A stretch of 62,959 bases of DNA, the filler included, from Dugesia japonica (Eukaryota), in NCBI GenBank assembly GCA_001938525.1. It is 6 parts of 6 records of this genome, joined end to end, with 100 filler letters (N's around TTAATTAATTAA, not from the genome) between each part and the next. Parts side by side here need not be neighbours in the genome. Positions count along the whole stretch, not along the records: positions 1 to 13,577 come from MQRL01584519.1; 5 more parts are not named here. One strand, given 5' to 3'. Positions 1 to 62,959 of the stretch are shown here, one piece after another. Each line of letters begins with the position of its first letter. Within the stretch, counting starts at the first letter, position 1. The translations under genes and the position numbers were made by a program. The notes beneath the pieces were generated by a model. That model saw only the letters and a list, made by a program, of their open reading frames with translations. It did no database searches and had not been told where the DNA came from.

Positions 1-1762
1 AATTTTACTCCACTCTTTAACGAAAAAGAAATTCGAACGTATTTATTAGTCAATTACCGGACTCTCGTTAACTTACGAAAAATATTATCAGGCAAGAAGT
101 AATCACCGTCAGGAGGAAACTTTCTAGTAATTTCTAATAAATTGGGCATTAATTAACCTTACTTCAAGGATAAGAAAAGTAACCAGTGGATCCTAGACCA
201 GAAAATTAGTTATCCGAGGTACCCGATTGTATTAGTCACTACCGATTGCGAGCACTGTTGCAGAAACCTTACTATTATTATCGAAAAGTAAAATTTTTTT
301 ATCTAAGATTATTATCATTGAATGATGAAGTATAAATATTATGCTTTAATAAATATACAAATTAAATAATTCTTTTGTTAATTTCTAAATTGAAGACCAA
401 TTGTTAAATTGGGCGAGNAAAATTATGGAAAAAAGAATTTGTAAGCTATTAATTCTCAATTATTAAAAGATGGTACTGACAGCAATTTTTGCCTTGCTAG
501 GTTAATAAAAAAATTATAATTGAAAAACCACACTCAAACGTATAAATATCCGTATACTATCAAGTAGCATAATTAAATATGTAATTTTATTTATTATTTT
601 AAGATTCAAACCGAAAAAAAATTAAGATGCTAATAATTTATTTATATAAAATTGTTACCTACAATATTATTGAAAAAACATAAATCCCAGAATTTCTATA
701 ATTAATTCTCCAACAATAAGAATAATGCATTACACTTTCAGGCAAATTCCATTGATTTCGTGGTTGTCTTGTGTCTTTTGTAACTCGGCATGAATGGGAA
801 ATAAAAATCTTGCTACTGATTATCTTAATTAGTTTTTGAATACTAAAAGACTGGCATGTCGATAAACTCCTAAGGAAAACGAAACAACACAACAGGCGAT
901 TGCGTATGTATGCATACTGAGAGAATCCCATCATCCATTTGATGTTTCCACACAGCTTAAAATTTTCTGTTGGTGTGCTCCCACACACAGTCTAACAAAC
1001 CTGCGGGAAGACCATTCTACTAAGGCAACAGTTGCTAAGTAACTCTCATAGTATACCGAAATTTAAAAATAATTTCTTTAGAATACCAAGAAAGGAAAAT
1101 ATTATGATTAAAATTAAATCTATGATCCATAAATAAATAGATAATAGTTGATTTCTTTAATATTACCGATAATTTAAATCTTGCTACTTGCTAAATTAAT
1201 ATGGATAATGATAAATTCAATTTAATAAAGTAATTACTTGAGGGAAGTTGAAAATAAAGTAATTAAGGTATCAAACTACCAGTATCACTGATCTTCCGAT
1301 TTTTTATTATATCCACCAATCTTATTAATTTAATTATTATTGTACTCCTAGTATTAACGCTATAATTTTTAGTATTATTATTACTTTGATTAGGATTATA
1401 CAAGTATTATCATTAGTCAACGCGGTTGTTGTTAACGAAACTACTTATAAGAGATTGTCACCATAATTATATTTACTTTCCATAATATTCTGAGAGTGGA
1501 AAAGTTTTTATCCACCTTCTCTGAGAAAGAGAAGGGTTAGAATAACCATTTTTTCTCTAACCATTTCTCTAACCACCGAGAATGGTTAGCATTCTCGGTC
1601 CTTCTCCTGCCCATCCAGGTTAACCTTCGTAACTTTATGAATAAAAATTGAAAGTAACTATATATTTTTTCTATTACTCTATTCTGTAAGTTTCCAAGTG
1701 TTGTTCCATATCTAAGCTCTGTGACTCTAGGTAAAGTTTTATTTTATTTCTCCTTTTAGTAA

Positions 1763-1918
1763 ATGCCAGCAGAACTACGCCATATGCTACACTGGATCAG
1801 ACAACAACGCCGAGCCGTTAGATTGAAACAATTACTAGCACACTATTTAACGAAAGGCCAGGTGGAACATCCCGACGAGACTGATCTCCAGTGTTTCGTC
1901 GAGATGTTTCCGCTCTAA
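1763..1918 (+). CDS. Family A module D, 51-aa ORF (MPAELRHMLHW...VEHPDETDLQCFVEMFPL)
   Basis: Pyrimidine tract plus AG at 1758-1759, ATG 1763, TAA 1918, AATAAA near 1945. A homolog (VEHPEEQD...EMIPL) lies at ~25275-25330. Confidence 0.5.
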   Translation: MPAELRHMLHWIRQQRRAVRLKQLLAHYLTKGQVEHPDETDLQCFVEMFPL

Positions 1919-2132
1919 CACAAAGTGGATATAGATGAAGAGTAATAAATCGCTCTAAATCATTGTGAAATCACTCATACAGAAATACATTTGTTCTTGT
2001 GTTATTTTAAATGCAAATCTTGTAAAATAAATCTTAGAACTCATTTTTATTTTGTAAAACACTCNTCAAATAAATTCTTACACCTTGGTCGTTAAATATA
2101 GCCTCACTGGTTGTTATTTTAGAATCGGCATT

Positions 2133-2558
2133 ATGGAATTCAAATGGGATGTGAGTCTGGATATTCATTTGGGCCGAACGGCATTTAAACGATACCAAAA
2201 CCCGTATAATCGTGACGCCGGCGTTCTAATCGATNNNNNNNNNNNNNNNNNNNNNNNNNNNNNNNNNNNNNNNNNNNNNNNNNNNNNNNNNNNNNNNNNN
2301 NNNNNNNNNNNNNNNNNNNNNNNNNNNNNNNNNNNNNNNNNNNNNNNNNNNNNNNNNNNNNNNNNNNNNNNNNNNNNNNNNNNNNNNNNNNNNNNNNNNN
2401 NNNNNNNNNNNNNNNNNNNNNNNNNNNNNNNNNNNNNNNNNNNNNNNNNNNNNNNATTATCCTCCTTTGTTCAAAACTACCTTTGGAGTGCTCGAAATGA
2501 GGCTTCTAATAGCAACAATGAAAATACCGAAAAAGAAATTGCAGAGGTTTCCGTGTAA
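2133..2558 (+). CDS. Family A module C ORF (MEFKW...YQNPYNRDAGVLID...), interrupted by an N gap
   Basis: Acceptor AG 2121-2122, stop 2558, AATAAA 2572. Homologs YYNPHNRVAGILVD (~5140) and VQNPFNRDAGIL (~25495). Confidence 0.55.
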   Translation: MEFKWDVSLDIHLGRTAFKRYQNPYNRDAGVLIDXXXXXXXXXXXXXXXXXXXXXXXXXXXXXXXXXXXXXXXXXXXXXXXXXXXXXXXXXXXXXXXXXXXXXXXXXXLSSFVQNYLWSARNEASNSNNENTEKEIAEVSV

Positions 2559-2689
2559 TGCTGTTACATAGAATAAACATTGTTAACCAACTCATTGTTT
2601 TTCTTTTATCAATAAACCCATCTATCTTCCTTTACTAAACTATACATCAGTTAAGATCCAAACTTTCTTCATTGTATTTGTATTTTCAG

Positions 2690-3048
2690 TGCATTCTTCC
2701 TCGAATAGATCCCAAGCCCCGAATAAGAAATTACGTGAAACCAGCGAAGACATCGAGCTTACGTGGGATTTATATCGGCTGGCTAAACGGCGGTGGGAAG
2801 CTGAAACCGCAACAGCCGAGGCTAAAGTTAAACGATATAAGCGAAAGTGCTTGACTTTCAAATCAGAAATAGAAGCAACCCAGTAGCAGGAAAGGGTATG
2901 GAAAGCACAAGTCAAATCCCTCACCGAATTCGTCAAGTCATACCAGGAGCGCGAAAATCATTTAAAAGAGAAAATCCTGAAGTTGAGAACAGCCATACCC
3001 TTGCCCCTACTGTTGATAGATAAAGGTACCCAGACCAACCGCTCGTGA
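2690..3048 (+). pseudogene. Family A module A coiled-coil protein (~119 aa, one internal TAG at 2884), ends IDKGTQTNRS*
   Basis: TTTTCAG|TG acceptor. The frame continues past the TAG to TGA 3048; AATAAA 3079. Homologous to 5662-6019 and 25823-26171. Confidence 0.7.
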
Positions 3049-3163
3049 GCTATCGTGTTTACGATTTTGATTGTCTTTAATAAATTNTTTTAANTGTATC
3101 AACTCTAATTTGCTTCTCTGTTTAAAATTGGTTTTAGCTGACTTAACTATACTTTTCATTTAG

Positions 3164-3546
3164 TGCCACGAATCGTATTCCCGACAAGTTTGCAAAGGTG
3201 TCACCGGATTATGCGACGATTATTGTTAGAACGCCATTTAAAACGTAAAACCGAACAGGCCCTTCTAAGACATCTCACCCAGAGGAACCGATTAATAAAG
3301 AAATTAGATTTAATAGTCAAAAAACAGAGTGACTTGGCTGCCCAAACCATGGCTCCTGAAATACAAAATAAACAAATATTACAGCGAAAGATAGATTTCT
3401 TGAAGCAATGCATAGCCGACCTGTTCAGCCAAATGGGAAACCCGGTATGGACGCAGTGGAATGACAATGATGATACTGCCGCGTTTGACTTTTGGGGGAC
3501 TGACCCGAATCAGTGGTTAGACCCTGGAGTGATGGAAGACATATAA
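3164..3546 (+). CDS. Family A module B, 127-aa basic/helical protein with acidic Trp-containing tail (MPRIVFPTSL...QWLDPGVMEDI)
   Basis: CATTTAG|TG acceptor, open ORF. The homolog at 6140-6522 shows many synonymous differences. Confidence 0.7.
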
Positions 3547-3792
3547 GTTGTAATACTAATAGATGTTTTGATAACTTTTGTCCCATTTTGTATCTATGTC
3601 TATAAGGGAAATTAATGGACCCAAATTAAAGGTGTACGAGTGCGAACCTCCCGTAAANGTCGAAGGTCAACCACTCTGCACTGAATATCCTACTGAAGGG
3701 CGTTGGATTTAAAATTCTTGAAAGGGTTCCCGGAGGGCTGTTTTTCCCCAGCCATCCTGTTCTTACTATCTAACTCAGGTGAAACCTCAACA

Positions 3793-5057
3793 TAAGTAAT
3801 GTTTGAAATGAATACAAAATAGTAAATTGCAAGTAATTCTTTCCACGTAGTACAATATCCTTTTTCGTAAATCGTCATTGCGTGTAACCCATATGCAATT
3901 ACTCTTTCTTACCCATTGTTTTCCTTTTGAGGTATTAATTTCCTAATCGTGTCGAAACTCGCATCCATATTCAAAATAAATTCTTTATTTATATCTGGAA
4001 AACATAGAATACGAGACATCATTAGTGCTACTTTCATTTACTTAAAAACCTCTTCTAATTCATTCGCTCATTCAATTTTCTTGTTACTCAGTCCACTACC
4101 CAGTTTTTCTAGCAATCTAGCTTTTTTCGAATAATCTTTAATAAACTAGCTATAAAAATTGCAAATTCCCGGAAAGCTTCATATATTTTTAAAGCATTTT
4201 GGTTTACCAAAGTTCTTAATTGCTTCTATTTTAGTTGGATCTGTTTTGACAACTTCTTTACTGATAACGTGTCCCAAAAATTTGATCTCCCTTTGCACGA
4301 ATTGACATTTTCTGGATTAACTCTTAGACCAGCGTTCCTAATTTCTGTAAATATTTTATTGATTATTTGATAATGTTGCTCTTTTGTTTCGGTAAATATG
4401 AGAATATCGTCTAGATAAACCATCGTTCCTTTTATTTTTCCGATTAGTTTATTCATCGTTTCCTAGATCGTACCTGGTGCTGCAACAATTCCAAAAAGCA
4501 TTCTATTTAAACAGAATTGACCTTATTTAGACGAAAAAGGCGTCTTTTCTTGAGAATCTTTACTGAGTTTCGCTTGGTAGTATGCATTTCCCAAGCCAAT
4601 TGAGCTAAAATACTACGTACCTTCCAAAACATCCAGCATTTCGTCCACATTTGTTATGAGAAAAGCTTATCTTTCTGTTATTGCATTAAGCTGTCTAAAG
4701 TCTTAGCATATTCGTAAATCCTTTTTTTCCTTTTTCCAAACACAGATTGATGACGTTCTTTACTGCAAATTACACTTCCATTTGATACCATTATAGTTTC
4801 TTGATGGCCTCTTCAATCCTCTCCTCTAGATTCATTGATTAGCGATATAGTTTTATGTTAATTGGACCTCTTTAGTGGTTATTCAATGCTTCGTTAAGTG
4901 TGTGCATTCAATGTCCCATTTAGCCGCCATAAATATATATCCTCATTATTCTGAATAATCTCAGTCAATCTATGATCTTTGTTAATTTTTAGAATCTCCA
5001 TTGCATGTCTCAATAGTTCAGCCGTCTGTATCTGCCTTCCAAATTTTTCTCTATAAT
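3793..5057 (-). mobile_element. Degenerate Ty3/Gypsy pol: reverse transcriptase and start of RNase H
   Basis: YLDD motif (MVYLDDILIF), EKGYCTTWKELLAI RNase H motif, frameshifts. Collinear with 23100-24390. Confidence 0.9.
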
Positions 5058-5661
5058 TGTTGGGGTGAAACACCCAGCTGAAGGAAAATATGAAGGAAAG
5101 GGTCATAGACCGAAGAAGTCGTCGAGTCTTTTTCCGGCGGTACTATAATCCACACAACCGCGTTGCCGGGATCTTAGTCGACAGGTCAAATTTACCTCCT
5201 GTCGAATCGATCGTCGAGCGCATCAGAGATTTTGGTGAGCGACAACGGTACTAGACGTGGTCAGGCCCTGATCGTACCCTGGTAACTTCTTTTCGTTACC
5301 AGTCTCTCCCTCCAACTCCAGCTCCCGCAGTACATGCTTTCATTACTAACCTGCTCTGGGGATAAGAGAGCCCACGGGTAGTGAAGACTCCGAAAACACC
5401 GCACCCGTGTCGGATGTATCAGCTCCTCCCCAGTGACTTATAAGGTGACCTATAATAAAATTGGCTCGGCTAAATTATATGTTAAACGTGTTGTCATTCT
5501 TAATAGATTTTTGTGTGTTTTGATCTCAGATGGTTTCCTAGGTGTATAAGTAGTTTTAGGTCATATATAACTTAGTAATCAGATTTATGACTACTATGTC
5601 GTTTTGGAACATAACTTTCTCTATTTTCGATAATATATATATATATATTTTCTCTTTTTAG

Positions 5662-6019
5662 TGCATTCCTCCTTAAACCGCCCCCCAGCTCCTACTAAAA
5701 AAATCCGTGATACCAGTGAGGACCTCGAACTCAACTGGGATTTATACCGGTTAGCAACATGCCGATGGGAAGCTGAGGTAGCGCAGCCCGTAGTAAAGTC
5801 CTCCGTTATAAGAAAAAGTGTGTTCACTTTAAAAAGGAAGCCGAGGCCTCCTATTTACTGGAGCGCCCTTGGAAAAAACAAGTGGAATCTTTTTCGGAAA
5901 TTATCCGGTCCGGCCATGACCGAGAAAATAAACTGGTTACTGATATCTTGCTTCTCCGGGAGAAAATCCCACTCGAGCCACTAATGATCGACAAAAGTAC
6001 TCAGACCAACCGCTCCTAG
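5662..6019 (+). pseudogene. Family A module A, copy 2 (one frameshift near 5783), ends MIDKSTQTNRS*
   Basis: TTTTTAG|TG acceptor; SEDLELNWDLYRLA shared with copy 1; TAG 6019, AATAAA 6046. Confidence 0.7.
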
Positions 6020-6139
6020 CTTGTTATTGCATTATTGTTTGAATTAATAAATTATTTAATTGTATCAAATTCTTCTGTTACTTGTTTTTCCCGAGTCGTA
6101 GATTAAGTATTCATGAATTTAATTTCACTTTTTCTTTAG

Positions 6140-6522
6140 TGCCTAGAATCGTGTTTCCTACTAGTTTGAGAAGGTGCCACCGCATCCTACGCCGCCTATT
6201 ATTAGAGTGACACTTAAAACGCAAAGCAGACCGAGCTCTTCTTAAGCACCTTGACCAGAGGAATCAACTCATCAAGAAATTGGATTTGGTAGTCCGTAAG
6301 CAAAACGACTTGGCAATCCAAACCAAAGCCCTAGAGGCAGAGACCAGGAAGTTACTGTTAAGAAAAATAGAATTTTTAAAACAATACATCTCTGACCTTT
6401 CCAGACAGATTGGGAATCCAGCCTGGATTCATTGGAACGATGACGAAGATGTCGTCGCCTTCAATTTTACAATAGACGAGCCAGATCAATGGCTAGACCC
6501 TAGCGTAATAAACGATCTATAA
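6140..6522 (+). pseudogene. Family A module B, copy 2 (CGA>TGA stop at ~6208)
   Basis: TTCTTTAG|TG acceptor; aligns without gaps to 3164-3546; AATAAA near 6533. Confidence 0.7.
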
Positions 6523-6762
6523 ATGTTATATTAATAAATGTTCCAAGAGGTATTGGTTTAAATTTTTGTGTAAAGTAAGGGAAATTATTGAACCCAAATA
6601 TAAAGGTTTGTGGGCGTGCACCTCCCATTAAGAGTGAGGTCAACCACCATGAACTGAATATCTACCCTAAGGGCGGTAGGTTAAATTCTTGAACGGGTTC
6701 CCCTAAGGGTTGTTTTCCCCAGCACACGATAATTTTCACTCAACTCAGGTGGGACCCCAACA

Positions 6763-8001
6763 TAATTATTGATGTCTACCTTGCACTTTTTCTGAATATG
6801 ATACACAAAAGTATTCTGTAATTCAACTCCACCAATTAAATCTGGTATTAATTTCTCCACTATAATAAATGTTACTTCCTTGCACACCTTTGAAACTACA
6901 ACTTCGACACGTATCTTTCCAATCGTCTCCTGTGAGCTGTTATTCGCGCAATGCAATAGTTCCTCGATTTTCTCTAACATTATTTCTCCGTGTCTATTAA
7001 ATCCTTTCATGCTCATCACATTTATTCTTGCTCCTGTATCCAATAAACACTCAAACTGTTCACCCTTGATCATCACTGAAAGGCTGGGTCTCCTTTGCAT
7101 TTTATCATACGAAATTTCTGCCTTCTGTTTTTCTTCAATTATTCCTATCACTTCTGCTTTGTTAACTTCCGCATCATCGAAAATTTCTCTATTTAGGAAT
7201 CTGTAAACTTTTTCTCTCACTTTATTTATCTCATCCCATTTCTCGGCCTCTTGAGGATATTTAAACGTTATCTCGTTTAATGGATGGCTCCAACCAACTC
7301 CTATTATTAATGTTTAATTATTAATGTTTTTATTAATGTTCGAATACATTCTTCTGCTCTGTGACCTGGTATTTTACATCTACGGCTTACAATTTCTGTG
7401 AACATCCTTTTGACATGACCCATCTTACTACACCTAAAACATTTTGGTGCTTTCTTGTCTGCCCTTTTTGTGACAAGTCCAACACTCCACATGAGAATTT
7501 TTAAACACTCTCTTATTGTATGCCCATAACTCTGGCATGTTCAACACTGTAGTTCTGTTCTTTTTGTAACTATATCAATATTTTGTCTCCTTTCTCCGAA
7601 ACGTTCTCCACGTGTTACACCAGTATAACTCTTTACTATGTTAATAAGTTCTCGTCTTTCTATTTTTTCAATCAAAGATAACATTTCCTTAATGTCTTCT
7701 ACTTTCTTCAATTTTCGCATGATAATCTCTTCTTCTGCTTTTTTACTATATGCACAAATTACTAGCACTTTTGATAAGAGTTTTTCTTTCTTTAGCTCTT
7801 CATGTGCTAAAAATGTATCGACCAAATCTTCCATTTTTTTATAAAACGCCTCAAATTTCATCACCATGTTGATGGCTTTCAATATTCTGTAAATCTTTTA
7901 TTATGTCTCTTGCTCTCAAAAGCTAATCGCAATCTCTCTCGATTTCCATCAGTTTTCTTCAATGTCTTTACATATACATCTGTTTGGCTGAAACAACCTT
8001 T
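6763..8001 (-). mobile_element. Degenerate Ty3/Gypsy gag (zinc knuckles) and aspartic protease; continuation of 3793-5057
   Basis: LLDTGARINV protease motif; CFRCSKMGH and CKIPGHRAEEC knuckles. Confidence 0.9.
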
Positions 8002-9050
8002 TGTGAAATATGGAAACCAGTGAAGGAAATAAATTAAAGGTTAATATGAAAATGAATAAGAATAAGAAATAAGAAATAAAAGAAATATTGATCTATAAAA
8101 TAATAAGGAAAAGATTATTAAATAATAATAACTGAAGTTAACAAGTTTAAGAAATATCAAACAAAATCTAGGGTAAAACAATAAAAAGAAAATAAAGTTG
8201 TATAAAGCTGTTGAGAAAAGGAAGAATTGAATAAATATTAAAATCTACAATGATTGAAGATAATCAATAATTAGATGGCTAAGGTAAAATGTGCTCAGAA
8301 AATAAGTCAAAGTGATCGAAAAGAAGAATGTGAATAAAACAAGGAATATCTATTATTAATTATAATTTGTTTAAATGTGTTGAAAGTATCCATGTTATAA
8401 AAATAAAATTATATTGATGAGAGAAAAAGAAAGATTAAAACAAATAATCATATTAAAATATTTTGATATTTTAGAGAGAAATTATAGGGGAAAACAAAAT
8501 AAATCATCATGATCATTATAAATAATAAAATAATAGATTATGAGTCAGGTTTAAAAACAAGAATTGTATTATTATTATAATTTTAGAAAAAATATAAAAT
8601 GTGAAATTATTATTATTATCGATAAATATAATTAAAATTATTATTATTGAATAAATATAATTATTTATAATGAACCCGGATGAATTATAACAAGAAAATT
8701 ATATGTAGAAGAAGATCTGATGATTTTGTGTAAGAATTTAGGATTGATATGTTTATATTTGCATGTGATTGTGGAGTTATCGCTATTTCTAAAACCCTTA
8801 CAAGTTTCAGAAAATTATTATTTTTTAAGAAAAATAATTATTTTTTTTAAGCCTCTCCACTTGAGGAAAAAAATATAGAACATCTGTGAGCACATAATCC
8901 ACTACAGAATTAACAAAAAATAAAAATAATCACGCCCATATTTGGACATCTCTGTAGAAGCTATGGGTGAACAACGTACGATTTCTTGCATTAGCAGAAA
9001 TCTGAAGTGGACGCCAACTGTGACTGTCAAAATTTGACGATACAGTGAGG

Positions 9051-9181
9051 TATAAAAGGCAAAGCAAATTTCTGTAGAATCAGACTAAAAATTTTCATTT
9101 TAAACTCTTGTTCACTTATTGTTAAAAGTGCCAAGTAGAATTCTCTCACATTGAAGGATCGGAACAAATCAAAAAGTAATT
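9051..9181 (+). promoter_or_regulatory. TATA box, putative start site (~9080) and non-coding leader ending AAATCAAAAA|GTAATT (donor 9175/9176)
   Basis: TATAAAAG at 9051, TCAG initiator-like sequence ~30 nt downstream, no ATG before a GTAAT donor. Confidence 0.4.
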
Positions 9182-10382
9182 CGAGTCATTTTATTTTTTT
9201 TAAAATCATTTATTCGACTATAAAGAGGGACTGAGGTGATGATCACTACTCATTAGCTTTGCTAGCAGTGGTGGCCGACACCGTTCAGCCATTCACTTCA
9301 CGAGATCATCCACCACGAGTCACCATGAGTTATGATGAGTTTTGTTACAGATGTTACGATAATATATGATTATGCTGTCCATGTTTATGAAGATATGAGA
9401 TGAAATTGAATAGTTAATTATAATTGTGAGACAAAGATTATATGATGATGATAAGACTGTAAAAGACATGAGTTGATAAGTGTTAATAAGCGAGGATAGT
9501 ATTATGAGAGAGAGGATAACGAGAACTGATAGTGAGTAAATGATAATGAGAGATATACGATTGTGAAAGGAGTAATACGGGTGATGAGAGAATGTTTATA
9601 AAAGTTTTGTGCTCAAATGTCGAATAGAAAGAGATGATGCTAACATCGGGCTCTGAAAGAGTTGTTTTTAAATATGGAAGAGTTGTTGACAGTTGATAGA
9701 TAAATATGATGAAAATGTATTAATAGATTTGAGTAGGAAAGAGATGTGGTTAGGTGGTGGTGTGGTTGAATTCTCTCATGATAATTTATTTTTCTATAAT
9801 GATTTTCTGGTGTATATTGACAAGTGGTAGTGTAAATGTGATGAAAATATCAATTTGGTTTATGTTTATGNNNNNNNNNNNNNNNNNNNNNNNNNNNNNN
9901 NNNNNNNNNNNNNNNNNNNNNNNNNNNNNNNNNNNNNNNNNNNNNNNNNNNNNNNNCAGGAGGACCATCTGACAGTTGGAGGGATGTGGATCGTCATTAA
10001 CATATTGTTCAAATGAAAGTTTAATCGAAACAAAAATTGTGATGACACGATAGAAGATATGATAATGAATGAGTAGCAATGAGGTGTATATGAATGAATG
10101 CAAGTAACATGATGATCCACGTCCAACCATAATGACGGATGATTGATGCATGTGATGCCAAAAGATAATTCCGTAATTATTATTTTATTATTCCACCATT
10201 GTTATATAAATACCTAATCGTGTAGCATTAGTTGTATTTTCTATATAGATAACTACGCAAATCACCAAGACAGAAGCTATACAATCATTGAAATCAGATA
10301 GATGCGTCTTCTAATCAAACATCACCAACAACATGCCAAACTCGTTGAGTTCAATCGGTGAATACAGAACCAATATCGATCC

Positions 10383-10757
10383 GTGGCGGATAACACAGGA
10401 TCGCCTTTGACAAAAGATCAAGATTTGCTAACTATGAAGGAGCAATTGAATCAACAACAGGAGTTACTGAAACAGAAGTCAGCGATAATCGATGACTTAC
10501 AGAAGAGGATAGAACAGCAAGATCAGGAATATAATGATCGAATAGCGGACATCACAATCGAACAAGAGCGTCGGGAAAAAGGGCTGGTATCTTTGCTCAT
10601 TTGCTCTACAGAACTGAATCGACATCAACAACACCTAATTTCGGCACACCTCGGAACAGAAGAGTATACTACAATGTCAGATCGTTTAAATACTACAATA
10701 GAGACGGCGCTTCGACAAGTCCTGATGCAATCTGATGAAACTTTGAATATCTCCTAA
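10383..10757 (+). CDS. Family B coiled-coil ORF (QLNQQQELLKQKSAIIDDLQKRIEQQ...ERREKGLV)
   Basis: Open 124 codons with heptad-like Q/E/K/L composition; candidate acceptor upstream at 10247-10248; true start uncertain. Confidence 0.5.
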   Translation: MADNTGSPLTKDQDLLTMKEQLNQQQELLKQKSAIIDDLQKRIEQQDQEYNDRIADITIEQERREKGLVSLLICSTELNRHQQHLISAHLGTEEYTTMSDRLNTTIETALRQVLMQSDETLNIS

Positions 10758-10965
10758 ACTTTGTTGTGATTCATATGTGATGTATGTGGTAAAATCAATA
10801 TAGTTTTCGATCTAGCATTTTTATGTTTTCGACTTCTTTGTCCAGTTAAACAGAATTAAAGATAAAATTATATGAGAATTATATTAATTCCGATTTATAA
10901 ATGTCTTCTTTATATAAATATGATGAACAATGCAATAAGCAATTTTAACGTTTTACTTATTGTAG

Positions 10966-11321
10966 TGTCTGAGGCCAAAAAGTTAACCGCGGAAACTTCG
11001 CTAGCGGACATTCACAGAAAATGGGTATCGGTACAAAAGAAATCGCAAAGCGAAATAACTGAACTACAACGGAAGAACTTATCATCAGGAGAAACCAATA
11101 CCAAGTTAAAAGAGAGAGATCTAGCCCTGTCCCAGTCTTGTCGAGAGATGACCGATATCGTCAAGGCCTATGCTGATAGAGAAGGAGTATTAATATCTAC
11201 GGTGAGGATATTAGCACAAGTTTCGAAGTCGGAGAAAGGAATCTCAAAGGAACAGCCCAGGAAGTCATTGAATTGGATGTATGAGAAACATTGGATGGGT
11301 GATAAATATAGATACGAATAA
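10966..11321 (+). CDS. Family B coiled-coil module ((M)SEAKKLTAETSL...MTDIVKAYADREGVL...)
   Basis: TTGTAG|TG acceptor in frame; TAA overlaps AATAAA 11317-11322; resembles module A (LTEFVKSYQERENHL). Confidence 0.6.
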
Positions 11322-13621
11322 AATTTTGTACAGATTGTATTTCTGAATTTTTGAATATAGCAGGAGTTAATAATGATTAATGACGTTTAATTATAAAACG
11401 AGAGCCGGATAGAAATTGGAACCTAAGACGGGATACAGTATAGTCCCGCTAAATCCGTAAAAATGGGGATCGTGTTACTAGAAAGAGTAACACAAGTTTC
11501 TGTGGTTGCTGGGTATCATGTCCAGACAGAAAAGATATTTGAAAGAAGATCGATTATGATAATATTAAAATTAAAGATCAAAATGGATAAGGATTAAGAT
11601 AATATCAAAAAGCCTAGCAACCCCACAGGAATTTTGGGGGCTCAGCCGGGATCCTTATTTAAACTTATCTGAGAAAGTTCTTTCAACAGATTTTAGCTGA
11701 CTCCAACTTATAAAAGCAATTAATTTAACAAGTGCGATGAAAGAATAGATCATTTGTTATTACATTAACATTTTATATGTTCGATCTTCTGGAATAATAT
11801 CTTGTGATTGGAGGTGTCCTTTATTGATTCATTCATCGAGAGTGGAGGCAAATTGTGTGGTATGTTTTGATCGATATGATGACCTTAATAATAAAATATT
11901 CCGTTACTAAGTATAATTATAAAAGATATTCAAATAAAAATAACTGAAATTTTATACGTTAATTTTAGCTTTTAACAAATATTTGTAGAAAAAATCCACA
12001 AATGAATAAAAGGACTAAATAAAAAGAAAATNACAAGAAACNGTTTTTCTATTTTCTTGAGAACTTTTAGAAATTTTTTTTTGCAATACGAATTTCAAGA
12101 GTTAATGCATATTGTAGTATAATGCATGTTTTTGTAATAATACTAATAGGAGTTGAATAAAGAAAAAATCGGAAACTTTTTTGTAGATGAAATATGAAAA
12201 ACTACATGAATACAAAAAATGTAATTTAAATGAAATATTCCAAAAGTTAAAGAATAATGGCAACTTTATAAGGATCGGATATTTATCAATTTTGTGCAAA
12301 TAAAAGAGGATATGACGACAATAAACGAGAAAGAGAAGATGAGGATCAATTCAAGGATATAAATGTACAAATAAAAGTAGAAATTGATTTTTATAAAGTA
12401 TTTAACACAATTTAGTATTTTAAGAATTTAATTAATATGCCTTCTTTTTCTTATTTGTTTTGCTTGATTTTCTTAATGGGCTTAGATAATGTTCAACCAC
12501 CACTAGACGACAAAACTGAATTTCAATAAAATGGTCAATTTTATTTTCAATAAAATAATTAATTAAAATTATAAAAACGAAATATGAAGTCCAGAAACTA
12601 ATAAGAGCTCAGGATAAAATGAATTTTTAGGAGATATGAATGGATGATCTCGGAAAGTAGTGAGAATTTGTGCATTGCTTATAATAATTATTTTGATATT
12701 TTAAATGATTTTATCTATTTATGGTTCGCTTTTTACTTAAAATTTTCGTGAATTAATTCGAAGGAAAATAATGATTTTCTAAAATAACAAAATTTAATTC
12801 ATATTTAATTTCGGTAAATAAAATCGATTATATTAAATTGCAAAAAAGAGGAAATCATTTAAATAAAAAAAACCAGTGTGGTTGTGATTCATTCGTTAAT
12901 TCCAAATTTATATTTGAATTTATTTAATCATTTATAATTTAATTGAATAAATTTTCATTCAATGGAAGGGCCGTATAAAATTTTAAAAAAAAGCTATTTA
13001 ATTTTGAGAAACTTGTACTAATATAGTATTAATATAGTAAATAAGTTTCCATTAAAATAATAGGCATCAACAACTAGAAATATACTTCACAGATTAAGTC
13101 TTGTACTGAGTAGTAACATATTCAAAAAAACAATTATCAAATAGCAGTATTACCCTAATAAATAACAAAGAAATTTTAATAAATAACCATTTAAATNTTT
13201 CAAAATCAGACTGTACAGCAATTAATTGGTTATTTCAGAATGTTATTGTATATTCACGGTGTAGGGATAAAATTAATTTTGCGTACTTATACATGGATAA
13301 CCAATTTTTATTAACTTTTGTTGAAATGTCGCTGAAAAACACTTAATACAATAACTATTATAAAGATATTTGTAATTTATGCTAAAGAATACTATGCTAA
13401 AAAANNNNNNAAAAATTTTCATAAAAGTACAAAACAAAATGGGCATTTTTGAAAATTTTAAAAAAAATACAAAAAAATAAAAAATTCTAAGTATAATACA
13501 ATAATAATATCTAAAAGACTTTTCTGTATTAATCAAAAAGATTTTTTTTTGAAAAATTTTTTGTGTTGATTTAAAAANNNNNNNNNNNNNNNNNNNNNNN
13601 NNNNNNNNNNNNNNNNNNNNN

Positions 13622-13633
13622 TTAATTAATTAA
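13622..13633. other. Artificial contig spacer TTAATTAATTAA flanked by N runs (also 22415, 31829, 43052, 54250)
   Basis: An identical 12-mer with stops in all six frames, embedded in N runs five times. Confidence 0.95.
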
Positions 13634-14469
13634 NNNNNNNNNNNNNNNNNNNNNNNNNNNNNNNNNNNNNNNNNNNNGTACATTAAGACTTGGAATATGA
13701 AATCTAATAATTAACACCAATTAATATACAACACGCTCTCCCAAATATTTTTAAATTGTTTAGACAAAATTTTAATATTCGGAAAGTCAACACTTTCATT
13801 ACACTTGTTTTTATTTTATGCTCGACAATATTACTACCACTACCAATAAGATTGTGCTCTTGAACATTTGTAAACAGACTACGGACTGCCAGTAGTGGGA
13901 AAGAATGACACGATAACAATGAGGGAGTGAGGATATTTTAACTAAGGAACCGTAATCGGGACAGTAGTTATGGCAATCGTGACTGTTTTCATAGAAACGA
14001 GCGCGAATATATGAATACAAAAAGTTTAGAAAAATATGTATTTTTAATATAATTTTTAAAATTTATTTTTGAATAATAGTGACAATACAAACTTCCAAAG
14101 TTTCTGTCCACNNNNNNNNNNNNNNNNNNNNNNNNNNNNNNNNNNNNNNNNNNNNNNNNNNTGTTCTGCCATATTTATAGGTGACTTCCACTATACTATT
14201 TTGAAAAATTATGTTTGTAATAGGATAAAGATTTTTTTCTTAGTAGAAATATAAATAAAAATTTGTGAAATGTGAAATTTCTTTATTTAATTTTGATAAT
14301 TTATTTTGAATATTATTTTAACATGGTGTGTAATAACTCATTTAAATTTTTATTATTTTAAAAATATTTTTATAAAACTATTTTTATCCAACTTTATTAT
14401 TATTATAATTTTCAGAAGATAATAAAACAATTGTAAATACTTATTTATATTAAAAACGTGATGGATGAT

Positions 14470-14616
14470 AGTAGTGTATAAATGACGGCTTTTCTGCAAG
14501 GTTCTGCCCCTTTTCTTTACCTACATGTTTGATACCTTGAAAAAATAACAATATAAAATTTTGTATTATGGAAGTAAATTGCAATACCAACGGGAAGCCG
14601 TCATTTATACAATACT
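14470..14616. mobile_element. Small MITE-like element with 22-bp terminal inverted repeats
   Basis: AGTAGTGTATAAATGACGGCTT ... AAGCCGTCATTTATACAATACT (21/22 match). Confidence 0.6.
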
Positions 14617-14737
14617 TAGGTTGATGTCTTGGTTTTTTTGATTTTTTGTTATTTTTAAAATTNNNNNNNNNNNNNNNNNNNNNNNNNNNNNNNNNNNNNN
14701 NNNNNNNNNNNNTAATAAAATTTTTTAAACAATAAAA

Positions 14738-15013
14738 ATGAAAGAATATACTTGTAATGATTGTAAAGAAACATTTGATCGTAAAATTAATTTAAATAAA
14801 CATTTAGATTTAGGTGAATGTAGATTCAAAATTAATTATGAATGATTTTGTGGTTATTGTAATTAAAAATTTAAGATTAGTAAAAATAAATTTAAACGTC
14901 TAGGTGTTGTTTATTTAAAAGAGGAAATTGAAGAAATTCCAAAAGGTCCAATTCATAAATCTAATATTAAAAGTTTTACATTTAAGAATAATTATCAATA
15001 TTATAAGAAATAG
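14738..15013 (+). pseudogene. Zinc-finger protein remnant (MKEYTCNDCKETFDRKINLNKHL; second CGYC)
   Basis: CxxC-F-x5-L-xx-H pattern read directly; internal stops. Confidence 0.55.
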
Positions 15014-15125
15014 ATTTCTGTTATTTTGTATTCCTAGAAATGCAAACGCAACCGCAAATGCAAATAGTTTTTTTNNNNNNNNNNNNNNNNNNNNNNNNNN
15101 NNNNNNNNNNNNNNNNNNNNNNNNT

Positions 15126-16406
15126 TTTCAACATTTATTTTTGAAAAATGATGTTTTGAGAATTTCACTTTCATCTGGTTCAATTAATAATTTAATGTCT
15201 TCTGGAGATATTATTTTTAAATATTTACAATCTTCAAATTCATTAGATATTTGTAACTCAATGTTGTATTTTAAAATAGAGATTGATGTTAAAGATGGAG
15301 ATAAACTAACTTTGGAAAATAATTGGTTTCCAAGTTTATTTAAATCAATGAGATTAACTTTAGGATCTTCAAATGTAGAAATAATCAACGATCCTGGAAT
15401 AGCATCAACAATATTAAATTTAATTACAACTAATTCGACTTATAAAAAGATATATGGTGAATTATCAGGTTGGTTACCAGATACAAACAAAGAAGATTTA
15501 GATGTTAGTAGCTGGGGAGCAAATATAGGTTTTTATAAAAGAAATAAACTTTATAACCNGAAAAAGAAATTTGAAGGTTATTTTCCTTTGAAAAATTTAT
15601 TTGGATTTATGCAATGTTACAACAGATTATTATATATTACAATAATTCAATTTACATGTAATAGACAAATAAATAATAAATTATTATTTTATGGAGATAA
15701 AGATAAAACAGCAACTTTAAAATTAACAACTCTTGAGTTACATTTACCAGAATTTAGATTACTTCCAAAAATGGAAGTAAATCATTTAGAAAAAATCAAT
15801 ACAAATAAATCTATTCAAGTTTCATTTTTAAATAGAATTATTTCAAAAACAACTTTAGATTCAGGAAATTATTATTCACTTAAATTAAGTAATTTATCTT
15901 ATAAATCAATATTTATATTTATAGGTGTAAAAGATTCAGAAATTTCTTATCAAAAGAATAATAATTTATTTATTCAAAGAATTTCTAAAACTGTTTAAGA
16001 AGGAACTCCGGCCGTGGAAGTAACTACTTACCATTCTCTTAAAAGTATTCAAGTACAATTGAAAATTGCATATTANCCTATAAATGAATGTAAATTTAAT
16101 ATTGATAAAAATGAAATGATTTTTCCTCATTTAAAATATTTAAATTGTTGTAAAGACTTTTTCACTGAACCACAATTATCTTAACAATAGTTTGGTGATT
16201 TATATCCGATCTTTTGTTTTGATGTTAGTTCTCAAGATGATAAGTTAAATATTAATACTGTAGATGTAACTTTACATATAACTAAGGACGGTGATTTTAA
16301 AGGAAATTTATATTGGTTTATTTTAGAAGAAAAACATATTGAAATGAAATTATCCAATTCTAAAATGATTATGATTGAAAATAAACGAGGTGAAAATTTA
16401 GGTTAA
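15126..16406 (+). pseudogene. Polinton major capsid protein (double jelly-roll / hexon-like)
   Basis: LENNWFPSLFKSMRLTLG..EIINDPG, FPLKNLFGF and C-terminal LYPIFCFDVSSQ motifs typical of Polinton/adintovirus MCPs; disrupted after 15998; 5' end lies in the N gap. Confidence 0.75.
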
Positions 16407-16507
16407 TATTTGAGCTACTGCAGTAGTCCTAAAATTCTATAATTCTAAAAAATTAATTGTGATCCGTGGGTTATATTTTTTTAATTTTAAGTTTAAAATA
16501 TATAAAA

Positions 16508-17796
16508 TGGATAATAAATGTATTTGTGAAAATTGTAACAAAATATTACTTAAAAAAAATAAATCTAGACATTTAAAAATATTTAAACAAACTGGTGGTG
16601 ATCTTCAATTTTCTAAAATAACAAGTGTAATTTTAAAACCATTTACTCGAGAAAAATATCCAGGAGAAAGACATTAATTTAAACATAATTATACAGGACC
16701 AGAAACAAGATAAGATTTAAGATTAGATTTTGAAAATAGCCCTAAACTTGGAGAAGAACCAATTAATAGAGTTGATGAATCTGCTTTAAAACATGATTTA
16801 TCTTATTAATCAGAAAACATTGGAGATAGACAATTAGCCAATGTAAATTTAACTCATGATTTAAATAAAATTGAAAACCCAACTGTTTCTGAAAAGATAC
16901 ATAGAGGTTTAGTAAAATTAACAATGAAAGATAAAATTATTTTAGGTGCTGGCCCTATTATTAAAAATAAAGAAAATGAAGGAGTTCACTTATTTCGCTC
17001 CTTACTTGAAAACGAACTTCATAAAGATTATAGAAAACCTAAAAAATATTTAAAAGTAATAATAAAAGAAAATATAATCCTTGGGGTTGTGATATTATTG
17101 ATATGGTTAAAAAATCTATTGATGGATTTAGATATATTTTGGTTTGTATTGATTTATATACAGGATTCGGTTTTTGTGTTCCAATGATTAATAAAAATCA
17201 GGAATTATGAAGAGAAGCTTATGAAAATATATTTGAAGAAAACAATAGAATTCCAAATTATATTTGGTTTGATAAAGAATCAGCAATTAGATCAAAATAT
17301 TTTTATAAATTTCTTAAAGAAAATGATATTAAATTGTATCATACAGAAATGAGGGTAAATCAGTTTTTGCTGAAAGATTTATTAAAACTTTAAAAAGTAA
17401 AATGTGGAAATATTTTACTATAGTTGGAAATCAGAAATGGAATAAAAATTTGTTAGATAAAATTGTAAATGATTATAATAATACAATTTATTCTTCTATA
17501 AAAACAACTTCAAAATATGCTAGTGAAAATCCTGAAAACATAAAAGAAATAATAAATCAACATAATCATGAAAATTATGAAAAGAAAAACAGAAATTTAA
17601 AATTGGTGATCGAGTTAAAATATTTAAATGCAAATATAAATTCGAAAAAGGTTTTACAGCTAAATGGACAAACGAAATATTTGTAGTAACTCAAGTTTAT
17701 AAAACAAAACCTTTTACTTATGAAATTACTGATTTAGAAAATAAAAAAATTTTTGGTAGATTTTATAGTAATGAACATCAGAAAACTGTTTTATAA
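16508..17796 (+). pseudogene. Zn-finger + parvovirus-type phospholipase A2 domain fused to rve integrase
   Basis: HNYTGP..PINRVDESALKHDLSY (PLA2 motifs) in frame with ELHKDYRK; then WGCD, WFDKE, AERFIKTLK (DDE) and KFKIGDRV..KGFTAKWTNEIF. Confidence 0.85.
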
Positions 17797-18163
17797 AATT
17801 TAAATTAATAAATTAAAAATGGTTAATAATTCTTTTAAATTTATTTTAAAAAGTACTTTAGAAAAATAACTTATTAAAACTGTTAAAGAAAAATTAAGAA
17901 TTAATGTAGAGATAACACAAAATAATAATATTGAAAAAGATAAAGGTAAAGAGGAGTGACAAAAGACCTAAAACATTTTGGAAATGGTTAACTACTGATA
18001 TTTCTGAATACATGTCTAAAGAAGAATTAGATGAAATTCAATTTTATAATAATGTAAATTTTATAAATGTGGGTATGCTTAATTGAACTATATTAAATAT
18101 GGGTGTTAGTAAATTGGCTAATGATTACATAAAAGATAAATCTTAATTTTTATTAAATAAAAA

Positions 18164-19178
18164 ATGTCTCAGTTAATTAGTAAAAAAGATGATACTTGGT
18201 TTGGTGAATTCTTTTTTATTAATAGCAAAACAAACCTAGCAGAAATTGATTTGTTTACAAAGGAAGTATTTATAGAAAGTAATTCATCATTAATTTGTCC
18301 ACTTAGAAAATTAATTAATACTTATAATAGAATTCCAAATAATTTATGTGTTTTAAAAGGAAGTGTATTTTTGAAATCTTNNNNNNNNNNNNNNNNNNNN
18401 NNNNNNNNNNNNNNNNNNNNNNNNNNNNNNNNNNNNNNNNNNNNNNNNNNNNNNNNNNNNNNNNNNNNNNNNNNNNNNNNNNNNNNNNNNNNNNNNNNNN
18501 NNNNNNNNNNNNNNNNNNNNNNNNNNNNNNNNNNNNNNNNNNNNNNNNNNNNNNNNNNNNNNNNNNNNNNNNNNNNNNNNNNNNNNNNNNNNNNNNNNNN
18601 NNNNNNNNNNNNNNNNNNNNNNNNNNNNNNNNNNNNNNNNNNNNNNNNNTTATTTTTTTTTTCGAACATCAAAATATAGTTCCAGATTCTTTAATTACTC
18701 CTTTGCAAGTTATTCAATGGTTTATAGAAAAAAATTATTTAACAAATAAATCAAGATCTATGGAACCCTCTAGGATTAATGTAGTTCTAAGTAATAAACC
18801 AAATGAAATTATTCCTTGTGATAAATTATCTAAACAAAAAAAGAATTTAATAATTTTTGATGATGTTGTAAATGTGATAGATCAAAAAATTCAAAAAAGT
18901 TATTTTACTAGAGGTATACATGTAAATTTTAATGTAATTTATATTACTCAAACTTATTTTCATTTAGACAAAAACTCTATTAGAAATAATTCTAATTGTT
19001 TTATATTTTTTAAATTAAATAAAACTAATAAAGATAATGTTTATTATGATTTGTTTAGTAATATATTTTCAAGTAATATGGAATATGATTACATTGGAAA
19101 ACTAAGTATAATAATTATTATTTAGATAGAGAAGCTGATGTATTAATAGAAGACTTATTTGAAGAGGAAAAAATGTGA
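18164..19178 (+). pseudogene. A32/FtsK-like DNA packaging ATPase
   Basis: Walker B LIIFDDV, YFTRGIHVNFNVIYITQTYF, SIRNNSN; Walker A probably in the N gap. Confidence 0.8.
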
Positions 19179-19299
19179 TTTGAAAGAGGTAAAGAGGATG
19201 AGAGAGGTGAAAGAGGAATTAAATGGGACCCTTTGGGATTTGGATACTAAACATAAATAAGAATAGTTTTATTATTTTTTAAAAGAAAATATCTTAAAT

Positions 19300-19833
19300 A
19301 TTAGAACAAGAATTAATTGATTTAGTAAATTCAAATAAAAGTAAATCTGTAAAAATTAATGGTAAAACTATTGGATTGGTAATACAGTTAAAGAAGAAAT
19401 AAAAAATAAATTAGGTAAAGAACATGAAGGTGGATTCACTTTCCTTGCTGCAATAATAGCTATAATTGCTAGTTTAGCATCAACAGGTGGTATTGCTACT
19501 GGAATTGCTAGTATAGTAAGTACTTCAAGAGATGCAATCAAAAAACAAAAAGAAACTGAATTAGTTGAATTACAGAAAAAAAGAAAAATTAATTCAAATA
19601 AAAAAATTAAATTCTGAATCAAATTCTATAAAAGAAGAACTTCATGATAATAAAACTAATTCTGGATCTGGACTTTATCTAAAAGCTTATCAAGGAATTG
19701 CAATTCATAAATATTTAAAAAATAGTTTACCAAACTCGGAGTTAAAAATGATTACTAAAAACTTTAAAAAAGAGTACAAGTTAAAGTGAATGGTGATGGT
19801 TTATATTTAAAACCTTATGATAATCCTAAATAA
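19300..19833 (+). pseudogene. Polinton small structural/membrane-active protein (HEGGFTFLAAIIAIIASLASTGGIATGIA; GSGLYLK, GDGLYLKPY)
   Basis: GGF followed by a hydrophobic Gly/Ala helix, plus repeated GxGLYL motifs as seen in Polinton/adintovirus virion proteins. Confidence 0.6.
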
Positions 19834-20599
19834 AATGGATAGTGAAGAAATATTAGCAAGAATAAAACTTTTGAAAGAATTAATTAAACCTCGAGATAAT
19901 TATAATAATTTATTTAGTGGTAATGTAATTGAATCAAAAACTTTAAAAGATACTTTAACTTAAGAACAACAACTTACTATTAAAGCTATTGAAAAATTAA
20001 ATACAAAACCTATAAACCTTTTTGAAAATAGAATACCATTTTTTCCTAAAAATAATTTAAATGTTGAAAATTTATGTAAAACAAATATACCTAGAAAATA
20101 TTAATGGTAAAAACTTTCAAAAAATAATGTATCCTAATCATAAAGGATCACAAACAGTAATATATTTATTTGAAGAAGAAATACATTTTTAAATAACCAA
20201 GAACTAATTCCTTATTCTGAAGAAGTAATGAATTTAATTCTAGGAAATGGAAGTAATAATTCAGNNNNNNNNNNNNNNNNNNNNNNNNNNNNNNNNNNNN
20301 NNNNNNNNNNNNNNAGAATACCATTTTTTCCTAAAAATAATTTAAATGTTGAAAATTTATGTAAAACAAATATACCTAGAAAATATTATTGGTAAAAACT
20401 TTCAAAAAATAATTTATCCTAATAATAAAGGATCACAAACAGTAATATATTTATTTGAAGAAGAAATACATTTTTAAATAACCAAGAATTAATTCCTTAT
20501 TCTGAAGAAGTAATGAATTTAATTCTAGGAAATGGAAGTAATAATTCAGAAGCAAAAGATTCTTATGTAAAAAAATAAATATTAATATAATAGCTATTA

Positions 20600-21485
20600 A
20601 TAAAGCCTACCCCTCGATAACTAATTATGCGTTGTTTTCTTTATTTGCAAAATACAGCATTTTAACCAAAAATAAAGATTTCAAAACATTATCACGTTGC
20701 ACACTCCCAACCGAAAAATTTCAAATAAATCTTTAGAAATCTGATAATTAATTCTCTTTCCACCCATACCCCTCTCATTCGCCCTAAAAAAAATTTAACA
20801 CACTTATACTACTTACAAATATAAACCAATCAAATTAAAGCCCTTAAAATAAAAAATCAAAGCACATTCGACATGAAAAAATATTCTTCATCACATTCCA
20901 ACAACCCATCAACCATTCAAATCCATTAACCCTACAGTCTCCCAAAAAAGACCCCCACGATAACTCATACGCCTGTGGCGTGGCGCCACTACCCTTCTAG
21001 CGAAATCCATCCATCCTACGCCATAAATCCTTTAGACAATTTATAGACCGAATTTTTATCCAACCACACCAAATCTTAAAAACCCCCAAAAAATTATTTC
21101 CAAGATCTCCAGCTCCCCCTCGAATCTAAATTCCAAATTAACCAATTAAAATTTAATAAAAATGAATATTTTCAAAAATTATTACTATTATAAACATTNN
21201 NNNNNNNNNNNNNNNNNNNNNNNNNNNNNNNNNNNNNNNNNNNNNNNNGACCGAATTTTTATCCAACCACAACCAAATCTTAAAAACCCCCAAAAAATTA
21301 TTTCCAAGATCTCCAGCTCCCCCTCGAGTCTAAATTCCAAATTAACCAATTAAAATTTAATAAAAATGAATATTTTCAAAAATTATTACTATTATAAACA
21401 TTAATCTTGAATAAATTAAAAAAGTCAATTCCTGACGAAGACAAGGTCGAAATATCGAATTGTTATCCAATATCAATAAAAAACC
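20600..21485 (+). mobile_element. Penelope-like element 3' remnant / pseudo-LTR
   Basis: A/C-rich strand ending in a minimal hammerhead followed by AATAAA (21475). Confidence 0.45.
21426..21462 (+). ncRNA. Minimal type I hammerhead ribozyme
   Basis: CAATTC-CTGACGA-A-GAC AAG GTC-GAAA-TATC-GAATTG: perfect 6-bp stem I, conserved core, 3-bp stem II, UC cleavage site. Confidence 0.75.
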
Positions 21486-22470
21486 AAATTTGGATCAAAA
21501 AAAAGTGAAGTATTCAAACACTTTCAACACAAACATTAAATTTCTCCAGAACAACATCACATTACATGGAAAACACTAGGAATAAGCTACATTTCTAGAT
21601 TAAATAATTTTTTATTATCACATTTACATTCGATTCCTATTGTTTGTCTTACAAATCAAAATACTCAAATATTTCTTTGTGAGTTGTCGCTTTTCTTGTT
21701 TTAATATAAGCTAATAAAGAATAAATATATTGGTCATCTTCTGAAAAACTACTAGTAAAGAAATCACCGTGTTTTTAGTTAAATAATAAGATTTTGAATA
21801 ATTAATCATATTTTTTTTATAATTTCTCTAATTTTAATTCTTAAATTGTTATCAATTTGCATGATTCTTTTTTAATAATTTATTTTGATATAAAGTTTTT
21901 ATAAATGTAAATTTTTCCTTAGAATCATCACTTTTTAAAAATTGAAAAATTTTAGCAAGTGAATAGATTTTTTAATTTTTAAAAGCTATTGTTTTCTCAA
22001 AATCGTTGAAAATGTCCAATTTTTGATGCTTTTGAGACTTACCAAAATTTGAAAACATTTTTGAGCGAACTACATTTTGAAAAAATTTGTTTGAATAAAA
22101 GTATTATTTTTAACTTATATTGAGTGATTTTGGATGATTTTGAATAAAAAATTTAAAAGCTAAATTAAGTGTAGCTACCCTTAGACTACCCTAACTTATC
22201 TACTAAGTGAGATTTAAGCGCTAAAATTTATATTTTGATATTTTTCATCACAAACCTCATTTATTTCTTTAAGGACTAACTTTGACGAATTTAGGAATTT
22301 TCTTTTACATATTTGGAGTCAGAGTAAAATTTACTATTAAAGACACTTTAATTATTGAATGTTAAAAGAANNNNNNNNNNNNNNNNNNNNNNNNNNNNNN
22401 NNNNNNNNNNNNNNTTAATTAATTAANNNNNNNNNNNNNNNNNNNNNNNNNNNNNNNNNNNNNNNNNNNN

Positions 22471-25246
22471 CTTCATCTTGCTTTGTCATTGCTATCATTA
22501 CTACATTTGTTTATTATACCGAGAACATATTTTTCCGACTTCTTGCGACCGGCAGTGGTTCACACACATCTATAAATAACAGTTCAAACATTTTGGCTGG
22601 CTGCGTCCTTTTTGTTTCTTCTTTCGTTTTTATTGTCCACATTTTAGCTTTCTGGCATGTTATAAAACTTTGGACAACCTCTTATACTTTGCTCCACAAA
22701 TGTTTTGCGTTATATTTATGCTTTATATACGCTGTCACTTTTTCTGCTCCAGCATGACACAAAAGATGGTGTATCCTCATTATAACTTCTTCTATCTTCA
22801 TCATTCTCACCAAAATTGCCATGTTTTATTTAAATATCTACTGTACTTAACATCCCTGTTTTTAATTTTCCACTTTGGGATCCTCGTTTGACAATAGACA
22901 TTGTGCACATGTATTGCATTTACTCATTGACGACATATCCGCATTTGTATGAAGCGATCCTTTTCTATATTCCAATTTTATATCTAAACTGCTCAAATAA
23001 TTAATCCAGGCTTGTAACTGTGATGTAAATGGCTTCTTGGTATCTAGCATAAAAGTAATGGCTTTATAGTCTGTTCTGAGGATAAATCTCTTCCCATATA
23101 ACTAATGTTTGAAATGAATACAAAAGTAGTAAATTGTAAGCAATTCTTTCCTTGTTATACAATATCCTTTCTCACGACTCGTCATTGCGTGTGACCCATA
23201 TAAAATTACGCTTTCTTGCCCATTGTTGTCCTTTTGAGATAGTACTGCCCCAATTTCATTGAAACTCTTATCCATGTCCAAAATAAATTCTTTATTTAAA
23301 TCTGGAAAACATAATATTGGAGACATCATTAGTGTTTCTTTAATTCCATTAAAAACTTCTTCTAATTCATTCGCCCATTTAATATTCTTGTTACTTGGCT
23401 CACTACACAGTTGTTCCAGCAATCTAGCTTTTTTCGAATAATCTTCAATAAACTTGCGATAGTGATTGCAAATTCCTAAAAAGCTTCTCATTTTTTCAAA
23501 CTCATTTTGGTTTGCCAAAGTTCTTAATTGATTTTATTTTAGTAGGGGCTGTTTTTACACCTTCTTTACTGATAACGTGTCCCGAAAATTCGATCTCCTT
23601 TTGCATAAATTGACATTTCTCCGGATTAACTCTTAGACCACCCTTCTTAATTTCTGTTAATACTTTATTGATTATTTCATAGTGTTGCTCCTTTGCTTCG
23701 GTAAATTTGAGAATATCATCTAGATAAACCATCGCTCCTTTTATTTTCTCGATTACTTTATTTACCATTTCCGCGAACGTATCTGATGCTGCTGCAATTT
23801 CAAAAAACATTCTATTGAAACAAAATTCACCTGGTTTAGTCGAAAAAGCCATCTTTTCTTGTGAATCTTCCCTGAGTTATACTTGATAGTATACATTTCC
23901 AAAGTCTATTGAGCTAAAATACTCCGTACCTTCCAAAGCTTCCAGCATTTTTTCCACATTTGGCATAGGAAAAGCTTGTCTTTCTGTTATTGTATTGATC
24001 AGTCTAAAGTCTAAGCATAATCGTATATCCTTTTTTTCCTTTTCTAAAAGCAGATTAATGGCGTATTCCATTGCGAATTACACTTCCGAATAATACCACT
24101 ATGATAAAGATTTTTGATAGCCTCTTTAATCTTCTCCTCTAGATTCATTGGTTGGCAATACGTTTTCATGTTAATTGGACCTTCTTTAGTGATTATTCAA
24201 TGCTTCGTTAAGTGTGTGCATCCAATGTCCCATTTATCAGCCATAAATACATCCTCATTATTCTGAATAATTGCAGTCAATCTATGATCTTTGTTAATTT
24301 CTAGAATCTCCATTGCATGTCTTAATCGTTCACCCGTCTGTATCTGCCTTCCAAATTTTGCGTCAATATTACAAACAAAATTTTCTCGATGATTATTGAT
24401 TTTTACCCTGCACGTTTTGTGAAGATGGTACCCAAAGGTATTCTGAAATTCCACTCCACCAATTAGATCTGGTATCAGTTTCTTTACTTTTATAAATGTT
24501 ACTTCCTTGCATACCTCTGAAACTACAATTTTCACACGTATCTTTTTAATTTTCTCCAATGAGCTGTTATTCGCGCAATGCAATCGTTCCTCGCTTTTCT
24601 CTAACATTGTTTCTTCGAGTCTATTAAATCCTTTCATGCTCATCACATTTATTCTTACTCTTGTATCCAACAAACAATCAAACTGTTCACCTTTGATCAT
24701 CACTGAAATCCTAGGTCTTGCATTTTATCATATAAAATTTCTACATTCTGTTTCTTTTCAATTATTACTATCACTTTTGCTTTTTTAACTTCTACATCAT
24801 TGAAACTTTCTCTTTGTAGGAATCTGTAAACCTTTTCTCTCACTTTAATCGTCTTATCACATATTTTGGCCTCTTGAGGATATTCAAACGAGATTTTGTT
24901 TAATGAAAAGCTCCCACCAACTTCTCTACTGATGGAGCCCTGCCTTTTGAATATTCTCTTCTTGGATCTTCATTTTCTATTATGCTCCCAGAAAATATTT
25001 CTTCATTTTTTTCATCATTCTCTTCTTGAATAGCATGAATTGGTTTGGTTTGATTCCAATCTTTTGTTTGTTGTCCGCTTTTAAAATTGTATCTTCTCCC
25101 TTCTAGTTTATTAATGTTCGAATAATATTCTTCAGCTCTGTGACCCGGATTTTTACATCTACCACATATAATTTCTGTACACATCCTTCTGATATAATCA
25201 ATCTTACCACACCCAAAACATTTTGGTGGTTTCTTGTCTGGACAAT
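22471..25246 (-). mobile_element. Degenerate Ty3/Gypsy gag-end, protease, RT, RNase H, partial integrase (same family as 3793-8001)
   Basis: CGRCKNPGH, LLDT, RLCLDFR, YLDD, KELLTI..FKH, HTNAD, HHLLCH/CQKAK/FIDVC in Gypsy domain order. Confidence 0.92.
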
Positions 25247-26792
25247 TTTTCTACTTAAATGCTACATCCTAAACTGTTGAACACCCAGAGGAACAGGATT
25301 TAATGTACTTTACGGAAATGATTCCGCTGGAACCTTCCTCTCTTGATATCTGTCTAGCAGATGGGGTGTCTAAGACCTCATTGTTTTCTTTAATAAATAT
25401 TATTATTGGTTAAATAACTTACTTTTCATATTTCTTTTACAAAAAGAATTGAAATTAGTTCCGCTCAGTAATGGAACCATGAATTTCCACAGAGTGCAGA
25501 ACCCATTCAATCGTGACGCAGGAATATTATAAGATAAAAAAAATCTGCCCCAATAAGAACGGATAGATCAACGCGGTAGGAACGTGGTCAAACGCTGGCT
25601 TTACCAGAATTTGCCTCCCAGACACATGAGTTATTTAGATCCTCATTCTAATCCGTCGCAATCTTTTACTAAGGATTTTGGTAACTATCGTTTATCGTAC
25701 ATTCAATAAATCTTATACGTTAAATAGATTTGATTTTATATCTAAACTGCTGTCATAAACCCCATGATTTTACATCCAAACTTTTTTTTTATAATCTCAG
25801 TTTTTAACAGTCTATTTTTAAGTGAACAAAAACTCGTACAAAATCTTTGAACTTCTACTAGGAAATATAAGAGTCATAGTGAAGATCAAGAAATGGCATA
25901 GTAGTTATTTAAATTAGCGAAGCAACAAACGGAGGCAAAAGTCGCTACAGTCTAGACTAAGAAACGTCAAATAAAAAACACTTTTTCTCGTAGAGGCGTA
26001 CGTACACAAGAACAAGAACTTCCTTTAAAGACACAATTAGAAATCTTCACCGCATTGCTAAAACAATCACACAAAAGATAAGATCACCTGGTCTAAGATG
26101 TGTTAAAATTACGGGCACAGATGTCTCTTGAACGTGTCATGATCGATCCTGGTACTTAAACCCGCCAATGAATTAAAATCGAAAAAATAAATCTTTGCTA
26201 ATCATGATTTCTTTTTAATTTACTTAGTCTATGCTTTTATAATATAATGATTGATCTTTGTTTCCTAAGTGCGTACATATCAACATCGATGTACAATTAT
26301 CATTGCAAATTACAAGGATTACGACTAAAACATCTTTACTATAAGCATCGAGTAAAGATGTTACTCCAGCATACGTCAAATTGAAACAGCACGCAAATTT
26401 CAGTTATTTATTGCTAATTCAACTATAAACTACCTTTTCCACAGTCCACAGTCCCAAAAAACCTACTAAGCGTCAAGCTTTGAAATAACTCAGATGACGC
26501 AGCTCTATTTGACCTGGAAGACGAAATACCACCTAGCTAGTGCTAGCGAATTAGTGTTTTTTAAATAAATTCTCAGAGCCATAGAGTCGTTTAATCGTTT
26601 AATAAGATAATAGAATTAGAAGAATAATATTGAACTCAGACCGAAGGAATACTCAAACTACGAGTTTCAAATCATCGACTCTATTCCGAAGATCTAGTAT
26701 AGGAACGCTAGACTAAATTCTTAGCGGGGTTCTACTGGGTGACCGACCCCTAGGTCATAAAATAAACATCCAACCCAGATGAAACCTCAACA
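25247..26792 (+). mobile_element. LTR-like element, family A divergent copy 3 (5' truncated) with decayed modules D, C, A, B
   Basis: Ends GATGAAACCTCAACA. Modules in the same order; acceptors AG|TG at 25823 and 26270; SEDQEMA..LFKLAK, MIDPGT*T and DAALFDL homologies. Confidence 0.75.
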
Positions 26793-27759
26793 TTATTAAA
26801 CCAAGTAAAAAGTACCTACGTAAAAAATGACCAAATATACTTGGTCTAATTTCTATAGCGTCACTTTTAATTCTTGAATAAAAAGACAGTTCTGTGGAAA
26901 TGGTGGAAAGAGCATTGTTGTAATTAATTTAATTAATTAAAGCCCTTTCAAAACCATACTTTTTTTCTAAAGCTCATTGTAATGTTTAATAACATGTTTT
27001 ATTATAATGTTTTTAGCGGCATGGTTTTGTAATAAAATCAAATTGGACGTTACAATTTTTATGTAAGGTAACTGAATTTTCTGACTTTTTGTGGTCTAGA
27101 TTATAAATTAACCACGACAAATTCGCATGATGTATGCGTGTTTCATATAACTTAATACAATGATATTAAATTTTACTGAAACTAATGCAATTATATGTGA
27201 CGATTTCTTTCTACGTAGATTAACAATGGAGTCGTTGCTTGTCACATTGAAAATGGACAGGTTGGCATTTCGACTGCCTATAATGTAGACCATTATAATC
27301 AAATGATAAATGATATTGGACCTGTAAGTTATAATGTCTTTTATATTAAGTTTGAATTTACTTTTTAATAATCAAATGTTTTTATTAATGACTTTTATCA
27401 AAATTAAAATATGTATAAGAATAATCAGATAAAATTAAGAAAAACATATTTAACATAAAATCGACCGAAAATTTATTAAAACATAAAATAAAACGAATAT
27501 TCAAAAAAAACATTTATTAATAATATTATAATATTTACAATGTATTAAAATAAAGCTTCAATCAAAATTTGTAAATTTCAGGAATCGACTTTAATATTTA
27601 TATTTAAAATATTTATTTATTATTAGTTTTTAAAATTTTCTTAGTTTAACTTTTTCAGTCAATCATCTTTGATCCTAAAGTGGATAATACAATTAATCTA
27701 CTGATTTTATCATGTTCAATGTAATACAATTGGTTTAATAAACTTATTTCGTTTATAAC

Positions 27760-30196
27760 TGTATGCTTTTATGAATGTATTTGGTTAATGAATGTTTAGA
27801 GTTTATGTGTCTATAGGGTCTATGCATGTATTTGGTTTATGAGTGTATAGGGTTTATGGGATTTATGAAGTTTTATGTGTTTAATGAAATTAATGGATTT
27901 TATAGTGTTTAATTCTTTTCATTGTTTAATAGGTTTATTTAATTTTAAAAATTTTAAATGGTTATATAGTACTATGTTTATATGAGTATTTGGTTTAGTA
28001 GTGTATATGGCTTATTGGTATATATGGCTTATAAGTGTATGGGTTAATAGTATATTGGGTTTATGAGTGTATAAGGTTTTGAGCGTATGGTTTCATGAGT
28101 TTCTAGGGTTTATCAGTGTTTAAAGTTATGAGTGTATGGTTTTATGAGTGTATAGAATTTATGTATAAGATTTATAATGTATTTATAATGTATAAGATTT
28201 ATAAGTATATATGGTTTTATAGGTTTAATAAAATTATTGGTTTTTTAGACTTAATGGGTTTAATAGGCTTAATTGGTTTAATGGTGTTAATAATCGAATG
28301 TGTTTATTAGGGTTTAATAGGTTTAATGGATTTAATTATTTTTGTTACATAATAATTATTTTAGTGTGAAATATTTGTTGTTCTTGTATGTATTATTATT
28401 TTCGACATGAAATGATTTTAAAATATTTCAAATTATCTTTAAATGACTACAATGTCTATAATGTTTGAAATTAATTTGAAATTATTTAAACTTGTTACGT
28501 TGTAGTATTTTAAAACCAATTTGAAATAATCTGAATATATTATCTTTTAAATACACACATACTCAAATCTGATTGGCTATTTGTGAAAACCTTATACAAA
28601 ATGTTATTATTTTCTCATAATTTCAAAATTATGTCAAAATCAGTGAATTAACAGAGCAAAAAAGTAAATTTATTATTTGTTACTTATTATTATTTTTTTA
28701 CTTTTAGATCAATATTATGGAATTATATGTATGTTTATTAATAAGTAATTATAAGTCACAGTTGACTCAATATTATCATCTCGTTAATATATAAAAATGT
28801 TGAGAAACTAATAAAGAAGAATAAAATAAATTAAAAATAAATTAATTTTATGGAATATTATTTAATTATTGTACATTTGTTGCATTTAATGTCATTGTTT
28901 TATAATTGTTTTAATTATATGTATTTAAATACTATCCTATTGTTTTCCATTTATTATTTATTTTAATAAAATTAAAACAAAAAGCACATTAAAAATTAAC
29001 AAAATTAATTTTTTTAATAAAAAGTGTACATATAGATTTCTTCAGAATGAGGAGTGAGATATATGTTTCGATATCATTCATCCTTCACATCTGATGCCTA
29101 AAAAAGAAATTTTCAAACAGATATGTAGATTCCATTAAAATTAAAAACTTCACGTTTATTTATTAAAGACTTTTAAGTTCAACTTTCGAGTAAACGACAG
29201 TAATCAACCAGCAATATTTATGTCATTTTAGGATATAATGTAAAGTCCAAACGCCTTTCCTGTTTAATTATTTCATCGATAGTTCAGGTATGTTTGTGAT
29301 GGCTATTTAAAAGAGCTTGTCCATTGAGTTGTGTTACGCTGGTAGTGTTTTGTAGATACATTTTCAAACGTCAGAGAGTTGAAAATGAACTCTCACTGGT
29401 ACATGTGGATACGGGTATTGTGGCTAAGATTTGCAGAAGCTTTCTGATATTTATTTGAAATGTTGCATTACAGACTGCTATGGCATCTAAGGTATTTCTT
29501 GGAATACCATTTTGGCTCACACGTGACAGAAGACGATATCATAGTTTCATTTCTGTAATAGCCGAATCTATTTGTATATAACAATAGTTTTGGTATTTTA
29601 TTATTTTAGGGGATGACTTTTATTTAGGCACATGAAGTTGCATAAGAAAATGAAATTTTATTTCATACGCCAAAGGAGAGGTTTAACCCCCTAAAACTCC
29701 CCTGGATACGACACTGAATGTATGCATTATTTTAACTCGAAATATTATTAAGCATTTTCAAATTATTTAAAAATACTGCAGTGTAATATATTTAGATTAT
29801 TTCAAATTATTTTCAAACAATATAGACATATTACGTTGTTGTAATTTAAAGATAATTTAAAATATTTTAAAATTATTTCATGTCCAAAATAATAATACAT
29901 AAAAAAAAACAACAAATATTTCAAACTAAAACAATTATTACGGAACAAATATAATTAAATCCATTAAACCTATAAAATCCTAATAAACACATTAAATCTA
30001 TTAAGACTATTAAACCAATAAAATTCAATAATTTCACCGAAGCTATAAAACTCTATACACTTATAAAAGTATACACTAATAAATTCTATGCACTCAAAAA
30101 CTTCATACACTTAAACACTCTATACACTCATAAACCCATACACTAAAATACCTTATACGCTCATTACCTTACACACTAAAAAACCTATATACGCAT
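27760..30196. mobile_element. Foldback-like element with long inverted arms built of short tandem subrepeats
   Basis: 28290-28560 is the reverse complement of ~29717-30020; outer arms have (ATGAGTGTATAGGGTTT)-like versus (AAACCC..TACACTCAT)-like repeats. Confidence 0.65.
29220..29716 (-). mobile_element. Internally deleted hAT transposon with C-terminal dimerisation domain
   Basis: Minus strand reads LATIPVSTCTSESSFSTL*RLKMYLQNT; terminus CAGTGTCGTATCCAGGGG at 29716. Confidence 0.75.
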
Positions 30197-33123
30197 TGTG
30201 AGATATACTGTTTTTTAATAGTTTGAGTTTTGTGAATTTATTAATTTTTAAATTATTACTGTTAATTTAGTTTCAGTTTTTGTTTAAATAATATTGGAGT
30301 TTGTGCGAAATATTAAAAATTTTGTAGTAAGATTTTTTGGAATTGTAATAATTTTTTATTTACTAAATTTTTAATTTATTATCTTTGTAATCTATTATCT
30401 GTGAAATTTATTTTTTGAATTTTTTATAAAATAGAAAATTTTATATTAGTAGATTTGAACCATTGCCGATCGGGAAGAAGGAACAATATAAATATATCGT
30501 GTATTAGAAATAAATTTTACCATTTTTGATCCATTTCATGTAAATTTTATAACCATTTTGTAACCATTATGTAAATTTTAAAACCATTTCAGCCAAGTTT
30601 ACAATTATATTCTACAGAACAGGAAAATTAAGAATAATCGGGATGTAAGAAACCATTAGAACCGCATGATTTGAACTCCTATGAAATTTTAAAAATACAA
30701 ATTCAATCGATAACACTTGTCGCAAATATTGGACTTGCCATACATTTGTATAAATTAGCAAAACTAGTCAACTGAGAGTTATTTTACCATGATTTTGAAA
30801 AATTCATACATACCCATCTACATCTCAGAAAAATATAAACATAAATTTTTTTTATTATCCTACTCATCCTCTTCACAATAAACATAATTTCAAATCATAG
30901 AAAATCTTTTTTACCTATATATAATACTAATCAACTCAACCCAAAACCAGAACCAACATCTTCGTTAACATCTAACCTTTCCAAAAACATCAAATTCACC
31001 CAGCTTTAACAACCAAACTCAACACCAGATCGATTTTAAGTGAAATACGTGATAACTCAATGCTGACTTAAGTCTATTGGCCTCTGAAGAATTGTACACT
31101 ATAAGTCCTTTAGGCAATTTATCGGTTGAATTCGTGAGCCACCTTAAATTAATTATCAAAACCTCAAAAAAGTGAAAACACACACATGTTTTGAGTCAAA
31201 TTTCGTATTTTTACTATATCCTAAACACACAACACAACCACAAAAACCATATGATAACATACACGCACATATTCCACACATGCACATGCGCAATACCATC
31301 CGTCACCAATACCGCAATACCTTTTAAAAAATTTAAAGAAAAAAAGGAAGCAAAAATTTAAAAGAAATTAAAGAAAAATTTAAAATTTTACACAAAATAA
31401 ATTTAAAACTTTTTGATCAGATCAAAGAAATGACACAATCAAAAATATGATCCGATAAAAAATTTTAAAATCAAAAATCCAAAATAGTTCATACTCAAAA
31501 TACTAGGCCAATTCAAATTTCACGGCCAGGGTAGTTAGCCCAGTGCTGACCTATTTGTTTACTTGTTTAATCTGTAAAAAAAATTAGAATTTAGACAAAT
31601 GAGAAAACTCCATTAACTTTTACATCTCATTACTAGTAAAATGAGAATTCTATAAATAGATTTGTACAAATTTATTATGTTAATGTTAATTATTTTAGGA
31701 ATTTTTTTTAAAATTTCTTGACAATTTATACGGCGTAGAATATGATTCTCAATCCAATATACTTCGCTGTCGGTTTTTACGTTTNNNNNNNNNNNNNNNN
31801 NNNNNNNNNNNNNNNNNNNNNNNNNNNNTTAATTAATTAANNNNNNNNNNNNNNNNNNNNNNNNNNNNNNNNNNNNNNNNNNNNTCTAGTATAACAAATA
31901 GGATTCCATCGGAAATAAGTAATATGATAACAAAGCAACCGCAAAAAATAATTAAAAAACGTAAAAAATCAAAAGCAACAGGTATAAACAAAGGAAAGAA
32001 AGGACATGAAACAATTTTTGAAAAAGATTTGCGGTAAAACTGAGTTATGTATTTTTGATCGAATAATGCTCTTGTGGATTTTATGTCAAATGATAAACGT
32101 AATATTATTATTATTTTTATTATTAAAAATTTTAATTATTAGCATTATATTTGACAAAGTTTTTATGATTTTATTTATTTATTCATTTGTATACAAAAAT
32201 TTTATTAAGATGATTTGATTATTAAGATTATTTTTATTAAAATGATTTGATTATTAAGATTATTTTTACTAATTTAAATGATTACTTTAAACATTTTATT
32301 CTTTTATTTAATAAGATTATTTAATTAGGATTATTAATTCATTTACTTTTTTTGTCTTATGAATATAATTTACCAAATTTTTTTATTATTATTATTTTAT
32401 GATTATTATTATTCTTTTATTTAATATAATTATTATTAAATTATGATTATTAATATAATTTACAAAATTTTCTAATATAATTCATTAAGATTATTATCAT
32501 TTTTTATTATTATTATTTTATGATTTATTTATTATGTTTATTAAATTATTAATCAATATTATTATGATCTATTTTTGAAAAACCTATTTATTTTAATAAA
32601 TTTCAAATATATAAAAAAAAATTTATTAATAATTTTAAAGTTAAAAATATTCCACTTCACGGAAAGAGGTATTTATAATAATTATACATCTTTGTTATAT
32701 ATTTGTATTTATATTGCATTTAATATGCATTTATAATACAATTTTTAAAATTTTTTTTATTTGTTTTTGTTGCATTTATATTGCATTCAAGATGCATTTA
32801 TAAATACAACTTATTATAAATTAATTATGTGCAACATACAAGCAATATTGTTGCAATTCTTCCCATGAAACTGGTTGCCATAAGATAATGAAAATGTATT
32901 ATGAGCAATCATTTTAAGGGAAGAAGTACTGCATATGTCCGACTTATCGGTCTGTTGATTTATGGAAATATAAAACATTTTATAGCATGCATGCAGACCA
33001 TCTAGCACAGTTTAGTGTACATAAAAAACATTATTAAAAACTATATTAGATAATAAGAAAGTAGGTCCAGCAACAAAGAAAAGTAAATTAAATGAACAAA
33101 AATCAGTTATTATTGAAGAGACA

Positions 33124-33474
33124 ATGCAAGAGGAACCAATATTGATTGTGGATGAAAAGGAGCCAATGCAAGAGGAGCCCATGTTGATTGTGGATGATGA
33201 AAAAGCTGAAGAAACACCAGATATTATTATTATTGAAGACAGTGAAGAAGAAGAAGACTGGAATAATTTTCGAGTGGTGGATGAATATAACAGAATGGAT
33301 AGTATTGATTTGAACGAAGTAACGGAAGAGGTTTCTTTTGGTGGATCGATAAACGATGTAGTGATTGAACCGGATTTGTATCGTTGTCACCAGATTTTAA
33401 AAGTTGATATCTCATCATGGAATACAACGGAAATAGTTTTACCGGAAATCAGTTTGTTAGCTAGTTTTAATTAA
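33124..33474 (+). CDS. Acidic low-complexity ORF with a tandem MQEEP(I/M)LIVD repeat, probably element-borne
   Basis: Open ORF with a 42-bp tandem duplication; no recognisable domain. Confidence 0.35.
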   Translation: MQEEPILIVDEKEPMQEEPMLIVDDEKAEETPDIIIIEDSEEEEDWNNFRVVDEYNRMDSIDLNEVTEEVSFGGSINDVVIEPDLYRCHQILKVDISSWNTTEIVLPEISLLASFN

Positions 33475-35584
33475 GATTTAGCTAATTTTAATCAGTTTTT
33501 TATTTTAGTGTATTTTTATGTATTTAATGAGTTTTAGCTAGTTATATTTATTTAATCAGTTTTGTATTTTAAACATGAACACATTATAAAAAAATTAACA
33601 CAGGAATGCAAGTAAACAAAGGCAAAAGCAATAAGGTTGAAATGAGACAAAGCAACTATTATAAACTTACTGAAATAAATAAAATAAATATATAAAATGA
33701 ATATAGATACTATTATAAAAGATATTGAAGAATATATAGATGAAAATTATCCAACTTTAAATTTTTTCAATGAAAATATAAAAGGTAATTATTAATCACA
33801 AATTAAAAACAAAAAAAAACAAATATTTTTTAAGATTTATTAAACAATAAATTCGCCACAGTATACTTGCTCGTGATTATTCGTGTTACATACTAAATAT
33901 AAATAAATATGAAATAAAAAAAAACAAAATAAGTTACATTTTTTATTAATAGTACATTTATGTTGCTTTCCCATTGCAAATGATAACGAATTTATTTTTA
34001 TCATAAAACGTATATCTTCGATTACTTCCGGACTCATAACATTTAGATCCAAGTTGACAGTTTTTGTAACTTTAATCATGTCTTCTTCAAAGATTTCATT
34101 TGCAAAGGTAGGAGGATTTAAGTTGAAAAACTTAACCAAATTACTCATTAAAAAAGTTATATTTTCTAATTTCTGGTTAAATTCGAGTTTTTCATTACAT
34201 TTATCATTTTGTAATATTACTAAGCTATCCAAGAATTGAATTTCCATCAACGCGTGCAGACCAGCTTGTAATGTNNNNNNNNNNNNNNNNNNNNNNNNNN
34301 NNNNNNNNNNNNNNNNNNNNNNNNNNNNNNNNNNNNNNNNNNNNNNNNNNNNNNNNNNNNNNNNNNNNNNNNNNNNGAGTGATTGCTTTCTTCAATTTGC
34401 ATTGGTTTAAGTATTTCTCATAACTTATTGTTAAATGTCTATTTTCTCTTTCAAAAATAGATGGAATACTTAAGTTGCATACCTTTTCCTTATATAATTC
34501 TTCATTATCCTTGTTGCAAATTTCGATTTCCTTGATTATTTCTTTTTGCTTCGTCGATAAATTGCTTAAAGTCATAGTAATTTGAGAAAATAATGTTTGA
34601 TTACTACAAATTAAACTTTATAAATATTGGAGCAGGCGTGTGTAAGTGTTCTTTGTTTACATGATTGGTTGTTCTTTGTTTGTGTGTTACAGGTTGTTCT
34701 TTGTTAGAATACGTTTATGATTGGTTATATTTACATATCTTATTTTATTTGTTAAGAAAATAGTATAAAATGTAAAATAATCTAATAATTTCATTATTTT
34801 TCTAAGAAATGTGTGAACAAACACTAATTGATGTTGAAGATAACTAACAAGATGCTTCTCAAAATGAAACGGATCAGCAATTTTCTGAGGCTAAAGATAA
34901 ATTCTTTATTTATTTGAATACCTTATAATAATCTATTTAGATAATAGTCAAGCAGACGTGGAAACTGATATAGATATGGAAGAAGAAGAAGAAGAAGAAA
35001 AAGAGGAAGAAGAAGAAGAAAAAGAAAAAGTACAAGAAGAAGTATTAAATACAAAAGGGAATGATTTATTGGAAAAATCCGCAAATGTTTTTGATCATGG
35101 TATTATTAATCTTATATTTTATGATTTTTATTATTACTTTAGAACTGTTTATTAATATCCTTGAAATCCATTATCCAACACTCAAAGATGACATCAAATA
35201 CTGTGCACCGAAATAGTTTGGATAAAAATAAAGGATAACTGGAGTGGATATCAAAGATGTCATGAACATCTTTTACAAATACCATGAATATTAATGCAGT
35301 GATTGCGAAGAAACAAAAACTATTTTAAAAAGAAAATTTATTGATATTATTTATGACTATAGTCATAATAAAGGACAATGATTGTAATTAAATTGAAATT
35401 TCATTGTATTGATGTTTAATAAAAATTTTAACTTGACTTGATGACATAATTTTTTAATATTTGTTGTCTTTAAATAATGTGTAATAAAAAACTTAAATTT
35501 GATGTGTTTTCATAAACGTTACAGTATGTAAGCAACAAGAATGCAACTATAACAAAGAAATGCAAACAAAGTACTCGAAAGCAA

Positions 35585-35773
35585 AACTCATGATCTAAAA
35601 AAATTTTCCTTGTCGGGGAGGTGATCTAGAAAAATGATGAGTCATGACCTAGACAAATTTTTCTTGACGGGGGGTGGTCTAGAAAATCGATGAGTCATAC
35701 GTATGACTCATGCTCTTTGTTATAAAAGTTCTTTGTCTGGGGGGGTGATCCAGTGCGCTACAATCTACCTACT
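35585..35773. repeat. Polinton-like right terminus with ~53-bp tandem repeats
   Basis: G-run repeats ending ...CTACCTACT (reverse complement AGTAGGTAG). Confidence 0.5.
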
Positions 35774-35879
35774 TATATCCATTCAAGAGACTTCAAGTTT
35801 ATACATCTTAACCCTCTAAAAGCTGTAATTGAAATTTATAAAGAAAAAATAAACATTGTAAAAAATTGAACTTTGACTG

Positions 35880-36660
35880 TTGAGATATTTTACGACTATG
35901 CTTAAAAAATATACAGCCTAGAGCTAGTCGAACGGATATATGTAGAGTTTTACAATAGCCAAGTACATTCATTATTGAAATAATTCAGTATTTCTTAGTA
36001 CAAGGCTGACCTAGTTGAGCGATTTAATCGAAAATTACGCACTCGATTAACTGAGTTCTTTACAAAACAAGGCAACACAAAATGGATACATGTTTTACCA
36101 AAAATAATTTATGCATACAAGGGTTCTAAGCACCAGGAAATTGTAAAAGGAAAAAAACAGTTGATGGTAACGATGATAATCTCATGCAGCATTTAATGAT
36201 TAATAAACACAAACATAAAATCAGTGAATTCAATTTGGTAATTCAAATCATCAATACTGACGTTTTATTTCTATAAAATACTTGTATTACAAAGCATGAA
36301 GTATGGATTATATTTTATAAAAAGAATTTTAGCGACTCTGTACTCTTCTGATTGAAACAATACAGAACAGTGAGTTGGACAACGGGTGTTTCAAAGAAGT
36401 GTATCCAGTGGAACTATTGTCACACTTTATACAGTGGATGATATATAATCAAAACATCAAATTTGGATAATGAAAATTGGATCGCCATTCATGTCAAATT
36501 AAATATTCTACATGGATAATATTGTATTAAATGACTCAAAAGTCAGTATAAGCAATGTTAATGTGATTATCAATAATTTTTTAAATAACTATGGTGTTTA
36601 TTGATTATCAAGTCTTTTAGGATAATAATTCAGACTATTTAATTAAAAAATTGTATAATG
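35880..36660 (+). pseudogene. Polinton integrase C-terminal remnant and possible cysteine-protease remnant
   Basis: VERFNRKLRTRLTEFFTKQGNTKWIHVLPKIIYAY at ~36015-36120; weak ENWIAI motif at ~36470. Confidence 0.6.
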
Positions 36661-38799
36661 GATATGGATAATATTCTTTAACCATTTTATTTTTGCCATG
36701 TAGGAATCACTGGGTAGTTCATCAAAATTTGATCTACAAAACAATCCACACGTACGGCTCTGACGTCATAATTTCAGGTGGATTGATGAAGATTGTAAAT
36801 TTGATCCAATTTGAATTCTCAATGCGCTACAAGCAATTCTTAATGATAAATTTTTTCATGAATCGAAAGAAAACCAATACTCTCAAACAGTTTTCCCAAG
36901 TCTTTGAATTGTCAATTATAACTCAAATGATCATCTACAATTATGTTTACAGGATAATATTTTCTGTCCATATTATAATCAAAAAAATATTATTATATAC
37001 ATATTATATTATATGTATATTATATACATATTATATACAAAAAAATGTATAAAACTCTTGTATGTACACTATTTATCATGATTTAAAAAAACTTTATTGC
37101 ATGTTGCCTATTATTATTATTAGTAGCAATAATAATTAAAATAATAACAATTGAAAATTAATGTATGAAAATCACAAAAGTTTTCAATTTCTCACGGTCT
37201 TCTTTATAAATTGAACATTTTACTTTAACGTGTGAAAGTTAACACCTCAGGTGTGAACAAAATCTACGTATATGAAAAAACAATTTTGTATAATAATTGT
37301 TAGATGTTTTGAAAAGTAAGTTGAAATTTTTGTCTGATTGATGATCTTATTTTTAAAATCTTTTGTTTAAAAGAGAGATTTAAATTATTGATGAAAAATT
37401 TAAATAAACAAATATNNNNNNNNNNGATAAATTAAAATTATTGAATAATAAAGTTTAACTTTTTAATAAATAAAATTTTAAAAGTAGTTAAAATTTTGTC
37501 GTAAATTTTTCAATGAAAATAAATGAAATATTCAAATTAATTTTAATAAAAAGTTTCAATTTTTAAATTTTAGAAAAAAGATCACTAATGAAAACACAGG
37601 ATTTTAATTTGTTTTATTAACAAATAATGTTGGTTAGAGTTTTGATTTCAATAGTGTTCTAATGAATTCGAATTTTACTATTGATGATACCACAAGTTTT
37701 CCAAACTCAAGTAACAATAATAATGTGTGAAAAAACACATGTCAATAAAAGAATCATTGTTTTAATTAAAGTGTGAAATTGGCATCAAATTTCTGAAATT
37801 CACACATATATATACGTTTTAATAATAATATTAATTATAATAATAATACTTATTATAATAATTATTTCTTATATTAATGCTCAATGCGTAACGCTTTAAA
37901 CAAAAAATAATTAAAATCAACTGTTTACATTAAACTACAAAAATTAAGCAATAAAAAATTAACAAATATTTTTTAAGATTAAATAAAGTATGAAAATTCA
38001 CACTTCGTTTGTCAATATCCATTGTTTACATTAAGTTTGGAAAGTTAACCCTTAATGATTACGTCACTTCCTGATATATTCTACTCCTAAAGTAATAGTA
38101 ATTCCCCGTGAGTCCCACGCAATGACTTGTCATGAGAAATGATATTGTACTACACGAAAAAAAAATTTATTTTTTAATAGTTGATGACGTGTGCGTGTAT
38201 CGAGGGGAATAACATGAAAACCTGTGAAACATTACTGCGACAATGAATTCTTAGTTAACTGATTAATCAACTCTTATCAGTGCCTATACACACAACATGC
38301 AACCTTACTATGAGAAATCGTGTATTGGTGTGTGCGGTTAGAAATAGTTAGACATATTTTGCTCGACGTCATTGTAACCCTGGCTTAATAAATGATTGCT
38401 AGTTGTATCATTGCTGCTATATTCTAACCAAAATGAAAATGTAGCGACTGATGTTCATGTATTTACCTAGATTTAGAAATTAATTCGAAATCATTGCTAA
38501 CACGAATTAATTCGTTGTCGGTGCCTGTCAAACATAACGGGTATAATACTAATCAGTTATGATTTTCACATTTCGTGCAATGTGATACGAAATTGGTTTC
38601 GTCTGTAGTGTGGAGAAATGAAAAACATGCAGATCGTGAATGGAAACACCATACCTAATTATGGAGACATTGATTTTTAGATTTATGGCAATAACTATGT
38701 TGTTATAACTAAAGATAAAATCAAAATCAATTATAACTGAAATTTATTCAATAATATTTAAATTTTTTTACTTTAACATATTGCATCCATATTCATAAA

Positions 38800-41700
38800 G
38801 TAATCAAAATACAACACATGCTTACTTAATATTAATTTCCTCTTGGCTGCAACTGGAGTAATAAAGACACGAATGTTGATTAAGTAGAGTACTCAGAGGA
38901 TCTTGAATTAACAACGGTGCTGGGTGTCTTGGTGGCCTTGGGATGACTGTAAGTATTGGTATCATAGTTATCCCTTGTAGCTTTAATCGACTATACTTAT
39001 TCCTATCATGTTCATTCTTACCTACATTCAAGTATAGTGTATAGTCCTAAATTTTAGTAGTCGACAGTATTTCCTCGGCATATTTCTGTCTAATCCTACA
39101 CCATTGGTTTTCAATTTCTTCTGGTATTTCTATCCCATCGTATATATCGTAAATCCTATTCATTATCATCCAATATATTTCTCGGGATAACTTTTCTTTC
39201 CCTGATTGCACTTTGTTAACCATTTCTTCCACTTTACGCATTGCTACTACTTCTTTCGATGGCATCTGGTGCACACTGATCATGTTGCATCGTCCCTCTC
39301 TTCTCTCCAATCGTTATTTGAGGAAATCATTACGCGTCATTAGTATCTGCTTACTTTCCTCCTTCGTCAGTTTGTCTTTCTTTCCCAATACTGTGAACAG
39401 TATCTTTATTTTAATAGGTTCTACCTATTGTTTATATAAATATTTCATTTCTCACATGATTTCTAAATCGGATCTTCCGGTTTTCGTTACCCACACATCA
39501 TAATCAATGCCAGGGTGCTTATCCAATATTAAAATTTCAATTTCCTCTCACTCCGTAATCATATAAATAACTTTTTCTGGAATTAAAGTCCACTAGAGCA
39601 CTCGGGGTGCATACAAGCTTATCTGTTAAGCGTGGATAACCTGCTTGATTGAGTGCCGTTTCCAAGTCTTCTACCATTAATCCTTCGAGTGTTAGTTTCA
39701 TATTTCCTTCAGGGTTATACAACCATACTTGAAAATCCGATAGTCCCATGCTTGATATTATTCACTCATAGTGCACTGGCAACCATTCTGTCCATTTGCT
39801 TTCGAAATCGGTAACCAGCTTTATTACTTACAATAAATCTACCAATCGATTAGTTAACTTTAGATATACTTACCTCTTGATTGTATAGTGGAGTTTCTGA
39901 GCGGCTAAGTATTTCATTGATTCGAGCTAATGATAATCGTGATGCTTCTTTTTGTTCTATATCTGGGAAGTCCATCAATCCTACTTCCCTGAGTCGTTTT
40001 CTCTGGTATTCTTGAGATTTTGCGGGAATTATTTCCTTTAGGAATGGTTCTTCCAAGTTATGATATAACTCATCAATGTCTATTTATTGGATTACAATTT
40101 GTGGTCTGAATACTAAACCCCAACTGATTATTTTAATTAATGTTGTTTCATGAGGACGTGCCCCATAATAAATTAGGTTTTTATCATATGGAAGGATGTT
40201 GACTCCTATATTACCTATTTGCAGTATATGCCGATTCCAGTTTCCGTTCCACTGCGGTTAATCATTAAATGGTGGTAAATCTAGAAATCGGTTTAGCGTT
40301 TTACCTTTAATACCATCTACTTCTCCCATTTTATTTCGTTAATGACTTCTTTAAAGTACCGTACTGTTAATCCTTTTGGGGATAACTTTAATCGCTTTGG
40401 GATGACTTCAGGATTGTTTTGCTAAACGTATTCAATTTTGAATTCATAATTTTCTAATTTAGTTTCTTTATATAGTTCCGCTTTATAATATGATAGTGTC
40501 TTCTGCCAGTTTGCTTTTACCTTTGCATGAACTTGTGGGTGTTGATACAACCTCAGCAACTTATTCATCACTCGTCTTCTTCCGGTAGTAGTTGTTGACG
40601 CTTTTATAGTTTTATAGATAATTTCATTAGTCCATTTGAATTCCGGTGACGTAATTAATATTCGTTTCCTGGTGTCTTCCATTTCAGTGACCTTCGTAGT
40701 TTCATCGCGTTGGTTATAAATTTGCCTATGGATTCTGATCATATTGCACTGATTCTTATGGAGTTCATTGAGCAGGTTCCTTTTCGCTAGCCTCTCCTGC
40801 TGTACTTCCAAATCCTGATTTTGCCATTTAAGTCAGTCGTTTTCTTGTTGAACTTTATGGTAAACGTTGTCAAAAGTACTCTGCTGTACAAGATTGACTT
40901 GTACTTTGTTTCGGGTTACCCGTTGTCGTGATCTCTCATTTTCTTGCATCAAATTATCCAGATTGGTGTTCGGATTACGATTATAATTTGTTTGGTTACC
41001 GTTTGGGCATTCCTTTGCCATGTGACCTCTTCTATTACATTTATAACAGACAGATGGGTTTTTTAGAAAGCAAGTTTCTACATTGTGGTTGGTTTTCTTG
41101 CAGTAAGAACAAAATCGGCTGTTGTTATTGTTATTGCCTCTACTCCTACAATCTTTGGTTATATATCCTCTTCTTACACAGGAATTACATTGTATATCCC
41201 GGTTATTTTGCCAATTATTTCGAGGTGCATTAAATACCCCTCCATTACCTCTAGGGTAGTTAGGTCTATCATTCCTACTGTTCCGCTCCTGTCATGGAGT
41301 AAGGGTTTTCTTCAGTGATTGTGTATTGAGTATAAAATCTGAGATCCGTGATGTAGCTTCGTCTGTTTGTCCTTCCACCTTGAATAATCGTTAGGATGAT
41401 CTATCCGACACAATTAGCTATGTACCCAATGCGTCCTGCAAAGTCACTGGCTTACTCAAGTTTACCATTAGTTTGACGCTTTCGTAACGTAATCCATTTA
41501 AACATATACCCAACACTTGACTTTCCTCTAGCTTGCCTCCTAACGCAAATTTGCCCCGTCTCTTCAGTTCCATCATATAAGCTTGTGGTTTTTCTTCTCG
41601 TTGTTCTTTTCGGTTGGTGAATTGTTCGAAATCCTGACCCGTCAGTTTTAAGTTATGGAAATTTTCGGTCAATATTTTCACTACTGCTTCCAATTTTCGG

Positions 41701-42950
41701 GAATGGCTTCATGGCCTTAGTGTGATCCCAAAACATAGTTTTGGCTACTACTGTAAAATATGCCGGTAACCGTTTTATCTTATCCTCGTCATCCCATCCA
41801 CAAGTTTTGGCATACATTTCATAATTTTGGATAAATTCGTCTAATTTTTCTGGTATTCCGCTAAAATATTCGCCATCGAATTTTATTTTCCATTTCGGCC
41901 GCTGGTTTTCCGTTTTTGTCGTCATGGTTTTCCCTTTGTCGGGGTTGGATTTTATTTGGAAAATTTCGTTGACCGATGGGTTTGTTTCGTTTCCCTGATT
42001 ATCTTTACTTAGTACTAATACTTCTGTGCTTTCTTGGTTACTACCTACTACCTCTATTATTTTTATTTCTTCTGAAGTATAACTGAGTTCACTTAATCGA
42101 TTTCTATCTGTTGGTGGATTACTGAGTGTTCGTCTCTGGATTATTTGATTTTCTTTGTCACTCGGGCTACTCCTTGAGCTGATTGACTCTAGAGGTTGTG
42201 GTTCAAGTTGACATGTTGTTTTGTTGAGATTTGTCTTTCTGATCGAATAGATGTATTCTTCATGTTCAAGATATAGTGATGATCTGAATTTATTTCTAGA
42301 AGATTTGGCTCGTTTAACCTGTGTTACTCTTAGAACTGAATTTAGGGTAGATAATCCGGATGAGTTAGATCGTGTAACTGGTTTTCTATTTTCTGAGTCG
42401 GAATCTATTTTTTCAGAGTCCGGCTTGTTGACTGCCTATTGTATTTCTGTTTTCGTTTTGTGATTCTTGTAATTTTATCTTCTCTAGAATAAAAATTTAC
42501 TTCTAATTGTCTTTACTTAAGAGACAATCACTCCTTCCTGATTGTAAATTTACTGTATTATCGTGCTGCTTTACATTTGCCATCACAATTCCACAATCTG
42601 CTTCCTTTTTATCCGTTAATTAAGTCTTCCTATAATCTTCCTTTCAATTTTCCTTAATTAAGTCTTCCTAAAACTGCTAGATTATTTCTTTCTAAAAGAG
42701 GAAGTACACATTTTGCTGTAGTATAGGCGAACTCTTCTGGCTTTCTTCCTTTTAAGGGCGGTGTAACAGTGCACACTTTTTCTAAATTTATGGGGGAGTA
42801 CTGAGAGTTTTCTGAAGGATCGACGACCCGGTTTGGAGTACTCTTTCGTGCAGGCGAACGCTTCCGGCTTCTTTTCCTTTAATGCTTTTTCTAATCAGGC
42901 TTCCTTTAGTGTGCTTAATTACGTACCTTTAACATACTGGTTAATGTACT
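38800..42950 (-). mobile_element. Degenerate LTR-retrotransposon gag with long downstream non-pol coding remnant
   Basis: FSG..LDEFIQNYEMYAKTCGWDDEDK and RKEQREEKPQAYMMELKR gag motifs; CYKCNREGHMAKEC knuckle at ~41005-41050. Confidence 0.75.
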
Positions 42951-42952
42951 TA

Positions 42953-43007
42953 AGTAGATAGATAGTAGCAGTCAACCTCAGGCACACATTCAGTAACCCC
43001 CCCCCCC
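42953..43007 (+). repeat. Polinton-like left terminus, truncated by the contig end
   Basis: AGTAGATAGATAGTAG...C-run, mirroring the termini at 55267 and 55480. Confidence 0.4.
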
Positions 43008-43172
43008 NNNNNNNNNNNNNNNNNNNNNNNNNNNNNNNNNNNNNNNNNNNNTTAATTAATTAANNNNNNNNNNNNNNNNNNNNNNNNNNNNNNNNNNNNN
43101 NNNNNNNATTAATTTTATTAATATTATTATTATTAATAAAAAATAAGCAACGCCATTTAAAATAAAATTTTA

Positions 43173-43211
43173 TTGTCACATTTCGACGGATCAACCGTCA
43201 TCATCAGACAA
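43173..43211 (-). ncRNA. Degenerate minimal hammerhead (Penelope-like pseudo-LTR)
   Basis: Minus strand: TTGT-CTGATGA-T-GACGG TTGAT CCGTC-GAAA-TGTG-ACAA; cleavage triplet altered. Confidence 0.55.
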
Positions 43212-43619
43212 AAATGAAATACATGAGTTTATTCAGTCTATTATTTTAACAAAGATTCAAGAAATTATACTGAATATAAGATGCCTATAATTCCTAATTT
43301 TATAAATTTTAACAATTTTTCAATAAAAAATTAATTTATATTCTAATAAATTTTTTCCTATAATAATATTTTATCAAAATTAGTATTTTAAACCTATAAA
43401 ATCAAAGACGCTTTTCAAAAATATTTAAAATTTTTATTTTAAATTATATTTTAAAATTTTTCAAAATATAATAATAATTAAATTGAAAACTACTTTAAAA
43501 AACGAAAATACAAAACTTATACAAACCTATAAAAACATGAAAATATATTAAAATTCCAAAAATTGTAAAATATTTTTTGATAACTAAAAAATTCTAATCA
43601 ATTTAGTCGATACATGTCA

Positions 43620-44375
43620 ATTGTTAGTGTGGAATACTGCATCACATAAGCTAAACACCATATAAGCCTATTAGGTAAGTATTTATCAAAAATAATCTAA
43701 GTGACACGGGACCTATTATATTACAAATACACACGTGGTCCATTATGTAATCAGTTACATTATATCTTACCTATTGCATAATGATTAATCTTTAGTTGCT
43801 GTTACGTAATAAATTCTTCCCGGGCAATATTAACATCGCTATTCTATTTGTATATTATAGTCGTTGAATGAAAGAGGAAAAATCATGAAAGAAAGAAACA
43901 AAGAATTAAAGACTAGTGAAGAGTGAGAAAAAACCAGCAAAAAAGAAGGTTAGTCAGTAAATAGTAAGAGAAAACCAGTAGAGAGAGAAAAGATTATTGA
44001 AGAGTAGAAAAAAACTAATCAATGAGAGAGAAGATCACAGAAGAGTGGGAGAAAATCAATGAATGAGAGAGAAGACCAGTGAATAATAAAGAGAAAACCA
44101 CTAAGTGAGAGACAACAATAAAGCTAATGGGTATAGAAATCAAAAAGTAATGTTAATATTCCCCGAGAATAATTTATTACGTAACGTAGCAACTGAAGAT
44201 TAATAATTTCACAATAAGTCAAATACCACATAATTGATTACATAACAGACCACGTGTGTTTATTTGCTATTTAATAGATCACATGTCACTTAGATTATGT
44301 TTTGATAATAAATGATTACTTAATAGGTTTGTATGGTGTTTAGCTTATATGATGCATTATTATACATTAAGAGTT
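43620..44375. mobile_element. MITE with ~220-bp imperfect TIRs and internal ~30-bp purine-rich tandem repeats
   Basis: 43620-43842 is the reverse complement of 44146-44375; internal GAGAGAGAAGACCAGTGAA-like units. Confidence 0.8.
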
Positions 44376-44699
44376 GATCATTGATCCTTTCCAAAAAAGT
44401 ATATATCCTTCATCATCGCTATATGTAAGCATCTCTGCTAGCACCTCTGATTTTCTGTTTCTTTTCCTTCTAGATACCTAATTATCAGTTTCATTGTTAA
44501 TAGAAATCAAAATACAGTTGGATTAGCTTTATCATTGAAATAATGAAAATCTGAGTTTTACCGAGGGAAATTTGATCATAGAAAATACCTAATTCATTCA
44601 CTTTTTGTCCCCTTTGATATTTTAGGATATGTTTTCGTATATAATTATTTTAGTACGCTCAAACCTGTTTTTGTGCGATTGTTTTTGTGTGGTATATGA

Positions 44700-45763
44700 A
44701 TATATTAAATTTTCATATACCTCACAAAAACAGGATTGAGTGTATTTTATTGAAAAATATCGCAAAGGAAATGAATCAATAAATTTATTTTTCAACAAAA
44801 TTGATCGTTTAGTAGATAATATAATTAGAAATAACTTGACGAAAAAAATCTCTACACTTTTCTGTTACAAAATCCTGTCGAAGATATGGATGTTAAAAAA
44901 GAAACAAAAATGCAAGGGTAAAAAACTAATGAAGAAATGAAAGACATTATTATAAAAATGGACATTATCAAGAAGGAGCTTAATCTAAAACCCAATTTTG
45001 CAGCAGTTATAATCAAAAGGAAGAATTATGGAACAAATGCTAAATTTAATGGTTTTCAGACAAATCGTTCAGTCACATTTAAAAGGAATAATTTAGTAGA
45101 AATCAATAGAAATCGATATTCTAATTTCAGATGATATGTTAACCTAAATGCACTCATTAATCATTTTGATGTAGGATGATTTAAGAGAACGGAAAATAAT
45201 TTTCCACAAAAGATCTAAACGATGTTTGGCATGCAAAGAAAAAGGACATGTTAGAGCTAATTTTCCGAATGTAAAATGTTTCCAGTGTAACAGACCGAGA
45301 CATTCCAAACATCAATGCTATGATATTCGGGATATGAAAAGAGATTATCGTCAATTCAATGTTATTGTGTACGATGAACATTCAGATGATTTGATGACAG
45401 ATGATGACAGAACTATGTCAGATCAATTCTCAAAGGCCAAAGCCCTTCCAAGAGATTAAGTTGTTGGGGCGATTCATTAAAAAATGTAAGATTTGATTTG
45501 AGAATTGATGGCATGATCGATAATGCTTGTAAATTTATATATGATACTGAATAGCTTGAAAATAATTTTTATGATGATCTATTTTTGTGTGATGATGTTA
45601 TGCTTGATATAATTGCTGATAATAAAAGTAACTTTGTAAATACTTATAATTATAGTGATAATGATAGTGATGAAAATAATAATAATTTATTTATTATTGA
45701 TAATTTTGATAAAGAACTTTAACAAACTGTAATACTGTAGATAACTTTAAAAATTAATAATAT
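44700..45763 (+). mobile_element. Gypsy gag remnant with double zinc knuckle
   Basis: CLACKEKGH..CFQCNRPRHSKHQC; ends GAIH* like the other gags (GAFH*). Confidence 0.7.
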
Positions 45764-46840
45764 TGTTGGGGTGAAACACCTGGTATCAAAAGTAAAAATG
45801 GCAATAAGTATACTCTAAATTCAAAAAACCAAGATTGTTAGCTAAAACCAAAGAAACAACCAACAAAACCCAAAATTTACAACAAGAAACCACTCAGAAA
45901 TAAGCAAACCAAAGAAGAAAATAAGTNNNNNNNNNNNNNNNNNNNNNNNNNNNNNNNNNATGAATAACCATTATTGCATTAGTCAAAATCAAGAAAATCA
46001 CATGGAATTAATATATGAGGAAAGAAAAATTAAAATAAATTAATTAATAGAAGAAAACAGTGAAATTAAATTAAAAACAAATCAAGAAACAAAGAAACGA
46101 ACACTTNNNNNNNNNNNNNNNNNNNNNNNNNNNNNNNNNNNNNNNNNNNNNNNNNNNNNNNNNNNNNNNNNNNNNNNNNNNNNNNNNNNNNNNNNNNNNN
46201 NNNNNNNNNNNNNNNNNNNNNNNNNNNNNNNNNACGAAAAAATAGAAAAATAAGGACTTCTCGTTACGCTAAAATTATCAATTAAGAAAATTCTAGTCCA
46301 GAAAAAATTGGAAATTTCGAAAATCAAGGTTAGAAAATCGTGGCAGAACGGGAAAAGAAGATATAAGGGTTTAAAGATTGACCAATAATTTTGGAATCCC
46401 AAAATAGTAGCCAATCCGAAGAAATCATGTGATGAAATTAAAATAATCAACCAATAGAACAAGAAAGAATGAAAATTAGCCAATGAAAAGGATAAGGGTG
46501 TAGCATAAAGCGGTATAAATACCGATGCATTTTCAACAAAAAAAATATATAATTTACCAAGTGTAACAGATTTCACTAATTTATTGAAATTTGAAGCGAA
46601 GACTTCATTCAAAGGCGAAAACCACGATTTTCATTTTAATTCACGAATATTAAATATAATGTTTATATTACTTTATTAATTAAATATTGGAGTATTCCAT
46701 AAAAATGTGCAATTTCGCTATAATGACTTAAATTTAAGAAAACCGTATTTAGTTTGAATTAATAGAAATTATTGATTATTGTTTAACAACCGCAACAATT
46801 TTCTGAAAAAACAAGTATATTTTATTTTTATTTACATTTG
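45764..46840 (+). mobile_element. 5' end of a family A LTR-like element (promoter part)
   Basis: Starts TGTTGGGGTGAAACACC, identical to 5058. A-rich tract, three CCAAT boxes (46382, 46451, 46480) and TATAAATA at 46514. Confidence 0.65.
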
Positions 46841-46859
46841 CTTTAATTTGAAACTTTTA

Positions 46860-47790
46860 GCACCAAAGATGACCGTAAAATATAAAGTTTTGGTAGTTTT
46901 TTATTCGCAGAAGTTAAAGGTTCAGACGAGATTAAAGAAAACACAGTAATATGGTGTTTAATCAAGTTCAACAACAATAATGCAATCCTCGAACGCAAAC
47001 CAGACTCTGACAGACTCTCTCCATTAGTAAAAGGAAACATATGGAAGTATGTAGTATCCAAACGGTCTTTCTCTACACGTCAATTAATAGACTTGGTTCA
47101 TCAAAATCAGCTATCAATCACTATCTTTACACAATCAGTAAAAAATATAGAGCTCCTAAAATGGATTCTTATGAGCTGACAGAAGTTTAGGCGACCAAAA
47201 TACTTCAAAGTTGTAAAATTTGATTAAAAAATCCATTGGACGAAAGATTGTTCCTATGGACGAAAAGTAAATAATGTCAAACAATTCCGTCAAAAATTGC
47301 AATGACTATTCCCACATAAATCCCCAATTCCTTATCACATAGTCCATCTATTTGAAAGAAAGATCATGCTTTCCGTTTTGTGGAATTTTTATGGTATTTT
47401 GTTTTTCGAACTTCTGTTAAATGGTCAAACTATAAACTCCGATATGGAAAGACTTCACGAAGTTATGAAAGCAAAATATTTTCATTTAATGAATCGGAAG
47501 AAAGTTTTGTTACAAACGAACAATGCTAGACTACATGCCTCACGGAAATAAACGGAAACCATCAATAGTCTTGATGGAATTTTGGTACTTTCGTGTCTAC
47601 TATAGTCACCAGGCTTCTGGTTTTTATCTTTTTTGATGGATGACACATTTTTTCTGAAAAAGACGCTTTGAAAATAGAGAAGTGCTTACAATGCTCTTTG
47701 ACTTCAAACCCCCGAATTAGTACAAAATTGGAATCCAAAATATAATCCAACGTTGGATCCTTGCTGTCAAAATGATGAATATGTAGACGT
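46860..47790 (+). mobile_element. Degenerate mariner transposase
   Basis: WILxEL, DEK, KIMLSVLW, ELLLNGQTINS, NNARLH and YSP motifs. Confidence 0.8.
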
Positions 47791-49659
47791 TGAGAAAAGA
47801 AAAAAAATAAAAATATGAATATTAAAATTCCAAAAGCTCAAAATAAATTAAAACATCAAATTGTAAAACTTGAATGTATATAATACTGTAAATAAAATTG
47901 TAAAAATAAAAATCAATATGAATAACAAAATAAACAGTTAAAAATTGATTCATTATAATAAGAGTGTATTGATAATAGGTGTGTATCTAAAAGAGAAAGA
48001 TAGTTTGATAATAAATATAAAACTTTAAAATGAAGACTAAATACCAGAAATCATAGTAATTAATGTGAAATTAATTTTGTAGATGAGAAGGTGGTTAAAA
48101 ACACATTATGAAAACTTTGAATAATTAAATTTAGATGAAATAATTTATTTGAACATTATATATCTTATGTGTAAAATATTTTGAGGTTGCTAACAATTTT
48201 GAGAGAAAATTGAGTTATTTTAAAATTTAAAGGGGCTCGATCCCAAACCCTCTGTTGACAGCGAAAATTAAAAGTTGATATGCGACGAATGGAATTTCGG
48301 TGTGGCCGAAACATTTGATTGAAAAATCATTCTTGAATTTTATTTGATGAGTTATTTTATTGGTAAAGTCAAATCAAGGGTGTGCTTGAAGCACCATTCG
48401 TTGTTGTAACATTTATTGGAAAATTTTGTAAAACTCAAATTGCATATGTGTGTTTGGAGCAATATATAAACGAGCTCAGTTTTATGTCATTTTACAGATT
48501 TTCCGAAAAATTAAAATATCTGATTTTGTGAAAATTGTGAAATCTTTGAAGAAAATATTTTATGATTGAAGTTTAAATATATTTTGATTATTGAGAAGAG
48601 TTTTGATAAATTTCAAATAACAGTAATATTATTTAACTTAAAATTAATTCACAGAGACACACTTTTTCTGAACTCAGTCCAGGAACACCCTAACCACAGG
48701 ACTAAATGGGCTATAGCCCCAGAACGCAAGCCTTTTGGGCGGCAATTTTTATTAGTTATTAGTCATTTAGTTATTAGTTTTATAAAAATTCATTTATCCT
48801 TTTATTAGTTTTCACATATTTTTAAATTTAAACCATTTCTTAAAATATTTAACTGATTTTTATATTCAAATGTGCTGGAATGAAAAACGATATTACAATA
48901 AATTATGATGCCATAAACGTCGATAGACGACACGTTTGTATAACTTTGCAGGACACCCCACTCCCGTTTGCTATTCTGTGAATTTTCTTACGAAGAGGGG
49001 CGCATTATTTTTAGTAGCACATGGGCGTCAAATTTATTAAAAACTGCCCTGACTCAGTCAGATATTAAATTGCATCAAATCGGGATTACAGCTCAAGTGC
49101 CATGTATACCTCGACACATATTATTTTACTTATTAAATTAGGCTTTGAGAAAAAAATTTTTGATGAAATTTCTAATAGCAAAATCGCTTATGAGATATTC
49201 TAATAATATGCTATGCTTAAATATGATATTTTACAATAAAAATCAATATAATTTATCCAGTCTGCGGTCACTTAGTAATAAAATCAATAATAACTATTAA
49301 TATTTACCAAATAAATCTTTCTGAAAATAAATAAGCAATGTACTATTACTCTAAACCTTATATTTCAATCAATCACGACAGACCAAAATATCGAATTATT
49401 ATTGCAATGAATGACATATATAATGTTGTCTTTAATTAGATCAAAACGCATAAACTGATATTGGCTCAGTTTTTACCAAAATGTCAACTAACTATTATTT
49501 ACTTCAAAATCAGAAAATTAATGAATTCAAGATGAATTCATTTATCTTTGTAAAACGATTAATATTCACAGCATTCATTTTTTCATTCATAATGATGATA
49601 ATAATAATAATTTTTTAAAAGTCTTTATTAAATATAAAATTTTTAATAATTATTTTACT

Positions 49660-49948
49660 ATGGTATGTGACAAATGTCAAGGTAAATTAAAAAAAGTTGT
49701 TAGTCCAAATGTGAAAAGAACAGAAGAAGACAAGAAAAATGCTACTTTTAAATTAAATGAAAATAAGTTATTGACTGCAAAATCACGAGCAAGNCATACT
49801 CCATATGGAAGAACATGTAAAATTTGCAAATGTAATGTACATCTGGAGGGTGCTTATTACTGTAATGGGTGTGCTTTCAAAAAAGGAATTTTTTCTGTGT
49901 GGTAAAAAAGTGGTTGAAACAAAATTTTTGAATATGAGTACAACATAA
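49660..49948 (+). pseudogene. CRIPT: CRIPT (cysteine-rich PDZ-binding protein) homolog, intronless, 2-nt frameshift near 49897
   Basis: MVCDKCQGKL..KLNENKLLT..PYG..CKICK..YCNGCAFKKGI; the shifted frame continues CGKKVVETKFLNMSTT*. Confidence 0.88.
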
Positions 49949-50056
49949 ATTATCAAGATATCAAAAAATCAGAAAATTAATGAATTCGTTTATCTTTGTT
50001 AAACGATTAATATTCACAGCATTCATTTTTTCATTCATAATGATGATAATAACGTC

Positions 50057-50057
<1 letters not shown>

Positions 50058-50124
<67 letters not shown>

Positions 50125-50299
50125 NNNNNNNNNNNNNNNNNNNNNNNNNNNNNNNNNNNNNNNNNNNNNNNNNNNNNNNNNNNNNNNNNNNNNNNNNNNN
50201 NNNNNNNNNNNNNNNNNNNNNNNNNNNNNNNNNNNNNNNNNNNNNNNNNNNNNNNNNNNNNNNNNNNNNNNNNNNNNNNNNNNNNNNNNNNNNNNNNNN

Positions 50300-50356
<57 letters not shown>
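50058..50356. repeat. (AAT)n microsatellite spanning an N gap
   Basis: Direct observation. Confidence 0.95.
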
Positions 50357-50358
<2 letters not shown>

Positions 50359-50499
50359 GAAGAAGAAGAAGAATAAAAGGAAAGTGCATATTTTACAAAG
50401 AATACTCCAATCGAAAAAGCTTAAGTCGGAAAAAACTTACAAATGATAAACAAAGCAGAATTTCAATAAAACTAGGTTGAATTTAGAAAACGTTATCAG

Positions 50500-51310
50500 T
50501 ATTTCAAATATCTCTCTTCTGTCTTCATTATTTCGATTCGGATTATCCCTTCTTAAACTAACTCCCCTGACGGAATGTATGCAAAGGAGTTGTTCTGGTT
50601 TTTTTCTTTGACAATATCATGCATTTCAAAGCTTTCGTCTTCGTCACTTTGTACCTCTTGTTCTTCTTGGATGCATAAAAGTTTAGTATTTCCGCCATTA
50701 GATCGACCTTGCTCAAGATAGCATTGTCGGAAATTGTGTCCAGCTTTCTCGCATTTCAAACATTTATCTTTTAATGGATATTGATAACACATATGTCCAT
50801 GTTTTCTGCAATAATAACATTGTCCTTCTCGTATTCTTTCTTCTCGTAGTTCAAGTAATCCTCTACATCTGTTAAAATGACATCATACAATCTGTTTCAT
50901 CGAAACAGTCGATTTTCTACTTAAACTCTGTTTTCTGTTCTCTGTAATCATCGGTTGTGACATCCTCTCGTTGTATTTTCTCTGATACGTTAATATTTCT
51001 GTTCTTGGTTTTTCATATCTTACATTATTATCGGTTTTAAAATTAATTGACGGCTGATTTTGAGCTTGTTTATCATGATTACTTTGGTCTTTTTTTTAAC
51101 ACATTTGAATAACTCTTTCTCTGTATTGCGTAAATATCTTCATTTCCAGCAACGCGTTGGAAATGTTCTTTATCTTCATATATTTTTGCCAGAAATCTCA
51201 TCTCGGCAACTTTCATTTTTGGTCTTGTTGTAAGCGTCTCTCCCAAATTTTGATTCCTGATTTTATTTGTCAGCAAATCATTTACAACATGGACCTTCAA
51301 CCTGGGCGAT
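50500..51310 (-). mobile_element. Gypsy gag remnant with zinc knuckles
   Basis: CYYCRKHGH..C and CLKCEKAGHNFRQC. Confidence 0.75.
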
Positions 51311-51319
51311 ATCGCCAAC

Positions 51320-53160
51320 TAGTGGGCGTTAGAAAATAATAATTGAGCGCTAGAAAGAAAGTGGACAGTGAATGGGCGCTCTATGTATATGTGGGCATTA
51401 GCATTTTGAAAATTTATCTGAAACCTTAACCCAGCTGTAACTAGTATATATACTTGCATACAAACACTCACTCACATAAACAAAGCACCATTCACCAAAT
51501 CCAACAACCAATCAACTTAGCTGCGTTGCTCTAGTATCTGTATCTAACTGTAAATAGTATATGCTACATGTATATGCACACACTTGCAAAATTTCTGTTA
51601 CTAATAATGTAGGTAACACACTCAGCAATTTGAGAAAACTGTCAGTACAGCGTTACATCTTCTTACGAAGTACAGACAGTGCAACTGTCATTTTAAAGTT
51701 TGCACAGCTTGTCTTTTGCTTTTATCTGTAATACGTGTATCAACAGCATAGTACGGGTAGAAATAGTACATGCTTGTTGAGCTAGATACTTTACAAATAC
51801 ATTAATTTGCATTTAATTATCCTCAGGATTGCATAAGGACATCAAAGAAGAAGCTTTACCAACAGTATTCAATGGACTATCTCTCGAATGGATTTGTTAA
51901 AGCTCTTAATTATGAATACATCAAATACATTTAAATTCTATACACTCAGACATAATGGATAAGCCACTGGATTATTTTAAAATTTGAATAAGCAATTCAA
52001 GGAACGAAAAACAATAACCACAATCTTTCAAAAAAGTAATGCAAAATTAGTAGATGGTTGCATCCAACCATGTTTTTGAACTCAAATCAAAGTGTGGTAA
52101 ACCTCATAATATTCTTGAAGCACTCATCTCATCAGCACTTTAAATAATTATTAGAACTGCGATGCACCAGGATCCAACCAAAGTGCTCAAAGTTTTAACA
52201 CTAAGTGACACATATGTTTAGAGATGTATTGATAGAATGGCAATAGATATATAAGGACAACTGGTTCCAATCTTACGAGCCACTAAATTTTAATTGCAAA
52301 TAAATGAATCTACGTTATCTGGTAATTAAGCTTTGTTTATCGCAAATGTCAAATACTTCTCTTGACATGAAGCATATTCCTTTTGACAACGTTGTTGTCC
52401 GCGCAACTGATGGTGCACCTGCGGTGGTTGGTCGCTATCGTGAATTCTCAGCACATTTGAAAACTTCAACTCCTAGTATATTTAACACTCATTGTGTTTC
52501 ACACAGACAACATCTTGTAGCTAAGCAGCTAATTAAGAATCTGCACTCTTCATTGGAAACTATTTATCCGTGCTGCGATCAAGCTCAATAGTAATTCTCT
52601 GAATGATCACCTCTTTTGCCAATTGTGAAAAAACAATGATGGATAGCATAATTAACTTGATTTTCATACTGTTGTTCGTTGGTTGTAAAAAGGTAACTAA
52701 TTTGCAAGATTTAGAGAATTATTTGATAGTATTCTACTATTCTTTGATTCAAATGGTGACATCAACTTTTTAATGAATTAAAAGCTGCAAAGAAAGATCC
52801 GTATTACATCTTAGTAATATTCCAGAGGTTCATTGATATCAGTTTGAAAGGTCACGGACAGCTTATGAAATTAATCAATTCCAATAAGACTATTGTCACA
52901 TTTATTCAGAGGTTTGCATTGTACCGACAGAATATCCTTAGGCGTGAATTTTATAAATTTCAAATACTCAGTGAGGGTTGAAATAAATAATAATAACACT
53001 AAGAAATTTGAAAAGCATCTGAAATCCTTGGAAACTGGCATTGCATCGCGCTTTTGTGATTTGATTGAGTTTCACGTACCACTTTTCCACTTTTTTGCAT
53101 CTTCTTTCGTAATTTCGTTCCACAATAGGATAAAAAATTCACATCAAGATTAAATCCTTC
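51320..53160 (+). mobile_element. Degenerate hAT (Charlie/Buster-type) transposase
   Basis: ATDGAPAVVG, THCVSHRQHLVAK, HTVVRWL*KG motifs. Confidence 0.85.
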
Positions 53161-53545
53161 ACAATGATCCATTAGTCGATTTCTTTCAGCCATGCTGTAG
53201 CTTCTGAAGCATCTTTGCCATCATTTTTTATATTAAAATTGATAAGCTCCTGAGTCTTCTTAGGCAAGGCTTCTAAAAGTAATTCTCGTTGTTGGCATGT
53301 CAATACATTAACATTTTCGGAGTGGTCGCCAGTTAAGTTACTTTCAAAATCAGACTTCATTTATATATATAATAAATAACGCCATTTCAAACCTTTTTGT
53401 TGTCGCTTGCTTTATTAACGCGCGGTCTTTATTGTTTACCTTTTAATGCCACTAAAAAATTTGTTAGAAAATCCAGATTAAACAAAACATTTTTTAATAA
53501 TTATTATGTAATAATTAATAAAGCTATATAAATAACTTTAATAAT

Positions 53546-53578
<33 letters not shown>

Positions 53579-54062
53579 TATTTACTTTATTCAAATATTT
53601 TAAATCGTAACTATAAATATATTGACTTATACTGTCACATTTTAAACCGCCACATTTAGCAGACTAAATACTAATATAAATTCATTTTATTTCAAATTGT
53701 CTACGAAAACCGGACAAATTGATTCTGACCATGATTTTAAAAACCGGCTTGTTTAATATTTTAATATATTTTCTTGTTTTTTTTATAGATTTTGTATTGA
53801 AGTTTTTAAAATATTTTTCAATTTTTATTATTTTATAGATTTTGAAAAAATTTTAAAAAAAGATTTTTAATATAATATAAATTTAAAAACTTATATATGC
53901 GTAAAACAGGAATTTTAAAAAAATATTATTATAGAGAAAAAAAATCTTTATTGAAAAATTGTTAAAATTAAAAAATTAAGAATTTATAGCCATCTTATAT
54001 TCAGTATAATTGCGTGAATCTTTGTTTAAATAATATAAACTGAATAAACTAATTTTTTCATT

Positions 54063-54104
54063 TTCGTCTGATGATGACGATTGATCCGTCGAAATGTATA
54101 ACAA
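54063..54104 (+). ncRNA. Minimal hammerhead ribozyme (Penelope-like pseudo-LTR), paralog of 43173-43211
   Basis: CTGATGA-T-GACGA TTGAT CCGTC-GAAA-TGTATA-ACAA, followed by AATAAA. Confidence 0.6.
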
Positions 54105-54305
54105 TAAAGTTTTATTTTCAATGGCGTTATTTATTTTTTATTAAACATTTGCTATTGTTTTCTCACACACACACACAAAGCTATTTATATATATAAAGAA
54201 AATATNNNNNNNNNNNNNNNNNNNNNNNNNNNNNNNNNNNNNNNNNNNNTTAATTAATTAANNNNNNNNNNNNNNNNNNNNNNNNNNNNNNNNNNNNNNN
54301 NNNNN

Positions 54306-54900
54306 TACATTCTCAAACTAATGAGGCGATTAAAAGGGATGCTTGATTTTTCTTACCAATTCAACGAACATGGTCAAATAGATCAAAATCGAAGAAAATT
54401 AACTTATGAAGAAATATTCGGTGAGGAAAAGCAAAATAATGAAGGTTTTCTTTTATTATTATTCTATTATTATTCCATTAATTTTATTTTCTTAAGAAAA
54501 TTTCAATTCACCGGTTATTTATCATGGATATAAAATGGCGTTTCTCAAAGAAAATAAATCATTGCTTCTGCCAGATGTAGTCAAGTTTCAAAAAGTTAAA
54601 TTCGAATTCCATATATCACATTTAACTGATAAAAATATACAATTCATAAAAGATAAATTGAGCCAAATTGATACAGAAATNGAAACAGACATTCCAATGA
54701 AAAGATCATTCTATATTCGAGCAACGGACTTCAATTCGTATGATAATACTGGAAATCCATGTATGCCCACACAAGATGGTATGGTTGCACGTTTCCATAG
54801 CAACCGTCCCATTCTTCGTCACCAAAGCCAAAAAAAATCTACATTCCACTATCAAAATAATCTCTACAAAAAATTCATCGCAAGTCGCTCAAAAACATAG
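54306..54900 (+). CDS. Partial two-exon ORF of unknown function next to a Polinton-like terminus
   Basis: Two open stretches joined by a probable short AT-rich intron (~54445-54496). Confidence 0.3.
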
Positions 54901-55480
54901 GAGGAGTCTAGCACAGTAACTTTGGAACCTTATTTCGTCACCACCATTCAAAATAAAAAATTTTCAATTTCATCATCAAATTCCGCATATTTTTCTTATA
55001 TTTTCAAAAAAAAAAGAATTTCAAATATTCAAACTTTTTTTTTCAAAAATATTTTAAAAATTTTTTAAATCCGCCAAATTTTTCGTTGCCATGACAACTG
55101 TTCCCATGGATACGGTCACCGCTGACACACACAACGCACCCATTTTTGCGACCCAGTTCCCCTTAGTTACCGCGCAATATCGATTTTTCTGTCACCGCCA
55201 CGGTTGCCATTGGTTACGGTTGCGATTACCCCCCCCCACTGTGCTAGACTCCTCCCTTCTATCTACTTACATGTATTCGACATTGAAATATAACACCAAT
55301 TACAATCGAGTATACTGTATCACTGACCTTAAAAATTTCAACCAGTCAGAATAGAGGATTATGAATCACTTTGACCTTGAAAAAATTTCCCTCCAATCAC
55401 AATCAAGTATACATAAACACTTTGACCTTGAAAAATTTGACCTTAGGGGGGGTGTTTATGTGCGCCACTATATATCTACT
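54899..55480. repeat. Two stacked Polinton-like right termini (ending 55267 and 55480)
   Basis: Both end ATCTACT after C/G runs; GGAGGAGTCTAGCACAGT (54900) is inverted at ~55238-55255. Confidence 0.5.
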
Positions 55481-56120
55481 GAAGTAGTTGGATCAATACT
55501 TCTTCATGTTTCACTCTGTGAAGTATAGAAATGTAGCCTGTTCTAAATATTTTCCATGTTATATGATGTTTTTCTGGTGAAATTTTATGTTTGTATTGAA
55601 AGTGGTTGAAGACTTCATTTACTTTCAATTTGAGATTTTCCTTAATTTTTGTTCCTATATATGTATCCTTACATAAGGTGCATGTTATTTTATAAGTGAT
55701 ATTTTTCTTATTGCATATATTTTTTACCATAAAAGATGCATAGGTTTTATCTTGGTTTCTGTAATTGGATACTCAAAGGTGCTTATGTTTTGAAATTTGG
55801 TTTACGTTTTTCTTAGTTTTTTTATTAATGTGATGAATTCATACACTTCTAAAATTTAGTTTATTCTTTTTATTAGTTCCTTATTTTTTCAAGTAACTAT
55901 TTACTTAATTCTTTTTTTCATTCTCATTTAGTTGTTTTTGTTGAATTCAATTTTCTATTAACTTGCTAAGTAGCACATGCACTAAGATTAACGTGTTTCT
56001 TTATTTTAATAAAGAATAATAATTATCGATTTTTATTTAAATAGCTTAACACGCCATTTTTTAAATATTTATTTATTATAAGTTTCGACAGTATATCTGT
56101 CGTCTTCATGCAAACTGTTT
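55481..56120 (-). mobile_element. Penelope-like element remnant: GIY-YIG endonuclease plus degenerate hammerhead (56075-56115)
   Basis: CNKKNITYKITCTLCKDTYIGT..HF..H..E; minus strand TGAAGA-C-GACAG ATATA CTGTC-GAAAC. Confidence 0.75.
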
Positions 56121-57815
56121 AAAACTATGAAAAGAGTATATTTACCAAAATTCGGCGTTATGCAATCGATTATGTAAAATTCAATAAAATTAAAATTAAT
56201 TAAAGACAACTTATAAGTTTAAAAGAACGGGAAACAATTTTAAAATTTGGAAGATTTACTGAATATTTTAACAAAACATTTTTAAAATCTTTAAAATCTT
56301 TAAAGAAATATTTAAAAAATAAAAACATTTTATAATCGAATTTTATTTAACTAATTTTTATTATTCTTCTTTTATTTCTTTTTGATGATTTAAAAATAAC
56401 TTTATTTTCTATTTAAATAAGTCCATTTCGGTTTTTTATTTTAAACTTTTACAATTATTAATTTCTCTACGTTAATTCATGGTTATTATTATTATATTAT
56501 TATTTATCAGTTTTTTTTTAATTGTTTCGTTTTGAAATATTTTAATTTACTTTGAAATCGGGTTGATTCCAATTTCTTGATGACGTTTTTAAAACGCTAA
56601 CTTATTTACGAAAGACTATTTTTATATCGATCTATCTGGTAACCATGTCCATTACCGGACAGGTAAACCTTGCTGGCATTGACCCTGGAGACATCTCCAA
56701 CGATCCTGACGCTCTGTTAGCGATTAAGTTATTATATGGTTTTTTGAACAATGACTCATTTCATGCACAATTCCATGTTGTTGAAGGAACTGTAGACTAT
56801 TTCTTTTATCATGACCATACAGCGGATAATTGCAACAAATTAATTTTATTAATTAATCTATTTATTAATAGTAAAAACATAAAATACATCAGGAAACATA
56901 ATTCGGGTGAATTAAAAGACAAATACCATTGCTTATATTTTTTAAAATTATCAACAAAGCTTATGAAATGAAAATTGGTTTTGCAAATTAAATAAATTAA
57001 TTTTGTAGGGAAAAATTAGAGATTTTTCAAAATTTTAAATAATTATTTTTCTTTGTAAAATAGATTAATTTCAAATTAAAGTCTGTAAATTTACTAGTGA
57101 AATTAAATTTTAGATATTTATGTAATTATATTGTAATATTTTTTTGTAAAATAATTTTTTTTTGGTAAAAATTATTTTAAAAATTGGATTTAATTTTTCA
57201 TATTGTTTCTTCATTGTATAAAATATTTCTTTTGTTATTAATAAATTATGGATTTAAATCAAAATCTTTTTGATGCGCTTAAACCACTTGTTTTAAAAAA
57301 AATTTAAACAAATAACTAATTCAATTGTTTTTATTTAATTTTGTATGTGTATTATATTATTCAATAATTGTTTTGATCGAAGCTTTTTATTATTTTAATG
57401 AAATNNNNNNNNNNNNNNNNNNNNNNNNNNNNNNNNNNNNNNNNNAATAATTGTAATTATAAAATAACACATTAAATTAAAATTAGTAATTATTGTTGAT
57501 TAATTTTTTTTAGTAAATAATTCATTTTATGAAATTAAGCATATCAAATATATGTCAAGTATATTCTATTTTAAATCGAAACTATAATCAATAATTTATT
57601 ACAATTAAAGATTTATTGTTTATTAATTCTAAATGAATCGTTTATTTTAATATATTTCAATGATAAATTTTAAGATATTATTTCCATAAGAAATATTTAT
57701 GTTAAATATATTTTAAATTCACTGTACTACTTATAAAACAAATTGTAAAAAAATAATAATTATATATTATATGCAAATTAATAACATTATTGTGAGAACA
57801 GTAAATATTTGCTAG

Positions 57816-58880
57816 TCATAATCCTATCCCAATTGACATGTGATATTTTTGGAATAGTTTATGACACAGAATCTTATCGAGACTAATTCTACTCTTTCTA
57901 TCTTTACAAAGACAGGATTGTATTAAATCTTGACATTCCGGTGAAGCAGTTTCGATAGAAATTGATGATTTCAGTATTTCATTTTCAGTTTTAAAAGGAC
58001 TGTCACCTGTAATCATATTATATAAAAGTGCTCCAATTGTCCAACTTTCTAATTCTTTCACTAAATAACGTTTCTCTTCTATCCATTCTGGAGGACTGAA
58101 TATTGAAGTTCCTATTTGAAATCAATTTCAATTGTTTTAAATATAATTAATAAATACCATTGAAATCAAAATATTCTCCATCGTGATAATAATGACCGGA
58201 ACCGAAATCAATTAGTTTAATTTCTTTTGTATTTACATCAATAAGTATATTTTCATCCTTTAAATCTCTATGGGCAACACCAGCTTTGTGGCAACCAATC
58301 AGAGTGTGAAGTAGTTGATTTAATATAAAAACAGCTGTTTCTTCAGACATTTGACAGTTTAAATTGATAAAATCAAATAAATCGATTGAATTTGGATTTC
58401 TTTCCATTACAAAACACCAGGCTTTAAATTCTTCTAATTCAACAATTTCCAATAGTTTAATTACACCCGGAATTCCTTGACATTGAGCTAATAAAGCAGC
58501 TTCTAATGGAATTTTTTGAAATGTTTTCTTTAAAAAAAATTCATTAAAAAATAATTAAAGTTTATTAAATTAACAATACTTCATGTAAACAATATTCCGA
58601 TATTTTCTCTTTCATCACGAATTTCAGTGCAACCGGTTTACCATTGATTTTCTTTATTGCTTTAAAAACTTTCCCAAATCCACCTTCACCTATTTTACTC
58701 TGGATTTCATAATTATTTTGTATGTAAATTNNNNNNNNNNNNNNNNNNNNNNNNNNNNNNNNNNNNAAAAAAAACAAATAAATAAACGATAATCTTTCAA
58801 ATAAAATATCCACTTGTAAATTTCGAACGATACATTTCCGAAAAATCGTCAGAATTAATTAGCAAATTCATAAATGGCAT
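57816..58880 (-). CDS. PIM: PIM-family Ser/Thr kinase; exons ~58880-58814, ~58730-58580, 58527-58158, 58111-57816
   Basis: GEGGFGKV, VALK, IPLE, VMERNPNSIDLFDFI hinge, HRDLKDEN, DFGSG, GTSIFSPPEWI. GT-AG introns 58579-58528 and 58157-58112 preserve the frame; the first intron is partly in an N gap. Confidence 0.92.
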
Positions 58881-61377
58881 AATTTTTATCAACACAGCAA
58901 ATAAATACTAAGTATTAGTAATTTACATTAAAAAGTTATATTTAAATACGATAATGATTGGTTGAATTAGTACAAACAGGATGTTTTTCAATGTTGTTAC
59001 CTTCCAAAATAAGTAACAACGAGAACATTAGATTATTATTTTATCAATATTTGATTTTATATTTGATATCTGTGTATTGTTTTGTGATTAATAATTCAAG
59101 TTTAATTATACTATCATTACTAAAAATGAAAATTCGTATTTAAAATTAGTAAGTAAATACTAAAAAAATTTTTAAAAATGTCGCAACGTTTGTATTTTTT
59201 CTGTTAGTTGTAAACAATATTTTTTTTAATAAAAAGAAGATAATTTTGCATAATTTGTAGTTATAATATCAAATCGATTAATTAAATAGTTTGTTTTGGT
59301 ACAATTGTTTGGCTCCTAAACAATCCAAACGGAGAGATAAATATTTGATTTGTGGATGTATTTATATTTGCTTATGTGATAAAACAATCAGAAAAAAAAG
59401 TTAAAAATTTCGCATAGAATATCTGCATTTGCAGTCAATTTAATTATGGCATAAAAACTAGTGTAATATTAAATTAAAGTATCATATAAAAAGAGAATAT
59501 ATTATAAAAAATAATAAACAAAAGGTTATGGATAATCAGTAACCATATCAATAATATAGTTGCGCAGCGAACATAACTGATGACTGGAGCACAATACATT
59601 TTTGGCACCCCTAACCCCTGAAAAACAGTAATATGATATATAGCAGTGGTTCCCAAACTTTATCAGTCGTATATCCTTCGCCCAAAAAAAACTATTAAAT
59701 TATTTTTGACGCAGAAAATCTTGTGTCTTCAGGACCATTCGGCGCTCTTCTGCGATAATATAATCATAGTTGGATTCATAAAATAATCCTAGTGGGATTT
59801 CACTATTTCAGCCTTATTTATGTATAATAGTCATATTTGAATTCACTATTTTGCTGTTCCTGGTTATAATTTTATTATGTAAATCATAGGTCTAATTTAA
59901 TGTATCAAATTTTCTTTTAATCATCTAGTAAAAATTGAGCGACTAATTAATATCGATTTAACCTTAAGTGATTTAGCCAGTGCTGAATCAAACATCACGG
60001 AGGTTGAAAAAGTTGAACAGTTACAGTGGTGAAAATCGAAAGCTGTCCGTCTGATCAAAGAAATGGCGACACTGTACCAATAGAATAATTAATTGCTTGA
60101 GAAGAATAGACACATGTTGGTGGACGTAGTAGAGTCTTTTATGAATCACGAAGACAGCTTAGTCGCCAATGTGCGCTTATTATAGGTGCATATAGAAACC
60201 GTAAAAATAATCATCCTGAACGATAAAAGCCAGAATAACAGGATTAAGACAGCGGAGAGCGAGTCAGAAGATTCGGGGGTTACGAGTGACATTTTCCCTA
60301 ATTCTTGTTTGTATCATGTGGATGTTTTGATTATGAATTAAATGTATAGTGTAAATTGGGTATTGGAACTGAATATATGATTTTCTTTTAATATTTTTTG
60401 CAACTACTTAGCCATCTTTATAGATCATGTGTGATGTGATTATTGATTTTTCAATAAAGTAGTTGATAGCATTTTATTTTTGAATGGAAAAATATTCATC
60501 ATATCTAATAATTTTGGGATTGATAAACTCATATTTCTAAAATTACATTATTATTAAATATTATCTCATTTATAATGATTTCTTTAGGCATTATATAGTT
60601 TTATTGTTATAAAATCAATAAATACAGTATTTATGCCTAATTAAAAATTCTTTTTAAAAATACAAATATTTTATATTTTTAAAATAAGATTAATTTAGCT
60701 CGGTAAAACAAAACGCGCTCTAATCGTAAGAGCTCTATAAATTCTATTAAAAATTACATTTACTATTACTCTACAAAGACATTACAATGATTATACTAAA
60801 CTAAAAAATGTTAGTCGGCCAAAATATAACTTTTAACAATTAGTTGGTAGTATGAGTAAAATAAATTTACCAAAAAAAGCTATAATATTTTTTATTTTAA
60901 TTTATATTTTTTAATATTTTCACTATACTATTTTTTAAATGATGAAGAGCTACTTTGCCAAATATTAGTGCAGTTTTATACAATTTTTCAACAATTGAAA
61001 TTTCTCCAGCATACATAGTAGGTTATTCTATCGTATTTTGCAATATTTTATCAAATGATTGACGAACAAAAATGATAAGAGAGTATAGATCCATAAAATC
61101 ACTAGTGTTGCATACGATACCATACCGTGCGATATGGTATGGTATCCCGTACGATACCATCTACCTAATATGTTGGTAATTGAAATGTCTCAGATCAGGA
61201 GACAAGGTATTGGTATGACTTTATCACTAATTGACAATGGCCCAGAATAAGATTCACTATTAACGTTGGGTAAGAGTCACCGGAGTTGCCATCCATGTAC
61301 TCAAATGAAGAGTACATCAAATCATCGTTTGTGGGATATGAAGTGATGTTTATTTTTTCGAGCCATATCACCCATGA

Positions 61378-62060
61378 CCCATATATATAAAAATATTTAA
61401 AACAAACACCCTATTCACTCACTGACTCACTCTGGAACGCTAATATTTTAGTTAATATTAAACTAGATATTAATTTATTAACGAAAATTATCAATAACTA
61501 AAGAAACAAAATTATATAATAGTTAAATTAATAGTTAATTAAATTTTTTTCAACGAACCAATCAAAAACTTGGTTTGAAAAATTTGACCAATCAAATTAG
61601 TAGTGTCATTCTGTCATATTTATCTACTTGGTTAATATAATGGTTAACAAAATTATGTTTGAGCATGTCATCACTATTGACTTTCAGAAAAAATGCTTGC
61701 AATGTGCATTAGTTTTGGTTGAAGAAGTAGATCCGATAAACTGCGGCTTTATATTTTTGAATTAGTAGACGTAAGAATTTAATTCTTTATTTTGATCACA
61801 AAATCAAACAAAATAAATACAAAGTACAAAGTTCCTTTGATTCCAGCCTATGCAGTCACTATAAATAAGTCANNNNNNNNNNNNNNNNNNNNNNNNNNNN
61901 NNNNNNNNNNNNNNNNNNNNNNNNNNNNNNNNNNNNNNNNNNNNNNNNNNNNNNNNNNNNNNNNNNNNNNNNNAAGTCAAAGTCTTTATCAAAGAGAATC
62001 TTGTGCATACCGGAATAATTCAGCAAATAAATACTAATGCTTCATTGTATGAAAATTAAA
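61378..62060 (+). mobile_element. Helitron-like remnant (5' end plus PIF1 helicase C-terminal fragment)
   Basis: ATATATATAAAA..CACTCACTGACTCACTC start; VPLIPAYAVTINKS helicase motif just before the gap. Confidence 0.65.
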
Positions 62061-62687
62061 TCTTACTCCTCTTATTTTAACTCAAATCAAAGAAACGTTT
62101 GCGAATTGGGAAATTGTCGATTTCTTCTCAGTGTCTTCAGAAGTTTTTTTATTATAAAATAATTTAAAGTTTACCTGTAAATTACATTTTTTAAATATTC
62201 GAATTTCACATTTAGAATTTCGCTTATAGATTTTAAATCTCTGCTATATTTTTATGCTTGAATTATGCATTATTTGTCCACAGCGGAAATCTTATTAAAA
62301 TGTAATAAATATCAAGTGAAAATAGAAAAATAACTTTGAACAGCTATTTGATCCCTGTAGCTTTCGGTTGAATCAAAACTCTCGCTTGAAATAGTTTCAA
62401 ACTTCATTGAAAGTCTTTCAAAATAGCATTTAGTAAACCTCCAAAAACTGAATTGAGCATTGAATAAAAATGTGTGTATCTATGTGTGTGCTCTGTGTTC
62501 ATTTATTTTTTCTAACCTTTTTCTATTTCTAAGATATAAGCACTTAGTAAACTTTCATTAAGTTTTAAATGACTATTGTTTTCAGTTAAACTATAGGTAA
62601 CCAACCAGATACCAATAAATTATTATCAGGTTGGTACACTGTTTTAAGTTTAAGAGCTACACAGTTCAATATTGTAAGTTTTTTATT

Positions 62688-62959
62688 AGTAGTTAGATAT
62701 GTGCGCACGGCCGCACAAATTTATTGACCCCCCTATTTTTTGGGAGGTTCAATTTGATTGGTCGCGCACATATTTCCTGTGATTTGATTGGTGTAATTTT
62801 TTTCTTGTGCGATTACGTAACTACTGACTTAAATTTAATTGGCTGAAAATTTTTTGATATTTGATTATGTAATTTCGGTGGTCATACTAAATTTTTTTGG
62901 TCTAAATTGAGTGTTGATGACGTCATTATTACGTTTTGAAAACGATATGGTTGCGTCAT
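62688..62959 (+). repeat. Polinton-like left terminus
   Basis: AGTAGTTAGATATGTGCGCAC start; repeated GATTGG; TGACGTCA. Confidence 0.45.

Follow-up and report, generated by a model that had tools for sequence, protein, structure and literature searches.

Putative splice-made start codons in two orphan gene families of an LTR-like repeat found among Gypsy elements of Dugesia japonica

The closest described systems to the genes reported here are the env genes of gypsy and the springer subclade (errantiviruses, Metaviridae), retroelement ORFs that lack a start codon of their own. The start codon of Drosophila gypsy env is made by splicing AT to G (as described in PMC2585583), and insect endogenous retroviruses are described as splicing env, according to subclade, to an AU dinucleotide (the springer subclade), to a short peptide or to a Gag peptide (10.1101/2023.08.03.551782). 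The gypsy junction, AT|G, was mapped by experiment and serves one gene, that of an F-type envelope protein located after pol. The two gene families described below, A and B, are likewise retroelement ORFs without their own start, which would be completed at a splice junction, but their A|TG junction is proposed from sequence, and they are two genes with no relation to each other, neither of them an envelope gene, in an array of four or more within a repeat flanked by a target site duplication. The errantivirus pattern of a donor AT and an acceptor G is not found, since the acceptors precede a TG that is read as N|TG; the model of B is a single helix, and Pfam finds no F-type envelope glycoprotein in B1, the first 65 residues of A1, B2 or e4b (Table 1). 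A and B would thus work like gypsy env without being members of that group, because they are not env and the phase differs.

Small ORFs in or overlapping an LTR are best known as accessory genes of complex retroviruses (MMTV sag, HIV nef, foamy virus tas/bel2), where they are expressed from spliced RNAs that end at one common poly(A) site, the start being either an ATG of the gene itself or part of a coding first exon. The present array differs in having an AATAAA for each ORF, and no sequence relation to those genes was found. The adenovirus major late unit joins one leader to alternative acceptors with alternative poly(A) sites and so makes one protein per mRNA; the likeness is an analogy only, to an unrelated virus whose start codons lie inside the exons. 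Among Gypsy-type elements, the MDG1 group carries two small accessory ORFs, sORF1 and sORF2, with a poly(A) site between them, but as described these lie upstream of gag, are unspliced and have their own start codons, and sORF2 is a membrane protein (10.1101/2025.03.14.642691). The planarian Burro elements are also Gypsy-type and are described as having extra coding capacity and accessory ORFs (PMC6431247); these extras are mostly known domains in one giant polyprotein whereas A and B have no Pfam match above cut-off, a distinction that is drawn from the published description of Burro.

Among the papers listed by literature searches, none describes spliced ORF arrays in planarian LTRs; the scope of these searches stops short of the S. 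mediterranea genome paper and Repbase, where the family may already figure. Two things are likely new here: that the split falls as A|TG, and that two orphan genes with no relation to each other would both use it in an LTR-bounded array of several genes; the splice-made start itself is already known from gypsy env, and no new principle of gene control is involved. If the proposal is true, splice-made starts, known from one env gene of insects, also serve an array of several accessory genes in a flatworm retroelement, Metaviridae reach the expression strategies of complex retroviruses, and it is explained why ORF callers miss such genes, which have no ATG and no homologue in the libraries searched.

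AG|TG sites and the reading frame of modules A and B

The window, by which we mean the whole 62,959-nucleotide stretch of D. japonica DNA that was analysed (six joined parts of assembly GCA_001938525.1), was originally predicted to hold seven modules that begin with TG directly after a splice acceptor. AG|TG was read at all seven coordinates (2690, 3164, 5662, 6140, 10966, 25823 and 26270), each of which is the first exon base, directly 3' of the AG. The 17 nucleotides upstream of each AG|TG site form a T-rich tract of 65–82% pyrimidine, a branch-like YTRAY motif is present at only five of the seven, and an alignment of the sites on the junction leaves no column but those of AG|TG invariant between -25 and +31. 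As background, 32 of 435 acceptor-like sites on both strands of the window are followed by TG (six of these 32 are themselves predicted sites), and NTG makes up 108 of the 1918 codons (5.6%) of 13 window ORFs. The TG is constant at the seven listed sites but not at other acceptor-like sites of the same elements, which read AG|TA at 1760, AG|AA at 2123 and AG|AT at 10249.

The seven modules are not independent cases: one repeat, present as three decayed copies that each carry A and B, accounts for six of them, and the seventh (10966) is a distant A-like ORF in another element. The A-type sites are 2690, 5662 and 25823 and, weakly, 10966 (2 of 1000 shuffles score as well); the B-type sites are 3164 and 6140 and, weakly, 26270 (15 of 1000 shuffles, the best of six tests). 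The two families are unrelated to one another, the comparison of A1 with B1 being matched by 556 of 1000 shuffles, and only two independent gene families carry the TG.

Table 1. Coordinates of the repeat copies, their modules, the Gypsy sequences around them and the element that carries the 10966 site; positions count along the window.
Feature	Position	Strand	Remarks
Module Y, copy 1	1760..1945	+	acceptor-like AG|TAAATG; own ATG 1763; one internal stop; AATAAA at stop
Module Z, copy 1	2123..2558	+	acceptor-like site; own ATG 2133; cut by assembly gap 2235-2455; AATAAA 2572
Module A1	2690..3048	+	AG|TG acceptor; N|TG frame of 119 codons lacking Met; internal stop 2884; KGTQT 3022; AATAAA 3079
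Module B1	3164..3546	+	AG|TG acceptor; 127 codons, all open; one long helix predicted, tail acidic/aromatic
Right terminal region of copy 1	3547..3792		ends CAACA; adjoins RNase H of Gypsy pol
Decayed Gypsy RT/RNase H, host of insertions	3793..5053	-	84% to 23098-24359, which matches RVT_1 and RT_RNaseH
Copy 2	5058..6762		inserted, 1705 bp; TGTTG begins its 9-bp terminal inverted repeat; carries A2, B2 and part of Z
Module A2	5662..6019	+	AG|TG acceptor; frameshift near 5785; KSTQT 5993; AATAAA 6046
Module B2	6140..6522	+	AG|TG acceptor; 127 codons lacking Met; codon 24 is the one stop; AATAAA 6533
Decayed Gypsy protease and gag end, host	6767..7975	-	RVP PF00077 above cut-off
Candidate leader of 10966 element	9051..9240	+	TATA box and Inr-like start; ATG-free stretch; donor-like A|GTAGAA 9135, A|GTAATT 9176, G|GTGATG 9236
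ORF e4a	10249..10757	+	acceptor-like AG|AT; codon 19 is an in-frame ATG; two early stops
ORF e4b	10966..11321	+	AG|TG; 118 open codons; weakly A-like; AATAAA on stop
Copy 3, most decayed	25270..26792		carries the end of Y, a shortened Z, A3 behind acceptor 25823 and B3 behind acceptor 26270; CAACA at right end

That the conserved frame begins N|TG holds for the better-preserved modules and fails at 25823 and 26270, where the downstream homology lies in another frame, these copies being decayed and frameshifted. The five better-preserved modules also have, as predicted, no in-frame ATG in their first dozen codons. The first in-frame Met is codon 17 in B1 (not common to B2) and codon 62 in the 10966 ORF, and in A2 Met is absent from the 42 codons before the frameshift, as it is from all of A1 and B2. 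Upstream of the AG there is no in-frame ATG at six of the seven sites; the exception is 10966, with three.

The frame has been constrained. B1 and B2 are 65% identical and differ at first, second and third codon positions of the N|TG frame by 29, 23 and 80 substitutions, which amount to 51 synonymous and 44 non-synonymous codon changes, as against 7 to 89 and 3 to 90 in the other two frames, where 8–13 stops occur. The first 39 codons of A in copies 1 and 2 differ by 15 synonymous and 10 non-synonymous changes, and the pattern is already present in the first 12 codons (6 to 1 in B, 5 to 4 in A). These substitution counts indicate that the N|TG frame is under purifying selection from its first codons, and because the synonymous pattern is present from the first 12, translation began no later than the acceptor. 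Substitutions at the third position affect 80 of 126 B codons and 20 of 39 A codons, yet the G of the split codon is kept; the rough probability of finding TG in both families and kept in five copies is 3e-4, or 0.09 if the TG was inherited once, both being post hoc figures. Since all copies but B1 and e4b are broken, the account given here describes the ancestral element.

A and B are preceded by two further ORFs, Y and Z, whose ATG lies 4 and 11 nucleotides into the exon, respectively; neither has the TG, and they serve as an internal control. An 18-amino-acid homologue of Y is found at 25276-25329 (67%, E 1e-4), and Z has homologues in copy 2 (about 5090-5440) and copy 3 (25473-25619). AATAAA falls within -4 to +31 of eight of the ten module stops against a background of 0.11, in an interval that was chosen post hoc, and two of the signals overlap the stop. 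The order acceptor, ORF, poly(A) signal is repeated four times in a row in copy 1, as Y-Z-A-B. Together with the selection on the N|TG frame, the missing Met of A1 and B2 and the ATG of Y and Z, this layout supports, from the sequence side, a non-coding leader ending in A that would be spliced to alternative last exons.

Origin of the start codon

A phase-1 split N|TG can encode Met, Val or Leu, and its G is fixed if the codon is an initiator Met but is a wobble base if it is Val or Leu. The constraint that begins at the acceptor, the lack of Met, the invariance of the would-be wobble G and the absence of TG from the ATG-bearing sister ORFs all point to an ATG made by splicing, which is the best reading on sequence grounds and in these respects upholds the original prediction; neither a donor nor a junction read was found in the searches described below. 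We judge it somewhat more probable than all the other accounts taken together that A and B are orphan genes in a likely Gypsy-type LTR, in which the final A of a non-coding leader is joined to TG by splicing to give the start codon. The AG|TG sites would be spliced to a leader that ends in A and has no ATG, one upstream leader would serve Y, Z, A and B as alternative last exons, and a separate poly(A) site for each last exon would yield one protein per mRNA. Y and Z would use their own ATG, while the start of A and B would be the leader A plus TG; A and B would be translated from spliced RNA only and be silent in unspliced or read-through RNA, so that the element, if this is true, gains their production from spliced RNA alone. 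We infer that a single leader is shared by the modules.

The prediction had gone on to a "one-of-N" expression switch, which is beyond the evidence: the layout is one of one gene per mRNA, and it applies equally to Y and Z, which need no split codon. Exclusivity would be per mRNA, and nothing shows a switch at the level of the cell. A wider picture, which we put forward tentatively and hold to be possible rather than probable, is that of a virus-like late unit inside the LTR, with a leader ending in A and at least four orphan genes having their own poly(A) sites, in which two unrelated genes converged on A|UG, a start that comes into being only on splicing, and A, a coiled coil with an LC8 motif, may disturb host transposon silencing.

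The main rival is an ordinary phase-1 intron, in which splicing would attach A and B to a short coding exon with its own ATG, derived from a pre-gag peptide, from part of gag or from the beginning of Z, and the split codon would be Val or Leu. Both it and the favoured leader ending in A have precedent, because insect env uses either route according to subclade, env of the ZAM, Beagle and idefix subclades being described as starting from a coding leader (10.1101/2023.08.03.551782). The Z of copy 2 contains a donor-like G|GTGAG in phase 1 at 5235, and e4a likewise opens in phase 1, but with AT. The 5235 candidate is seen in copy 2, copy 1 being gapped there, and a coding leader calls for the same rare NTG codon in two unrelated genes together with a fixed wobble base. 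If such a leader were common to Y and Z it would put both out of frame, while a non-coding leader ending in A leaves them free to use their own ATG. We regard a coding leader as rather unlikely.

Initiation at a near-cognate codon, with genomic or spliced G|TG read as a GUG initiator and no leader A required, accounts for the invariance equally well, as an in-frame GTG is present at all seven sites, and the donor-like G|GTGATG at 9236, with no ATG upstream, could supply the G. If unspliced, however, the codon would stand behind the T-rich tract and invariant AG that are typical of acceptors, and each gene would need a promoter of its own. A T-rich tract and AG make a poor start context, and GUG starts are weak in animals; we consider this explanation improbable.

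The carrier repeat and its Gypsy surroundings

The original prediction treated the modules without a carrier and missed their position inside an LTR-like mobile element. Self-comparison of the window revealed three copies of one repeat (about 1760-3792, 5058-6762 and 25270-26792), each with A followed by B. Copy 2 is an inserted element: it is flanked by a TAAT target duplication (5054-5057 and 6763-6766), the sequences on either side of it, taken together, match an uninterrupted Gypsy protease-RT copy without a break, and the empty-site joint 5047-6765 is represented by 46 reads of RNA run X4, 8 of X7, 1 of X3 and 9 contigs of the set X2. Of 2363 TGTT..AACA end pairs, copy 2 alone has both a 9-bp inverted repeat and a 4-bp duplication. 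The CAACA right end is present in all three copies, and the right-end 20-mer common to them occurs at three places in the window (0.05 expected). No TGTTG-type left end matching that of copy 2 was found in copy 1, no target duplication was seen for copies 1 and 3, and the left end of copy 3 lies beside Gypsy gag.

Short direct repeats at both ends of copy 2 are not significant (268 of 500 shuffles), nor is a comparison that sought a second LTR in 1-1760. Copy 2 is most likely a solo long LTR, which fits because its ends share neither a direct repeat nor a significant long inverted repeat. Flatworm solo LTRs with 4-bp duplications are in print (as described in PMC4558846). We infer the LTR status, and the row Y-Z-A-B may be either sense or antisense to the gag-pol of the parent element.

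The split start could also be right and its carrier be a small DNA transposon with TG..CA ends and 4-bp duplications, of a Ginger-like kind, or an internally deleted element. The window yielded no paired LTR around gag-pol, primer site or polypurine tract for the cassette, the left ends differ among the three copies, and the two ends of copy 2 can be paired as an imperfect inverted repeat of 32 bp. Shuffled sequences often do as well as this longer pairing (82 of 2000 and 42 of 500), only 9 bp of which are perfect, and the copies contain no transposase or integrase ORF; both the long terminal inverted repeats and the Gypsy-like integrase ORF of Ginger-type transposons are absent from copy 2, which might still be a deleted derivative. 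Short TGTTG..CAACA ends are the usual LTR form, and a carrier other than an LTR is quite doubtful.

All three copies adjoin or interrupt the same minus-strand Gypsy family, at RNase H (3792), at the protease-RT border (5058-6762) and at gag (25270). This shared context reflects either a nesting preference or that the repeat is the LTR of that Gypsy family itself. We note that the left end of copy 2 (5058-5085) and the left border of copy 3 (25276-25295) both fall near the VEHP stretch of Y, copy 1 having no TGTTG there, so the repeat boundary may cut through Y.

Leader search, the e4 element and the predicted proteins

Three RNA runs (X3, X4 and X7; about 6, 25 and 25 in 100 of each being used) and the contig set X2, whose summed depth is not a copy number, were mapped to 3095-11950, a stretch that holds the acceptors 3164, 5662, 6140 and 10966 and leaves out 2690, 25823, 26270, Y and Z. 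Most bins over B1, A2/B2 and e4a/e4b had an RNA depth of 0 and none exceeded 2.9, as against about 100 over the flanking Gypsy pol; most mapped reads were less than 90% alike, and expression of close relatives did not show in these samples. Among the joints and loose ends listed, none fell at the four mapped acceptors. A search of sequencing runs gave a share of 0.39 for X2 and at most 0.05 otherwise, with no RNA run among the matches listed. No donor for copies 1-3 was found within the window, and no conserved TATA and Inr on the + strand was found in those copies; GTGAGT at 2151 was rejected as a donor because it is in phase 0 and absent from copy 2.

Planarians trans-splice, and acceptors without a visible donor have the look of trans-splice sites, but a start supplied by a flatworm spliced leader is hardly credible unless this species has a leader ending in A, and had rightly been rejected in the original prediction: the reported leaders all end in ATG (according to PMC12582326), and such an ATG opens a non-conserved frame, with 7 synonymous against 89 non-synonymous changes in B and 13 and 12 stops, that ends after four codons at 5662 (copy 2), as had been claimed.

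The element that carries the 10966 site has a candidate leader (Table 1), separated from the 10966 ORF by an assembly gap (9871-9956); the TATA and Inr-like pair ahead of it is one of three such pairs on the + strand of the first 27 kb. ORF e4b need not be spliced, because the 33 open codons upstream of its AG contain the three in-frame ATGs, and the acceptor-like site of e4a is in phase 1 with AT, where a leader A would give no start. Neither the two flanks of this element as an LTR pair nor its right end as kin of copies 1-3 was significant. Between 9320 and 9960 the + strand is poor in C (4-10%, with 22-28% G) and has many stops and an ATG at its start (9325); it looks like strand-biased C-to-T decay of a coding region.

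No Pfam family scored above cut-off in B1, in B2, in e4b or in the first 65 residues of A1, and a protein word search gave no relatives among six candidates for B1 and two for A1. Against 1.84 billion representatives, a B1+B2 profile matched three, all repeat proteins over a short stretch, which were rejected. The Atlas gave only unnamed clusters; neither B1 nor the first 65 residues of A1 reached the recognition threshold. None of 251 stretches from metagenome scans had relatives, eight metagenome pattern matches had no homology to the modules, and among viral contigs 3 of 177 matched, one by a 32-amino-acid coiled-coil match that was rejected. The model of B (pTM 0.35) is one long helix with a low-confidence tail, and no hydrophobic stretch is seen by eye in A or B.

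The end of A reads DKGTQTN in A1 (KGTQT at 3022-3036) and DKSTQTN in A2 (KSTQT at 5993-6007) and is decayed in copy 3. Both fit six of the seven positions of the LC8/DYNLL motif, [D/S]-K-x-[T/V/I]-Q-[T/V]-[D/E] (as given in PMC3078936), and [KR]xTQT occurs three times in the six frames of the window, two of them in module A. On this motif match, A would probably be a coiled coil that the dynein light chain LC8 holds together as a dimer. LC8 is described as acting in fly transposon silencing (PMC7861614), which for A is no more than a lead. If the proposal is true, the array offers orphan proteins, clearly under purifying selection, as candidates for an effect on the planarian piRNA system.

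Several unrelated features were seen elsewhere in the window. A 12-bp spacer with stops in all frames lies between N runs at 13622-13633, 22415-22426, 31829-31840, 43052-43063 and 54250-54261; because these spacers are an assembly artefact, the joins in the window are no evidence of contiguity. A Polinton-like remnant (14919-19125) has a double jelly-roll capsid domain (PF21738, above cut-off) and, by eye, pieces of ORFs that resemble an integrase and a packaging ATPase. On the minus strand, 38900-42440 holds a further decayed element of Gypsy type, whose gag has a zinc knuckle (PF00098). Two host genes were also seen: at 57816-58858 (-) one for a Pim-like kinase, which has short introns and a product 86% identical to a protein of Schmidtea mediterranea, as suits a planarian host, and at 49660-49905 (+) an ORF that by eye is CRIPT-like.

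Follow-up and report, generated by a model that had tools for sequence, protein, structure and literature searches.

The 3.7-kb family-B unit at 7981..11688 of the window (the whole stretch of Dugesia japonica DNA analysed, 62,959 nt in six joined parts) probably represents the LTR of a Ty3/gypsy retrotransposon that is abundant in this AT-rich animal, and it is likely to be the 5' LTR of the minus-strand element next to it. The two modules of the unit would thus be antisense accessory genes of the retrotransposon. The overall verdict is an LTR-borne antisense accessory-gene cassette, with splicing as the likely mechanism.

The family-B unit and its host element

A decayed Ty3/gypsy gag-pol, read leftwards, lies at 3793..7980 on the minus strand beside the unit. 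The initial annotation had missed this adjacent LTR context. The order comprises a gag-like ORF (7897-7541), a zinc knuckle, a protease, the insertion A2, reverse transcriptase, and RNase H. The gag of the host element is short, with the protease directly after it. Pfam detects zf-CCHC (1e-9), RVP (4e-6), and RVT_1 (5e-9) in this copy, and RVT_1 (5e-14) and RT_RNaseH_2 (2e-23) in an 84% identical host-element copy at 23098-25240, and the Ty3/gypsy order zf-CCHC, RVP, RVT_1, RT_RNaseH(_2) holds on the minus strand. The sister copy also has an integrase zinc-finger-like stretch, read by eye, near 22600-22800. The copy at 3793..7980 is cut at 3792 by the family-A copy A1, and the scaffold has neither a second LTR nor the 3' end of the element. 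A search of viral contigs with the host reverse transcriptase found no locus, and a search of metagenomes with the RNase H found one remote locus (35% over 43 residues).

The unit begins with TGTT at 7981 and ends with CAACA at 11688, and these TG...CA ends are common to A1, A2, and the third A-type copy, C. A left end at 8002 had been proposed; it was rejected as the homologous end, since the first bases of family A match 7981 instead (15 of 18 identical, by eye), and 7981 is the probable boundary. The proposed right end, 11688, agrees with a depth drop of roughly 70-fold or more. In the X1 DNA contigs, depth is about 20,000-50,000 over 7900-9269, continuous from gag, and 17,000-46,000 over 11325-11735, and falls from 28,000 to 160-395 beyond 11736. 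The variable part of the LTR (9270..11324), which contains the intron and both modules, has a depth of 260-5300 as against 17,000-50,000 on both sides, and X8 gives the same shape. Few RNA reads pass from gag beyond 7975. The copy is partly decayed, with two stops in module B1 and a gap in the gag start region.

The likely LTR identity is supported by the Ty3/gypsy domains that end beside the unit, by the depth that continues from gag to 9269 and drops past 11688, and by the relative A2. This solo-LTR-like insertion (5058..6762, plus strand) has TG..CA ends, two AG|TG modules (5662, 6140), and flanks with the 4-bp target duplication TAAT. Its empty-site joint, 5047-6765, is seen in RNA reads of relatives, and the insertion of A2 into the host pol is proven. 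The plus-strand copy A1 (2690..3792) comprises two AG|TG modules (2690, 3164) and the right end; its left end was not found. Copy C (25275..26792, plus strand) is decayed, adjoins gag of another host-element copy, and has the acceptors AG|TT (25801) and AG|TG (26270), with tblastn E values of 2e-5 to 3e-8 to A module 1.

Open frames of the modules and probable kinship with family A

Module B2 (10966..11321, plus strand) has the AG|TG acceptor that the initial annotation described. AG10965|TG is in frame with a 117-codon ORF (10968-11321) that contains MTDIVKAYADREGVL, and an AATAAA overlaps the stop (11317). This acceptor is the only polypyrimidine acceptor inside the frame, and the first methionine is codon 61. 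The protein is predicted as a single long helix over residues 2-89 (mean pLDDT 79, pTM 0.37). B2 is a real-looking exon.

Module B1 (10249..10757, plus strand) consists of an acceptor AG|AT at 10249 and a coiled-coil-like frame with stops at 10299 and 10359, of which 10362-10757 (131 codons) is open. Other copies differ from B1 at the first stop and at 10251. Of the coiled-coil ORF annotated at 10383 with ERREKGLV, the motif does lie in the ORF 10362-10757, and 10383 is only an internal GTG. It was rejected as a start, the frame running back through two stops to the acceptor at 10249. ERREKGLV was likewise rejected as proof of kinship, the B1 tile having E 8-13 in the profile ranking.

The two B open frames are longer than chance. 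Among dinucleotide resamples of 10200-11400, two frames of at least 131 codons on one strand occur in 1 of 2000, and one frame of at least 151 codons in 12 of 2000. GC is 0.41-0.42 in the frames and 0.24 between them. Word-index protein searches among near-length candidates found no homologue for B1 and no match for B2 or A1 module 1. All Pfam matches to the modules are below cut-off, and no family passes it for B1. The ESM Atlas returns nothing for A1 module 2 and, for B2, no more than generic coiled-coil clusters at 0.90 with low recognition, and the viral and metagenome contigs scanned contain no loci of B2-like proteins.

The family-A modules, the only ones to which the selection result applies, are under strong purifying selection. 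Between A1 and A2, module 2 in the plus frame has pS 0.94 and pN 0.19 (124 codons), and parts of module 1 have dS 2.3 and dN 0.18, and dS 2.5 and dN 0.46; the shifted plus frames do not give this signal. Synonymous sites are near saturation in this comparison, in line with the view that the system is old. The common architecture also stands: both families have a TG..CA unit, a plus-strand promoter, and phase-1 acceptors before compact ORFs.

B2 is quite probably a remote relative of family-A module 1, on a similarity that is consistent across methods but modest. The match claimed for the module at 10966 was a 15-residue one; taken by itself it has little weight (tblastn E 0.28 against the window), and the full register of 59 ungapped residues is the better evidence. 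Its score is reached by 1-3 of 500 plain shuffles and 15-17 of 500 heptad-block shuffles (p 0.002-0.03). A profile built from family A alone, run against 2094 tiles, places D and B2 highest among the non-self loci (E 0.046 and 0.33). D (59929..60293, plus strand) is a decayed relative of the family formed by module 1 and B2, and a phase-1 acceptor, AG|TA, precedes it. A profile of B2 and D ranks A1 and A2 first (E 0.002 and 0.01), in a test that is not fully independent, as D was first spotted by its likeness to A. The profile-profile comparison of A and B that had been called for gives the same register in hhalign at E 0.001, with a probability of only 22%.

At the nucleotide level, no similarity beyond the 5' end had been reported. 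There is indeed no blastn match between B and A, and the best N-free local scores are 30-34; a short similarity also occurs at the TATA context. Diversification by module duplication finds no support: 370 of 500 shuffles score as high as the B1-B2 comparison or higher. Duplication was also rejected for A, with modules 1 and 2 at 273 of 500. B1 has neither an AG|TG start nor a resemblance to B2.

Predicted promoter, leader and split start codon

TATAAAA is present at 9051 as annotated, in a predicted antisense core promoter (9043..9057, plus strand) whose context is common to A2 at 5431. The pattern of this context, chosen after the fact, occurs only at 5431 (A2) and 9043 (B), with 0.04 expected. 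The ATG-free leader is also as described: 9060-9175 has no ATG, and the donor A9175|GTAATT is present. The predicted non-coding leader exon, 9076..9175 on the plus strand, ends in A before the GTAATT at 9176, and its 5' end is placed from the TATA box. In A2, the stretch between the TATA box and the candidate donor contains ATGs. Across the window, TATA, an ATG-free stretch, and A|GTRAK come together at 7 places (3 plus, 4 minus), and ATG is missing from 255 of 1156 100-nt windows. On sequence alone, the promoter-leader pattern is not beyond chance. A contig of run X20 starts at 8986, upstream of the TATA box, and stops exactly at 9175; this comes from one study only and is a weak hint.

Of 24 listed runs, the RNA material comprises 7 RNA or RNA-like sets, namely 3 raw runs (6%, 25%, and 26% of each read) and 4 contig sets guessed to be RNA; one further set was used as DNA. 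The 9175-10966 junction is absent among the joints listed for the 7 sets, and the modules are nearly silent in the raw reads, with depths of 0-0.24 between 10221 and 11355 and of 0-0.08 between 9086 and 9312, a coverage so low that the absence does not weigh against the junction. At the 10966 acceptor, two X20 contigs (depth 2-3) read through without splicing.

A splice-made ATG is likely the best reading for B2, judging from acceptors and frames. The module acceptors are AG|TG in 6 of 9 cases, which represent about three independent lineages including two unrelated modules, and phase 1 in all 9; the background of polypyrimidine-AG sites is 25 of 449 (5.6%). The nine were chosen with the frames known, and other candidates score equally at A2 and C. 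In the family-A modules, conservation begins at the first codon after the acceptor, and there is no common early methionine: A1 module 1 has none in 118 codons and A2 module 2 none in 126. Purifying selection on frames of this kind favours a splice-made ATG. The AG|AT acceptor of B1 does not fit the split-ATG model. Trans-splicing was rejected, since trans-spliced leaders are not known to end in a lone A.

Alternative readings, proposed mechanism and known systems

The modules may be real antisense LTR exons whose start codon comes from a coding exon further upstream, with the TG incidental and 9175 unused. This is unlikely. B1, C module 1, and D have no TG after the acceptor, the stretch from 9060 to 10965 contains 13 donor-like sites, chance alone yields the promoter-leader pattern about 7 times in the window, and X8, X10, and X13 contain a GT..AG skip at 9992-10105. 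Against these points, A1 module 1, the unrelated module 2, and B2 all start with TG over the 5.6% background, C and D are decayed and one base away from TG, and no upstream coding exon was found in B. A lower probability still attaches to the unit as an independent TG..CA mobile element, either a solo LTR from a different family or a non-autonomous DNA element, inserted at the gag start. A2 is such an insertion in pol, A1 and C also adjoin host sequence, a further A-type 5' end at 45764 has the same sense as a zinc-knuckle ORF, and no TGG-type primer-binding site lies next to 7981 or 8002 (a tRNA gene search gave 0 genes). The unit itself argues otherwise: no target duplication exists at either candidate left end (7981, 8002), in keeping with a 5' LTR, the flank on the right has low depth and is not host sequence, depth is continuous over 7900-9269 with no loose end at 7981 or 8002 among the best-supported rows listed in the depth comparison, and the terminal inverted repeats are only about 8 bp.

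It is improbable, more so than either of these, that the likeness of B2 to family A is coiled-coil bias and that the B frames are captured or chance sequence unrelated to A. The low hhalign probability, the heptad-block shuffles that reach the score in about 3% of trials, and an unrelated repetitive lamprey protein that scored equal to two candidate relatives point in this direction. Pairwise, HMM, and profile-profile tests nevertheless return the same ungapped register, the third locus D matches both sides, the TATA context and termini are common to A and B, and two long frames occur in only one of the 2000 resamples.

The reading leaned towards is that the LTR of the neighbouring element carries two frames antisense to gag-pol, spliced to a leader with its own promoter. 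Transcription would start about 25 nt after the TATA box at 9051, and the donor at 9175 would be spliced to one or another last exon, each of these having a poly(A) signal of its own. The last A of the leader and the TG at 10966 would form the ATG of a 118-residue helical protein. B1 may be expressed by another route, either from an ATG of its own further downstream (10302) or through a coding exon upstream of it. Located in the variable part of the LTR, the cassette would multiply along with each LTR and persist in solo LTRs, A2 being one example. As a tentative guess, the proteins may be coiled-coil binders, accessory factors that regulate the element or blunt host silencing.

HTLV-1 HBZ, a gene of a vertebrate retrovirus, is spliced, has a leucine zipper, and has its coding part mostly outside the LTR. 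It is an antisense accessory gene driven from an LTR promoter (PMC7264820, PMC11963269). A sequence likeness of HBZ to the modules was looked for by Pfam only, with none found. In plants, maize Grande gene23, rice RIRE2, and Retand TRP28 are coding ORFs antisense to gag-pol that have no known function; the Grande ORF has its own promoter, and one such plant ORF has an SMC-type domain (PMC7264820, PMC11963269). The family-B frames resemble these additional ORFs as protein-coding frames opposite to gag-pol. The plant ORFs lie between pol and the 3' LTR, whereas the family-B frames are upstream of gag, apparently inside the LTR, behind splice acceptors, and in an animal. The modules have no Pfam match to TRP28 (PF04195).

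In the springer subclade of errantiviruses, env is spliced from an AU dinucleotide (PMC12992720). The likeness to Drosophila errantivirus env (gypsy/springer) lies in an accessory exon that obtains its start codon by splicing to a non-coding upstream piece, which is predicted here. However, env lies inside the element, downstream of pol and in sense orientation, and encodes a membrane glycoprotein with an AU|G split, whereas B2 is antisense, LTR-borne, about 120 residues long, and helical, with a predicted A|UG split. An env identity for B2 was rejected on its antisense orientation, its one predicted long helix, and the lack of an env Pfam match on the modules.

Planarian Burro/GYPSM1 are giant gypsy elements that likewise have accessory coding capacity and reside in an animal genome rich in AT (PMC6431247). 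In Burro, the extra coding parts are either domains of ORF1 (4,873 residues) or an ORF of their own upstream, unlike the host element here with its short gag followed by protease. In rice Retrosat2, the LTRs exceed 3.2 kb and there is an orphan additional ORF, ORF0 (PMC3485330). It shares the long LTR and orphan ORF and differs as a plant element. Most descriptions place the accessory genes of LTR retrotransposons between pol and the 3' LTR, with their functions left open (PMC7264820). Among the articles listed by full-text searches, which did not extend to subscription journals or repeat-library reports, none describes an LTR-borne spliced antisense cassette.

It is possible, if doubtful, that the LTR serves as a gene cassette in an animal Ty3/gypsy clade, with one antisense promoter, a leader ending in A, and exchangeable TG-starting last exons. 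Protein synthesis would have to await the selection of a module by splicing, these modules would differ between subfamilies while the LTR ends are conserved, and each solo LTR would be a mini-gene for a coiled-coil effector. If this is true, a selected multi-exon LTR cassette would travel with solo LTRs, and ORF finders would miss its exons because they have no start codon in the DNA. Such a cassette would also make it possible to test directly whether coiled-coil proteins encoded by an element regulate that element or counteract silencing by the host.

Sequence signals and the probable LTR identity of unit B

Six AT-rich eukaryotic scaffolds with spacers make up the window, and the family-B unit (unit B, 7981-11688) lies on the first (1-13577). 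The signals described for it in the initial annotation are present in the sequence: a TATA box at 9051, an ATG-free leader, a donor after A9175, and an acceptor before the TG at 10966, as are both peptides quoted for its modules B1 (10249-10757) and B2 (10966-11321). The left end had been placed at 8002, and the end matching family A, the related TG..CA units, is instead 7981. The promoter-leader pattern alone is not rare, with 7 occurrences within the window, and neither is the leader's missing ATG (255 of 1156 windows of 100 nt are ATG-free). The B1 and B2 frames exceed chance length: 1 of 2000 resamples held two of at least 131 codons. Their GC is higher than that of the spacer separating them. 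AATAAA-type signals at 3079, 6046, 6533, and 11317 stand at or shortly past module stops, which fits alternative last exons; such hexamers are common in this DNA.

Directly left of unit B is a decayed minus-strand Ty3/gypsy gag-pol with zinc knuckle, protease, RT, and RNase H, sharing 84-85% identity with a second copy at 23098-25240. Contigs of the DNA run X1 were matched at 80% likeness, and their summed depth does not equal copy number, so only the profile shape was used: depth stands at about 20,000-50,000 between gag and 9269, drops to 260-5300 across 9270-11324, returns to 17,000-46,000 across 11325-11735, and is 160-395 past there. This shape indicates that the right end of unit B is real, that its left part equals gag in abundance, and that only a minority matches the module region. 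The inner dip is repeated in the RNA-like contig set X8, and one contig of another such set, X10, jumps over 8761-11420. The family-A unit A2 (5058-6762) is bounded by TG..CA ends and flanked by a TAAT target duplication, its empty site is joined in RNA reads of relatives, and it resembles a solo LTR. Unit B has no target duplication around it, as expected for a 5′ LTR. The LTR reading is opposed by the lack of a visible primer-binding site beside unit B, the few gag reads continuing beyond 7975 in RNA, and the absence of a second LTR from the scaffold. On balance, unit B is likely the 5′ LTR of this gag-pol element, and the antisense cassette that it carries is genuine but partly decayed in this copy.

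The three A-type units (3792, 5058-6762, and 25275) all share one orientation and lie within copies of a single host gypsy family, which may reflect target preference or merely how abundant that host is. The segment 45764-46538 shares its first 17 bases with family A and closes in CAACA after a TATA-like motif; it lies downstream of a plus-strand zinc-knuckle-like ORF (45175-45459), an orientation opposite to the B/gag arrangement. An unrelated second decayed gag-like element with zinc knuckles occupies 39000-42435 (-), with Pfam zf-CCHC at 40836-41291 (7.5e-7). Long imperfect inverted repeats (250-490 bp, 70-80% identity) at 28050-30192, 43133-54144, and 43617-44377 are probably non-autonomous DNA transposons. 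Host-like coding pieces, recognized by eye, include a protein kinase with short introns, presumably Pim-like, at 58100-58700 (-), and a small cysteine-rich protein, which we take to be CRIPT-like, at 49660-49900 (+).

Coding modules and the missing start codon

The family-A modules are genes. Between units A1 and A2, and thus for family A rather than B, module 2 has pS 0.94 and pN 0.19 over 124 codons, and module 1 has dS 2.3-2.5 against dN 0.18-0.46. Shifted plus frames lack such a synonymous excess, and the mirrored minus frame gives a weaker echo. Conservation begins with the first codon after the acceptor. Methionine is absent from the 118 codons of A1 module 1 and the 126 of A2 module 2, and the earliest in B2 is codon 61, so the start must be supplied upstream. 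AG|TG occurs at 6 of 9 module acceptors, with phase 1 at all 9, and at 25 of 449 background sites; the nine represent about three independent lineages and were picked with frames already known. Both bases of the TG would be fixed if the leader were non-coding and ended in A, whereas a shared coding exon would not constrain them. The frame of B2 contains a single polypyrimidine acceptor, 10966. Upstream of the A1 modules, a short frame that opens with ATG (about 50 codons, seen by eye at 1760-1945 (+)) follows an acceptor-like site and is perhaps a further module.

The ORF at 10383 forms the unbroken last part of a frame starting at acceptor 10249, with breaks at 10299 and 10359 and no AG|TG start in B1. 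At the first stop, other copies have a different sequence (519 of 558 in X1 depth), so this break is decay private to the present copy. They also differ at 10251, where an exon would open with a whole ATG in a different frame.

Kinship among modules

Kinship of B2 with family A is likely. An ungapped alignment with A1 module 1 spans 59 residues; plain shuffling reaches its score 1-3 times in 500, and heptad-block shuffling 15-17 times in 500. Scanned over 2094 tiles, a profile from A1, A2, and the decayed unit C alone places D (E 0.046) and B2 (E 0.33) ahead of all other non-self loci. D, at 59929-60293 (+) behind a phase-1 acceptor, is a fourth, decayed member of the module-1/B2 family. A B2+D profile ranks A1 and A2 first (E 0.002 and 0.01), but it was family A that had led to D itself. 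A profile-profile comparison, in the same register, has E 0.001, yet a probability of 22%. The predicted fold of B2 is a single helix of 88 residues.

A five-row alignment searched against 1.84 billion proteins gave 3 matches (E 4e-4 to 8e-4). P0001 and P0003, unnamed proteins of 83-101 residues on short ENA and Logan contigs, carry the B2 motif and are 52% identical; P0003 aligns to B2 without gaps over 61 residues (41%) and matches A1 at E 0.012 only. The third, a repetitive lamprey protein, is probably noise, and its comparable score makes P0001 and P0003 probable rather than certain relatives.

Diversification by duplication of one module finds no support: B1 and B2 show no resemblance (370 of 500 shuffles), nor do family A's modules 1 and 2 (273 of 500). 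B1 matches A module 2 weakly (28-63 of 500).

RNA evidence and the proposed mechanism

In three raw RNA runs, of which about 5,300 million letters were read, relatives of gag and protease contribute many reads. Some reads cover 8405-9085 and 11356-11800, and 9086-11355 is almost bare. The 9175-10966 joint is not among the joints listed in these runs, where the module region is almost readless, or in four contig sets presumed to come from RNA. One contig of the RNA-like set X20 stops exactly at 9175, and X20 depth is zero at 9182 and 9187, positions across which three other runs continue; this contig starts upstream of the TATA box, stands alone, and is a weak hint of donor use. Two X20 contigs (depth 2-3) cross the 10966 acceptor unspliced, as genomic DNA or minus-strand RNA would. 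A GT..AG skip at 9992-10105, found in X8, X10, and X13 and not listed for X1, has weak splice signals and is possibly a deletion in some copies.

Each single ingredient of the cassette has precedent. Excerpts describe env spliced from an AU dinucleotide (PMC12992720), antisense ORFs of plants and the HTLV antisense promoter (PMC7264820, PMC11963269), and Burro (PMC6431247), and the passages on planarian LTR elements in PMC8532177 and PMC11410931 make no mention of LTR-borne ORFs. Their combination within the LTR of an animal gypsy element did not turn up in full-text literature searches; repeat annotations in supplements may describe this family already.

The proposed start codon, split between A9175 and the TG at 10966, is made likely by the missing early methionines and the AG|TG acceptors, while the joint itself does not appear among the listed RNA joints; the architecture containing it is marginally favored. 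Most likely, the antisense promoter of the LTR would drive a short leader that is spliced onto one of the module exons, which would serve as alternative last exons. Joining to 10966 would give a helical protein of 118 residues; that it might act, as a coiled-coil protein, in regulation or against silencing is a tentative and rather doubtful suggestion.
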